Of a DNA stretch of 64,000 nt, positions 1 through 64,000 are shown one piece after another. A program made the position numbers and the translations under genes. A model generated the notes under the pieces. The model did no database searches and was not told where the DNA came from. It worked only from the letters and a program-made list of their open reading frames with translations. The DNA comes from Cyanophora paradoxa CCMP329. Its lineage: Eukaryota; Plantae; Glaucophyta. Positions within the stretch are counted from its first letter, which is position 1. Each line of letters starts with the position of its first letter. Location: positions 1-64,000 of the forward strand of contig QPMI01000416.1 of NCBI GenBank assembly GCA_004431415.1, given 5' to 3'.

Positions 1-269
1 GATGCAGAGGCGAACCGAGTGCCGCAGGTGCAGGAGAAGTCAGACGTCCCGGCGCGGTCCTGCATCGGCAGCTGGAGGCAGGGGGGGCCTGGGTGAGGGG
101 GCGACGGGGAGTCGTGCAATTGCTTGGCGGAAGTTTTCCAAGAGAATCCATGGTTGGCCTTCCGAGCCCAATTCGCAGCAGAAGTCGGTGATGGAGATGG
201 TATCATGGAGGAGGGGCGGGGGGGGGGGGGGGGGGGGGGGACTGGGCGGCTGCACTAGAGGCGAGCGGG

Positions 270-1130
270 AGGGTTTGGAGTCTGCATGTTTGCGGTACCG
301 ACGTTTGGTTCTGTCATTGATGCCGTGTCGGAGCTCCCAGGCGTGGTTGCGGGCGCAGCGGTCTCTCCAGATCGCACGGAGGTGTTGGTCGAGGAGCAGC
401 GCTAGGTCTTTTTGGATTGACGATGAGGTGGTCTTGTTGATGCCCAGAGCTGTGCAGAGGGCAGGCAGTCCTGCCGGGGTACGAGGCGCAGGAGAGCGAG
501 GGCGGGGAAGGGAAGCATGTCGGCCAGGGCCGGGCTGAGTTTTTCCATAGTGTATCGGCGAGGCCGGGGGGCGGAAGAGAGCCGGATTTGCGGTGGGGAG
601 AGAAGGGCGGAATGGAGGGGAGAGGCGGGGTCAGGAGAAACGAGGCGGAGGAAGGGGAAGAGTTGAAAGATGGTATCGTCGTGTCCTAGTGGTTTGGGCG
701 AGTGGCGGAGAACCCGGGTACGGAGGAAGGTCACGAGTGCGTCCTGGAAAGCTTGGAGAAGGAGGCGAGCGGCGGGGCAAGTAAATATGTGGACGAAGTC
801 TTCGGGGGGGTGGGTTGTGGGGTCGGGCGGTCTGGGGTCTGCGGCCGCCGGTGGGGAAGAGGGCGAGGGGGAGCCCGGGGGGGTGCATGTGGCAGGGGGC
901 GGGGAGGGGGAGGGTGGGGAAGCAGCATCTTCGGGGATGGGGGCAGGGGTGGGAGGGAGGTGACAGAAGGGGCAGTGGGCGGTGCCGTCGGGGAAGAGAG
1001 GGCCGTAGAGGTCGGGGTCGTGGAGGAGGCGGATGGTGAGGGAGGGAAGGCTTCCAAGCATGCATTGGAATCTGACTTTGCGGAGGTGGTCGCCTGTGGG
1101 GGTGCGGCGGTCCGGTGGCTTGTCGGACAC
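270..1130 (-). pseudogene. C-terminal CCHC zinc finger and IWxxR motif of the LINE
   Basis: HCPFCH...DFVHIFTCP in ORF 402-1130; RAIWRDRCARNHAWELRHGI in a shifted frame at ~320-380. Confidence 0.75.
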
Positions 1131-2049
1131 TAGGGAGAGGGCTGGAGCGAGGGTAACATGGGGGTTGCTGAGGACGGCCCCCGCGTTGCGAAGCTGGCGC
1201 CAGTCGAGGTATTGGGAGAGGGAGGCTTCGGCTAGGAAGTGAGAGCGGGGGTCCCCCTCGACGCGGTACGCATGGAGTCTGCCTCGGTAGGGCTCGGCCC
1301 CGGGGACTGGGCCGTGGGATAGTGGGGGCGGGAGGCCAACACGGATGAGGAAGCATTTGAAACTGTGGGGAATGAAAAGAAGGGCGGAGAGGGGGGCGTC
1401 GGGGGCTGTTTTAGCAAGCTTGTCAACGGCGTCATTGTGGCGGTTGTCAGGGGTGTAGGCTGGGTTCGGGATACGATTCTTAGCCGGGTGCGGGCCGCCT
1501 CTTTCTGTGCGGCTGTTTTGGATGTTTTGGCGGACCGTGGTTGCGGCAGGGTGGCTTCACGGTGAGCGGCTTCAGTTAGGATGGACGCCGCTTCGAGTGG
1601 GGTAACGTGGGACGGCCGGAAGAGACGGCGCTGTGGCGGAGGCTTCGTTGCGAGCCAGGTCGGCGAGCTGAGAGGCGAGTTCTTGGGCGTAGCGGGCGCC
1701 GGGAGGGAGGGGGTGGCGGGCCCTTCGGGGCGGGGCGGGGGAGACTCAAGCACAGTTGGGGAGCGCGGGAGGGCTGGATGGTTGGGGAGGATGGTGGGGA
1801 GTCGAGGGTAGGGAGGGTGCCGCCGGTGGAGACTGGGGGCGGCGCGGCGGATGGGTACGCCCGGGGAAGGTCGGCGGGGGCCGGAGGGCCGGGAGGGTTG
1901 GGCTGCAGCATAGGGGGTCAAGGGTGACGGACCCGTAGCAGAGGCTGAGGGCAATATATTCACGGTATCTGCGGAGCGCTGCAGCGTCGGCCTGAATGTA
2001 GGCTGGGGGCGGGGCAGGTCCGACGGGGTAAGTGCTGAGGAGCGACTGA

Positions 2050-2760
2050 GTAGGTCAGCTGTGAGGAGGAGGAGTGGACCGCAGGCCGTGCTGTTTGGGG
2101 GCTGGAGAACGGAAGGGATGTCTCCGGGCGTAGATAGGTCCATCTGCAGAAGGGAGTGGGGGGAGGGGATCCAGAGTCGCGCTGACTCCAAGTGGCCGCC
2201 AAGTCTTGTGCAAAGGAGACAAGGTGATCAGGGACGTCGAGGGAGCCATTGTAGAAGTAGAATGAGCGCGTCTGTGGAAATAGAGCAAGTAGGTGCCAGT
2301 GTCCCGGAGGTCTGCTGGAGGAAGGGGTCAGCGAGGGGGCTGGTGGGTCTGTTGAATTGGGCAATAGGTGAGGATGGGGACGAGAACGAGGCGGGCATCG
2401 AGGAGTCGTCCGTGGGGGATGTATCGTGTAGGGGAGGAGGGCAGAACCCCGAGAGTCGAAGTGGGAGGCTGCTCTAGCAGGGTAGGAGCTGGACGATAGG
2501 AAGTGAGCAGGGTGGGGTGAGGCCAGGGCGGCTTCCGGGAAGAGAGCAGGTCAAAAAGCTTCCACGAGGGGGAGCTGAGGGGGGCATTCGGACGAGGTGT
2601 ATAAGGTCGCCTCGTCGAATGAGTGAGTAACAGTGAGGGTCGGCTCGGGGGCGGGTGGGAGGGGGCTTCGACGCGAGGGTTTGCTCCGCGCAATAATCAT
2701 TGTCTGCGAAGCGGAAGGCATTCCCCAGCCAGCTTTTCTCCGCCAGCGTCAGCGGGCGAG
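2050..2760 (-). pseudogene. Ulp1/C48-like cysteine protease domain 2, catalytic His/Gln/Cys present (frameshifted)
   Basis: IRRGDLIHL, LVLVPIL, GHWHLLALFP..FYFYNGSL (His 2299-2301) and LQPPNSTACGPLLL (Cys 2081-2083), spread across frames. Confidence 0.7.
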
Positions 2761-3189
2761 GGAGGGGGAATTCAGTCGGGTGGACGGGGTTCGGCCTGGG
2801 AGGCATGCGCAACGGGGTGGGCGCGGCGACGGAGGCGTGGGATTGAGGAGTGGGCGTGGGAGGGGGTGGAGGATGCGGGGAGGGGGGAGGGAGTTGGGGG
2901 ATCGGGGGGTGTAAGGGGCAAGGGGGAAGGGGGACGGAAGGGAGGGGGGTGGGTCTCGTTTGCGTCGGACCCGGCGGCGGCTTTTGCTGCCGTGTGCTGG
3001 GAGGGGCGGGAGCTGGTGCGTGGGGTCGTCGCTGCCGTTTTGTTGTGAAAGCCGGGGCGTTGGCCTGGATTGTCCCAGAGGACTCAGGTCCGGAGGAGGA
3101 GAGCGGCCGCCCAGCGTTCCCGGTAGATGGGGGCGTGGAAGGGATGGGGCGGCCCCGTCCTTTGCCGTACAGGTGGACTTCCTCGCCGC

Positions 3190-3500
3190 GCCAATGAACT
3201 CAGCGGCGGTCATGACGAAGAGAGCGTCTTCACCCGTCGTGGACGTGTTCCAAGCTTGCGTGGGGAAGGTGCTGGTGTCGTATTTCCAGGCCGAGCGTGG
3301 AGAGGGTCGCCAGGCGGAGGTCGCCGTCCACCATTTGAGGACCCAGTCTTTAAGAAGGACCGTGACGTCGGAGGCGGGTTTGCGGGTGACGTCCAGGATG
3401 CGGATTTCGCGGAGGCGGGCTGAGATGATTGCTAGTCGCCAGGGTCGGGACCCAGAGGGTGGTAGGGGAAGGAGAATATAGTCGTACTCCGTTGGGGAGA
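3190..3500 (-). pseudogene. Ulp1/C48-like protease domain 1, catalytic residues apparently lost
   Basis: YDYILLPL..PWRLAII..IRILDV..PTQAWN..GEDALFVMTAAEF matches the C48 skeleton (ILxPx..HWxLxxI..IxxxDS..QxNxxDCGxFV), but His and Cys are absent. Confidence 0.55.
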
Positions 3501-4879
3501 AGGGGTGCGGGACGTAGGATCGGTCCGTTAGCGGCCGGCCTGCGCGGGTCTTGAGCGAGAGGGTGGAAGGGGCTGTGCCCATGAGGATTGAGGTTGCGTG
3601 GGAGGACGAAAGAAAGAGGCACTTGGGGGTGGTGGGGGCGTGCAGCCGGAAGGAGACTTGCCGGTTCTGAAGAAGTCTGAAGAAAGCGTCAATGGGTTCT
3701 GCAGGTATGGGTTGTTCGAGGAGAAGGGGTGTGGCCAGGTGGGCCCAGACGGGGGTTGGGGTCGATGAGGGAGAGAGGAGCCGCTCTAAGGGCGGCCAGG
3801 CGAGATTTTATGCCATCGAGGAGGGGAAGTACTCGGCGGTCATACGGGGGCGTCAGGATCGATGGCAGCCGAGTAGGGAATGGCTCGGCGGCCATATCGT
3901 TCGAACAGTATGGGGAGGGCGCCGGTTTGGTCGCGGAGTGGGAAAGTGGTGGGGCCGGGCGGGCGGGGGTGGGGTGGCAGTGCGGCAGGATAGGGCAGGT
4001 CCCCGTGCCCATTGTTCTGCGATCAGGGAGGAAATGGGGAGTCCCCACATGCCAGGATCACAGCGGTGGTACGCGATCGGAGGGGCACCAGCCTCAGCTT
4101 GGGGGGTGGGGGCAAGCGTGAGATCTTCGTCCCAATACCAGGCGGGGAGAGGCGTGTCGCGGTCGGCGGGGACAGCCGGTTTGCAGAGGGAAGTGTGATA
4201 GAAAGTCCAGCTGGGGCGGGGCCCGAGGGTGGCGAGGTGGTGGTCGAGGGCGAGCTTCCTTGTAGGCCCGGGTCGGGATATTCGGCGTCGGGGGGTCCTC
4301 GGGAGTGGTTGAAGGAAGATTGGGTTGGGAGGGGAGTAACATTGGAAGGAGATGTTGCGAGTGATGTTTTTGCGTCCGAAGGCTTCTAGGAAGGCTGAGT
4401 AGGCGCGGAGGATGTCGCAGTCCGAAGTGATGGTGAGATGTTCGTCGGAGGGAGGAGAGCGTGGTTTTTGGGGATGCGGATGCAGCGGTTCCAGATGAGA
4501 GTTTCCTCCGCTACGAATGCTCGTTCGAGTCTAGCCGACGCGAGGGGGACGAGGTCTGGGATCAGGTGGATGTTGGTAGTATCAGAGGCGTCGACATATT
4601 CGGCTAGGTCCGCCTGGCAGCGGAGGAAGTTGTAGTCGGCCGGGCTATCTGCTAGAATATATGTGCGAAGATGCCGGCGAGGCGGAAAGAGGGACGAGAA
4701 TAGCGACGGGGGGAGGGGCGGGGAGGAGTCGTCCGAAAAAAGGAGTCGAGCGTCGGGGATGTCCATTCCACCAATATAATGATAAGGGGCCGAGCAGGGA
4801 ACGTCTGCGGGGCAGTAGGTGGGGGGCAGCTGGTCCGCTGAGGGGACGCGGGGTCGGCGGGGGAGGAGGGGACCGGGCG

Positions 4880-5360
4880 TCGGGTTGCCTGTGGGGTTGT
4901 AGCCGTTGCGGTTGGCCGCGGAATGGTCTTTGGTTGGTGAGAGGGGACCATTGGAGCGTGATTTGAAAGTTTGGGTCTTGAGCGATACGAATGGCGTATT
5001 GCGTGCGAGCGTTGAGGAGAAGGGCCCCGTCTTCTCGGCGGAGCAGGGTGCGGAAGTTGATAGGGTGGAGAAAGAGGAGGGGTCTCGGAAGGCGAAGGCT
5101 GTCAGGGCCCGGATAGTGTTTTGGCTGTCCGTGATAATTTTCCCACCCGTGGGCCCGAAGTACGTGAATGCTGCGGAGATCGCGCCTGCTAGCTCTCCAG
5201 GTTCACGTTGTGTTGGACACCGGGGAGGCGGTGGGCGAACTCGATGTGGTTAGGTAAGTCGGGATTATTTTCGAGGGGTGCAAGGCCGGCGTAGGTGGTT
5301 CGGACTGATGCGGAGCCCTGTTTTTGTGTGCTGGCGTCCGTGTATATGACCCGGGGAGTA
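4880..5360 (-). pseudogene. RNase H domain of the LINE (frameshifted)
   Basis: VIYTDAS, then after a shift NL-GELAGAISAA, KIITDSQNTI and (W)VPSH. This matches the RNase HI D-E-D / W-V-x-x-H pattern. Confidence 0.8.
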
Positions 5361-6299
5361 GGGTCGGGGGGAGGAGGTGGGGAGTTTAGGGCACGGAGCG
5401 TGGGGCAGAGCTCAGCGAAGAGGGCTCGGGAGGTGGCGAAGAGGAAGTCGAGCCCGGCCGAGGAATCATAGAATTCGCGGTCGGCTTGTGAGGGAGGGGT
5501 CCTCGGGCGTGGGCGTCGCTCGAGGGCGACATTGGTGGCCTGGGCTTCCGCGCGGAAGGAGTCCCACCAGTCAGTTTCCCGAAGCCAGAGGTCGATGAAA
5601 CCAATATGTGTGATTTCGCGGGGGAGGTTGGGAGGGGGGAGTTCGGGGTCATATTGGGCGGAGGGGGTTTCTGAGGAGGGGTCGAGGCGGGCTTTTTTAG
5701 CTGCTCTTGTGGGTTGAGCGCGGGTGGGCTGTTGTCCTCTGAAGCGGGAGCATGGGAAGGCGGGGGCGGAGTCGGGCAGCTGCCGGGAGCGGGTGGGAGC
5801 CGGCCTATTTAGGTTGGAGAGGCTCGGAGACCAGCCCTTCGATTCGCACGAGGAGCCCGCTGGAATTCGGCGAACGTGGGATGCGTACTCGACCAGCGGC
5901 AGGCCGTTGTGGAGAGGCCCAGCTCGCGATGGAGCTGTTCGGAGCCGCAAAATTTTGGGTGGGGGCAGAATTGGAATTCGAGTCTGCGTTCACGCCAGGC
6001 AGGGTCGAGTTCAAGAGCCGATAGGCCGGGTCGCGTGTGGAAAGTCCATCGTATGGGGTGAGGCAGTAATGGACGAGTTCCACCCCATAATTATACTCTG
6101 AGTCTCGGGGCAGTTAGGGTCCGCGTCGGGGTCCTCGGGAGCCAGTTCGTCCGGGTTGTCGTCCGGGAGAGGGGGTTTCCCGACGACGCGACCAACTAGG
6201 CCTTGGGACGTCCAGACAAAGTCACCGATTTTGAGTCCCGCAAGGACGGCGTCGGCTTGGAGAGAGCGACGGATGTCTGGGATAGAGGGCGGCGGGGGC

Positions 6300-7183
6300 A
6301 TGGGGTATCGGGGGAGGAAGGGGGACTGGATGGAAGGGCGGGGAAGAGAGAGTTCTTCGCGGACCGCGTCCCACCAGGAGGGGGCATGTTTGTAGTATGC
6401 CGGGACACGACCATGACTCCAGAGGAGGGACCAATCAGCTAGTGAGCCTCGGAGGACGTAATGTCACGGATGGTGAGGAGGCCGCAGCGATAGAGGCGCT
6501 GGCCGGCTTGTTGGAGGGTGAGGGGCGTCAATTGTGATGATATAATGTATTCTCGTCGAAGGTGGGACCGTCGGGAGGGGAGGCCGTGCGTCCAGGAATC
6601 GCATGTTGTGAGGATGTGGTGGGAGGTGGAAGTCAAGTCTGCCGTGATGGCGAGCGTAATATTTTTCTGTAGTGTAAGGGGCCCCGAAGGAAGTTCGGTA
6701 TTCATGTGGGAGGAGGGAGCCGTACCGGGCCTGGGTGTCGAGGACGCGTTGTCGGTATATTTGGCCGTAGAGTGATGATGTGTGGGAGGCGAGTTCCTGG
6801 CGGAGGCGCTCGTCGACGCACTGCTGTTGGCGTTGGATGACTGCTATTGAGGGAAGGCGATAGATGGAGGAGAATGCAGCCGTGGAGACGGACTGGGCCA
6901 GGTTGGCAGTGTGTTTGGCCGCGGTGAGCCAAACAGCGTCGAGGGACTGGCATTGGGATGGCGTTAGGGTCATGATGCGGAGGGGGTATGACAGTTTAGG
7001 GAAGAGGACCCGGTGTAATATCACTTGGAATTCGTGAACGGTAATCTTTTTCGTGGCTAGGATCGAGATTGCAGATTGGAGCTGGGATTTGAGTAGGCGG
7101 ACTTGGTGGGTCCAAGACAGGTTCGCAGTAAACTGGACGCCGAGGACGCGGAAGGGCGTTGTGGGGAGAGGATGTGGCCAACC
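6300..7183 (-). pseudogene. RT thumb/downstream region of the LINE polyprotein
   Basis: Same frame as the RT ORF after a single TGA at 7184-7186: GWPHPLPTTPFRVLGVQFTANLSW...ILHRVLFPKLSYPL. A frameshift then leads into LYRCGLLTIRDITS. Confidence 0.8.
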
Positions 7184-10100
7184 TCAGCTCTGAATCGCCA
7201 ACTCCGACATAGTATTTGCTCTTGACCGGCTCTTCGGATCGGGGGGTTTCCAGTGAAAGATTTCCGTCTTTTTGGCGTTCAAGTTCATGCCATGGATATG
7301 TAGAAATTCGGACAGCCAGTCAAGCATATGTTGGAGGCCCTGAGCCGAGCTGGCAAGCATGGTGGTATCGTCGGCGTATGCAAGCACAGAGACTTTGGGG
7401 CAGGGACCGGCGGGGAAGTAGAGGGGTTCGCCAGGGCATGGTGGGCGGGGGGAACGGGGGCGGGTCGGATCAGATCGGTGCGGCCCAAGCTGGTAGCCGA
7501 AATTGGACTGAGTCGCTCGTTCTTCAATGGCGGTGAGAGCGGCGTCGAAGAAAATGCGCCAGTGGAGGGGGGCTTCGATGCCACCTTGGGGGAGGCCACA
7601 GGGGACTTGAAAATATTCAGTGCGGCCGTGGGGGGTAAGGATGCACGCCGTGCGGTGTTGAGCTGCTTTTTTGTGGAGGGCTATATATCGTTTCCCTTCA
7701 GGATGGAGGTGGAGTTGGATACGGTTAAGGCTGAGCTCTTGGCTATGCCAGGAGACACTGTCGTAGGCGCTGGCGATATCCCCCAGGCCGCCAAAGATTG
7801 GCTTTTTGAACTGGTGCGCGTCCTCGAGGGAGGATCGGAGGGCGTAGAGGACAGGGTCGGTAGATTCGCGGCGACAGAAACCATAATTACGGCCGCGTAA
7901 AATGTTATGTGTATCAATGCGGTCTTCCATGCGGTGGGTCAGGAGGCCCGTGACCAGCTTCCAGGTGACTTCTTGAAGGGTGATGGGGCGGAGATCGGCG
8001 AGATCTGCTGAATTATCTCGTTTCGGGATAGCGTAGACTTGGCCGCGAAGTGCGTGGTCGGGCACGTGGCCGAGAAGAGTGGATTGAACTAGAGCTCGGA
8101 TGGCGTCGCGCGAGGTGGTCCAGTGGGCCGCGGACTCGAAGCTGTTTATCTCGTCTGTAGAGTGTGAGGCGGTTAGGGTCTGGCGTTCCGTCTTGGAGAG
8201 GCGGAGGGGGGACCAGAGCATTTTAAGCATTCCGTTCGTGAGGCCGGAGGGGCCGCCAGCGCCATTGGACAGGGACGAGATGAGGCGATCGAGTTCGGGG
8301 TCCTCTGGCATGGCCATTAGCCCGTCCCAGACGGCGGGGGCGAAGTGGGAAAGGGGTCGGTACTGGCGTTTCCAAAATCTGCCCAACCAGGCGCCGTTTT
8401 CAATGACCTCGAATTTCGTAGCTATGGCATCCAGGTTTGGGGCGGCCTTGCGGAGTCGCCAGAAATTTTTGAAGTGATCCAGATGTGCGCGTTTAATTTC
8501 AGTGGGATCAGTGAGCACTTCGGGGAGTCCCGCTGCCGTGCGGGTAAGATACAGGCGAGGGGCGGATCGGAAGCGGGAGAGAAGGAGTTGAATAGCCCGA
8601 CCCATGCTTCGACAGTGGGACAGGAGGTGGCGGCGGGTGTCAATATTGCGAGCGATGTCGGCTTCAGTGTATGCGCGGCGATGGTTGTCCAGGGCGGCCC
8701 GCGCCTGTAAATGCCACATGCTGAGTTGAGCATGGTACTCGGCGATTTCAGATCCTGTAATGATACCCTTCTCGAACTCAGGGTAATTAGGAGGGTCGGG
8801 GAAAGCGAGGAGGGAGGGGCAAAATGCCAGCGTGGTGTCCGAGCCCGCGGATTTTCGGATGTCTGTCACGTCTTTGGGAAGGTCCCGGAAAACAGCCCGA
8901 ATAGTTTCGTCAGGCGGGTGGTCTGTGGAACCTTGGCGGGACCAGTCGTTTAGGGCCTGTCCGACGCGGCCAACAAGTTGTTCGTCGTCAGCGTCCAGCG
9001 CAGACAAGTGGTTGAATTTAGCCATATCGCCCTGGGCGGCTACTCGGTGTTGGAGGACTTTTGCAGTAGAGAATTCTTTAGCGTGAGCGACGGACTTGAT
9101 ACTCTGGGCGATTGCGCAGAGGAGGGAGCGGTGGGATTTCGTGGCGCGGCGGGCATAGTCGGGGCTGTTTTCGGGAGTGAGAAGGAGCTGGATATACCGC
9201 TGACCGTGTTTATTGAGAAAGGCTTCGGCAGCGAGCTTGAAAGCAAGCCGGATTGGTGCAGGCTGGGCGGCATAGTTGAAGAGAGGGGGGAGAGGCTGGG
9301 GTCGGGGCTGGCGGGGGGCGGTCGGGGGGGCAGAGAGCACTCCTTCGGTTGTGAAAGTCGCCAATACTGGGAAGTGATCGGCTGAGAGCAGGGGGGAGGG
9401 TCGTCCAGGGACAGCCAGTGTACGAGTGCCCAGCGATCGGGCCGCTAGGGTGGGAGAGGCGAGGGCATAGTCGAGGCGGGCGGCGTTCAGGAGAGGGCGG
9501 TGGCCTTGCTCGTCGATGAAGTCTGCGTGGTGTGAGATGTGCGTGAAATCGCCGGGGGTACCGGTGTCGATGAGGCCCCAGGTCGCTCGGAGGAGGGTCC
9601 AGATTTCCGCGTAGGAGTTCGGGGGTGTAGTTTCGGTGCGCCGGTTGCCCCCGGTGATCCGGTCGTTGCACGGAGAGTGTGTGCTATTCATATCGCCGAG
9701 TACCAGGAGATGTGTCTGCCAGTCAGGCTCGTGGAGGTCAGGTGCGACCTTCGCGGTCAGGTATTCGGTGAGGTCGTGGAGCTCTTTTTGCAAATTGTCG
9801 TGCCCGCAGTCCGGTATATAGAGTGAGAGGACAATGAGGCGCTCGCGCGTGCGCGGGAAGTCAAACCGAGCGCCGGCTACCCGGCCGTCAAACGCGTAAT
9901 CCGCCTGGCGGTGCGCTGCATAGCTTGCTGAGATCCACAGCGCGGAGCCGGCGGTGCCAGGACGGGCCGCGGAGGGAGGGGAGTAGACAAGGTAGCTAGA
10001 TTTATGGCGGCGAACTGCCGTCTTAATCAGGTGATCGCGGATATTGGGCGGAAAGGGCTTCGAGGGGGGGCGGTCAACGGGGACCATGTCGACCTCTTGA

Positions 10101-11155
10101 AGAGCAACGAAGTGACAGTCCCAATCACGGCGGCCATAGTCGATTGCGCTGATAAATTTAGTTGCAACATTGTTGCCGCTCGTCTTCCCCTCCAAGCGGC
10201 GAATATTCCACGTGAGGGCGCGGAGGTTCAGCTTCGCATTAGCCGCGTCCGGGGGATGTGCTAGGACGGGGATCTGGAGCACATCACGATGGCGGCGAGC
10301 GTCAATACGGTCAGCGGTGTAGAGGGAGGGAGGGTATAGCGTTAGAAGGGACGAGGCCGCCGTGACTAGTGTCGGGGAGGAGAGGGCAGCGGCGGCGGTA
10401 GCGACTGCAGCGGCCGTAGCTGTGCTGGGCTCAATGTCCGCAAGAGCGACAGGGACAAGGGCAGCGAGGAGAGCACAAAGGAGGAGGCGCGCGGGGAGAG
10501 GGGCCGGGCGGCTGAAGGTCCGTTGGACTTGTGGGGCGCGGCGCGCAGGCCAGCCCAGGAGTTCGAGACCGGCGTCATGCGGCGCAGCGTCCGTGGCGCC
10601 GGCGTCAGCGGGGCCAGCGCTGGCGTGCACGTAGGCACTGGCGCGGATGCTAACTGCGAGGTACGCGGCCGTGCGCGTGGCTGGTACGCGTCCGGATCCG
10701 TACACGGGGCTCGTACGACAGCTCTCGGCGTCATGCAGCGCGGCGTCCGCGGCCGAGCTCGAGGCGCCGGCGTTGGCGGAGCTAGCACTAGCGTGGGCGC
10801 CGGAGCTAGCTGCGAAACCTGCAGTGGTAGTATCGGTGCTATAGCTAGGCGCCGGCACGCGACCGTACGCAGGGTTGGTGGTACTTGCTATAGTGCAGCT
10901 AGTAAAGCGCCAATCGCGGATTGCGGAGGTATTGGGCCGCTTCGAATCATTGCCCGACTCACCGGTCGCATGAATAGAAAAAACTGTTCGCGTTGGAGTT
11001 TTTTGACGGCACGCGGCGGGGGTACCGGTAGGCGCAGTTTCGTCCGGGGCCCTGAGACGTTCCGAACGGAAGGGGAGGCTCCACCGGCCACTGCAGTAGG
11101 CGGCGGCGCTGATGTGGCTTCCGTGCTCCAGTCCAGCGATCATGTTCTGGAGCAT
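7184..11155 (-). CDS. APE endonuclease + reverse transcriptase (N-terminal part of the LINE polyprotein)
   Basis: APE: TWNIRRL, ALQEVD, SLYIP, LGDMNS, RLDYAL, SADHFPV. RT: IPKR..DLRPITLQ, NYGFC, GDIASAYDSV, GLPQGG, LAYADD. First in-frame ATG is at 11155 (the ORF-track start at 11614 is GTG inside the repeat array). Confidence 0.93.
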   Translation of the reverse strand: MLQNMIAGLEHGSHISAAAYCSGRWSLPFRSERLRAPDETAPTGTPAACRQKTPTRTVFSIHATGESGNDSKRPNTSAIRDWRFTSCTIASTTNPAYGRVPAPSYSTDTTTAGFAASSGAHASASSANAGASSSAADAALHDAESCRTSPVYGSGRVPATRTAAYLAVSIRASAYVHASAGPADAGATDAAPHDAGLELLGWPARRAPQVQRTFSRPAPLPARLLLCALLAALVPVALADIEPSTATAAAVATAAAALSSPTLVTAASSLLTLYPPSLYTADRIDARRHRDVLQIPVLAHPPDAANAKLNLRALTWNIRRLEGKTSGNNVATKFISAIDYGRRDWDCHFVALQEVDMVPVDRPPSKPFPPNIRDHLIKTAVRRHKSSYLVYSPPSAARPGTAGSALWISASYAAHRQADYAFDGRVAGARFDFPRTRERLIVLSLYIPDCGHDNLQKELHDLTEYLTAKVAPDLHEPDWQTHLLVLGDMNSTHSPCNDRITGGNRRTETTPPNSYAEIWTLLRATWGLIDTGTPGDFTHISHHADFIDEQGHRPLLNAARLDYALASPTLAARSLGTRTLAVPGRPSPLLSADHFPVLATFTTEGVLSAPPTAPRQPRPQPLPPLFNYAAQPAPIRLAFKLAAEAFLNKHGQRYIQLLLTPENSPDYARRATKSHRSLLCAIAQSIKSVAHAKEFSTAKVLQHRVAAQGDMAKFNHLSALDADDEQLVGRVGQALNDWSRQGSTDHPPDETIRAVFRDLPKDVTDIRKSAGSDTTLAFCPSLLAFPDPPNYPEFEKGIITGSEIAEYHAQLSMWHLQARAALDNHRRAYTEADIARNIDTRRHLLSHCRSMGRAIQLLLSRFRSAPRLYLTRTAAGLPEVLTDPTEIKRAHLDHFKNFWRLRKAAPNLDAIATKFEVIENGAWLGRFWKRQYRPLSHFAPAVWDGLMAMPEDPELDRLISSLSNGAGGPSGLTNGMLKMLWSPLRLSKTERQTLTASHSTDEINSFESAAHWTTSRDAIRALVQSTLLGHVPDHALRGQVYAIPKRDNSADLADLRPITLQEVTWKLVTGLLTHRMEDRIDTHNILRGRNYGFCRRESTDPVLYALRSSLEDAHQFKKPIFGGLGDIASAYDSVSWHSQELSLNRIQLHLHPEGKRYIALHKKAAQHRTACILTPHGRTEYFQVPCGLPQGGIEAPLHWRIFFDAALTAIEERATQSNFGYQLGPHRSDPTRPRSPRPPCPGEPLYFPAGPCPKVSVLAYADDTTMLASSAQGLQHMLDWLSEFLHIHGMNLNAKKTEIFHWKPPDPKSRSRANTMSELAIQS

Positions 11156-11394
11156 GCCGTAGCGCGGTCTAGCGAACGTGGTCCAGGAGGTGCTCCAGAT
11201 GTAGACACGGCGACTGAGCTGCGAAAGTACTTGCGCGGCCTGCTGGATGCCGAGGCGAACAGCGCGGCGTGGAGCGGCAGCGACAGTAGCATCAGTACGG
11301 GGCCCGGGATTGACCTCTCGCTGCGGGCCTCCGGGAAACTTCTGCACATCGAGGTTTGCTCTACGGGTCGGACAGTCGGCTCGGGCACTGCGCT

Positions 11395-14218
11395 GAGCAG
11401 CCGGGCGGCCGAGGCCGACAGCGTCCTGCAGGTCGAACGGAGGCGAGGCGCAAGGCGCGCTGGGGCCCGGTGGCGGCTTCGCTTCAGGTCCAGGTCCGTC
11501 AGCACGGGCGCGGCGCCGAGCAGCGGGGCGGCCGACAGCGTCTTGCAGGTCGCGCAGCGCGGGCGGAGCTCGAGGCGAGACAGGCGGCGCGCTGGGGCCC
11601 GTCGGCGGCTTCACTTCAGGTCCAGGTCCGTCAGCAAAGGCGCGGCGCCGGGCAGCAGGGCGGCCGACAGCGTCCTGCAGGTCGCGCGGCGCGGGCGGAG
11701 GCGAGGCGCGGGGCGCGCTGGGGCTCGGCGGCGGATTCTCGTCAGGTCCAGGTCCGTCAGCGCGGGCGCGGCGCCGGGCAGCGGGCGGCCGACAGCGTCC
11801 TGCAGGTCTCGCGGCGCGGGCGGAGGCGAGGCGTTGGGCGCGCTGGGGCTCGGCGGCGGCTTCACTTGAGGTCCAGGTCCGGCAGCGCGGGCGCGGCGCC
11901 GGGCAGCTGGGCGGCCGACAGTGTTCTGCAGGTCGCGCGGTGCGGGCGGAGGCGAGACGGGCGGCATGCTGGGGCTCGGCGGCGGCTTCACTGCAGGTCC
12001 AGGTCCGTCAGCGCGGGCGCGGCGCCGGGCAGCGGGGCGGCCGACAGCGTCCTGCAGGTCACGCGGCGCGGGCGGAGGCGGACGGGCGGCGCGCTGGGGC
12101 CCGTCGGCGGCTTCACTTGAGGTCCAGGTCCGTCAGCACGGGCGCGACGCCGGGCAGCGGGGCGGCCGACAGCGTCCTGCAGGTCGCGTGGCGCGGGCGG
12201 AGGCGAGGCGCGGAGCGCGCTGGGGCCCGTCGGCGGCTTCTCTTCCGGTCCGGGTCCGGCAGCACGGGCGCGGTGCCGGGCAGCGGGGCGGCCGACAGCG
12301 TCCTGCAGGTCGCTCGGCGCGGGCGGAGGCGGACCACCGGCGCGCTGGGGCCCGTCGGCGGCTTCTCTTCCGGTCCGAGTCCGGCAGCGCGGGCGCGGCG
12401 CCGGGCAGTGGGGTGGCCGACAGCGTCCTGCAGGTCTTGCGGCGCGGGCGGAGGTGAAACAGGCGGCGAGCTGGGGCTCGGCGGCGGCTTCACTTCAGGT
12501 CCAGGTCCGTTAGCAAAGGCGCGGCGCCGGGCAGCTGGGCGGCCGACAGCGTCCTGCAGGTCGCGCGGGGCGGGCGGAGGCGAGACAGACGGCGCGCTGG
12601 GGCCTATCGGCGGCTTCTCGTCAGGTCCAGGTCCGTCAGTCCGGGCGCGGCGCCGGGCAGCAAGGCGGCCGACAGCGTCCTGCAGGTCTCGCGGCGCGGG
12701 CGGAGGCGAGGCGTTGGGCGCGCTGGGGTTCGGCGGCGGCGTCACTTGAGGTCCAGGTCCGGCAGCGCGGGCGCGGCGCCGGGCAGCGGGGCGGCCGACA
12801 GCGTCCTGCAGGTCGCGTGGCGCGGGCGGAGGCGAGGCGCGGAGCGCGCTGGGGCTCGGCGGCGGCTTCACTTGGGGTCCAGGTCCGGCAGCGCGGGCGC
12901 GGTGCCGGGCAGCGGGGCGGCCGACAGTGTTCTGCAGGTCGCGCGGTGCGGGCGGAGGCGAGACGGGCGGCACGCAGGGGCTCGGTGGCGGCTTCACTTG
13001 AGGTCCAGGTCCGTCAGCGCAAGCGTGGCGCCGGGCAGCGGGGCGGCCGACAGCGTCCTGCAGGTCACGCGGCGCGGGCGGAGGCGGGACGGGCGGCGCG
13101 CTGGGGTCCGTCGGCGGCTTCACTTGAGGTCCAGGTCCGTCAGCGCGGGCGCGGCGCCGGGCAGCTGGGCGGCCGACAGCGTCCTGCAGGTCGCGTGGCG
13201 CGGGCGGAGGCGAGGCGCGGAGCGCGTTGGGGCCGTCGGCGGCTTCTCTTCCGGGCCGGGTCCGGCAGCACGGGCGCGGTGCTGGGCAGCGGGCGGCCGA
13301 CAGCGTCCTGCAGGTCGCTCGGCGCGGGCGGAGGCGGGACCACCGGCGCGCTGGGGCCCGTCGGCGGCTTCTCTTCCGGTCCGGGTCCGGCAGCGCGGGC
13401 GCGGCGCCGGGCAGTGGGGCGGCCGACAGCGTCCTGCAGGTCGCTCGGCGCGGGCGGAGGTGAGACAGGCGGCGAGCTGGGGCTCGGCGGCGGCTTCACT
13501 TCAGGTCCAGGTCTGTCAGCGCGGGCGCGGCGCCGGGCAGCTGGGCGGCCGACAGCGTCCTGCAGGTCGCGCGGGGCGGGCGGAGGCGAGACAGACGGCG
13601 CGCTGGGGCCTATCGGCGGCTTCTCGTCAGGTCCAGGTCCGTCAGTCCGGGCGCGGCGCCGGGCAGCAAGGCGGCCGACAGCGTCCTGCAGGTCTCGCGG
13701 CGCGGGCGGAGGCGAGGCGTTGGGCGCGCTGGGGTTCGGCGGCGGCGTCACTTGAGGTCCAGGTCCGGCAGCGCGGGCGCGGCGCCGGGCAGCGGGGCGG
13801 CCGACAGCGTCCTGCAGGTCGCGTGGCGCGGGCGGAGGCGAGGCGTTGGGCGCGCTGGGGCTCGGCGGCGGCTTCACTTGAGGTCCAGGTCCGGCAGCGC
13901 GGGCGCGGCGCCGGGCAGCTGGGCGGCCGACAGTGTTCTGCAGGTCGCGCGGTGCGGGCGGAGGCGAGACGGGCGGCATGCTGGGGCTCGGCGGCGGCTT
14001 CACTGCAGGTCCAGGTCCGTCAGCGCGGGCGCGGCGCCGGGCAGCGGGGCGGCCGACAGCGTCCTGCAGGTCACGCGGCGCGGGCGGAGGCGGGACGGGC
14101 GGCGCGCTGGGGCCCGTCGGCGGCTTCACTTGAGGTCCAGGTCCGTCAGCACGGGCGCGACGCCGGGCAGCGGGGCGGCCGACAGCGTCCTGCAGGTCGC
14201 GTGGCGCGGGCGGAGGCG
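11395..14218. repeat. Tandem array of ~22 GC-rich ~126-bp units with a ~1006-bp (8-unit) higher-order period
   Basis: Anchor CCGACAG(C/T)GT(C/T)CTGCAGGTC at 11415, 11532, 11664, 11789, 11915, 12041, 12166 and onward. Variant GACAGTGTTCTG at ~11915, ~12922 and ~13927. GGCCTATCGG at 12601 and 13607. Confidence 0.97.
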
Positions 14219-14836
14219 GCCTTCATCGACGAGGGGCTCGAGAAGCTGCAGGACCCCTCGGCGAATAATCTGGACACTGTGCACGGCCGGCACGTGCTGG
14301 TGAACGATCTCGCGCAGCAGATCGACAACCTGAATAGCGCCGTCGCGGTGAGCCCGCGTGACCGTCTACTATCCGATCGATATTACACATGAGACCTCGG
14401 CAGGACTTCAACACGTATGTCTACGAAAGCGCATGCCCAGCTGGATTTTTAGCGACGAATTCCGCTCGTAAGTACTACGTGGACCAGAAAATGGACGACC
14501 TTGCGGACCATATGGGTTTCTTTGAACGCGAAGTCGAACACAAAGTGGACATGATGAACAAACAATTCGACGCCGAGGACAGCCTGGGTGCACCGGTGCG
14601 CCTAAGCACATCATGGCATACTTACGAATTCAAAACGTACCTCTGATGTCGCGCCGGCGCCTCAGGAGAATGCAGCTGTCGAGTACGACGACGAATGCGA
14701 CATTGACGCAGCGGACATCGCGGCCATCATGCAGCTGCAGCTTGCCTCTTTCAAAAAAGTTTCGACGACTGCGACGCGTAGCTATAGTCACGTTCACGCC
14801 GTAGTGTCGAATTTCGAGCCAACGGTACTCCGGTAG
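14219..14836 (+). pseudogene. Frameshifted protein-like remnant of unknown origin abutting the array
   Basis: Three consecutive protein-like segments in different frames (FIDEGLEKLQDP..., DFNTYVYESACP...YEFKTY, QENAAVEYDDECDID...); no introns evident. Confidence 0.35.
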
Positions 14837-16915
14837 CCGGCCATGTCACATTGATGGAATTGATCGATATTATTGCATTTTTTTGATCCTCAGTATATAA
14901 ACTAGTGGCCCGGCCGCGATTTTCGCGCCGGGGGTGCAAGGGGGACCCGGGAACCGGGATCTAATGAAAGAGTCCTAGTGGCACGATCCTCGATGAAGGT
15001 CCGCGCTCCTCCCCGCGGCCGCATGCCGATCGCGAGTCGTCACCGCGCAATCCCGCCCGGCGGCCGAGGTCCGCAAAATTGCGGTTCCAGAACTCGGCGC
15101 GCAGACCCGCGCGACTTCGAATTCGCCTCGCGATCCTCGATGAAGGTACGCGCTCGAGCTCCTCCCGGCCGGACGCTCGCCGGGGCCCGATTCCCGCCGA
15201 GGCCCGGCGGCCCGCGGCTGCCACGCCCTCGCTGCCTGCCTCGCCTCGCCCTCGTCTCGCCCTAGATCTCGCCTGCCTCGAGACCTGCAGCCCGGCGCGG
15301 CCGCGCTTCGAGCTCGAGATGCTTGGTCAAGGTTCGCGCTTATCCCAGCCGGCGGCCGCTCGCCGGCGTCCGATCGATATCCCCACGTGCACCCCGCCGG
15401 CGCCCCGTCCTTATAATTAGAGCCCCCGCCCCGCCCCGCCCCGCCTCGGCCTTAGCGTTCCCGCCCCGTCCCGCCCCGCCGGGCCGCCTCGGCCTTGGCT
15501 TAACGCCTCCTCTCACTCGAGCTCGATTGCGGCTTGCTGATGTTCTCCTCTTGTGCAGGCGCGTGCTTCGGATCGGATCGACAAGGCGGAATAGACCGTC
15601 GGACAAGTTAGCGATCGGTAGCGCTAGCGCAGTGCCGCAGTGCTATATTGGAAACGGGGTAGGGCCCCCGTTTTCGGAAACTCACAAAATGACGAGTCTG
15701 CTCATCTCCCGATCCAGCTCCGAGCTCTTGACCAAGTGTTAGTGCATGCATGAGAGCCCGGAATTCGTTGTCAGAACCCGGAAAGAGCAGAATGCAGCGC
15801 TGAAAAAAGGAGCGGACCCTTTCTGGAACTATCCCTTGCAGCGCCTGATCCTGTGGTCGTATAGGGGCCGGACCAAGTGCGTAAGAAAGCTCTTGCAATG
15901 TTCAGCAAAGCTTGCCATACATGCCAGTGCTCGGGAAGCAGCGCGTGGCGCGCTAGGCCGCATCAAGTACCCGATGTACCGGATGCCGAAAAAAAGAGCT
16001 CCTGCGAGTTTCAGGAGATTGCTGGGTACACTCGCACGATAAAGCCGGCAAGCTAGCCGACAGGCTTTCGCGCTGGCCAACTAGCTGAGCTCCGGCTAGC
16101 GGCTTGCTGGACTTCTGCGAGGCGCGTGGCGCCGGCGGTGCGGGCGCGGCGGCGGCGCCGACCGTCGGACCGGCGGCGCCGGCAGTGCAGGTGCGGCGCC
16201 GGCATGCATAGCCTAGTAGTATGATATGCGCATGCGCAGTGCAGCTGCACATGCACATGCGCATGCGTGCATGCGCATGCAGGCGCGGCGCCCGGCGGCC
16301 GGCACTGCAGCTGCAGCACTGCGGCAGACTCCGGCAGTACTAGTGCATGTGCATGCGCATGCGCAGAAGCGGCGCTGGGCCGGCCGCGGGCCCGCGCGCG
16401 TCCCGCGCTTTCCCTACTAGGCTACCCCGTTTCCAACCGGCGGCCGGCCCAGCCAGAGCCCGAGCAGAGGCCGCCGCGTGCTAGTATAGCTAGCGCAGCG
16501 TTTGCAATTGTACATGTACACTTGCATATGGGCAATGGATTTTGCATGCGCAATTGGAGAGCGCCGGCGCCGCGGCGCCGGCGCGCACGTGATGATGACA
16601 TATGCATCCAGGCCAGATCGAAAGATCTGTCACAGTGTACATGTGCGCGTCGACGGCCGCCGGGCGGTCCATATCTAGGCAGCCGTTGACGGCTGTCGTG
16701 TGCACGTACATTTGACGTTGACGGCAGCCGCGGCGCCGGCCGGCCGCGCGCACCGGCAGCGGCACCGCCGACGTCGCGATCTAAAGACGGCTGCCGGTTT
16801 CTAATTATCGTATACCCGCCCAGTGAGCTGCCCTGAGCGAGCGCTAGAGCCCGGCGGCGACTCGGCGATGCGTCCGTTGAACCTGTAGCGCTCCGCGAGC
16901 TCAGGAGGCAGCCGG

Positions 16916-19900
16916 ATGGGGTCCGGCCCGAGCTCGGCGCGCCCGAGCTCCAGCCCGAGCCAGGCCGCGCCTCGGTCCCAGTTGGAAGGGAGCGCACGCG
17001 CTCATGGTGATCCCGTCCCCGAGCAGCGCGTTGCCGGTGCCACGCGTACGGCGGCGGCCGACTCGGAGCTGAAGCGAGCCCGCGCGGACGTCGCCAAGCT
17101 CCAACAGCAGCTGCTGGAGACGAAGCAGCAGCTAGCCGATGTCCAGAAGCAGCTGGAGGAGTCCCGGAAGCGCGAGACGGCCGCGTTCGAGGCGGGGCGC
17201 CAAGCGGGCGAAGCGGCGACGGCGGAGCGCGCGCGCTTCGACGCATACGCCTCCTTCGCACGAGGAGACGCGGAGCAGGTGATGCAGTACGTGCGGCGGC
17301 TCCGCGCTGGCGGCCTTTCTGTCTGGTGCGGCTGGCGTCCGCGCTTGCGGCCTGCCCGTCCTCTGTTCGCCGCCGACGCGACGCCCTTCGCAGCGTGCCA
17401 AAGGATCGCCTGCCCGAGGGCGACGCCGCAAAGGAGCCGGAGGGCCCGCAGGCAAGTGGCAGCGCCACAGCCGACGGCGCTGGGCAGGGCTTGGTCTTCC
17501 CGCCACCGTCCAGCCGCTGACGCGCGGCGCAGGACGGGATGGCGCGATCGCGGGCATTCCTCTGTTTCCTCTCCGCGCGGTATCTCGCAAATGCAGAGTG
17601 CGCATGCCCTCCGAGCTCCGCCTCCCGAATCAAATTCGAATTTGATCCGGCTGGGGCGCCGCGGCAGCTGCGACGGCGAGTTCCGCAGGGCGCACGACGC
17701 GTTCCGCGGGGCCCGCTTCCCCGTTTTCATCGAGAACCCGAAGTCCCTTTCCCTCCCTTACGACTACACCATGATGCTCACCAGGTACCCCTTAGCCCCA
17801 TCCGCCGCCCCGTACCCCCCAGGAAGCCAACGCCGTACCCCCAGCGTGAACTGGACGGTCGCTGCGGACAGTGGCGAGGCGGCGGTCGCAGCCGCGTGCG
17901 AGGCGCTTCTCGCTGGCCTCCGCGCGGGCGGCGGCGCTGCCGCCGCGCCGGCTCCGCCGCCGGCGCCGGCGCCGCCCAGGCCAACGGATCCGGGCAGGAA
18001 CCAGAAACAGCGTCGGCGGCAGCGGCGGCGCCGTCAGCGGGGCCGGCGTCGGCGCCGCCGTCGCACCCTGCGACCGGGGTGGCGGAGGCGTCGGCGGGGG
18101 CCGAGCGGCTGCACGATGCCTTCGTCTCGTACGCCCACCGGGACGCCTCCGCCGTCATGGCCTACGTCGCCGGCCTCGAGCGCGCCGGCATCTCCGTCTG
18201 GTGCCCCGCCTCCCGTACCCGTACCCGTCCCATACCGTCCCGTACCCCCCTTCACTTCTTCCCCCAGGGTGGACCGGGAGCTGCTGGCGGGACGGCGCTG
18301 GATGGAGGACATCGCACGGGCCATGCAGGCGCGACCGCCGCCCTAGCTGTTATACCCCCTCCCCCCCCCCCCCCGCCCACCCGCGACCCCCCCTTCCCCC
18401 GCCCCGCCCCCTTCCCCCCCCCCCCAGATCTAATATGCCCCCTCCCTTCCTCTTCCCCGGCCCCCCGGCCACCACCCCCTCCCATCTCCTATGGACGAAT
18501 GCCGAAGACGAATAAGAGATCCCCCCCCCCCCTTCGCCCCTCACCTTCCCCCTACCCTCTCACTCCCCCCCCGCCCCCTCCCCTCCCGTATCCCTACTAA
18601 TGTACCCCGGCGCGGCCCCGCAGCGCTCGAGGACCTTCGTCTGCTTCCTCTCGCAGGCGAGCGCCAGCCCCCTCCGCCGCTCTCTTCTAGCTGTACCCCA
18701 AGAGCGCATGAGTTCCCGACTTGGCTGTACCCCCAAAACGCCGGGACGAAGCGGCCCCTGCGCGCGCTCCGCTCGGTCGCTCGCCTTTGCCCACTGACTG
18801 TCTTCATTCGCGCGCCCTCGTTCGCAGGCGTACGCCGAGTCGCAGAACTGCGACGACGAGTTCCAGTTCGGTGCGCGCGCTTCGAGCTCCAGCTAAAGAC
18901 TGTCTCTAGAACCTCCTGAATTCTAGCTCTGTTGATTCTTCCGCCTACTTTCCCTAACGTCGTGCCGCGGCCCGGCCGGCAGCGCACCACCAGCTTCGCT
19001 CGCCGAAGTTCCCCGTCTTCCTCGCCGACCCGGGGGCGATGCGGCTCCGCCCCGACCAGGAGATGATGCTCACCAGGTGCCCTTCCCCTCTTCTCCTCGC
19101 GTCCTTTCCTTCGCTTCTAAAGGGCGGGCGGGCAGCGCGCACCGGACCGTGCAGGCGAGCCAGCGCGCCTTTGGCTTCCCTTGCCGCTTTGGGGCCTGCT
19201 CGGCTCACCCCGCAGGGGGGAGCAGGCGGGGCCCTCGGAGGCGGCGGCCGAGCGCGCCTGCACCCAGGCGCCCCCCCTCTCCCCCACACTCGCCCTTGAG
19301 GCCTCTAAACCATCCGCGCGGCCCGGATTCGAACCGCAGCTCGTGGCGAAGATCCGAGCCGCCCTGGACGAGGTGCGCCCTGCGGCCGCCTAGGGTGGGC
19401 CGAGTTACGCTAGGATTCAAGCCAAGCTAATTATAAGTGCGCCCCGCGGCTGTCTAGGCTGGGCTGAGTCAAGCTAGGCCCCGCCCGCCCTGGATCCGAC
19501 CGGATCTCTAGGCCACGCTCAGCCAAGCGAGGCCAGGCGAGGCCCCGCCTAGGCAAGGCCAATCTGAACCCGGACCTGCCCTCCCCGGATCCGACCAGCT
19601 GAGCCAAGTAAGGCTTTGGCGAGGCTCTGACTCTTCGTGCTCGAGCAGGAACGGCGGCGGGCGGAGGAGGCGGCGGCGGCGCGGCGCATGGCGGCCCTCC
19701 CGCTCGCCGAGTTCGCGGCGGCGGCAGCGGCGGAGGCGGCGGCGGCGGCCGAGGCGGCCGTGGAGCGCGCGCGGGCCGAGGGCAAGCTCGTCGAGGTGCC
19801 TTGCCCCCTCCCCGCCGACCATCATGATCTAAGCATTAAGGGGCCCTCTCTTTCTTAGCCTAAGAGCCACCAAGTCGGTCTTGATCTTCTATCTATCTAC

Positions 19901-22900
19901 ATAACTCAAGATTACCTCTACCGATACCCGCTCTAAAGCTTTCAACGCGCCTTAGGTGGACCCGCTCTGTAGCCCACTACCGATATCCGTTCTAACGTTC
20001 TAAAGCTTACAACCCGCCGCGCCTTGTATTATGTGGACCCGCTAACAGATTACTACTATAGCTACCCAGCTACCTAGCTTCGCATCTCGCTCAAGCTCAA
20101 GCTCACTCTAACTAACTTCGCTCGCTCGCGCGCGGGCCTCAGGTGGACCCGCGGGGGGCGCCGCACGGGGTGGAGGGCGCGGCGGCGGCGCTCTGGCGGC
20201 ACGCGGCGCCGGGCCTGACCCTCCGCCTCGCCCCGGGGCGCCACGTGCTCGAGGAGGCCCTGCTCCTCGACCGTGACGTCACCCTCGTCGGCGGTGCTTC
20301 CATTCCCCCCCCCCCCCCCCCCCCCCCCCCCCACCCAACAACAACAATAACAACAATAACAAGAACGCGCCTCCGCCCGTCGCACATGCTTCTGCCCCCG
20401 CGCGCGCGACTGACGTCGGGCGGGGGCAGCGCCCGGGGCAGTCCTGGAGTGCGCGACCGGCAGCGTCATCCACTGCAAGGTCCGCCCGTTAAATATTAAT
20501 ATTCTGATAAGGTTCACCTTAAGCTTCTAAGCTTCTAAGCTTCTAAGGTTCACCCATTAAATAATCTTCTAAGGTCCACCCATAACATAAAGACAGCGTC
20601 GTCCATTGCGAGGTCGGCCCACTCTTGCTCTGCAAGCGGGAGGACCGGCACGCTCAGGACCGGAGGACTAATTCTCGACCGGAGGACTAATTCTCGAACT
20701 ATTAGAGAGCCGGGACTATCATCAACGACCGCGATCCGAGTGCTGATCCGCGCGCGCGGGCAGGGCCCCGGGGCGGTGCGGCTGCTGCGCCTCGCGCTGC
20801 GGGGCCGCTCGGAGGACGACCCCGCCCTCTACATCACCGCCGGCAGCCAGGCGAGCGCCGCTTCGATTCATTTCTTTGTTTGTTTGCGCCCTGGCCATGG
20901 ACTAACGCTTCTTGCTTGCTTTGGGCCTTCTTCTTTTTTTACGTCCTCCGCGCGCAGGCGCTGGTGGTCGGGTGCGACATTACGGGCTCCGAGAACGGCG
21001 TCGAGGTCCGTACCCCCCTCTCCCCCGCTCCCCCCCCCATCCCCCTCTCCTTCTTCCCCCTCTCCCCTCTTGAAGATGTCGATCGAACTGCCCTCTGCAC
21101 TCTTAGTTCCTTCTAGGGTGCTGCTGCTCCTGCTGCTCCGAGAACGAGCTTCGAGTTGCTCGCCTTTCGGCCCGCCCGCCCCCCCCCCCTTCCCCCAATT
21201 TCCCCCCTCCCCTTCCCCCAATTTCCCCCCTCCCATTCTAATCCCGTTCCCTCGAAGGTCCGGGACGCGGGGACGGCCCCCACCATCCGCCTCTGCACGG
21301 TCCGCCACCCGCCGCCGCCCGCCCCGCCCCTTTCCGCCCTCGTCCTCACCCCCCGCCCTGCGACTGCGGCCGCAGATCCGCGGCTGCGCGACGGGCGCCC
21401 TCTTCACCCGCGGCGCCAAGGGCCTCCTCGAGGCACGCGCCCGCACGCCAGCCCGCCCGCCAAATCCTTACGGAAGAGATAGCAAAATTCTCCGCTGCCG
21501 ACTCCACCGCTGCCCGCCCGCCCGCCAGCCAGCCAGCCAGCCAGATCTATACAGGACGGCTGATGCAGGGAAAGCTTGCGTGTGGTCTAATTCATTATAA
21601 GGACCGCAAGATGGGGACAGCTATCGTACATTTATTACAAGATTTCCTTCGCCGACTTCGCTGACTTCGCCGCTTCGCTGACTCTGCCGCGCCCGGTCCG
21701 CGCGCGCGCAGGCGTGCGAGCTGGGGGAGATCGCCGGCCCGGCAGTGGCCGCCACGATGGGCGGCGACCCGGCCGTCCTCTCCAACCGCATCCGCGACCA
21801 GGCGAGATAATCCAGAGACGTGAAGTCAAATAAGACTAAGATCTAGCTCCAAAAATTATAAATATGACACCCAAAATCTAGTCCAATAGACTCCTCAGCC
21901 TCTACACCGGGCCTCTAGATCTAATTCTCTAATTTGTCTTAGCCCGTCTAGATCTAGATCTACGCCCCGCCGCTTCCCCTCGTCCTCGTTCCGCTCAGTA
22001 ACTGAGCTTACCCTCGTTCTCGTTCCGCGTTGCACCCTGATCATGAGCTTTGCCCCGCTCAGGTGCAGTGCATCGTCGTGGCTAAGGGCGAGGGGGAGGC
22101 AGGGCACGGCAAGGGGCTGGTGCGCTTGCTCGGTCTAGCGGGTCCTGTCATTAGGCTCCTATCAACTTCTATCTTTCGTCTAGGCAACTTAAGCTTCAAC
22201 TTGAGCTCGGGCTGGGTTGGGGTGCCGATGCTGGGCTCGTGCGCGCAGATCTGCCACAACGTGTTTGAGCGCGTCTCCTCCGCCGCGGGCGGCGCCGGCG
22301 CCGACTCCGGTGTTGCTGTCGACCCGGGCTGCAGGTCCGCCGTCCCTCGCAGTCCTCGTGGCTTGAGGAGGGGCGGGCCGGGCCAGGCGGGGCCGCTGCC
22401 TGCCCCGCCGCGGCCCTTCCCTGCCCGCCCCGCTGACGTTGACGCCGGGACCCGGGCGCAGCCCCGTGGTCGAAGGGAACGAGGCGCGGGGGGCGGCGGA
22501 GGGTCCCGCGGCGCCCCCGCAGCTGCGGCGCGTCACGGCCGGCAGGGCCGAGCGCCTCGTCGAGGTACGCGCTGCATGGCCGAGTTTGCCGATGAAATGA
22601 AAGCTTCAAATTCTTTTCAAACCGAACCTGATATTCCAGCTGTCTTTATCGAGCCTCTGTTGATTATTAGCCTTTACATGAACCTTAGCAGCATAAGATC
22701 TTACATCATTAGCTCCCTTGCCCTCCTGTTTTCAATTAGCTCCTGACTCGCTCGTTCCTGGCTCGTAGGCGCTGCGGCTGGCGCACGAGGACGCGAAGGC
22801 GGCGCTGGAGGCGGCGGGGGCGGACCCCGCCGCGCGCCGCGCCGCCTCCGACTGGCTCGACCTGCTCAGGGAGGCGCGCCCGCCCGGCCCGCGCCTGAAC

Positions 22901-24523
22901 TTGAAGCTTGTCTTTGGGCTTAGAAAAACACTATCTAGAACCTCCTAGTCTTTTGTTTGTAAGAACCTAATCTTTGGCCGCAGGCGTGGCTCAAGAACGC
23001 AAATACGAAGGTACCCCGCGCGAATCGCACCCGCAAACGTTGGCGCGCGAAATTCTCCTCACGCCCGCCGATCGCGCAGGCGACGCCGGCGATTGTGGTG
23101 GACGCGAGCGGGAAGCCCTACTGCCCCGCCAGGTGCGCCCGGCCCCCGGATCGGATTCTAGAGAATGAACCGCAAATTAAATCCAAGAGTGGGGGTCGGA
23201 CCCTTTCGAGGTTCCAAGGCTTAAAGCCGGGACCTTTCGACGGAGTACTTTTATGAGCCATCTGACATTGTTGTGGCACGCGCAATTTAAAACATCGGCT
23301 AAAAAAGCAATCCTACAGTAAAGCCGGGCTCTCTCGAGTACTTTTACAAGCCGTGTGACCTTGTCGGCGGCGCGCGCAGCATTGGGGAGGCCCTGGCGCA
23401 GCTCGGGGACGGCCAGTCGATCTACCCCGCCCCGGGCCTGTGCGCCGGCGCCCTCATACTTAGCAAGCTTGCCCCGCGCAAGCGCCCGAGCTAGTGCTCC
23501 CCTGCTCTTTCTCGGTCTCACAGTCTCGGTCTCAGGTACGAGGAGCAGGTGGTAGTGGAAGTGCCGGTGAGGGTCCTTTCAAACTTCAATTCAATGATTA
23601 AGCATACCGCAAGTGGCCGGATATCGATAAAGATATAAAGGATACAACCTAGAGCCTTTTCAGATCACGTAGCGAACCAGCTTTAAGACGTTTATTGAAG
23701 CGCTCGAGCACGGCGGCAGGTTAGGATCCTCGGGACGCGCGACGTCGTCATCGCAGTCCCCGCCGGTACCTCAGCTTTGCCTTCAGCTTTGTTCTTTAGC
23801 TTTGTTGACGCGCCCGCTCGCATGCGCCTCGGGCCCCGCGCTGCTCTGCAGGGGCCCCGTTGCCCCCCAGATCCGGGGCATTACAGTGCGGGGCGGCGGC
23901 GGCGGTGGCGAAGCGCCCGCCGTTCGGCTCTGCGGCGGGAGCCGCGCCGCGCTCGAGTCCGTAGAGGCGCGCGCCCCCTAGGCCTCGATCTCCGTTCCTG
24001 CCCTGTCCCTCCTTTGACCGTCCGCCCACAGATCGTCGGCGGGCGCGTGGGCGTCGAGGCGACGGGCCTCCTCTCAGCCCCGCAGCTCCGCGGCGTGACC
24101 GTGCGGGGCTGCTCCGACTCCGGCCTCCGCTTCGGAGAGGGGGCGAGGGGTACGGCGGAGGACTGTGACGTCACCGCGAACAAAGGGGACGGGGTCCGCG
24201 TCGAGGGGGGGGCGGACCCGGCGCTGAGGGGCTGCCGCGTCCGCGACAACGGGGGCGACGGGGCGGCGCTGCTGGGCCCGGGCACGCTCGGGACGCTGGA
24301 GGGGTGCGACTTCGGCGGGAACGGCGGCTGCGCCGTCCGCGTCGCGAACGGGGCGGACCCGATCGTGCGGGACGTCACCATCACGGCGGCCTCGGGCCTC
24401 AGATCTAAGTCCGGAGTGGTCGTGGAGGGCGGGGCGCGGGGCCTGTTCGAGGGCCTGGAGGCGGGCGCGCTGGAGGTCGGGGCGGGGTGCAGCCCCGTCG
24501 TGCGCCCAGGCGGCGCCGCCTGA
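16916..24523 (+). CDS. Multi-exon protein: MGxxxS N-terminus, coiled coil, two TIR (TIR_2-like) domains, right-handed parallel beta-helix repeats
   Basis: TIR1: FDAYASFARGD..LRAGGLSVW..FLCFLSARY..CDGEF..FPVFIE. TIR2: HDAFVSYAHRD..LERAGISVW/VDREL.AGRRWMEDI..FVCFLSQAYAESQNCDDEF..VPVFL. PbH repeats such as CDVTANKGDGVRVEGGADPALRGCRVRDNGGDG. Stop TGA 24521-24523. Could be two genes. Confidence 0.75.
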
Positions 24524-24794
24524 TCATCCGATGATCGTCGTTTCTTCCAGCTTCTTTAGTCTCCGCCTAGTTTTCAGCGTCTTCTTAGCGTGATATCGCT
24601 TTGCAAGTTTGACTTTGCTTTGATTTCAGGCCATGGGCCGTCCGGCAAGGAAGCAAGCGCTAGCTGGATCGGCTCGAGATATCCGAGAAGGGACGAGCTA
24701 GAGGGGACCGGAAGAGGGGAATACGATTTTTATTATTATATTCATCTTCAAGGCTTGTTTTCGCGCCTCCGAAATCCCTCTAGCTAGCTCCGAA

Positions 24795-27700
24795 ATGCGA
24801 CCGCCGGCGCTCGTCGTAGCCTTCCTCCTGGCGCTCGCGGCGTCAGGGCCAGCACATGCGACCCAGCTGACGGATCCGGTCTCGGCGGCGAGCGCGCGCG
24901 CGTACTCGAGCGCCGCCGCGAAAGATGGTGCCTCCTACGCGGCGGCCCTCGCGGCTGCCAGCGTGATTGGTGCGTGCTGGATCGCTCTCGTAGATCTGCG
25001 CGCCTGTGCGCGAGCCATATTTCGGAGCCCAGCTGACATTCGATCGATTTTCGCGCAGCGGGGGTGACTCGGGCGCAGTCGGAGGCCGCCGCCTTCGCCG
25101 CTAGCAGGGCGCTCGCATCGACCCCTGCGCAAGTGCGGGTGACTGCGAAAACGGTCGCGTCGGCGGCGGCGCAGGCGTATCGCTGCGGAGGCGAGACGGC
25201 AGCCCGGGCGGTCGCGTTTTCCGCGGCCTACGCTCGGGCGGCTGCGGTCTATCCGGTTGCATTCTCGGCGGCTTACGCTGCAGCTGTCGCCCGCGGTTCG
25301 TCCAGTTTCTCTTTCGAATTCGTGAATTTAGAAGCGCCGGCCGCGGCGCCAGCTAGCAACAGCTGCCGCCGACTGATATTTTCCTCGCCGCCCCGCCCAC
25401 TGGATTCGCCTACGCGCGGGCGGTGGCCGCGGCTCAAAGTACAGGTGCGAAAAGTGGACGTCGACTCTGCAGCACTCCGCAGTTTCCACGCGAATTGTTT
25501 GCGCAACTGCGCGCGCAGGTGTGTCGACCGCCGTGGCGACGGCCACAGCAACCGCAGCGGCATGTGCGTAACTGAGCATGTGCTTTTATTACTCTGCGGC
25601 TTCTTATTGGTTTGGATCGCAGCGACGTACGTTGCAAATTCGCAGTCCATCGCAATAGCCATCGCGATCGCCATTGTCCAGGCCTGTCCCGTCAACGGAA
25701 GGCGCGTAAACCCGTGTCTGATGTACTATTTCATGCTTCACGGTCTGCCTTTTCTGAGCCTGCAAGCAGGACCTACGCGTCGGCGCAGGCGTACGCCGCG
25801 GCCCGAGCGGAGGCGGGACGGGTCCAGGCGCAGGCCGCGGCCTCTGCGCGGGCGGCCGCCCTCGGCGCTGGAGCGACGCAGGCAATCATCGCTCTGGAAA
25901 TCTTGAAATAGAGTATTTTCGCGCTGACGCCGCGCATGCGCATGTACAGGCGCAAGCAGAGGCTGCTGCTGTCGCAGTGGCATCGTCCGTCGGCCGAACA
26001 GTCGCGGTAGCGGTCGCACAGGTCGGACCCCGATCGCGTTTCGCGCATGCGCATCGAATTTAATGTGCCGATGTGTCTGATCTTTAAGTCATGATCAGGC
26101 TTCGGCGGCCCTCTGCGCCATTCCGAACCCGCCGGAGCCCACTCCGACGCCGACGCCGACGCCCGCCGCTCCGACGCCCTCCCCGACTCCGTACGTCGAG
26201 CCGACGGCGTTCGTCCCTCCCACGTATCCTCCCGGCTTCGAGGTCGTCCTTTCTTTACTTGCATTTGTTTAATTGATGCCCGCGCGCTGAAGGATGCCCT
26301 GCCCTGCCCGGGCCCGCGCGCGCAGCCCGCCCCGGAGGCTGTCGCCTCCTGGGATTTCGTGGAGCCTTCGCCCGCGCCAGAGGAGCTGGTCCTGCCCACC
26401 GCGACAGCCACGCCCACGCCCGAGCCGACGGAAGCGTTTCTTCTGCCAACAGCGACGTCGACGCCCACGCCCCTGCCTACCGAGCTCGCTAGCCCGTCGC
26501 CTACGCTAACGCCGACGCCGACGGCGCTTCCAACGCCATCGCCAACCGAGCTCGTCACTCCATCGCCGACCGAGCTCGCCACGCCAACCCCGACGCAGCC
26601 CGCGCCCGCGATCATTTTCGCGGCGACGGCCACTCCGACACTGCCTCCGCCGTCACTGATGCCGACGCCATTTTTCGCGGCGCCGCCGTCTCCGACTCCG
26701 CCTCCGCCCACTCTTGCGCCGGCGCCGACAGCGGCAGCAATCGCGACTGCAACTGCGACCCCGACACCGCCCGTCGTCTTCGCCACGCCTTCTCCATGGC
26801 CGACGTCGACGTTGACCGAGCTTTTCACTCCAACTCCGTCGCAGCTCGTCACCCCGACTCCGTCGCAGCCCGCGCCCGCGATCATTTTCGCGGCGACGCC
26901 CACTCCGACACTAGTACTGCCTCCGCCCTCTTTGACGCCGACGCGTACGCCATTTTTCGCGGCCCCGCCGTCTCCAACTCCGCCTCCGCCGACGAGTACT
27001 CTGACGCCGGTGCCGACAGCGGCAGCAATCGCGACTGCGACTGCGACCCCGACACCGCCCGCGGCCGTCGTCTTCGCCACGCTTTCTCCATCGACGTCGC
27101 CGACGCCGCAGCTGTTCGCGCCGACCGCTGTCGCGATCGCCAGCCCGACGTTGATCCCGACGTCGATCCCGACGTCGATCCCGACGCCGCCGGTCGCCTT
27201 CGCGGCACCGACGTCGACGCTGGCGCCAATGCCAACGCCTACGCCGGAGCTTGTCACCCCTACCCCGGCCCCGACGCGGCTCGTCATTTTCGCCACGCCG
27301 ACTCCGGAGCTCACGCCTACCCCGACGCCTACGCTGCTCGTTATTTTCGCCGCGCCGACTCCGGAGCTCGCGCCTACCCCCACGCCGGAGCTTGTCACCC
27401 CTACCCCGGCCCCAACGCGGCTCGTCATCTTCGCCACGCCGACGCCGGAACTCGAGCTCACGCCCACCCCTGCCCCAACGGGGCTCGTCATCTTCGCCAC
27501 TCCGACGCCGGAGCTCACCTCTACTACGCCGACCCCGTCGATCCCTACATCGATATCGATCCCGACATCGATCCCGACGTCGATCCCGACGTCGATCCCG
27601 ACGTCGATCCCGACGTCGATCCCGACGCCGCCGGTCGCCTTCGTGGCGCCGACGCCGGAGCCGACCTCGACGCCAACGCCTACTCCGACCCCGTCGCCGA

Positions 27701-28468
27701 CACCGCAGCTGCTCACCACAGTGGCGACGCCGGCCCCGACCCAGCCCGTCAGCCTCGCCACCGTCACGCCGACACCGCCGCTGATCATCGTTTCTCCGCC
27801 TCTGACCCCAACCGAGCCAGTCGTGAGGCCGTCGCCGTCCGAAGAGCCGCAGCCGGCGCCGCTGCTCACGCCGACGCCGGCGCCCACGCCGACGCGGCTC
27901 GTCATCATCCTGAGGCCGTCGCCGTCTCCGCCCCTCGAGCTCGCCACCCAGACGCCGCTCCCCTCGCGGCTCGTCATCTTTGTCACGCCGTCGCCGTCGC
28001 CCTCGCCGAGACTCGTCCTCCGCACCCCAACGCCCGAGCCCTTGCAGGCAAGCTTAAGACCCGTCCTTTCTAAGCATCTCTAAGACCCATTCGATAGAAA
28101 CTAAAGACTTCAACAGCAAGCGATCTTAAAAGAATGTGCAGTTAGTTGACTCGAGCTCCGGATCCGTGGCCGTCGCAGACCTTTCTAAGCTTTGGAGCGA
28201 AACCAATTCGACATCAGAGCTTGAGATCCTAAATGATTAAACAGCGAGCGATATTAAAAGAATTTGCAATTAGTTGACTCCGGATACGTGATCCTCGCAG
28301 ACGGTTATCCTCGCGACGCGCGTGCCCCAGCCGCGGCTCGTCACCCCGACCCCGGCCCCGACGGCCGCGCGGCGCGTCGTGCTCGTCACGCCGACGCCGA
28401 CGCCCGTCGCACGTGTCGTCATCCTCGTCACGCCGACGCCGACGCCGATCTTCGAGTTCGGCCTGTGA
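24795..28468 (+). CDS. Secreted Ala-rich protein with a long Pro/Thr mucin/extensin-like tail (multi-exon)
   Basis: Signal peptide [22 protein letters not shown], AxAxAAA-rich exons, and a ~570-aa PT-rich exon (26.3-28.05 kb) with (IPTS)n and [10 protein letters not shown] repeats. The last exon ends IFEFGL-TGA. Confidence 0.6.
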
Positions 28469-29199
28469 GCGTCGGCGTCGGCGAGCCCGACCTGGCGGCA
28501 TTCGATCGATCCGGAATATCCGAATTCGGTCGATCCCGAATTCGAATTCGGTCAGCAACCTTTCACACGTCATGTCCCATGTCCGACGATGGCCATCATG
28601 ATCACTTGTGATCAGCGTGTACATATATACCTAATTATAGTACCTAATTATAGAAGGCAAACGCAATCGATCGACATCAACTGTCACTAAGTAATGTATC
28701 AATAATTATTAATACCGAAAACAAGAGTGCCAGCCAACACTATGTATAAGGGGCGATCTCGGAGGACACGTTCGAAACCGGAAGCCGAGAATTCGAAATG
28801 GGGCGCATAAAAAATACGACGGCGCGGAATTCGAAAGAAGCCGGCTCAGCGGCTAGATCTCTAACTAGACTACAAACGGCGCGGCGGAAAGCTCGAAAAA
28901 AAGCGGGCGGGGCATAGGCAAATGCAATTGCGAGGGCCAAGTACTATTACTACGTCATAAGCACTACAGTAATAAGGGCTACTCAACAAGGCATGCATTC
29001 CATTGGGCTACTTGATAAATCAACTCCGTCTCTAATTATGTAACAAGTTCAAACGACGGCGCGAAAGGACACCGTCTCTAATTACATCAGAGACTAACTA
29101 GGCTTCAAAAAGACGGCGGAAAAAATTAAAGAGCGGGCGGGCGGGATCCGGGACAACGACACAGACATGGAATTGGGCTTCTAAAAGCGTGTCAACAAG

Positions 29200-32100
29200 T
29201 CAGGAGCCGGGCGGCCGTGGGCTCGCGCGCCCGGCGCGGGACCGCGATCTCGAGGAGGAGGAGGAGGAGGAGGGGAAGAAGATGCCCTTCAGCGAACGAA
29301 GGAAGCCCTTGAGGCCGCGGCCCTTGCGGCCCCGGGCGCCGCCGCCGCCGCCGTCGTCGGAGGAGGAGGCGTCCGAGTCGGAGTCATCCCCCCCTCCTTG
29401 CTGCTGCTGGTGGGGGGGGAAGAACGGCGCGGAGGCGGGGCGGTGGCTCAGCGGCGCGCGCCCGAAGCCGGCGCCGCCTCCGCCGCCGCCGATTTCTTCG
29501 TTGGAGGAGCCGTTGGAGGGCGCGGGGCTGGCGCGGCCTCGGCCACGGTCACGATCGGACCCGGAGGGCGATCGCGAGGAGCAGGACCCCGATCGCGATA
29601 GCGACCCGGCGTCCTCGGCGCGGAGGAGGGCGCGGGCGCCGGAGGAGGAGGACGTCCGCGGCTCGTGGCGCGAGGGCGGCTGCGCGCTCGCCGCCTGCGC
29701 AGCCAATCAAATTTTAGACAAGAAGAGAAGAAGAGGCATATTAAATCAGCATAAACGAGGTAGAAACACTATCAGTCTAAGGCCTTAATCCACCTCTTCT
29801 CTTAAGAGGCACCCGTATCGCGGATACACACCTTGGGAACGGGCGCCGGGGCGGAGGGCGAGACGGGTACGCCGCCCGGGCCGTGGACGCGGATGTCTGG
29901 GAGCGAGCTAATGCGGCGCCCCGCGCGTCCGTGCGGCGCCGTCGCCGCCCGCGAAAGCTGGTCCGGGTCCTGTCCGGGCGGCGGCGCCGGCGCCGGAGCC
30001 GGAGCCGGCGCGCGGCCCGGGGTCTGCTTGAGGAGACCGAGCCGTCAGCGAGGAAAGGAAGAAGGAGGTTTAAAGTTTAAATCTGCTTTTCACGTACCCC
30101 GGGCTCCCGCGCGGCGAACCAGGGGTGGTCGAGCGCCTCGGCAGCCGTCGGGCGCTGCGCGCGGCGCGCGGTCGGATCGCCGATCGTGTGTTACCGGTCA
30201 CGGGTATCATGATCATCATCATTTACTAATTATATATAAGTTGTACCATTAGCTCATCATGTTTAATCATGTTCTAAGACATTCAGTTATGTTATCGTAT
30301 ACGTAAATTAGAGAATATAATCTCGAGTTGAAGTGGCCTATAGCTAGGCCTGGCCCGCGCGAGCTAGTAAGCTCTCTCTCATAGCTCGCGCCGATCTTGT
30401 GTTAACATCATTGTTTAAATTAGCCTAGTAGCATATCAGCTTTGGCTTAAAAGAAGCAGCCGAAAATCATCTTTAACGATTTATTTGAGGCGCAATGCGC
30501 AGTCAGGCCGGAAGGAAAGCGCCGATCTAGAATTGCAAGTTCGCGGATCGCATAGTGACTGAGCCCGCTTGTAAGCTGGCGAATCACAAGCATAATGTCT
30601 TTTTATTTCTAGCCCATTAGCTCATTAGCCTATTAATCAGCTCATTAGCTCATCAGCTCGCTATGCTTAGTTCTCTAAGAAATGTTAAGCCGGTGGCCTT
30701 CGAATCGCTAGAGCTGTGAGAGCCGGTGGGTGAGCGGCGTACCTGTCCGGGCTCTCGGGCGAGCATGCGTGCCAGCAGGTCCTGCAGTTCTGCGGCCCGG
30801 CCCGGCCCGGCCCGGCGCCCGCCCGCGTCAGCCCCGCAGGGAAAATCAAACGCGCGCGCGCGCGCGAGGCCTAGGCTATAAATAGATCGGGGAAGCTGAT
30901 CTGAGATGGAGGCGTACCCGGGGAGGCGGAGCGGGGGACGGCGAAGGAGGCGCAGCGGATGCGCTCTCGGACGACCCGCGGGTCCTCCCCCTCCCCTTCC
31001 TGCCCCTCGAACGGGTTGTGCCTGCGCGAGAGCGAGCAGTTCGGTATCGGGGGGAGGAGTGGGCGGCCGGAGTGGGGGGTACAGCGCACCCGAAGACGGC
31101 CTCGTACAGGGTCGCCCCCGCGCTCCACACGTCCGCCTGTACCCCCGTCAGAGACGGGCGGGCGGTAGGGAAGGCCGCCGGGGCCTTGTGATGTGGTGGC
31201 TCCTAGCTATTAATAGATCTCGGCCTCCAGATCTGCAGGCGTCTAGAGCGCCAGCGGATCGGAAAGAGCGCGGCCGCTCGCCTGGGCCTCCAGATGCCTT
31301 TTGTTTAGAGCGGCAAGAGTCAAGGGTTCTGAAAGATAGACTAATCTGTTCTTTTACTAGAGCGGGACGTGCTCGTCGATAGAGAGCTCTAGATCTGGAG
31401 ACTCGGAGAGACTTCTCTCTAAGAAATTTAAACTATGTTCATCTTTTAGAGCGGGGCTTGCTCGCCTGGGGCCCGTCGTAGGGCTGCTTCCCGAGTACCT
31501 CCGGCGACATGAAGAGCACCGTCTGCGGGGCGGATCAAATCGGCTCCAGAAAGCGCAGTGAGAGGCGGGAACGCAGTGAGGTCCCGAGGCCCCCCAAAGC
31601 ATCTCAGAGTCTAAGGGTGTCTATCTGAATCGAAGGGCCCAGTTCAATCGGTCGCGTACCCCGCAGGACTTGCGGAGGAACTCGCCCGGGCGAGAGCGGA
31701 CGGCGAATCCGAAGTCGAGGAGGACCGTTCGTCCGGAGGCCGCCAGCATCACGTTCCTGGGGGGGGGGGGAAGGGGGGGGGTAGAGCGATCAGCCAGACG
31801 CGCGAACTCGAGCGGGAAAGCTGGTTCAAGGGGTCGGGTGGGGTGGGCGGGATGAGGAGATCTAGAGGGGGAAGGGGGGGGAGGGGGGGGGGGGGGGCTG
31901 GGGGAAGAGGCGGGTAGAGGCGCACTCAGGCTTGATGTCGCGGTGGGCGATACCCCTCCCGTGGCAGTGGTCCAGAGCCAGAAGCAGCTACCGGATTCAG
32001 ATTCAGATCCAGATTCAGGTTCAGGTGAGTTAGACGCTAGGGTGGATCGAATGACCTGCTGGAACACCGGGCGCGCTTGGGACTGCAGACGGGGGGTCAG

Positions 32101-32901
32101 GGGTGGAGGACAGGGACCGGGGGGGGGAGAGGGTGGAGGGGTACGCGCACCTCCGAGAGGGGGGCGAGCTTCGTGACGCGGCGGCGGAGGGTACGCCCTT
32201 CCAGCCACTCCACGACGGTCGCCCTCACGTCGCCGTCCTGGGGTACGGCTCAGCCTGGAAGGGGGGGTACAGAGTTCGGGCCCCGATGCGGACCTGCGCC
32301 GTGCCGCGCAGGCGCACGATATTCCTGTGGTCGAGCTCCTGCGGGGGTACCCCGTCAGGAGGCGGACGAGCTCCCGGGCGCGTACCCCCCCCTTTCCCCC
32401 CACCTGTAGGATGTTGGCCTCGTTGAATCCGTTTACCACTTCGGCTGAGCGGCCGCAGAACAGCTTTACCGCAACCTTCTCCCCCGTCGTCGTGTCCAGC
32501 CCCTCCCGCACCTCTGGGGGTACGTCAGCCCGCGGACGGCGGGGGTACGCAAAAGGTCGAAAGGTGATTTCGAAAGGGGGGGTGTACGCGCCCGAGTGCT
32601 TGCGGTCGCCGTAGATCCGGGCGCCGAGCTGGTACCGGCCGATGCGGCGGCCCATGAACCCCTCGCCCATCCCCGCAACCGGCTCGTGCCCTTCAAAGTC
32701 GGGCCGGCACCCGCAGCGTGGCTCTCGGTCCGGAGGCGGCTGCGGGGGCGCGTGCCCCCACGCCGGACCGAACTTCGCTTGCGTCTGCGCGCTGGCGCCG
32801 TGCCCGGCCCGCCGCCGCGTCGCAGCTGCGTCTTCGATGCCGGAGCCGCCGGCGCCGTAGCCGTACGGCTCCCCAGCATCCGGGGACGGCCGCGGCGCCA
32901 T
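29200..32901 (-). CDS. Ser/Thr protein kinase (CAMK-like), multi-exon, with a Ser/Gly-rich C-tail
   Basis: VAVK, NEANILQ-ELDHRNIV, HCHGRGIAHRDIKP-ENVML, LLDFGFA, DVWSAGATLY, LQDLLARML. Confidence 0.9.
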
Positions 32902-33770
32902 CGCTTCGGTCCCGGGTGCCGCGCTCACTTCGCTCCGGCGCGGTACCGAGCCCGCCTGCCCTGCGCAACAGGAAGCAGAGTGCTCGTTAGCGGCTGTACG
33001 CGCGAGCGCAGGCCCGCAGGCATGCGCAGGCGCTGAGCCTGGGGCTGCCTGTGTTGACAGGGGATCGATTGGGGCCTCCGGGGTGCAGCGCGGGCGTTCA
33101 ATGGATCATAGGATGGCCGCCTGGGGGCGGGGGCGCCCTCGCGCGCCCGCCGGCACACGCGCTGATTTGGCATCTATAGCAGCTCCCAATTGCAAGGAAA
33201 CGCCCTAAGAACGGCGGCCCGAGCATCGCGCGCGCGGGAAGCGCACCGGTGACAGCTCAACGGGCTGATGAGGGGTCAGGTCGCGGATGCGGCTGCAGCT
33301 GTTCTTCCCGTATGCGCTGCTGCGTCGTTGCAGCTGCGGCCGCGCGCTTGATCCGGACGTAAATGAGCGCGCAGACAGGTGGGCGTCCTCCCGCGCGGCC
33401 GCTCCCGCGCTAACTGACGCGCGTAACGCTTGCGTCCGTTTGACAGCTGGCGTGCTGTGCTAGTGCTGCTCCCGTCGATCGCCTGCGCATGCACGCTGCA
33501 TGCCCATTGCTCTCTCCCGCGCTCTCCCCTTCGAATTCGCAGCTCCCTGACCCTCCCTCGATCGGGCCTCGGGCCAGGGGCCAGCTCCTGCGCGTCACAG
33601 CGCAGCGGTTGGCCCCTTCCTTGGAAGGAGCGGCCCAGTCAGCATTGAGCCTCCGCAAGGTGGTACTACGGTGGTAGTACCGTGGTACCTCCTCCCCCCC
33701 CATTTGTTTTCTTCTTTTTTGGCTTCCCCCGGGAGCAGCCGGAGACGGGGTACACATATCGCTCACCAAA

Positions 33771-35548
33771 ATGTCGGGCAAGGTTCGCTCGCCCGCCTCG
33801 TGTTTGTCGCTGGCTGAGGGTCCCGGTGGTGTCGAAGTGGCCGTTGCCCGTCGGGCCGGCCGCCCCGCGCCTCCGGGATCCGACTCCGCCCGCCGGGCGC
33901 CACAGCTCGCGCCAGCGCCGGTTTTGATCCTAGTCTTACACTCGCGCGCAGATGGTGTGGTATCAGGTGAGCGCGGGGCCCGCCCGCGTGTTGTGACGTC
34001 TCGAGCTCCGAGGCTCGTCGCGGTGTTGCTGGGCGCTGGCTGACCTCGGGACCGCGCAGCCCTCGGGGAACGGGCGAGACGCGGCGGTGTTCATGGACCG
34101 TACGGTTCGCGCGCGAAGCCGCTGAGCGGGCCGCCGGGGCCGCGTGGGGCTGCGCACCGACGCCTGCCCGGCGCCGCTCGGCTCGCACGGACCCCACGCA
34201 CGCCTCGGCGTTCGGGCCTTAGCCCTCTGAGATCTCTCTAGCGAGCTCGCGGCGCGGTCACCATCCGCAAGGCTCGAAGCTAGAGCGACTCGGCGAGTGC
34301 GGCAGCGCGGCCAGCTGGCGAGCAGCGCTTGGCATCACGACAGCCGGGCCGGCCGCCGGCCGGGCGCACCCGGCGGCCCAGCCGCAGACTGGCTCCCTCA
34401 GCTTAGCTTTGCGGCGCCCTTAGCTTCGGCGCAGGCCAGCGCCCAAGGCCTCTCACCACACCTGCGGCACGGGCCGGGCCCGGGGTCTAGCAGCGCCGCT
34501 AGCTCTGCTCTCCCCTTGAACTTAATTAAGCTTCAGCTTCGAGCCGCGACCGTGAGCTCGAACCCTGCGGCTAACGGGGGGCCCGGCCCGGTCCCGCCCG
34601 CAGGTCAGAAACGGCCACCTCGACTACGTACCCCACGTTCGCGCCACCGGCGGCTCGGTCGCGGTCGGGGTCGGCGGCCTCGTGCGTATCGTACCCCCCT
34701 GCGGCGCACGCGTACCCCAACGTGTTCTCCCCACCCCGCAGAAGTACGGCAGTACCCTCTCCGAGACGTACACGAAGCGGGTCGAGTCCAGGCAGGGCCG
34801 GGTAGGCGCCGGAGCTCGAGAAAGGTCCCGCCCCGAAATCGAACCCGCACCCGCCAGGTCTCGAAAGAGATACCCGAGTACACCTCCGCATACAGGAAGA
34901 TCGGGGAAACGGTGAAACAGCGTACCCTCCTCCCCCTTCCCCATTCCCGACAAGATCCGACGTACCCCTCTTCTCGCCCCTGAACGCAGAACGATCTGTA
35001 CAACTACAAGGACCAGATCAAGGTCGGGCTGTACACCTGGCCGGGGTACAGGCTCAACGGCGAGCGGATCCGGACAGCCCCGGCCGCGATTGGGCGTCTT
35101 CCGCCCGGTACCCTCCCCGGCCGTCTTGTACCCGAGCTGGCAACGCGCATGGGGGCCGTGGACCGGTCACCCGCCAACGAACGGCGCCTCGCCCCCCGTA
35201 ACTTCCCCCCACCCACTTCCCCATCCCGTACCCCCACGCCCCCCTCCTGATCCCTTCTCTTCAGATGGCGGCCTCTTTACGCAGCTGAAGACCCCCAACG
35301 CGCCCCCGGAGAAGCTGTACGGCCTTCAGGGGGTACGCGATTCTACTGCGTTCTCCCTAACCCCCTCCTCTCCCCCCCCCCCCTGCCCCCCCTTCCTCGT
35401 CCCTAAGCGATTCTACGATTCTACCGCCTCGTGCTCTACCGGAGACCCGCTCGCTCGCTGACGGCTTCGAGCTCGCCCGCCCGCCCGCCTTCAGATGATG
35501 GACCCCCGCAAGTACGAGGACCGCCACTCCGGCATGATCTTCTCCTGA
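33771..35548 (+). CDS. Hypothetical multi-exon protein (5' exons uncertain)
   Basis: Short exons bounded by AG/GT with C/G-ending codons: WYQ-PSGNGRDAAVFMDRT, LDYVPHVR, KYGSTLSETY, NDLYNYKDQIKVGLYTWPGY, MMDPRKYEDRHSGMIFS-TGA. Confidence 0.5.
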
Positions 35549-35956
35549 GTCCCGAGCAACCCCGCCGCCGCCGCTCGTTCGCGGCGGGGCCAGCCGGTCG
35601 GCGAGATTTTTGAGTCTCCTCCTGGCGTTCACGGTTTTCATGCAGTAGTCACTGAGTGATCGGCCTTTGGGCCCGGCCCACGCCCTGGGCCCTGCCTTCC
35701 GCCGCTTTTTCCTCCCTTGAAATCTAGAGCTTTTTCGGTCCTAAACCTGAAATCCCGCCCCCATGGCCATGCGCCGGCGCTCCGCCCCGCCGCTGCAGCT
35801 GTGGCCGAACCCCGCCCGCCCGTCTCCACAATTGTCCATTCTGCTGTTGTTTGTACTGCTTTTTTAGTTGCCCCTGTATGATATCGATATTGAAACAGAA
35901 TTCGATCGCGATCCCGACGCTGCGGCGGGCGGGCGGGCCGTGCGGTAACCCCCTAG

Positions 35957-38900
35957 CTATTTCGGGGTACCGGTGGCCCCGGAGACCAGCCGCAGGTTGT
36001 GGCGAACGTTCTTCGCCTCCTTGGAGCCCTTCCCGTACTCCACCTCCAGCTGGGGGGTACGGGATCGGATCCGGACCGAAGGGGAGGGGGTACGCATAAA
36101 ATCAGGAGGGTACCTGATCCAGGAGCTCCGCGAAGACGGCGGTGGCGGTTTCGGAGTCCCCGAGCTGGATGAATGCCCCATCAGAGGGGCGGGCGGGGTA
36201 CAGGAAAGCTCGGCAGGCTCAGGTGAGGACCTTCCAGAGCGCGGTGGCGACGGAGCTCATGAGGGGACCCAGATACTCGCGGGCGCGGAGCCCCGCCCGC
36301 CCCGAGAGCCACGCGGTCAACTTCTCGAAGTCGCGCTGCGGGGGGTACGCGGTTAAGAAATCGGGCGGGGCGCCGGGGTACGGCTTTTCTCGGCGCGCCT
36401 TCAGACCGGTCCTGACGCGCGCGGCCTCGGGTCCTGTACAGGGTACAGGATCGTCAGCCGAGGCGGGGAACCCAAAAAGGTGAAAGGAAAACAAGATGGA
36501 AATGCGTACGTACCCGGAAGCGCGGAGGGGGACTGGACGATCCGGTCCGCCCTCGCTTCGAGCTCGGTCGCGAGGAGTTTTACGGTAGTCCTGCACGCAG
36601 GAGGGGGAAGGAGGGGAGAGGGGTTCGGAACGGAGGAGGAGGGGCGGGGTGAAGCTGCGGAGAATGGGTACCAGTGGTCGGGGCCCAGAACGGTGACGTA
36701 CTCCCGGTACAGCATCTGGGTGTACGGATGCGCGGAGTCAGGGAAAGGGGTTAGGCGGATCCCAGGGGGAGGGGTACGCGCCTTCATGACGCGGGTGGAC
36801 TCGTCGGGGTGCATGGAAGCGGCGCCCTGGGGGTACGGTGTAAGCGCTCGTTACCCGGTACCCGGGAGGGGGGGAAGAGAAACGGGGGTACATGCGCCGC
36901 GTTGCTCGCGACCAGTTCCATCTCCGCCTCGTCTGCGGATGGGGGGGGGGGGGGGGGGGGGGGGGGGGAGGAAGTGTCAAGAATGGCGCGGCTAAGGCGC
37001 GGCTTAGGCCGCGGCCGCGAGGGAGGGCGCAGGGGGTCCGGGGCGGGCGGGGGGGCGGGGGGGCGGGCGCACTGCGGGTGAGGCCCATCTCGTCGTTTTT
37101 GAAGGACTTGCCGCACGCCCCGCACGCCCAGATGTCCTGCCAACGCCCGCGTCGGCCGAGGAGGAGGAGGAGGAGGAGGAGGAGGCCGGGAGGCTCGAGG
37201 CGGAGATCCTTCGAAAGGGGGGGTACGCGCACGTGGGCGCCGGCGTCCTCGCGTGCGGGGTCGGCGTGGGCTAGGACGGCGGCCCTGGCGCCAAGCGCGT
37301 ACTCCGGCTTCAGCTCCCCCTGTGTGTGTGGGGGGGGCGGTACTTCAGGAAGGAGGAGGCGGGGGGGTGGGGAGGGGGGGGAGGGGGGTACCTTCTCGTT
37401 GCGGCAACCTTCGTTGCAGACGGGACACGGGAGCGCGCGGAGAGTGTCGACGCGGCTGCGGGTCGGGTCGGGAGGGGGAGGAGGGGAGGTCAGGGGGACA
37501 GGAGGAGAGCGACGCGGGGGGAGGGGTCGGGGGAGGGGGGGGGGGGTACCTGCAGCGGGGGCAGCGGCAGGTGAAGCGCTTGGTCCCTTCCAGCGTGAGC
37601 CGCCGCATCCGCGTCGACACCCAGTCCAGCTGCGGAAGGCCGGGGGAGGAGCTTAAGGCCAGAGGCTTAAGAAAGTTAGGTTAAAAGTTAAGGAGTTGGA
37701 AAGACGGCTGAAGTTTGAAGAAAGAAAGAAAGAAAGTTGAAGAAAGAAAGGAAGGAGTTAGGTTAAGAAAGTTTGAAGCGAGGAGTTGGAAAGACGGCTG
37801 AGTTCGATTGAATCAAGAGACGCCGCTGAAAGTTTAAGCATATTTGAGGTCCGGTCTAAGGGAGCAGAGGCTTCATCCAGACCTGAATCTAATCTAATCT
37901 TCCAGGGCTCTAAGGTTAAATAAAGCCTAATCTAGACTAATCTAATTTGGTGCGGACCTGCCCGAGGTAGGAGGCGGTGAGCATCTCGCCCTCGGCGATG
38001 GGCCGCAGCGCGCGGAACTCGAGCCGGTCCTCGACAGAGTGGAACACCGTGTTCGGCTGCGAGCTTAAGGTTAAAAGCTTGAATTCTAAGGCTGGCGGGC
38101 GGGACGGGGAGGGCGGGGGAGGCGTCAGGCAAGAGGAAGGAGAAAGGAAGGAAGGGTGGGGCGGGGCGGGGTGGGTTGAGGGACGGCGGCGTTCGTCAGC
38201 CGGGTGGATAGAGGGGGTACGGTGGCGGGCGGGCGGGGGGATCGCCCGCTTGAGCCAAGCCAATACAGCGGTGGGCGATCCTCTGGCGCTACAGGAAGCC
38301 TTTGGCGGTGGGCGGGGCAGGGCTGGTGGGGTGGGGGAGGCGTCGGGCAAGAGGAACGGGAAGGAAAGAACGGTGGGGTGGGGCGGGGCGGTGGAGGGAC
38401 GTCAGCAGGCTGCGGTGGAGGGCCCGTATTGGCTTGGCTCCCGTCGAGACGCGGGGCCGTCGGGGGGGTACGGTGGCCAAGCCAACGACTGCCAGCGGCT
38501 GGATGGATGCTACCATCCCACTACCTAGAGGGGTCGGGGGCATGGACGGAAAGGGGCGGTACGGTGGCCGGCGTCGCTAGCTAGCTAGCTAGCTAGAGCG
38601 GACGGGGGGCTGAGGTGGGATGGGGTACGCGGCACCTCGCAGGAGTGGGCCAGCTTGGCGCCCAGCTCGAAGAGCCCCATGCCCGCCTGAAGGGGGGGGG
38701 GGGGGGGGGGGGGGGGGATTGGAAGGCGAGGCAGGGTACAGGATCCCCGGCCCGGGTGGGGAGGGGTAGGGGGTTGGCGCACGTCGATCTCGTGGCAGTT
38801 CACTATGGAGGGGGGTGCGGGGCGCGTGAGCGAGAGGGGGGATGCGGTTCGGGGGGTACAACGCACTGTCGAAGACGCCGAGGACGCGGTGGAGCGTGTC

Positions 38901-39584
38901 CAGCTCGTATTCCTTACCCCTCTTGTGCTGCGGGGGAGGGGGTACAGTGAGCGAAGGGGATGCGAGGGTCGCACGGCTGGCTCCCGGGGCGCGGGCGGGG
39001 GCGCGGGCGCGGGCGCGCCTTGTTCCGGAAGACCTCTGATGGCGCGGCCGGCGCGTGAGCGAATGTGGGGGGAGGAAGAGCGGGAGGGGTACCGGCGATC
39101 TTGCGGGCGTCCTGCACGACCTCGTCGTCCAGAGTCGTGTAGTCGGCGGGGCACCACATGGCGAGGACGCGGCGCTGGACGTCGGGGCTGGAGGCGACGA
39201 ACGCGCTCAGGCGACCCAGCTCCATGTCGAGCGTCTCCCGCGGCCGGCCCTGTCGCCCGCCCGCCCGCGGCGTCGGCCGCGGCCGCGGCCAGCAGCTCCT
39301 GTACGCGCGGGCGGCGCCGGCGCACCTCGCTCTGGGAGAGCGCGGCCATCGCAGCCTGTGACAGCGAACTCGGAACGTCCCTCGCAATGATCAGCGGGCG
39401 CTCGGACAGGACCTGCGGGTGGCTCAGCTGGCAGGCGGGAGCGCGTTCGAGGCCGGTACAGCGGGGCGCGCGCCAGCTCTCCACGGGCCAGCGCCCGCTT
39501 CGCGAATGCAGCCTCGCCATACTCCTCCGTGGCGCGCACGTCCACGGCGTCCGCTTTCGCGTTCGAGAACCGGGTCGAAGCCAT
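35957..39584 (-). CDS. SMYD-like SET-domain lysine methyltransferase (multi-exon)
   Basis: YGEAAFAKRALARGE-VLSERPL, GLFELGAKLAHSCE-PN, RALRPIAEGEMLTASY, post-SET FTCRCPRC, WACGACG. Confidence 0.9.
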
Positions 39585-39732
39585 CGCGCCCGCGTCTCGA
39601 TGCGGTGAGGCCGCGAGCTTTAGCTAGGGGAACCGCGCCTGGTACCGCCCGCTTCGCGCAAGTCCGACCCGGCTCGCGGGGGGTACGCTTCGGATCAGGC
39701 GCCAAGAGTCGAGCAGCAGATCGGCCGGAGCC

Positions 39733-41141
39733 ATGAAGAAGCTCATCAACGATCCGCTCAATGTCGTCGAGAACATGCTGGATGGACTCGTCTCGTGCAC
39801 GGTGCGGCCTGCGCTCGCAGCGCTCAAACGCGTGAACCAAGCGCTGACTCCGAGTACGTCAGCCGACGCTGGCCCGCCTGCAAGGATTCTCGGTGGTCGT
39901 TCGTTCGGACTACCTCGCCGCCCGTGACGCGCGCGTCGCCCTCATCTCGGGCGGCGGTAGCGGCCACGAACCGAGCCACGCAGGCAAGGCGGCGCCGGAC
40001 GGACGTGTCGTGCCATGCCAACTCATGCTCGCGCAGGCTTCGTCGGACGCGGCGCCCTGAGCGCCGCGGTGCTCGGCAATGTCTTCACCAGCCCGGACGT
40101 CGACACGATCTACGCAGCCATCCGAGCGGTGACGGGCCCGATGGGCTGCCTCCTCATCGGTGCGGCCGCGCCGCGCGCGCGTCTGCGGCTCGGCCCGTCC
40201 GGACCAGACGCGAAGCCGACCCGACACGCAGTGAAGAACTACACGGGGGACCGCCTGAACTTCGGCCTGGCTGCCGAGCTCGCGCGGGCGGACGGGCTCC
40301 AGGTCGAGGTCGTCTCGGTACGCGCGCGCCTGCGCGGCCGAGCGCGCCGCGCCTCACCGGCGCTTACGGCGCCGGCCTTCCCGCAGGTCGCCGACGACAC
40401 CGCGCTCGAGAACCCGGCGGTGGGCCAGCGCGGCATCGCGGGGACGGTCCTCGTCCACAAGATCGCCGGCGCGGCCGCCGAGGGCGGCGCGGACCTCGCG
40501 ACCGTCGCGAAAGTCGCGCGCGGCGTCGCGGAGAACGTCGCCTCCATGGGGTACCCTCCTTTCCCTCGTACTCGCCTCTCGAACTTATGATCACGCCCGG
40601 CCCAGCGTGGGCCTCTCCGGCTGCACGATCCCCGCCGTGGGCAAGCCCAACTTCACGCTCGCCGAGGACGAGGTGGAGATGGGCCTCGGCATCCACGGCG
40701 AGCCGGGCCGCGAGCGCCTCAAGGGCGGCATTCCCTCCGCCTCGGCCGTCGCCCAGCGGCTGCTGGACCGCGCCGCCTCCGTCCGCTACGGGTCGCCCGA
40801 GGGCCTGGCCGGCAGGCGGCTCGTCCTGCTCGTCAACAACCTGGGGGGTACCAGCATCATGGAGGCGCGTACCCCCCTCCGCTCCTCCCCCTGTTTTGAT
40901 CCGGTCCCTTCGTAAACTCTTCTAAGCTTTGCTTTATCCCTTTACGATTCCATTCTCGATCGCCGTTCTTGAACGTTCTTAGATTAAGATTCTATCCTTC
41001 GATCGCCGCACTGAGACTTCGCCCGGCAGCTGTTCGTGGTGGCGGGGGCGGCGAGGCGGCACCTGGAGGCCAAGGGCGCCGTCGTCGAGCGCTGCCTCGT
41101 CGGCTCCTTCATGACCGCCATGGAGGTGGGTGGCTGGCGCA

Positions 41142-41172
<31 letters not shown>

Positions 41173-42928
41173 ACCCCAAGCTTTGCATGACCGCCCATGA
41201 CCCCCCCACCCCCAAGCTTTGCATGACAGCTTTGCAAGCTTTGCTCTTTCAAGCTTCGCTAGAACCCCCTTAGAAGAAGCCTTAGAAGAAGAGAAGAAGA
41301 AGCCATAGCCTAAGGTGGCTTAGGGTCTGAGATAGCCATGGAGGTGAGATAGCCTAAGGTGGCTTAGGGTCTTAACTCTTTAAGTACCCCCCCCTCCCCC
41401 CCGGCCGTCTTCCTCGTTCTTCTACCTCCCCCCCTCCCCCTACCCCCGAGTCGCTCAGACGGCGCCCAGATGGCCGGCGTGTCGCTCTCGTTCCTCGCCG
41501 TCGACGATGCGACTCTGGCGCGCATCGACGCGCCGACCGAGGCGAGCGCGGGCCCGGCCCGGCCCCTATCGCACTCTTCTAGATTTAGGCTGAGGCGAGA
41601 ACTCCCGCGCAGGCCCCCGCGTGGCCGCGGGTCGCCCCGTTCTCTGTCGCCGCGCACCGGCCGGAGGCGCGGCCCCCGCACCTCGCCCAGCCGGCGGCGG
41701 CCGACGCCCTCGCCCCTCCGCGCCCGCTCGGCCCCGTCGGTGAGCCGCCGCCTCAGGCCGCCCGCCCGCCTTCTGTTCTTTCTAATCTTTCTCCGCTCAG
41801 GGCTGCTCCTGGCGCGCTGCATCGGGAAGGTCTGCGGCGCCGCCCTCGAGGCGACCGAGTCCCTCAACGCGCTGGACGCCGCCGTCGGAGACGGCGACAT
41901 GGTACCCCCACTTATTCACCCCCCCCCTCCTCCGCCGGGGTACGGGGCTCGCATAACGTTCCGGGGGGCGGGGGTACAGGGCATGAACATCCGCAATGGC
42001 GCCGAGGCAGTCATGCGCTCCCTCCCCGGCCCCGACGGCCACCCCCGCGTCAGTACCCCCCTCCATTTCGCCCCCCCCCCACCCCACCTCTTTCGACTCA
42101 CCCCTTTCTGTCCACAGGAGCGGCGCGCGAGCGACGCGGAGGCGAAACCCCCTGGCCGCTCCGCCTCGCCGGCGCGGCGGCCCTCCGTCTCCGCTGTAGC
42201 CCCCCTCCCCGCCGACGACCCCGTCAAGTAGGCGTACCCCCCCTTGCTTCGGGATGCCCTTCCGACCTCCGCAACTTCGTTCGCAGGTGCATGGCCCATG
42301 TCGCCGGGCTGCTGCGGCACAGCGTGGGGGGTACATCCGGCCCCCTCTACGCCGTTTTCTTCCTCCGCCTCTCGTCGGCCCTCGCGGCCGCCCAGCAGCG
42401 CGGCGCCTCCGCCCTTGACCCCCACGCCTGGGCCGAGGTCCGTCCAGTTACAAGCGGCTATTTTTAGCCGCGGCTCACCTGAGCCGCTTCGTTCGCAGGC
42501 CTTCCGGGCGGGCGTGGAGGGGGTCATGGCGCTAGGCGGCGCTTCGGCCGGCGACCGCACCGCAGTGGACGCCCTCCTGCCGGCCGCCGCGTGCGACCCT
42601 ACCCCCCGCGTTCTATTTATAGCCGAGCGAGCGACGGTGCAGCCCTTGATTTTATTTTCGCCGCAGGGCCCTTCAGGATGCTATCGCGCGGAAGGAGGGC
42701 GGCGGCGCGGCGCTCGCGGCGGCTGCGGCCGCCGCCGAGGCCGGGGCGGAGAAGACGAAGGGGATGGTACCCCGGCGGGGCCGGGCGAGCTACGTGGGGG
42801 CGCGGGCGGCGGGGCACGCCGACCCGGGGGCGGTGGCGGCGGGGGTACTGCTGCGCGCCCTCGCGGGGGCCGTGGAGAGCCACGGGCAGACGGAGACGTC
42901 CCGCTTCCTCTCACCCGGCATGCTCTAG
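39733..42928 (+). CDS. DAK1: Dihydroxyacetone kinase / triokinase (Dak1+Dak2 domains), multi-exon
   Basis: [88 protein letters not shown]. Stop TAG 42926-42928. Confidence 0.96.
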
Positions 42929-43669
42929 ATCAAATTCTAGGTCCAGCTAGAGCCGGGCCCGATTTCGTAATCGATATCGCAGTCGAAATCGCACATGTAC
43001 GTATATACATGCGATCAAACGTTAACTAGTAAAAGGTCGGCACGGAGCTATAGCTAGTTAACGTTATAAATAAGAGCGCTAGCCTCGCGGAATGGATGCC
43101 TCTATATATCTCATCTCCCATGATCATGAGCTCCTCTATATATAGCTAGATCTTTTGAGAGCTCGCTGAATTTGAATCCTCTAGCAAGCTCTAGCGCGAG
43201 GGGCCTACAGCTACAAATATGGGCAAGCTAAGGCCTACATATATATAGGGAAACTTCGAATTCACAAAATTGTTGTAAGATCGAGGAGAATATGCATGTT
43301 GACCGTTCGCGGTTGGGCCGAAATGCCCGACCCTTCGTGGTTGGGCCGAAATGCCCGACATCAAAACCGGGTTAAAGCTTAAGCTTGGGGCAGTCAACAG
43401 CGCCAACTTCGGATCGAAATTCACCCAGGTGCGCGACCGACGCGCCCAAGCGCTAGCGCCGCCGCCATCGCTTCGGGGCGCCTGAATTCGCGCGTGGCCG
43501 GTGCTCGCCCAGGCTCCGGATCCATTTCTCGCCGAAAGCTAGGTGCGAAGCCCTCGCTGCAAACTAAATTCCATCTTTCGTCGACGCCGCGCCCCCCGCG
43601 CGCCACGAACAGCGCGCGCATCGCCTCCTGACGTTCTTTCGCGCCTCGGCGCGCGCCGCAGCACGCGAA

Positions 43670-44066
43670 ATGTCGTCGAAGACCATCATCCTGCTCGTCG
43701 TTGCCGTCCTCGCGCTCCTGGGCCTCGCCCAAGTCGCCCAGGCCTTCCCGTGCACCTCCGCCAACGCCGTGCACTGCGACAACACTGACAACAAATGCTG
43801 CCGGCCGAGTGCGTACGACCTTTCGACGCGCAGCGCGCGCGCGAGATCGATCGATATCGTTATTAATATTGCGCTCGCATGCGCGCCTAGGCTTTAATTT
43901 CGCGCGTATGCGCATGCCCAGCTCGCGCGCGCTAACTTCATTTTTCGCAGATGAGAGCTGCTGCCAGGGCTTCGACAACTACGCGAACACGATCCTCTGC
44001 TGCAACGATGATACCGAGCAATGCAAGATTACTGGGAACGGGCGCCCCCGCTGTCAGTCACACTGA
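43670..44066 (+). CDS. Small secreted Cys-rich peptide, copy 1 (84 aa, 10 Cys)
   Basis: Signal peptide MSSKTIILLVVAVLALLGLAQVAQA. Phase-1 GT-AG intron 43809-43950 with a GCTAAC branch site. Mature region FPCTSANAVHCDNTDNKCCRPNESCCQGFDNYANTILCCNDDTEQCKITGNGRPRCQSH. Confidence 0.85.
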
Positions 44067-44734
44067 GTGATCATGATCAAGAGGGCCTTGAGCCCTGCTC
44101 TCTGACCGCCGTCCCGCGCGCGGCTGCGCTCGAGAGCTCGTCCAAATCCATCGCGCTCCCATCGCAATTGACGCCCCTTCGATAGGGATGTAAATACGTC
44201 GAGCTTCGTGATCACGTAGGGCGATTCCATTGCGAAATAACTATTAATACGATTTTTCACTGCTTTCGCACGTGCACCGCGGGCCATTTTCGTAAACGCG
44301 CGCTTGCGCAGAGGCACTCGCGCATGCATGGGCATCATTTGCACGGGCTGTTAACATTTGATTTGTGGGGAGGCAGCGCGAGGGCTCGAATTCGAATTAA
44401 TATTCAGCCTATCGATCGCAAGCTCTAGCTATATAGCTAGATCTAGAATTCTAAACGTCGGCGCCCGGCGCCGACATTAATTTGCATTTTCGCGTTGCAG
44501 AATTTTCGCATTAATTATATAATATTGCAGGAATTTGCAGCACATGCAGGCGCTTGTCGCTCTTTGCGTTCTTTAAATTTAAAGAACGCAAAGAGCGGCA
44601 AGCAATGCCATGCCATGATGATGAGGCGCGGCAAGTTAAACAATCATCGGATTCAACGGCCGCGGGCCACGCACGGAGCCTCGGAGTCAGCCTAGGGTCA
44701 AGCTCCATGAACTACGAACTCGCGAATGACGGCG

Positions 44735-44858
44735 CAGCCCATTTTTGCCGCAGGGTGCTTCAGGAGGCTACCGCGTGGAATTCGAAGGAGGGCGGCGGCG
44801 CGGCGCTCGCAGCGGGCTGCGGCCGCCGCCGATATGATCGAGGCGGGGGCGGAGAAGA
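44735..44858 (+). pseudogene. Degenerate duplicated fragment of the DAK last exon
   Basis: CTTCAGGAGGCTACCGCG..GAAGGAGGGCGGCGGCGCGGCGCTCGC..GGCCGCCGCCGA versus CTTCAGGATGCTATCGCGCGGAAGGAGGGCGGCGGCGCGGCGCTCGC..GGCCGCCGCCGA at 42671. Confidence 0.8.
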
Positions 44859-45264
44859 GTTAATTTTAGGGGAACTCTACAAAATTGTTTTAAGAGCTCG
44901 AGCTCGAGGGAAATATGCATGATGACCCTTCGTGGTTGGGCCGAAATGCCCGACATCAAAACCGGGTTGAAGCTTAAGCTTGGGGCACTCAACAGCGCCA
45001 ACTTCGGATCGAAATTCACCCAGGTGCGCGACCGAAGCGCCCAAGCGCTAGCGCCGCCGCCATCGCTTCGGGGCGCCTGAATTCGCGCGTGGCCGGTGCT
45101 CGCCCAGGCTCCGGATCCATTTCTCGCCGAAAGCTAGGTGCGAAGCCCTCGCTGCAAACTAAATTCCATCTTTCGTCGACGCCGCGCCCCCCGCGCGCCA
45201 CGAACAGCGCGCGCATCGCCTCCTGACGTTCTTTCGCGCCTCGGCGCGCGCCGCAGCACGCGAA

Positions 45265-45651
45265 ATGTCGTCGAAGACCATCATCCTGCTCGTCGTTGCC
45301 GTCCTCGCGCTCCTGGGCCTCGCCCAAGTCGCCCAGGCCTTCCCGTGCACCTCCGCCAACGCCGTGCACTGCGACGACACTGGAAGCAAATGCTGCCGGC
45401 CGAGTGCGTACGATTACGACCTTTCGACGCGCGGCGCGCGCGCGAGATCGATTGCGCTCGCATGCGCGCTTAGGCCTTATATTAATTTCTCGCGTACGCG
45501 CATGCCCAGCTCGCGCGTGCTAACTTCATTTTTCGCAGATGAGAGCTGCTGCCCGGGCTTCGACAACTACGCGAACACGATCCTCTGCTGCGGCCAGAAC
45601 GAGCAATGCAAGATTACTGGGAACGGGCGCCCCCGCTGTCAGTCACACTGA
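45265..45651 (+). CDS. Small secreted Cys-rich peptide, copy 2 (83 aa, 10 Cys)
   Basis: Same signal peptide; intron 45404-45538. Mature region FPCTSANAVHCDDTGSKCCRPNESCCPGFDNYANTILCCGQNEQCKITGNGRPRCQSH. Confidence 0.85.
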   Translation: MSSKTIILLVVAVLALLGLAQVAQAFPCTSANAVHCDDTGSKCCRPSAYDYDLSTRGARARSIALACALRPYINFSRTRMPSSRVLTSFFADESCCPGFDNYANTILCCGQNEQCKITGNGRPRCQSH

Positions 45652-47633
45652 GTGATCATACGAGGACCCAGGGCCTTGATCGCTGACCGCCGTCCCGCGC
45701 GCGGCCGCGCTCGCCCGAATCCATCGCGCTCCCATCGCAATTGACGCCCCTTCGATAGGGATGTAAATACGTCGAGCTTCTTGATCACCGTAGGGCGATT
45801 CCATTGCGAAATAATTATTCGATCTTTCACTGCTTTCGCACGTGCACCGCGGTCCATTTTCGTAAACGCGCGCTTGCGCAGAGGCACTCGCGCATGCATG
45901 GGCATCATTTGCACGGGCTTTTAACATTTGATTTGTGGGGAGGCAGCGCGAGGGCTCGAATTCGAATTAATATTCGGCCTATCGATCGCGAGCTCTAGAT
46001 CTAGGAAACGTCGGCATTCAACGGGCTAGCGCTGGCATTCGCATTTTCGCACCGCAGGATTTGCGCATTGCAGGAATTTGCGGCACAGCTGCAGCTGCAG
46101 GCGTTTTGTATCACACTGTGACAGCGCCGAGACAACGAGCTCTACTCGAGCCTAATTATAAGCTCTATCTCTAGATTTTGCTTTCAGCAGGTTTATATCT
46201 GGTCGATTTGGCTGGATAAAATAATGGAAAGCGATTGGCGAGAAACTGAAGCGTTTAATACTAGCTAGTATGCATCTTGATGCTACTAGGCTAGAATAAG
46301 GCTCAGTTTCGTGCGGATGCGGTACGAAATTTTCCTAGATGTATGGCCATACAAAAGCGACGAGGAAAAGGCCAGTTTCGCGGCAAGCTAGCCGAGCTAG
46401 CAGCGCGCCCGGCCGGCGTCTTATTGCCCCAGCGTTCGAGTCCCGGGAAGGGCAGTTGGGGGGAGCGGGGGGGCCTGGGCGGGCCTTGAGCTGCCTTCGG
46501 CTGAAGAGGGGGCCGGGGCGCAGCGACCCCCGAGGCCAACTTCTGCACGGCGAGACATTGGCGCGAAACCAAAACTTTCCCTGCTCTAGATTGCTCTAAA
46601 CTGCACTTCAGACGGGCTCAGTTTCGCGCCAATCGTTCGCTGTGCTCCGCTAGAATTTCGGCTGGACATGTATGGCGTTTGATTTAGCAGACCCACTGGG
46701 CCAGGCCCCGCATGCGCAGTATTCGAAAGATCAATTCTGTCGGGGGAGTGCTTTCATCTACCGCGTCGATTTTGCGCAGGTACCCGGTGTGACCGGTGCG
46801 ACGATGTGCGGGTGCGTGACGAGCCGCTGATCATGAGCAAGAAGTGCACATGCAAGCCCGCGGCCGCGAGAAGAAGAAGCGGAAACGACGCGGAAACGAT
46901 GTGCGGGGCCTGGGGGCGCAAGGGACGCCCGCGGCTGGGGGCGCCGCGGGCTTATAAATTACACATTTCGGAATTGAAACGCTGCGCGAACGAATTCGAA
47001 GACTGAGACTGCGGCTGCAAGTCCGACGGTCAAGTGGCGCGCGCGGCGCCGGCGATTTTGCAAGCAATTCAACCGCGCGGGTCCCGGATCCCCTACCGCA
47101 GTACGAGTACCACCGTGGTACAACATATCGAAATTTATCCGCGCACTTTCATGGCGCGCTGCAAGAGCTACAGCCTACAGCTGCATGCAGGCTGATGATG
47201 ATGCAGCTGCGGTTGCACCGCCGGCGCCTGATCTAAGCTTAAGTTGGAGAACACATACACGATCCAGATCTAGAATTATTCTTGAGCCTTACTGAGTCAG
47301 GCCTTCCGAGGGCTCATGGTCAGGCTCTGATGTCAGGAGAAGTTTTAATTAGAACCTCTGCCGCAGTGCTGCAGACTGCATGCATATGTATGCGACTGCA
47401 GCCTGGCAGATCAGAAATTCAGAATCGGTAATATTTTCAGTGCAGAATCACTGCAGATCTAGAATATAGATCAGCATGAAGGCAAAGCTCCGCGAACTCG
47501 CGAACCTCGGAAGAGTCGGAACAAGCAAGAGTTCCGAAGTTCAAGCTAGCGCTTCGCGAATTCGAACAAGCGTTATCTTCTCAAAAAAAGCGATCACCGG
47601 CCTAGCCGGCGGAGCTAGGCTAGCAGGCGAGCC

Positions 47634-47932
47634 CACACATAGACAATGCCCGCGTTTTATCCCTCGGCTAAGTTTAATTATAATTTGTTTATATTTTACC
47701 TATATTTCTTGCATATTTAACGTTAATTTATGTGTATTTTATCCTTTATTCTTGTCTTTTATGTGCGTATTTTATATATAATCCTAATCAAACCCTTACT
47801 GAAACTTAATTTAGTCGTATCTCCGATGTATTTTACCTCTATCTCTCGTAATCACTTGTATTTGAGGTGGATTTTAAACTTAGATAAATTATATCACGCC
47901 TCCTGATAAAACGCGGGCATTGTCTATGTGTG
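47634..47932. repeat. Terminal fold-back: perfect 28-bp inverted repeat enclosing an AT-rich core
   Basis: CACACATAGACAATGCCCGCGTTTTATC (47634-47661) / GATAAAACGCGGGCATTGTCTATGTGTG (47905-47932), with nested CTAAGTTTAA (47668) / TTAAACTTAG (47874). Confidence 0.9.
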
Positions 47933-48242
47933 ATATTACGCATTATCGTGTATAATGATATTGAAATAATATGTGTATGCATTATATGTAAAATATGTAT
48001 TAATGATCGTAATAAATATGTATAAAATATGTGTGAAATTCTAACGGAATTCCGTCGAAAAATAATAAAATGTTCTTTTGGATATAATGCGATGATGATA
48101 TGGAGCGTATATGGTGCCGCATTAGAACGTAAACAACTACAATGTGCTGTATGGAGCGCGGGACGTGTAATATAATAATGATAACATAGTATTCTTTATG
48201 ATAATTGATATATCTTATGTTATTATAATGGTATTTTCTATG

Positions 48243-49128
48243 TGTAACAGGTGTAACAGGTTTATCCCAAATTGGGCTACTAGGAGGGGGTCATGGATTC
48301 CCGAGTTTGGGGAGAACCTGTTACACCCGTTACAACGTAAACAACTACAATGTGCTGCATGGAACGCGGGATGTATAATACAACAAGGTTAATATATGAT
48401 ACTTGATGATACTTTATGATTATTTATGACTGATATTATGTTATTTTAATGGGTTCTTACTGATAATGGTTAGTGTTACAGGTGTTACAGGTTTATCCCA
48501 AAGTCCGCCCTAGGAGTGGGGTCTTGGTTCCCGAGTTTGGGCAAGACCTGTAACACCTGTAACAACGTAAACAATTATCGTGTGCTGCATGAAACATTTC
48601 GCGCGCATCGAGAGTATGTGATAGTGAATATTTTCGCACTGAAAACGATATGAAATTGATCGTTATAATACAAAAAGAATTACTAATGATATTACTATGA
48701 TATATTAAGACTGATATTTTGTTGTTTTTATAGGTTCTTACTGAAATAGGTCAGTGTTACAGGTGTTACAGGTTCATCCCAAACTCGGCTACTAGGAGGG
48801 GTGGGGGATAGGAAACTTTGGGATAGACCTGTAACACCTGTAACAACGTAAACAATTATCGTGTGCTGCATAAAACATTTCGCGCGCATCGAAAATATGT
48901 GATAGTGAATAGTTTCGCACTGAAAAACGATACGAAATTGATCGTTATAATACAAAAAATAATTACTACTGATATTATTATGATATACTAAGACTGATAT
49001 TTTGTTGTTTTAATAGGTTCTTACTGAATTAGGTCAGTGTTACAGGTGTTACAGGTTCATCCCAAACTTTGCCCTAGGAGGGGGTGGGGGATAGGAAACT
49101 TTGGGATAGACCTGTAACACCTGTAACA
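48243..49128. repeat. Four tandem ~90-bp iteron palindromes (family A), period 231-283 bp
   Basis: (TGTTACAGG)x2..CCCAAA-loop(CTAGGAG)-TTTGGG..(CCTGTAACA)x2 at 48243-48334, 48474-48564, 48755-48845 and 49038-49128. Confidence 0.95.
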
Positions 49129-49188
49129 CCTTACTGATTAGCACGTAAATGCATGAGTTTCGCATCGAGATCGTGCGGCTACACATAG

Positions 49189-49875
49189 AAACTACGCAAT
49201 TTACCGCAACTACTCAAAGAAACTACGCAATTTAATACCGGGAACTACTGAAAAGATACCAAAACTACGCAACTACGCAACTTTCAGAAAAAGTTTGAAA
49301 CTCGGGGCGGGAAAAATTTAGAAAAGTGAAAAACTTGCGTAGTTGCGTAGTTTTGGTTTCGTTTGCGTAGTTTTGGTTTCGAATTGCGTAGTTTTTCAGG
49401 GAAGTTGAGTAGTTTCAAGTAGTTTATATATTATAAAGTAGTTTCTTATTAATATCAATATGATTCTATGATATATACCATGATTTCTCTACTGAAAAGA
49501 GCGCCGGCATACTACAAGGAAGCTACGCGATAGTTTCGCACTGAAACACGACCGTTTTATAGGCTACGCAATAGTCTCGCACCTAAATGCATGCGGACTC
49601 CCGGTAGACTACGCAATTTAACGTAACTACGCATGAAAACTACGCAATCTGATCGCTTTTAATACCGAAAACTACACATTTAATACCAAAACTACGCAAC
49701 TACGCAACTTTCTGAAAAAGTTTAGAAGTTGGCGGGGAAAAAAATTAGAAAAGTGAAAAACTTGCGTAGTTGCGTAGTTTTGGTATTAATGGCGTAGTTT
49801 CCGGTATTAAGTTGCGTAGTTTAACATAGGTAGTTGAGTAGTTTAAAGTAGTTTTTATTAATTATAAAGTAGTTT
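49189..49875. repeat. Two tandem modules (~427-bp period) of converging AACTACGC / GCGTAGTT iterons (family B)
   Basis: Multiple AACTACGCAA copies, a purine-rich spacer, then multiple TTGCGTAGTT copies, at ~49189-49443 and ~49607-49875. Confidence 0.92.
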
Positions 49876-50275
49876 ATTATTTATCTTATTGTTATCAGTC
49901 TGAGACTCTATGAAAATCGATTGACCTTAGTGTGAAACAGTGCGCCCCGCCCACTATGCAAGATACATGCAAACTACATGCGAGTTCTATGAAAACAATA
50001 ACGATTTAGTCATGCATATATTTCGTATATATGTCCGAACCTCTGTGTGAGTGATCCCGCACAACTTTGCATTTTTTGTTTTTTTTTGTTTTTTTCGCAT
50101 ATCACGACATATACATATATACACCGGCGTCACCGACATATTCGGGGTCATCACATCACGGCGATCCCGAAAACATATAGCATGCCACAAAGTAGTTTTT
50201 TATGTGTTTTTCGATCGATCGACCAATCGCGGATGTGAACCGACTGTTTTATTTTATTTAATTTATCATTCATGG

Positions 50276-50361
50276 GTGACAGGGGGGATACCGGTTAAGG
50301 TGACAGAACGTGACAGGGGGGATACCGGTTAAGGTGACAGAACGTGACAGGGGGGATACCG
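50276..50361. repeat. 34-bp direct repeat x2.5 carrying GTGACAG iterons (family C)
   Basis: GTGACAGGGGGGATACCGGTTAAGGTGACAGAAC at 50276, 50310 and partial at 50344. Confidence 0.9.
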
Positions 50362-50514
50362 TAAAGGTGGCATTTTGTGGACATTTGTGGACAGCGGGGC
50401 TACCGGGTTTGTGGTCATTTTGTGGACAAATTGCGAACAAAAATTTGAATGCATATATATGTGTATATGACTGACCAGCCGCTGAGCGACTGACCGGCTT
50501 GCAAGTTGCAATTT

Positions 50515-50570
50515 CCCGAGTTCCGAGTCCCGAGTCCCGAGTCCCGAGTCCCGAGTCCCGAGTCCCGACT
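50515..50570. repeat. (CCCGAGT)x8 heptamer tandem repeat
   Basis: Eight 7-bp units, two with single substitutions. Confidence 0.9.
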
Positions 50571-50934
50571 CGATAACACCGGCGATCGCGACTTCGCGGA
50601 GACCCCCTTCCGTTTTCCCCGCATAACTTTGGACAGCGAGCCGATCTCGGCGCGCTCTCAATTGCTACGTGCTCGTAACTTGCTTCCGGGCATGTTGGTG
50701 CTAGTTTGACTAGCTTACGCAACCGTGGCGCGACGCGCAAGTTCGCCATCGGCACAAGTGCCCGAAAACCGAGGTGTCCCCTACGTCGTGCGCGCCGGCG
50801 CGCGTTCCCGTGAGGCTCCACTAGTCATACTTTGCATCCGCGCGCGTATAGAGTAGTTCTACACTACTACAAAGCGGCGCGGTCTGATTCGCAAAGCGCG
50901 CGATTTGGCGGCTACGAAAGCACCGCGGCGCCTA

Positions 50935-52368
50935 CTACTTGCGTGGTCTCAGAGTCGCTTTTCGATCGCCATTAGCTACCGGCGCTACCGTTGCTACTTT
51001 TCTACTACTTCTTAATGTAGCTTTGGTTTCCGGCGCTTTGTAGCTCTCAGTTTGATTAGAGAACGACTTATACCATCGTTGGCTATTCACTCCGCCGGAC
51101 AGCTTAGGCTCGGCGGCTGTTACTAGCCGCTGTAATTCTTTATTTACTCGTTTCTCTTTTTGCACGCGATCCTCTAATAGAGTGCCTTGCGGCACAGCCG
51201 CGGCGGCTTCTATGCCCTCTCTACGCAATTGCGCATCGACGCGCGCCTCGTCCTTTGCCGCCTCTAATGCATCTACTGTGGGCGCCATTAGGTAATCCAC
51301 AGCTTGGACAGGCAATAGCTCGTGGAAGGCAAAGCGACCCTCTACGCGATTGCCGTCCGGATCAGTTAGCATAAACTTATAGCCCTCGCGCGCGGCGACA
51401 GTATATACGATTCGGCTCCAATTGTTACCGCCCTTAGCGAATGGCGTCTTCTCGATGCGTAGCCTTACTGACATGCCCGGCTGAATCTGATCCAAATAAG
51501 CTATCGATTTCTTGAATTTCGCATCTTCTTTTTGAACTATAAGCTTATAGTGACTCTCGTTGGTCTCGGCAGGCATATAGCCGGTCGCAGAGTGCACCGT
51601 ATTATTATAGTTATATTCTAATTCGGGCAGGACATCTATAAATCGCGCCGTATTATTAGCGATGCAGTAGCTCGTGATCAGCCGCCGCATTTGCTTGTTA
51701 AATGCTTCTATGCGCCCTTGCGCGCGATGGTCGGCTGTGTCCGCAATCTGATGCTCTATAAACTGATTCTCGAAATATTTGCGCATAATATCATTGCGGA
51801 ATTCGCTTCCCGCATCGCTTTGAATCTTAAAAATTGGTCTCGGCACCTTATTTTGCAGCTGAATAAAGGCGGCTAAGGTCGATGCAGCCGACTTATCCCG
51901 CATTGGGATAATGAACCCGACCCGCAATGTGTTCTCCATAGCCGTGAGAAAAGCACTGTAATTATCGTTATACTTAGCATACGCCGGAAAGAATAGCAGA
52001 TCAATTACGTAGGTATCGAGAGGCTGTCGGATCGGTATAGCAGGGTCTCGTTTGCGGGATAGGTGCGGCGCATTAATCTGAACGACCTCTTGCCGGCTAT
52101 ACCACTCTTGCAATTTCTTATAATTCTCGTCCGGCAGCTCTTGCCGTAGCTTAGTGATCCCTTTGAAACCGGTTTGCGGACTGTAAAACTTTTTAGCTAT
52201 CCGAGATTCCTCCGGGACAGCAAGGGCTACGGGCACGTCGCGGGGCACCAAAGCCTTTAAATCAGACCGCTTTACTATGCGGCTCTCTTTATTCTCTTTC
52301 GGCACGGGGATCGGCAATGTGCTCCCATCTAAATCTTGCGATCGTCTTACTATTGGCGGTCTTGACAT
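50935..52368 (-). CDS. Polinton-type retroviral-like (rve, DDE) integrase
   Basis: YVIDLLF, IQSDAGSEF, AQGRIEAFNKQMR, YNNTVHSATGYMP, and C-terminal GMSVRL..FAKG..NWS..Y..GRFAFHELL. Start uncertain (52368 or 52377). Confidence 0.93.
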   Translation of the reverse strand: MSRPPIVRRSQDLDGSTLPIPVPKENKESRIVKRSDLKALVPRDVPVALAVPEESRIAKKFYSPQTGFKGITKLRQELPDENYKKLQEWYSRQEVVQINAPHLSRKRDPAIPIRQPLDTYVIDLLFFPAYAKYNDNYSAFLTAMENTLRVGFIIPMRDKSAASTLAAFIQLQNKVPRPIFKIQSDAGSEFRNDIMRKYFENQFIEHQIADTADHRAQGRIEAFNKQMRRLITSYCIANNTARFIDVLPELEYNYNNTVHSATGYMPAETNESHYKLIVQKEDAKFKKSIAYLDQIQPGMSVRLRIEKTPFAKGGNNWSRIVYTVAAREGYKFMLTDPDGNRVEGRFAFHELLPVQAVDYLMAPTVDALEAAKDEARVDAQLRREGIEAAAAVPQGTLLEDRVQKEKRVNKELQRLVTAAEPKLSGGVNSQRWYKSFSNQTESYKAPETKATLRSSRKVATVAPVANGDRKATLRPRK

Positions 52369-52422
52369 CCTTGTCATCAGACAATAAAAAAGATCAATGT
52401 AACATTGCAATCTATTAATTCA

Positions 52423-53034
52423 TCAGTCGTGAAGATGCGAGCAGAATATATCGCCGACGATGCCGACTCTGTCCTTTTCCTCGATATACCACATGCAATG
52501 CCCACGACTCCATTTAGCACCGTTCTGTTTTAAGAATTTGCGCAAAGTAGCCCGCGTAGTAATATTTAAATTGTGCTCTTCGAACTTGCGATGATAAATG
52601 GAAAGGTCTCTAATCACAGAGAAGTAACAACGCCGAGGGACTTGCTCCGCATACTCGCGCGTAATCACATCCATAACATGGGCTTGAATATAAGGAGTGC
52701 ATCGAATATGCCGCCAGAAATCAATCACAGTCGTAAAGCCATCTTCGGTCTCTTCATCTCTGAGTTTTCTCACAATGAACTTGGTGTTTCCCACAGGCTC
52801 GATAGGTCTCGCTACAAAGAACCTATCATCAACATGTCTAATGACGACTTGATGGGGTCTGTTATGAAAATATCCAATTGCCCGCATTTGCGACAAATTC
52901 ACAGTCGAGTTGCTATATAAAATCCTACCAAATCTGTCCACACCACTGATGACCTCGATCATTTCACCGATGCTGAATGGAAGCTCGGAAATAGGAACCG
53001 AAAAGATGGGCTCGCCATTAAACAGATACGCCAT
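52423..53034 (-). CDS. Hypothetical viral protein with a C-terminal DUF5710-like motif
   Basis: 203-aa intronless ORF; LKQNGAKWSRGHCMWYI resembles K..GA.W....K.WY. Has the shared upstream motif. Confidence 0.7.
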   Translation of the reverse strand: MAYLFNGEPIFSVPISELPFSIGEMIEVISGVDRFGRILYSNSTVNLSQMRAIGYFHNRPHQVVIRHVDDRFFVARPIEPVGNTKFIVRKLRDEETEDGFTTVIDFWRHIRCTPYIQAHVMDVITREYAEQVPRRCYFSVIRDLSIYHRKFEEHNLNITTRATLRKFLKQNGAKWSRGHCMWYIEEKDRVGIVGDIFCSHLHD

Positions 53035-53049
53035 TTTCGCCTTCGCCTT

Positions 53050-53074
53050 TTACTTTAAGCTGAGAAAATATTTT
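53050..53074 (-). promoter_or_regulatory. Shared viral promoter motif AAAATATTTTCTCAGCTTAAAGTAA
   Basis: Identical 25-mer at 60008-60032; both lie 9-15 nt upstream of an ATG. Confidence 0.75.
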
Positions 53075-53284
53075 CCTGTTGCCTAAATGTAGCGCGTTCT
53101 CCTTAAATCATTTTGCGTTGCCCACGGGGCTTTCAATTTTTGACGATCCGCGGTGAGATTCTCACGTTTACTGTCAATAAAATCAGGCTACCTGAGCGTT
53201 TATTGTCAAAATTTTAATAATTAATGAAAATCTTGACAATAAACACCGCAAAACGCGCAATAAAAACGTGCAGTAAACAGTAGA

Positions 53285-53449
53285 ATGGACGCCCCGGTAT
53301 GGGACGCGCACCCGATCCCTAATTACTTCCTAATCGACCCGGACGACCCAGGATTAAAGTGCATATGGCTTCTCCATATCCTAAGGCGACAGCTCCTTCA
53401 ATTAGAGCGCAAACCAAGAAAAAGAACGCACGATAAGATAGACGACTAA
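53285..53449 (+). CDS. Small hypothetical viral protein (54 aa, below the ORF-track cutoff)
   Basis: MDAPVWDAHPIPNYFLIDPDDPGLKCIWLLHILRRQLLQLERKPRKRTHDKIDD. Its TAA overlaps the convergent PolB TAG (CTAA at 53446-53449). Confidence 0.45.
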   Translation: MDAPVWDAHPIPNYFLIDPDDPGLKCIWLLHILRRQLLQLERKPRKRTHDKIDD

Positions 53450-56400
53450 CAGCCGAATGGAAGGCTATGTATGCCGTCGCCTGATATGCAGCGCTTGCTA
53501 TCGAATTGGGTCAGCGCTATCCGCTTGCTCTCCAAATCATATAAGTGGTGGCATCGCCGTTGCTTGTTTACTACTGTTACTGTTTTTGTGATCCCGTCAA
53601 ATAGGCAGCGCTTAAAGTCGTCGAAATGCACCTCTTTCGAGGCTGTCCCGCTCATTTTTACCTTGTCGTAGCTCTCGGTGCGGAAAGCATATAGCTTCGG
53701 TCGCAGCCCCACATACTCCACTATCTTGACGTCGGGCATCTCATTTTTATATTTACCGGGAACCATCCGGTTCTCGGGACTATAAGGGCAGTCTAAATAA
53801 GGGCTGATCGCTCGCATGCCCGCTTCCAGATCCGCGCTCTCTATATACAGACAGAACGAGTCGGTATCGTGGAACAGCAGCTGAGCTTGCGAGAAAGTCG
53901 GTCGGATCACGTCGTAAAAGAAGCTATAATTATGCAGCTTCGCGGCATCCAGCACATAAGCGCCAATCGCAACCGGTTTATCGAGTTTTACGTGTTTACT
54001 ATACATTTCGAATGCAACCGCAGTCTCGTTTAATACATTCGTCGCTTTTACCAGTGGGCTCGCCGCATATTTCTTAAACAGCTTCGTGCTGTTTGCAATC
54101 TTTACCACTGAGCGCCCGCGACACGATTCCAGGCATTTACCGTAAATAGCATTGTTCATTAATTTAAAGAAGTCGCTCTCGAATTTATTCCGGGCTTCCT
54201 TTCGCAGTTTCGTGTTCAGATCTATATAGGGCTTCATAAATGCGGCGGTTGCAAACGAGAGCACGCGGTGAATCTTAGTAACTACGATCCCCTTTTTTAC
54301 CATATAGAGCAGCATCGGCTGAGAGACCACGTAATTATATTTCGGAGTAAACGAGGCGATCAGCTTCGGATCTTTACTGAGCTTCTCGCCGCTAATCTCC
54401 AAAAGCCCACGCTGATATTTCCCGAGCATGTCCACAGTAATTACCTCTTTACTCACGATCAGCGGGAAATCGCGATGGTCGCCCTTTAAATAGTCCGGAT
54501 ATGCAAGGTCGACCTCTATAAATGCACTCCGCCCTACAACCTCGGTAAAAGCTGTGCTTGTGTCGTCCCAGCGATAGTCCCCGACCGGTAAAGGCTGACT
54601 GAGCGCATAGCCATATAGATTATTCGCATCCAATAGCACTATATGTTTATCCTCGCTATTCGCCTCGGCATATCGTGTGGGCATGGTCGCAAAGCCGCCC
54701 CTAATCGCCCGCTCAATAAATTCGTATTGATCCGCATCGCTGATCTGTTCTATCGCGACCCTCGTATGCTTTAACATCGCGTCCCACGATAGTCCCGGTG
54801 CGCTCACATAATGCGTGGGATCCAGTCCGTATTGCTCATGGGCGAGCATGCTGAATTTACCGAATTTTACCATGAGATCATTAACATCGGACGCCTGAAA
54901 ATCCATGAAATTCGAGGCGTCTATAAACTTGTAAAGTCCCCACTGTAAAGAGAGATACTCGTCGAAATTCTTACTTAGGATCTCGACCCGCAGCTTGTCG
55001 TCTTGCTGTGCGATTTTCCTGAATATAGCATGCCCGCACTCGTCCATCCGATCAATAACCACGGCTACTTTCGTTTGCTTTGAGATCCGCCTATGTAAAT
55101 TGCACTTTCGGCAAGCTTTCCCTATATAATCGCCGCTTTGGTGACAGTGATCGCGCACAGGGAAGTTTTCGTGGGTAAACCGCTGATTGCATATATAGCA
55201 GTGTTTGGTCAGCTTATAGGCTTGCTTTTGCGCCTCTGTGAGCGGGATCATAGGCGTGTTGGTAAATAGGGTATTAAGCATCTCGCGACACAGATCCCCT
55301 AACGTGGTAAACATCTGTCCCAGCGGATCCACGCCCTCGAATTCGTGATTTTCAACATGAGAGCCCATAACAACATTAAGTGCCACCGACTTTACCTCTC
55401 GCTTGGTTCGATTTGGTTCATTAGGAACCGGCACCGACTCCATTTCTACCTTGCAATAGCAGACCGTGGGCAGCCACACCATTTTCCTTAGGTGTTGCAG
55501 TCCGAAAGTAATAAAGCTTCCGGGTTCCGGGCATTTACCTTTACTGAGCCGCCAATCTATACAGCGATTAGAGTCGGTGTGGCTATCGAGTTTCTCCTGT
55601 GATCTAAACCGGGACAAGCAGGTTTCGCAGTAGAAAATGCGCCCGTCGTTTGCTTTATCAAAGGTGGTCTTTAAGAGGCGGCTCAGTGACATTATCGTAA
55701 TATAGTGACCCTGTCCGTTTGCGTCCTCGATCAGCAGCAGGTTTACCTTCGATTTACGACGCGGATTACTTGACATGTGCAGTGGGTAAAAGGTTTGGGT
55801 CGCATTGTCGGCGCCATATATATTAATTGACAGCTCGGGATTATTGTCCTCGAAACGATCTATTAATGCAGCATCGCAAGCCACCGGGAAAGTAATGCCT
55901 GAGAAGTCGAGTTCAGTCAACCACCGCCTATATTGGAACGGATCATTACGTTTGTGTCTGTTTATGTCGTTTCTGTGCAGCCATGCGAGGATAGCGTAAT
56001 TAAAACAGTCGTGACCATCGATATTCTTAATATTTACTGTGGCTCGCTTTAATCCAATCCATTCGGGGGTCTCAATGTAGCAACCGCCCATCGGCGCATA
56101 TGACAAAACGGCGACATGTAGCTTATCTAATTTACTGAGCCGGTAGCTGTCGACCTGTATCATCTGTTCATTCATTTGCTGAGCTACACCCACTAACTCA
56201 GTGAGAATATTGCGCGACCTTGTGATTACGAAATAATCGCTGTAAATGTGTTTGGTGATAAAAACGTTAGGATCACTCACTTTTACGTATCGGCAGATGA
56301 ATGTAAGGCGCACCTTAATAGCTTTAAGCTCGTCCAGCCTCTCTTTCAGCCGCCCAGGCAGATTTGCAGCGATGGTAGTGAGAAATTCCACCGGATCTAA

Positions 56401-56709
56401 GATTATCTGTTCATCCGCCTTATAGCTATACCAGGCGTATGCTTTATTCATTGCGAAACCGTCGTCCTCATCGGGTTCTATGACGGCTAAGCGCCTCCCT
56501 TCGGTATAGAAGCGCTCCACATTTTCCAGGCGATTGTAGAGCTCGTCGGCAATATTCGCAAGGTTAGCTAAGCGGGGTTTTCGATCTAAGATCGCCGCCC
56601 TCCGATCGTATTCGGCTTCGGTGATCTCCCCAGTGACTAAAAGACTACCTAACAAGCCTAATATTTCGTCCTTTTTCTCTTTTATAAGGCGATTAGTTTG
56701 GCGGGGCAT
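53446..56709 (-). CDS. Protein-primed family B DNA polymerase with C2H2 and endonuclease VII-like zinc modules; exonuclease degenerate
   Basis: LLDANNLYG (motif A), KLMNNAIYGK (B), FHDTDSF (C), GLRPKLY; CETC..H..C; CYIC..VRDHCHQSG..ACRKCN. Confidence 0.93.
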   Translation of the reverse strand: MPRQTNRLIKEKKDEILGLLGSLLVTGEITEAEYDRRAAILDRKPRLANLANIADELYNRLENVERFYTEGRRLAVIEPDEDDGFAMNKAYAWYSYKADEQIILDPVEFLTTIAANLPGRLKERLDELKAIKVRLTFICRYVKVSDPNVFITKHIYSDYFVITRSRNILTELVGVAQQMNEQMIQVDSYRLSKLDKLHVAVLSYAPMGGCYIETPEWIGLKRATVNIKNIDGHDCFNYAILAWLHRNDINRHKRNDPFQYRRWLTELDFSGITFPVACDAALIDRFEDNNPELSINIYGADNATQTFYPLHMSSNPRRKSKVNLLLIEDANGQGHYITIMSLSRLLKTTFDKANDGRIFYCETCLSRFRSQEKLDSHTDSNRCIDWRLSKGKCPEPGSFITFGLQHLRKMVWLPTVCYCKVEMESVPVPNEPNRTKREVKSVALNVVMGSHVENHEFEGVDPLGQMFTTLGDLCREMLNTLFTNTPMIPLTEAQKQAYKLTKHCYICNQRFTHENFPVRDHCHQSGDYIGKACRKCNLHRRISKQTKVAVVIDRMDECGHAIFRKIAQQDDKLRVEILSKNFDEYLSLQWGLYKFIDASNFMDFQASDVNDLMVKFGKFSMLAHEQYGLDPTHYVSAPGLSWDAMLKHTRVAIEQISDADQYEFIERAIRGGFATMPTRYAEANSEDKHIVLLDANNLYGYALSQPLPVGDYRWDDTSTAFTEVVGRSAFIEVDLAYPDYLKGDHRDFPLIVSKEVITVDMLGKYQRGLLEISGEKLSKDPKLIASFTPKYNYVVSQPMLLYMVKKGIVVTKIHRVLSFATAAFMKPYIDLNTKLRKEARNKFESDFFKLMNNAIYGKCLESCRGRSVVKIANSTKLFKKYAASPLVKATNVLNETAVAFEMYSKHVKLDKPVAIGAYVLDAAKLHNYSFFYDVIRPTFSQAQLLFHDTDSFCLYIESADLEAGMRAISPYLDCPYSPENRMVPGKYKNEMPDVKIVEYVGLRPKLYAFRTESYDKVKMSGTASKEVHFDDFKRCLFDGITKTVTVVNKQRRCHHLYDLESKRIALTQFDSKRCISGDGIHSLPFGC

Positions 56710-56731
56710 CTTTTACTCTAAGGGAACATTT

Positions 56732-56977
56732 TTATTTTGCGATTCCAGCGCGTTCAGTGAGCTTAGTGACGCTCCGGACTGTGAGCTTTACATTTTCGGG
56801 AAGTATAACGGTGAGCTCAATGTTATCAGCTTTAATAACATGGGCGCGGCGCTTCTGTTTCTTTGCATCCAAATGGTGCATTCGCCATAGCAATTCGGCT
56901 ATTGCATCTGTATCACCCGAATCAGCGAGTCGAATCAATTGATCGCGGGACATCACATTAACATCGTAGGTCTCCAT
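56732..56977 (-). CDS. Small hypothetical viral protein
   Basis: METYDVNVMSRDQLIRLADSGDTDAIAELLWR... fills the gap upstream of PolB; AAAATTGA lies 45 nt upstream. Confidence 0.65.
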   Translation of the reverse strand: METYDVNVMSRDQLIRLADSGDTDAIAELLWRMHHLDAKKQKRRAHVIKADNIELTVILPENVKLTVRSVTKLTERAGIAK

Positions 56978-57088
56978 TTCTAAGTCACTACAAACAATCA
57001 AAGGAACTCTTATATAACATGATCAATTTTTACATATTCATGTTTAAAGTTCCACAAATATTAAAAGGGGCTTACTGAAAATGGTCAG

Positions 57089-57178
57089 TGTTACAGGTGT
57101 TACAGGTCTATCCCAAAGTCCGCCCTAGGAGGGGGTCTCGGTTCCCGAGTTTGGGATGAACCTGTAACACCTGTAACA
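57089..57178. repeat. Solo copy of the family A iteron palindrome, downstream of the primase-helicase gene
   Basis: TGTTACAGGTGTTACAGGTCTATCCCAAA...TTTGGGATGAACCTGTAACACCTGTAACA, with the same flanks (CTTACTGAAA..GGTCAG / ACGTAAACAA) as the terminal copies. Confidence 0.95.
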
Positions 57179-57251
57179 ACGTAAACAACTACAATTTGCC
57201 GCAGGTTATAAAAAATACACACGAAAGTAATCATTTTCAATTCATTTGTAA

Positions 57252-59597
57252 TTAGGCTTCGATATCATCATCTAGAAATTCGTTTTGGTGGTGCATCTTG
57301 GCTTTCATTCCGAAATAGCCGCGCATCAGTGCGCCTCTCTCCCGCTTGGGCTCGGATTTAACATTGAATATCTCGCGAACTCGCTTTCCAATTGTTGTGG
57401 GCTCCGCCTTATCATCGACCTGTCTATATTTCTTCACAATAGAGTCACTCGAAATAAAGTCATCGCGGCTTCCAGTCCTCTCATAGGTATTTTTGAGCCA
57501 TTCGCCGAGCTTATCATTTTCAGCGAAATACTCAGAGCCACAGTCGACAATCGATTGGGGTGGGTTTTGCATCAAAGTGGCAAGGTCTTGTTGGGCGAGC
57601 ATATCCAGGAAAATAGACATTTGCGCCATCTTATACTCATCATCATGCAATAGAGTCATCAGCTTGGTATCAGCTTTCTTTTCGCCCTCCTTGGGATTCG
57701 GCTTAAATACACACTTGAATGTGTAGTAAACCAGCCTTCGCAAAATAGCTTCGTCAGCCTTGCTGAGAGACAGGTTATCATTGGTGGACAGGAATATTTG
57801 ACACATGGGAATAAAGGTTACAGGATCCTTAAAGAGAGCGCGAACCTTCATCTCATTTCCACCTGTGATTTCCTTAATCTTACTGATTTGGAGCTTGTCA
57901 CCATCCTCCGCCTCATTACTGAACACAATGCGTTTGCCCAGAATTGCAGCAAGCTCGGGTGTGGCATCGGACGAGTTCTTCTTTGGCTTTGTCCAATAGC
58001 TCATGCTGATTGAGCCGAAATAATCGCCGAAAGTCTGTTTCACCATCTCTTGAATGCAGGATTTCCCATTCGCGCCCTTTCCAGACCAGAAATTGAACTT
58101 CTGAATATCTGTGCGACCTGTGAGAGCGAAAGCAAGCGACCCGAGAATATAATTGCGCTCCTCATACTCTTCGATTATATCTGTATAGATTGACTGAATT
58201 TTCGCTACTTTCTCACGGTCGACAGCCATATACTCGTAACCCACTGTCTTGCTCACCATATCAGTAGGCTTTCCCTTTCTGAATGTCTTGGTGTTAATAT
58301 CAAAGACCCCATTATCGAAACCAATGATATTAGTGACAGTATCGAGTTTTTCAAAGAATGTGGGATCGCTGAACATTACAATTAGATCAGTAATAAGAGA
58401 TGTGCGATAGGATGTTTGTTTGAGATTCTTGCCAATATTCACAGCGAGTTTAGCCTTTTCCTCTAAGCTTTGCCTATTCTCTTCGTCCCTCATCGCAGCT
58501 GTTCCCAGGCTATATGAGCGAGACAGAAACACAGGGCATACCTTGCAGCTGAGTGCAAGATAAATTCGTTTTCCAGTGTCATCCATCTCCCAGATTCCAT
58601 TATCCCTGTTAAACTCGAACCAGGTCTTATTTGAGTAGCGATAATCATCTTTGAGAACTACATGCGACACTTTCGCGACATCATAGTGTGCACCATTCGA
58701 TCCAATTGCCTTATCAATGAGAACTATCAGCTCAGTATCCTTTTCAGTTTTCGTCCTGACCTCAATAATTCGCTTCTTGCATCGAGAACTGTAACTCGAA
58801 ACAATGAATTTGTCCTTTGCATCGGGATCTGAAATTTTAATCACATACCAGCTATTGCTATCATGCGAATTGGTGCAGCAGGGGCAGACTCCGCCTTTGT
58901 TCTGAGCTGTGAAGTTGTAGCCATTTTCGGTTTGACTGATGATTGTTGGGAAATCGAACCCGAACTCAGTTAGTTTGTCTTTGAGAGCTGTAAGGAATTC
59001 ATTGCCATGTATCTTCGACTGATCAATGTCACGGATGAACGGCTTTTTGTAGTTCTCAATCATCCAGCTTTGGAATTCCGCAGATGGCTCAATTAACTCG
59101 CATTCAGCAGCCCATGGCTCCCTGATCCATGTCTTGTTTGGGCTTGGGCAGACATTAATTACCCCGGCAGTTCCAGTAGAGCAAACCGTTTTCAGATCGA
59201 TCTTATCATAGCCCCGGAAAGCTCCGGGTTTGTCAAACAGTTTCAGCTCATCGAACTTGGGAGGTCGAGCGAAGAACACATGATAACCCTTGCTTGTTTT
59301 CTCGATTGGAATAGCAGCTGTGAAATCGTTGGGGAAAAGCTCTTCGAACTTATTGAAATCCTCCTCCTGATCGAAATCAATACAGACGATGTTGCGAGCG
59401 AGAATTCCCCATGCAATATACCTGTTTTCCTTAACGGCGTCCTCGTATTTCTTCCAGTTCCAGGCTCCATTTTTATGGGGAAATTCAGGTTGTTTGGTTA
59501 CAGGATCGACCGGAATAAGGAGGTTTTGAGCCAGCTCATCGGTCGAACGAAGCCACTTAGTGAGTTTGGTGAGCATCGATTTACTTTTGGTGTCCAT
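57252..59597 (-). CDS. Primase-polymerase (AEP) + Zn finger + D5-like SF3 helicase with a C-terminal winged helix
   Basis: CIDFD and KTSKGYHVFF (primpol), CPCC..H..N..C, IGFDNGVFD (D5_N), Walker A GKGANGKS, Walker B FSNEAE, LSTND, AILRRL. Confidence 0.93.
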   Translation of the reverse strand: MDTKSKSMLTKLTKWLRSTDELAQNLLIPVDPVTKQPEFPHKNGAWNWKKYEDAVKENRYIAWGILARNIVCIDFDQEEDFNKFEELFPNDFTAAIPIEKTSKGYHVFFARPPKFDELKLFDKPGAFRGYDKIDLKTVCSTGTAGVINVCPSPNKTWIREPWAAECELIEPSAEFQSWMIENYKKPFIRDIDQSKIHGNEFLTALKDKLTEFGFDFPTIISQTENGYNFTAQNKGGVCPCCTNSHDSNSWYVIKISDPDAKDKFIVSSYSSRCKKRIIEVRTKTEKDTELIVLIDKAIGSNGAHYDVAKVSHVVLKDDYRYSNKTWFEFNRDNGIWEMDDTGKRIYLALSCKVCPVFLSRSYSLGTAAMRDEENRQSLEEKAKLAVNIGKNLKQTSYRTSLITDLIVMFSDPTFFEKLDTVTNIIGFDNGVFDINTKTFRKGKPTDMVSKTVGYEYMAVDREKVAKIQSIYTDIIEEYEERNYILGSLAFALTGRTDIQKFNFWSGKGANGKSCIQEMVKQTFGDYFGSISMSYWTKPKKNSSDATPELAAILGKRIVFSNEAEDGDKLQISKIKEITGGNEMKVRALFKDPVTFIPMCQIFLSTNDNLSLSKADEAILRRLVYYTFKCVFKPNPKEGEKKADTKLMTLLHDDEYKMAQMSIFLDMLAQQDLATLMQNPPQSIVDCGSEYFAENDKLGEWLKNTYERTGSRDDFISSDSIVKKYRQVDDKAEPTTIGKRVREIFNVKSEPKRERGALMRGYFGMKAKMHHQNEFLDDDIEA

Positions 59598-59776
59598 TTG
59601 TCGCTTTCTACCTTAATGCAAGAAATTAATTTTTCTTAGGCTGATCAAATTTTGGCGAGTTGTCTTTAAATGCCCTACAAATTTTTTCCCGATGACTAAA
59701 AACGATTAGGGAGCTTGCCGATATGCATCGGAAAGCCGCTTGAAAAATAAGGAATGGATTCAGCGGCGGATTGCGT

Positions 59777-59998
59777 TCAATACTTGCGGGGTCGCCCGCG
59801 GTTTCCACTGTGAATGCCCTCTTCTTGCTTGCGACGGTAGTAATATTCTAGCGCCTTTTTCTTTTTTAATTCGCGATATTCGGGATCGTCGTTATAGCGC
59901 ATCCGCTGTTTATATATATCCCTGACACGCCAGCCCGCCTTATCGAGATCTACCGGGTTCCCGTTCTTATCATACACAGTCATAGCATGCGTCTCCAT
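59777..59998 (-). CDS. Small basic AT-hook DNA-binding protein
   Basis: RYNDDPEYRELKKKKALEYYYRRK...RGRPRKY. Shares a 25-bp upstream motif with ORF 52423-53034. Confidence 0.75.
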   Translation of the reverse strand: METHAMTVYDKNGNPVDLDKAGWRVRDIYKQRMRYNDDPEYRELKKKKALEYYYRRKQEEGIHSGNRGRPRKY

Positions 59999-60007
59999 TG
60001 GTTTACC

Positions 60008-60032
60008 TTACTTTAAGCTGAGAAAATATTTT
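60008..60032 (-). promoter_or_regulatory. Shared viral promoter motif (second exact copy)
   Basis: Identical to 53050-53074; related TTTCTY motifs precede the MCP, ATPase, primase and 223-aa ORF. Confidence 0.75.
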
Positions 60033-60215
60033 TATCAGTGGTCTTTGCTATTTCTTCTTTAAATCATTTTCTGAGCTGTCATTTTTTGTGACCGAAGCGA
60101 GCTCTTCTCTACGTTTTTTAATAGCGGCTTCCAGTGCATATTGCGCGCATTTCCTGTATAGGATCGCGTAGAGATCAGGGTCGGGCATTCGATACTATTT
60201 ACCGCGAAAATTGTT

Positions 60216-60563
60216 TCAGCGATCGTATTCGCCCAAATAAAGCGGATTAATTGGCGGATATGGCGAATCAACGCGAATATGACCTTCTACGAAATTAGGG
60301 CACGACCGGCGTCGTATATAGGATACTTGCACGTCTTCTATTGCTACCTGTGGGATTATATTGGAGTCAGCGGGCACAGGCGAGGGCGATCGGGATCGTG
60401 GGCGATCGTGATTATCGCTGTGGTTGGAATATACAGATAATCGCCTACCTCCATTGTCCTCGTCCGAAATGTCAACCTCTACGGTTGTGTCGCAGCATCC
60501 GGACTTACAGTGAGATATGAAATGCAGGTGAAACATCTCAATGCATTGTGTGATGAAATTCAT
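60216..60563 (-). CDS. Hypothetical viral protein
   Basis: MNFITQCIEMFHLHFISHCKSGCCD...; same strand as its neighbours; no recognisable domain. Confidence 0.45.
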   Translation of the reverse strand: MNFITQCIEMFHLHFISHCKSGCCDTTVEVDISDEDNGGRRLSVYSNHSDNHDRPRSRSPSPVPADSNIIPQVAIEDVQVSYIRRRSCPNFVEGHIRVDSPYPPINPLYLGEYDR

Positions 60564-60792
60564 CGACCCTAATATTGCACAACGTATTAAATATTGGAGA
60601 AAAGAAAAAGGAATGAGGGTGTTACTTGCTCGCCTGTTCCCATACGAATTAGTCGACCTTATAATGGTGTTTGTGGAGCCGACCTGTCCCTTTTGCAAGG
60701 GAATTCATATTAAGACCCGCTCTAAATACGGGCGGATTCATTTATGTTTGAACGACTTGCACATTAGAAGCGACGACGCCCACCGAACATAG
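60553..60792 (+). CDS. Hypothetical small protein with CxxC..H..C
   Basis: MKFIDPNIAQRIKYWRKEKGMRVLLARLFPYELVDLIMVFVEPTCPFCKGIH...; fills the intergenic space. Confidence 0.45.
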   Translation: MKFIDPNIAQRIKYWRKEKGMRVLLARLFPYELVDLIMVFVEPTCPFCKGIHIKTRSKYGRIHLCLNDLHIRSDDAHRT

Positions 60793-61435
60793 ATGACAGA
60801 TTGGCACCCGGCTGTGCATGCACACCCGATGGGTTAACGAAACCGCCCGGCTTTGGTGCATTTTCAGCTATGACTGTCTCTTTTCTTTCGACTGTCTGAA
60901 CATCGGGAACAGTCGCCCGCTCCTTTTCCATTTCCACGCGAACAGCCTGTTTAATCAGCTTGCGCTGTTTGTATTCCTTAGTGAAATCATCAAAGGCTCG
61001 CACAGTAGTGTCGTATGTAGCTAAACGCGCTTCCAGTGCCCTAAACTTCTCCTCTAATTCCTGACCGACTTTCTCGCCCTTGGTCACATAGACAGATGCC
61101 CGCTTTTTAGGGGCTTCCATCGATGCAGGTAAAGCGGCTGTTGCTTCGGCTTTTACCACCTTATTATCGGTTAGCTTTTCGCCTGTGAGCTGTGATTCGG
61201 CGAGGGATTGATCCGCCAGCTTTCTATCAGTGGAATCGACCGGCTCCCGCTTAGCATCCGCCTTTTGAGCACGCTCTGAAACCTTTGTATTCGGGTCAAT
61301 CAGATCGAAATCTATTTGGTCAGAAGCGGCAGCACCGCCAGTGCGACCAGCATCCTCCGCAGGATTAATCTTGCCAGCGACAACAGCGCTTTGATCTTCC
61401 ATTTGGATCGCTTTCCGCGAGTTCTTGGGTGGCAT
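60764..61435 (-). CDS. Hypothetical charged coiled-coil viral protein
   Basis: 223 aa; ELEEKFRALEARLATYD heptads; TTTCTC upstream motif. Confidence 0.75.
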   Translation of the reverse strand: MPPKNSRKAIQMEDQSAVVAGKINPAEDAGRTGGAAASDQIDFDLIDPNTKVSERAQKADAKREPVDSTDRKLADQSLAESQLTGEKLTDNKVVKAEATAALPASMEAPKKRASVYVTKGEKVGQELEEKFRALEARLATYDTTVRAFDDFTKEYKQRKLIKQAVRVEMEKERATVPDVQTVERKETVIAENAPKPGGFVNPSGVHAQPGANLSSMFGGRRRF

Positions 61436-61458
61436 TTATCATTATGCGAGAAATTTAT

Positions 61459-62370
61459 TCAAAATTTACCCAATTTCTTTGCAAATTTTGGGCGGCGCTT
61501 TTCTTGGTATGCCAGCAATAGATTGGGGTCTTTAAGTAGGTCGGCTTCGATTATCCTTTTGGTGGATCGCTTTAAGGTTGCGACGTTTCCACTCACAGGT
61601 TTCGTAACATCGGTGGTTTGGGGTTGGTCACCATTTACCGCGCCCGACGTCGGTTTTACCGGCTGTTTACCAGCGGTCTTTATGTCGTCCGCCGCTTTTT
61701 TAAAGAAGCGCTTGAATTTATATTCGTCGGGCACCGGATCAGCCTTGCCAACAGAGAATTCCAGGCTATATTTCGCATTGTTTACCACGATCACCTGATA
61801 GCTGTGACTGTATTCGTTCATCACCTTCTCGAACCACCGCTTTTCGTATGGATTAAACTCGTCCTCAGCGCTCTCCATCTCTTTTCTATTGGGCAATGAG
61901 AACAGGAATATATATTCGGCGTTTACTCTGAGTGTCGGCGAGATCTTCGTGAGTTTCTGTGACAAAATCCAGACGCTCACAAACAGATGGCGTCCAGCCG
62001 TGAAAAGACGATTTAATATAGGCTCACCCTTTCCTGACATCGATAGACTCGGATTATCAATAAAATCGTCCAGCACAATTAACAGGTTACCGACTTTCTC
62101 ATTTTTCTTGATCCTCTCCTTGCGTTTCTCTATTATATTGTCGATCAGCTTATGGTCGAAATCCTCATACAGATACGATGTGACATTGTCGTATTGATGA
62201 TTCCAGATCGTGGAGGCGAAAATCATCACCGAATCTATCTTGTCCTCGTTGTGGTAAAGCAGGTATTTCAAAAACACTGACTTCCCAGTTGCAGTTTTGC
62301 CCACAAAAACGGCGCGATTCGGAAATTCCAGGCTTCCCGGGTCAAACTCACTCAGATCTTGTATATCCAT
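61459..62370 (-). CDS. A32-like (FtsK-HerA) genome packaging ATPase
   Basis: Walker A GKTATGKS, Walker B LIVLDD, AGRH, SQK..SPTLRVN. Start placed at MDIQDL (62370) from the upstream motif. Confidence 0.93.
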   Translation of the reverse strand: MDIQDLSEFDPGSLEFPNRAVFVGKTATGKSVFLKYLLYHNEDKIDSVMIFASTIWNHQYDNVTSYLYEDFDHKLIDNIIEKRKERIKKNEKVGNLLIVLDDFIDNPSLSMSGKGEPILNRLFTAGRHLFVSVWILSQKLTKISPTLRVNAEYIFLFSLPNRKEMESAEDEFNPYEKRWFEKVMNEYSHSYQVIVVNNAKYSLEFSVGKADPVPDEYKFKRFFKKAADDIKTAGKQPVKPTSGAVNGDQPQTTDVTKPVSGNVATLKRSTKRIIEADLLKDPNLLLAYQEKRRPKFAKKLGKF

Positions 62371-62421
62371 TTCCCTTATAAGAAACATATAAAAATTACG
62401 AAACGCGACAGCCCTCATTCC

Positions 62422-63870
62422 TCATGCCGATATTCTACTGAGACCGTTGGCATTCATTACAAGGATATTGTGGCAATAAGCCGAGATCTGAACACCGACC
62501 TTTGTCCAGGTGGCGAGGGGTGTGCCATTGGGTGTGAGGATTAGGAAGCTCGACGCTGATTGCGTTAGATCGACGTAGCCAGTCGCCTTCTCACCTTTGA
62601 GCGCCGCTTTACCATCGAGAGCAAAGCAGAAGCCAGTGTAAATGGGGCGCTTGTTGCTATCGATCCAGTTGGTCATCTTGAATTTATCGGCGAGCTCCAT
62701 AGCCGCGGATTGCAGCGGGACACCAGTGTTGGAATATAGGTAATTGTTGTTATTTAGAACTTGCATCACGACATTATCATCGAAGGCAAGGGTGCGGACA
62801 GTAGAGTGCCCTCCTTTATTATCGCCGAGTGTGTTTTCGTCGCGAACCTTGACAACAAGTGCGTAAACAAGTCCCGAAATTTGAGATAGTGACAGGCGGA
62901 GACCAGAGCCGAGAGCAAGACCGGTATAATCCGCAAACTGAATATCAGTGTAGGGGATGGCGATGCCAGAGGTCTTAACACGAGTAATGATTTCGCCCAT
63001 CGTTTCCTCATCGATGTTAACAGCATCCATAATGATACGAGGGGTCGTCATTTCCAGATTCGCAAGTGCAGGTGTAGGTGTGAGAGCCGCACTATCGAAA
63101 ATCGCAGTGGCATTAGGGTGAGCTAAGGTCTTAATATTTCCGAAAGCAGCCGCAACAGCAAGCGTCGTCTCGCCATCAGTAGAATTGGCAGCAGTAATTG
63201 CAGTCGTGTTATTCTGAGCGTAAACGCCAGGAACCGCCGCAGTTTCGAGCAGCGCAGGGGTTTGGAAATATACTTCGACCGCGATTTCGGATGGGAGCGC
63301 ACCGATGGGCACGCCAGCATCGAGGAAGCTCGGAATTCGCATGGTAAAAATGCCGCCAGCTTGGTTGCCGCCCTCTACCTTCGGTCCGAGATGCAGCCCA
63401 TGCTTGCGCTTCTTTTGATCGAATTCAGCCGGAGTGTTAGCCAGGAAAGCGTAATCTACCAGTCGCTCAGCGGGAATAATTTGCTCATACGACCCGTATT
63501 TAATGCTGACTCGCTGAACAAACGAGCCAGGAAGCCCGCGGACGAAACCAGTATTGAATAGATCAGCCGAGCAGTCAGCAGAGGTCTTGGCGATGGCAGT
63601 CAGCGCCTTCGCCGATGGAATGGTAACTTGGAGGCTAATACCATTGCACCAATTGTAGCGAGGGAGATAGAAGACCACACGAGTGGTAGCACCAGTAGAG
63701 GAGAACAGATTGCCGGGATCCGCAATTGGGAGCACCTCCACACGAGAAGGCTTGAATTGTTTGTCCACACCCACGATAAATCCGCGATCCAAAAGCATGC
63801 TCTTGTAATCCTCCGGGGTTTCGAGGACGGATTTGAGCGTGAGGCGGCTAAGCGAGGTCGTGGGATCCAT
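62422..63870 (-). CDS. Probable major capsid protein (double jelly-roll)
   Basis: 482 aa, rich in predicted beta strands (VVFYLP, ISLQVTIP, VQRVSIKYG, MRIPSF..GVPIGAL, IAVEVYF, LVVKVR), adjacent to the packaging ATPase. Fold inferred, not searched. Confidence 0.75.
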   Translation of the reverse strand: MDPTTSLSRLTLKSVLETPEDYKSMLLDRGFIVGVDKQFKPSRVEVLPIADPGNLFSSTGATTRVVFYLPRYNWCNGISLQVTIPSAKALTAIAKTSADCSADLFNTGFVRGLPGSFVQRVSIKYGSYEQIIPAERLVDYAFLANTPAEFDQKKRKHGLHLGPKVEGGNQAGGIFTMRIPSFLDAGVPIGALPSEIAVEVYFQTPALLETAAVPGVYAQNNTTAITAANSTDGETTLAVAAAFGNIKTLAHPNATAIFDSAALTPTPALANLEMTTPRIIMDAVNIDEETMGEIITRVKTSGIAIPYTDIQFADYTGLALGSGLRLSLSQISGLVYALVVKVRDENTLGDNKGGHSTVRTLAFDDNVVMQVLNNNNYLYSNTGVPLQSAAMELADKFKMTNWIDSNKRPIYTGFCFALDGKAALKGEKATGYVDLTQSASSFLILTPNGTPLATWTKVGVQISAYCHNILVMNANGLSRISA

Positions 63871-63923
63871 ATTTCGTTTTTATCTTCCGCTGAGAAATTT
63901 ATTTTAGAAGAACGGATTATTTT

Positions 63924-64000
63924 TTACAGCCACCCGCTCAACGCATTCGTTAAATTGCCGCAATGCGGGTAGTCCTCATAGAGCATTTTCGCGAATCCCT
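63924..64000 (-). CDS. 3' end of the next viral gene (partial)
   Basis: Open frame ...GFAKMLYEDYPHCGNLTNALSGWL-TAA running off the window edge. Confidence 0.4.
   Translation of the reverse strand, partial: GFAKMLYEDYPHCGNLTNALSGWL

Follow-up and report, generated by a model that had tools for sequence, protein, structure and literature searches.

An integrated virus of the Polinton type carries, directly behind its primase-helicase gene, a ~90-bp module of converging repeats that is very probably the binding site of this helicase, judged from sequence, structural models and analogy to known replicons. Four more modules of this family (A) form an array near the left end of the element, together with two of a second family (B), which by its repeat pattern is probably an origin-type site for another initiator. 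To our explanation as a whole, in which A is the iteron origin of the resident helicase and the array a bank that holds four A and two B origins in reserve, we give about even chances.

The window, by which we mean the whole 64,000-nt stretch of DNA that was analysed, passes from host to element at ~47,633, where DNA of 54-79% GC per kb gives way to gene-dense DNA of 35-52% GC. In all three DNA runs (one species label), the single-copy host contig stops at 47662 and the element contigs are ~19-24x deeper than the single-copy host flank. Based on this contig end, this depth and the gene set, the element is a multi-copy integrated Polinton-type virus. Its left end lies inside the window and its right end beyond it. 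The features outside the repeat array are as follows (strand given where one applies):

47634..47932: left end of the multi-copy element, 299 bp bounded by a perfect 28-bp inverted repeat
50935..52377, minus strand: likely retrovirus-type (rve) integrase, 480 aa (Pfam rve, E=0.014)
53446..56709, minus strand: protein-primed family B DNA polymerase (pPolB), 1087 aa (PF03175, E=9e-12)
56732..56977, minus strand: 81-aa ORF without family match, with the depth of the helicase cassette
57252..59597, minus strand: Prim-Pol / D5_N / SF3 helicase, 781 aa (Pfam, catalytic motifs)
59777..59998, minus strand: 73-aa basic/acidic ORF directly upstream of the helicase
61459..62418, minus strand: A32-type packaging ATPase (PF04665, E=6e-10)
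62422..63870, minus strand: likely double-jelly-roll major capsid protein (ESM Atlas, 0.98 to Capsid_N/Capsid_NCLDV clusters)

The combination by which Polintons/Mavericks are recognised was found, i.e. a protein-primed PolB together with an A32 ATPase and a jelly-roll capsid protein. Homologs of the polymerase numbered 3131 among 7992 candidates scored. The rve match of the integrase (16 bits) lies below the curated Pfam cut-off of 32.6, and the capsid candidate gave no match in Pfam, PHROG or a sequence-homolog search. In the helicase, Pfam recognised Prim-Pol (E=5e-4, just under the cut-off), D5_N and DUF5906, and the catalytic motifs DxD, H, D, Walker A/B, motif C and RR are present. Exactly at the left end of the element, the two 28-bp arms (47634-47661 and 47905-47932) enclose 243 bp of AT-rich DNA. 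No target-site duplication of more than 2 nt was found around this unit, which by depth is perhaps in only 7-12 of the ~20 element copies. On the host side, a repeat at 46092-46755, beside the insertion site, reaches ~1000x the flank depth. At 43300-46000, the host DNA contains the tandem duplicate of an intron-containing gene, the small product of which is rich in cysteine and likely has a signal peptide. Further away, the host part holds a tandem array of a 126-bp unit in 22 copies (11438-14218) and 12 kb with a strong G-over-C skew of up to 0.46 (1-12000).

The original prediction had placed four A palindromes, two B modules and a set of family C repeats in one shared converging layout within 48243..50570. 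A converging-repeat detector (k=7) applied to 47601-50600 returned five modules (A2-A4, B1 and B2), whereas 200 dinucleotide shuffles gave 0.005 on average and never more than one. A1 was picked up at k=6 and is not in the k=7 set. All four A palindromes and both B modules are present, far above shuffles. The modules and neighbouring repeats, together with the copy behind the helicase gene (A5), with which the arms and spacers of A2-A4 are compared, are:

48122..48209: remnant of an A unit that has lost its palindrome and retains the right flank alone (82% to that of A1; repeat family D7)
48243..48334: module A1, all four repeats with an exchanged base at the centre of the 7-bp core
48474..48564: module A2, arms as in A5, spacer 83%
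48755..48845: module A3, arms as in A5, spacer 56%
49038..49128: module A4, arms as in A5, spacer 67%
49190..49443: module B1, 6 left and 7 right ACTAC/GTAGT half-sites, inner pairs with an 8-bp period, 58-bp AT-rich centre
49607..49874: module B2, 6 left and 8 right half-sites, 85% identity to B1 over 143 nt
50276..50428, plus strand: family C, 34-bp direct tandem, then variant direct repeats; at most a half-module
50514..50568, plus strand: 7-bp tandem, 7.9 copies
57089..57178: module A5, likely cognate origin, ends 73 nt behind the helicase stop codon

Modules of both families have a core of ~90 bp. Family A is built of two 9-bp repeats per arm, with the arms 55-56 bp apart and an inner 8-bp inverted repeat, and family B of 6 left and 7-8 right half-sites, with the inner pairs 58 bp apart. 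The tandem of family C comprises 2.8 copies of its 34-bp unit (50276-50369), and no reverse-complement partner of the family C repeats was found within 47000-51000. Since family C is one-sided, the shared converging layout is limited to A and B. The AT-rich spacers that had also been described lie between the A modules (27-31% GC) but not inside them, where GC is 50-57% with flanks of 29-31%; the centres of the B modules have 29-33%. The word of the 7-bp tandem at 50514-50568 occurs once each in the spacers of A1, A2 and A5 (48299, 48529 and 57143), and this tandem might consist of multiple sites for a second factor. Rfam gave no family at threshold; weak plant miRNA matches, far below the gathering scores, reflect the hairpin shape only. 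Comparison of the array DNA with named phages gave no match.

The A copies represent tandem duplications of 208-283-bp units with their flanks, and the B copies those of ~427-bp units. Because the flanks were duplicated along with the modules, independent insertion of the A and B copies was ruled out. The shared flanks likewise argue against MITEs inserted into the virus, an explanation that short palindromic units in many copies might suggest and that the original prediction had itself raised in the form of host-wide MITEs. No target-site duplication of more than 3 nt was found at any of the eight units, chance matches reaching 2-3 nt at most, and the 47.6 kb of host DNA in the window contains no A and no B module. 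We therefore consider a MITE origin extremely improbable.

The most informative copy, A5, lies outside the range that had been described. It has at least two repeats per side in opposite directions and sits immediately downstream of the helicase gene; no prokaryotic terminator was found at this position. Compared to the array copies A2-A4, its arms are 100% identical, its spacer is 56-83% identical and its flanks are held in common. Therefore, the A units of the array, which is located 7-9 kb away, and A5 are homologous. The array itself spans 0.6-2.9 kb from the left end of the element. Modules at such a place might be sub-terminal sites for end processing by the integrase, the terminal protein of pPolB or packaging; Polinton terminal repeats have been proposed to function in integration and replication (PMC11296320, available text), and some of the phage A-type modules described below are located upstream of packaging-like genes. 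But an identical module is found inside the element, behind the helicase gene and at the depth of the helicase cassette. This placement also argues against a regulatory site for host RFX-type factors, as does the distance of 55 bp between the A half-sites, unlike the close palindrome of the X-box. We regard end processing or host regulation as improbable.

Origins placed like A5 have been described for other replicons. In SaPIs, the origin directly follows rep and is formed by oppositely oriented iterons that a C-terminal winged helix recognises (PMC9371898), and the origin of SCCmec Cch2 likewise lies directly behind the gene (PMC7581432). As far as the available parts of both texts go, SaPI/PICI Rep-ori (PriRep5) and SCCmec Cch2 share with our element an SF3-type primase-helicase with a C-terminal winged helix (predicted in our case) and two or more short opposite repeats per side immediately downstream of the gene. 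In contrast to SaPI/PICI, we are dealing with a eukaryotic integrated virus with pPolB and an integrase, with a GC-balanced A centre, and with additional A copies and a second type of module at a distance of 7-9 kb. The plasmid pRN1 has a ~100-bp stem-loop 54 bp after the gene for a Prim-Pol/SF3/winged-helix protein (ORF904), which is functional when moved (PMC4234260). The domain order Prim-Pol, SF3, winged helix is the same in our helicase, and the palindromes are alike in size (~90-100 bp) and in their distance from the gene (54 bp in pRN1, 73 bp here), whereas the available description of pRN1 has one origin, a stem-loop without iterons (PMC4234260). Three of the four testable features of SaPI, P4 and pRN1 are present here, namely a catalytic primase with SF3 domain, a predicted winged helix and downstream converging repeats. 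The fourth, an AT-rich centre as in SaPI-type origins, is absent in A and present only in B, which speaks against the origin reading of A, as does the element's own pPolB, which needs no internal origin.

RFX-type winged helices bind GTTRC/GYAAC half-sites, and P4 uses direct plus inverted iterons. The C-terminal 95 residues of the helicase were predicted to contain a winged helix (pLDDT 82.5; ~residues 696-766, 57300-57512) that folds like the DNA-binding domains of RFX proteins (1DP7, 8ZJR) and the origin-binding domain of the P4 alpha protein (1KA8). Among 48,161 chains, the top three structural matches of this model were RFX5 (Z 10.7, rmsd 2.4, 77 aligned), RFX1 on its X-box (Z 9.8, rmsd 2.0, 70 aligned) and the P4 origin-binding domain (Z 6.5, rmsd 2.4, 72 aligned). 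P4 differs, in the source text available, by a Toprim primase in place of the Prim-Pol found here. The winged-helix fold alone proves nothing, since a winged-helix region is likewise found at the C-terminus of giant-virus D5 proteins, which lack a module. In the alignment, the wing is long and basic in helicases with a downstream module and mostly shorter in core giant-virus D5 proteins.

We searched IMG/VR for the same layouts. The A-type pattern was found in 92 stretches, 80 of them with flanks. In 44 of these 80, the module is located at the 3' end of, or within, a primase/helicase gene of the D5, VapE, DUF927 or Toprim-AAA_25 type. Clustering at 50% identity places these 44 loci in 14 groups, one with 22 members. 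Among the remaining loci, one is just upstream of a primase/helicase gene, five are collagen-like coding repeats and 30 are elsewhere. The 35 loci not at a helicase gene, many of them by eye just upstream of packaging-like genes, count against A as a helicase site. Four-module loci initially considered as origins (L333, L341, L356, L357) were rejected as collagen-like coding repeats. Stand-alone A-type modules away from helicase genes (L291, L297, L299, L307, L327, L338, L353 and others) lie, by eye, just upstream of seeming terminase small-subunit genes. A pattern with only one A arm yielded 122 loci, none with a helicase match by tblastn. The B-type pattern occurs in 15 stretches, and in ten it follows a long gene at a distance of 25-194 nt. 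Of these ten genes, eight have a primase/helicase family match, one is a DUF3987 gene and one (L423), judged by its termini alone, nearly matches one of the eight proteins. Three other stretches are cut by contig ends and two are away from such a gene. The assignment of B as an origin-type module in the original prediction is supported by this placement behind primase/helicase genes.

Converging repeats with many different words also occur at phage D5 loci. At k=6, a module was detected in 10 of 31 loci selected via the protein and in 5 of 10 loci of named phages. In Lactobacillus phage A2 (AJ251789), such repeats form the annotated rep_origin directly after a D5-type primase, and in another phage (L346:5750-6203) four tandem A-type modules directly follow an AEP-D5 gene. 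These phage loci resemble our element in the converging repeats after the gene but have one repeat type per locus, always beside the gene. Repeats similar to family C follow D5 genes in L400 and L402/L403, among the loci fetched. A second Polinton-like virus (PLV), L175/L283, identified by its A32 ATPase, GIY-YIG and AEP-D5 genes, carries a module of its own with a 9-bp period, different from A, 17 nt after the D5 gene, so that our PLV sample consists of two elements. In both, a small charged ORF with a similar short repeat (likeness by eye) lies directly upstream of the helicase (59777-59998 and L175:50-334). This ORF is possibly a regulator, the L175 copy having a weak PHROG match. As a negative control, we used 160 helicase loci from alignment-based searches, mostly giant-virus core D5. 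Within 300 nt of the gene, the other 159 loci gave one detector match, no true module: L277 was rejected as a simple tandem repeat. The L175 helicase as query matched only itself, a single-protein locus search in viral contigs gave no match, and a scan of prokaryote genomes gave one truncated locus. Its occurrence at phage loci and in L175, and its absence at giant-virus core D5 genes, suggest that the converging-repeat layout marks an origin type of small mobile replicons, with candidates in at least two eukaryotic PLVs.

The position of A5, the predicted RFX/P4-type winged helix and the A-type modules at phage helicase ends make A the likely origin of this helicase, in agreement with the earlier assignment of family A to the resident enzyme. 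The wing of the helicase resembles those of A-linked phage helicases. It contains the motif G-x3-R-[GC]-hydrophobic, which was found in 9 of 12 A-linked proteins, in 3 of 27 linked to other repeats (1 of 9 B-linked, 2 of 18 others) and in 1 of 114 distinct C-termini of the control loci; the motif was defined after the A-linked proteins had been seen, and the counts ignore kinship. Counter-examples are L425, with the motif but another repeat, and L429 and L430, with GTTAC repeats but without the motif. This distribution favours A rather than B as the module cognate to the resident helicase.

Barth et al. 2024 proposed inverted repeats as origins for PLV primase-helicases, mobile PLV helicases with variant alleles, an 'end module' and a replicon-turnover model (PMC11296320). 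In Gezel-14T, a direct repeat of >300 bp occurs in the terminal repeat and just downstream of the replication module (PMC11296320). The available text of that study differs from our description in that it contains no iterons, winged-helix link or mixed-origin array.

Relative to the single-copy flank, the depth in the three runs is 4.0-4.8 for the helicase and 19-24 for the pPolB and capsid region, suggesting ~20 element copies, only 4-5 of them with the resident helicase cassette; depth is only a rough guide and not a copy number, and the contigs are short and the copies unphased. The low-depth stretch (4-5x) extends from ~56,740 through A5 and the helicase, and sister copies depart from the window sequence at 56713-56739, at the start of pPolB (run X1; among the 6 of 17 loose ends listed). 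A second helicase allele (run X1; among the 8 of 51 pieces listed) is 83% identical in the aligned part, residues 676-735; of its 30 differences in 178 nt, 20 are listed, 12 of them at third codon positions. Beyond residue 735, where the predicted recognition helix begins, this allele no longer aligns. According to their joints (15 of 18 listed), other copies have arrays that lack A1, A3-A4 or one B unit or carry other inserts, and array variants are present in all three DNA runs. Taken together, the depth step, the divergence at 56,713-56,739, the second allele and the joints indicate that the array is polymorphic among copies and that the helicase and its candidate origin likely behave as an exchangeable cassette. 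There is indirect support for other helicase cassettes in sister copies. A helicase of this organism with a B module behind it was not found among the short contigs from the DNA runs. At the joint 48615-49143 (X1, X2, X6), other copies hold a repeat with a ~12-bp period in place of A3-A4, a possible further module type.

Across A2-A5, the arms are 100% identical while the spacers share 53-83%, and the inner repeats are identical between B1 and B2. The compensatory change that had been reported for A1 exists as a symmetric change in all four repeats (two pairs altered on both sides), but one right-arm repeat has an uncompensated mismatch. This covariation was equalled in 15 of 500 shuffles (five sequences compared). 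As the 7-bp core is nearly palindromic, the A1 change amounts to a flip of each core. Intact arms around drifting spacers suggest, at the sequence level, that the array copies are still read. This favours a shared origin bank, a function to which we give slightly less than even chances; arm conservation and the A1 change could also stem from templated copying between arms.

Copying of this kind belongs to a competing explanation in which A5 is the real origin and the array a functionless by-product of tandem slippage: origins left by present or past cassettes would have been multiplied by unequal recombination, their symmetry being kept by hairpin-templated repair. It would account for the varying array length, with joints that skip A1, A3-A4 or a B unit, for the truncated A unit and the one-sided family C, and for the exchange of a 2-bp patch beside the arm between left and right arms in A3/A4 versus A5, which suggests arm-to-arm copying. 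The four tandem same-type modules behind the D5 gene of L346 are a parallel. The invariant arms of A2-A5 next to strongly diverged spacers and flanks, the identical inner repeats of B1 and B2 and the recurrence of array variants in all three runs make such a relic unlikely.

Cloned phage origins act by titration in phage-encoded resistance. By analogy, the modules could be decoys that bind and titrate the primase-helicases of competing sister elements or an invading virus without firing, a possibility to which we assign somewhat lower odds than to a relic. Several copies with two specificities, far from any initiator gene, would suit a decoy; ~20 element copies would supply many sites per genome, and phages have the stand-alone A-type modules mentioned above. 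However, spacer length and inner repeat are preserved along with the rest of the module in the array copies, which is beyond the needs of titration, the pRN1 origin is functional after relocation, and the element would titrate its own helicase.

For the shared origin bank, we propose the following mechanism. Two hexamers would load on the two arms of a module via the winged helix, unwind the DNA and then prime, as can be deduced from SaPI, P4 and pRN1. B would be read by a different helicase cassette of the same family, and the array copies would fire as origins. The bank would thereby let any copy replicate with whichever helicase variant a sister element expresses. Our joint reading, which is tentative and somewhat less probable than the bank itself, is that an integrated virus family swaps primase-helicase cassettes, each with its own iteron origin, while a bank of the family's origins that expands and contracts is retained at the end of each member. 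A single helicase, if expressed, might then replicate all copies or be captured by them. More widely, D5-type helicases of PLVs would use iteron origins of the phage-satellite type, the sequence of which follows the winged helix.

The replication of most Polinton-like viruses has been called unknown (10.64898/2026.07.28.741278, available text). A literature search, mostly of freely available main texts, gave no description of iterons in these viruses. Rep-origin modules of the SaPI/P4/pRN1 type are already known; here, a candidate module of this kind appears in a eukaryotic integrated virus with an array of differing candidate origin types. In two unrelated PLVs, the candidate origin is narrowed to 90 bp and a domain of ~80 residues predicted to read it, which makes the question of PLV replication accessible to gel-shift and plasmid assays. 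Should the array be a shared bank, it would represent a satellite-like multi-initiator strategy within the genome of a eukaryote and would give the replicon-turnover model of PLV evolution a concrete example.
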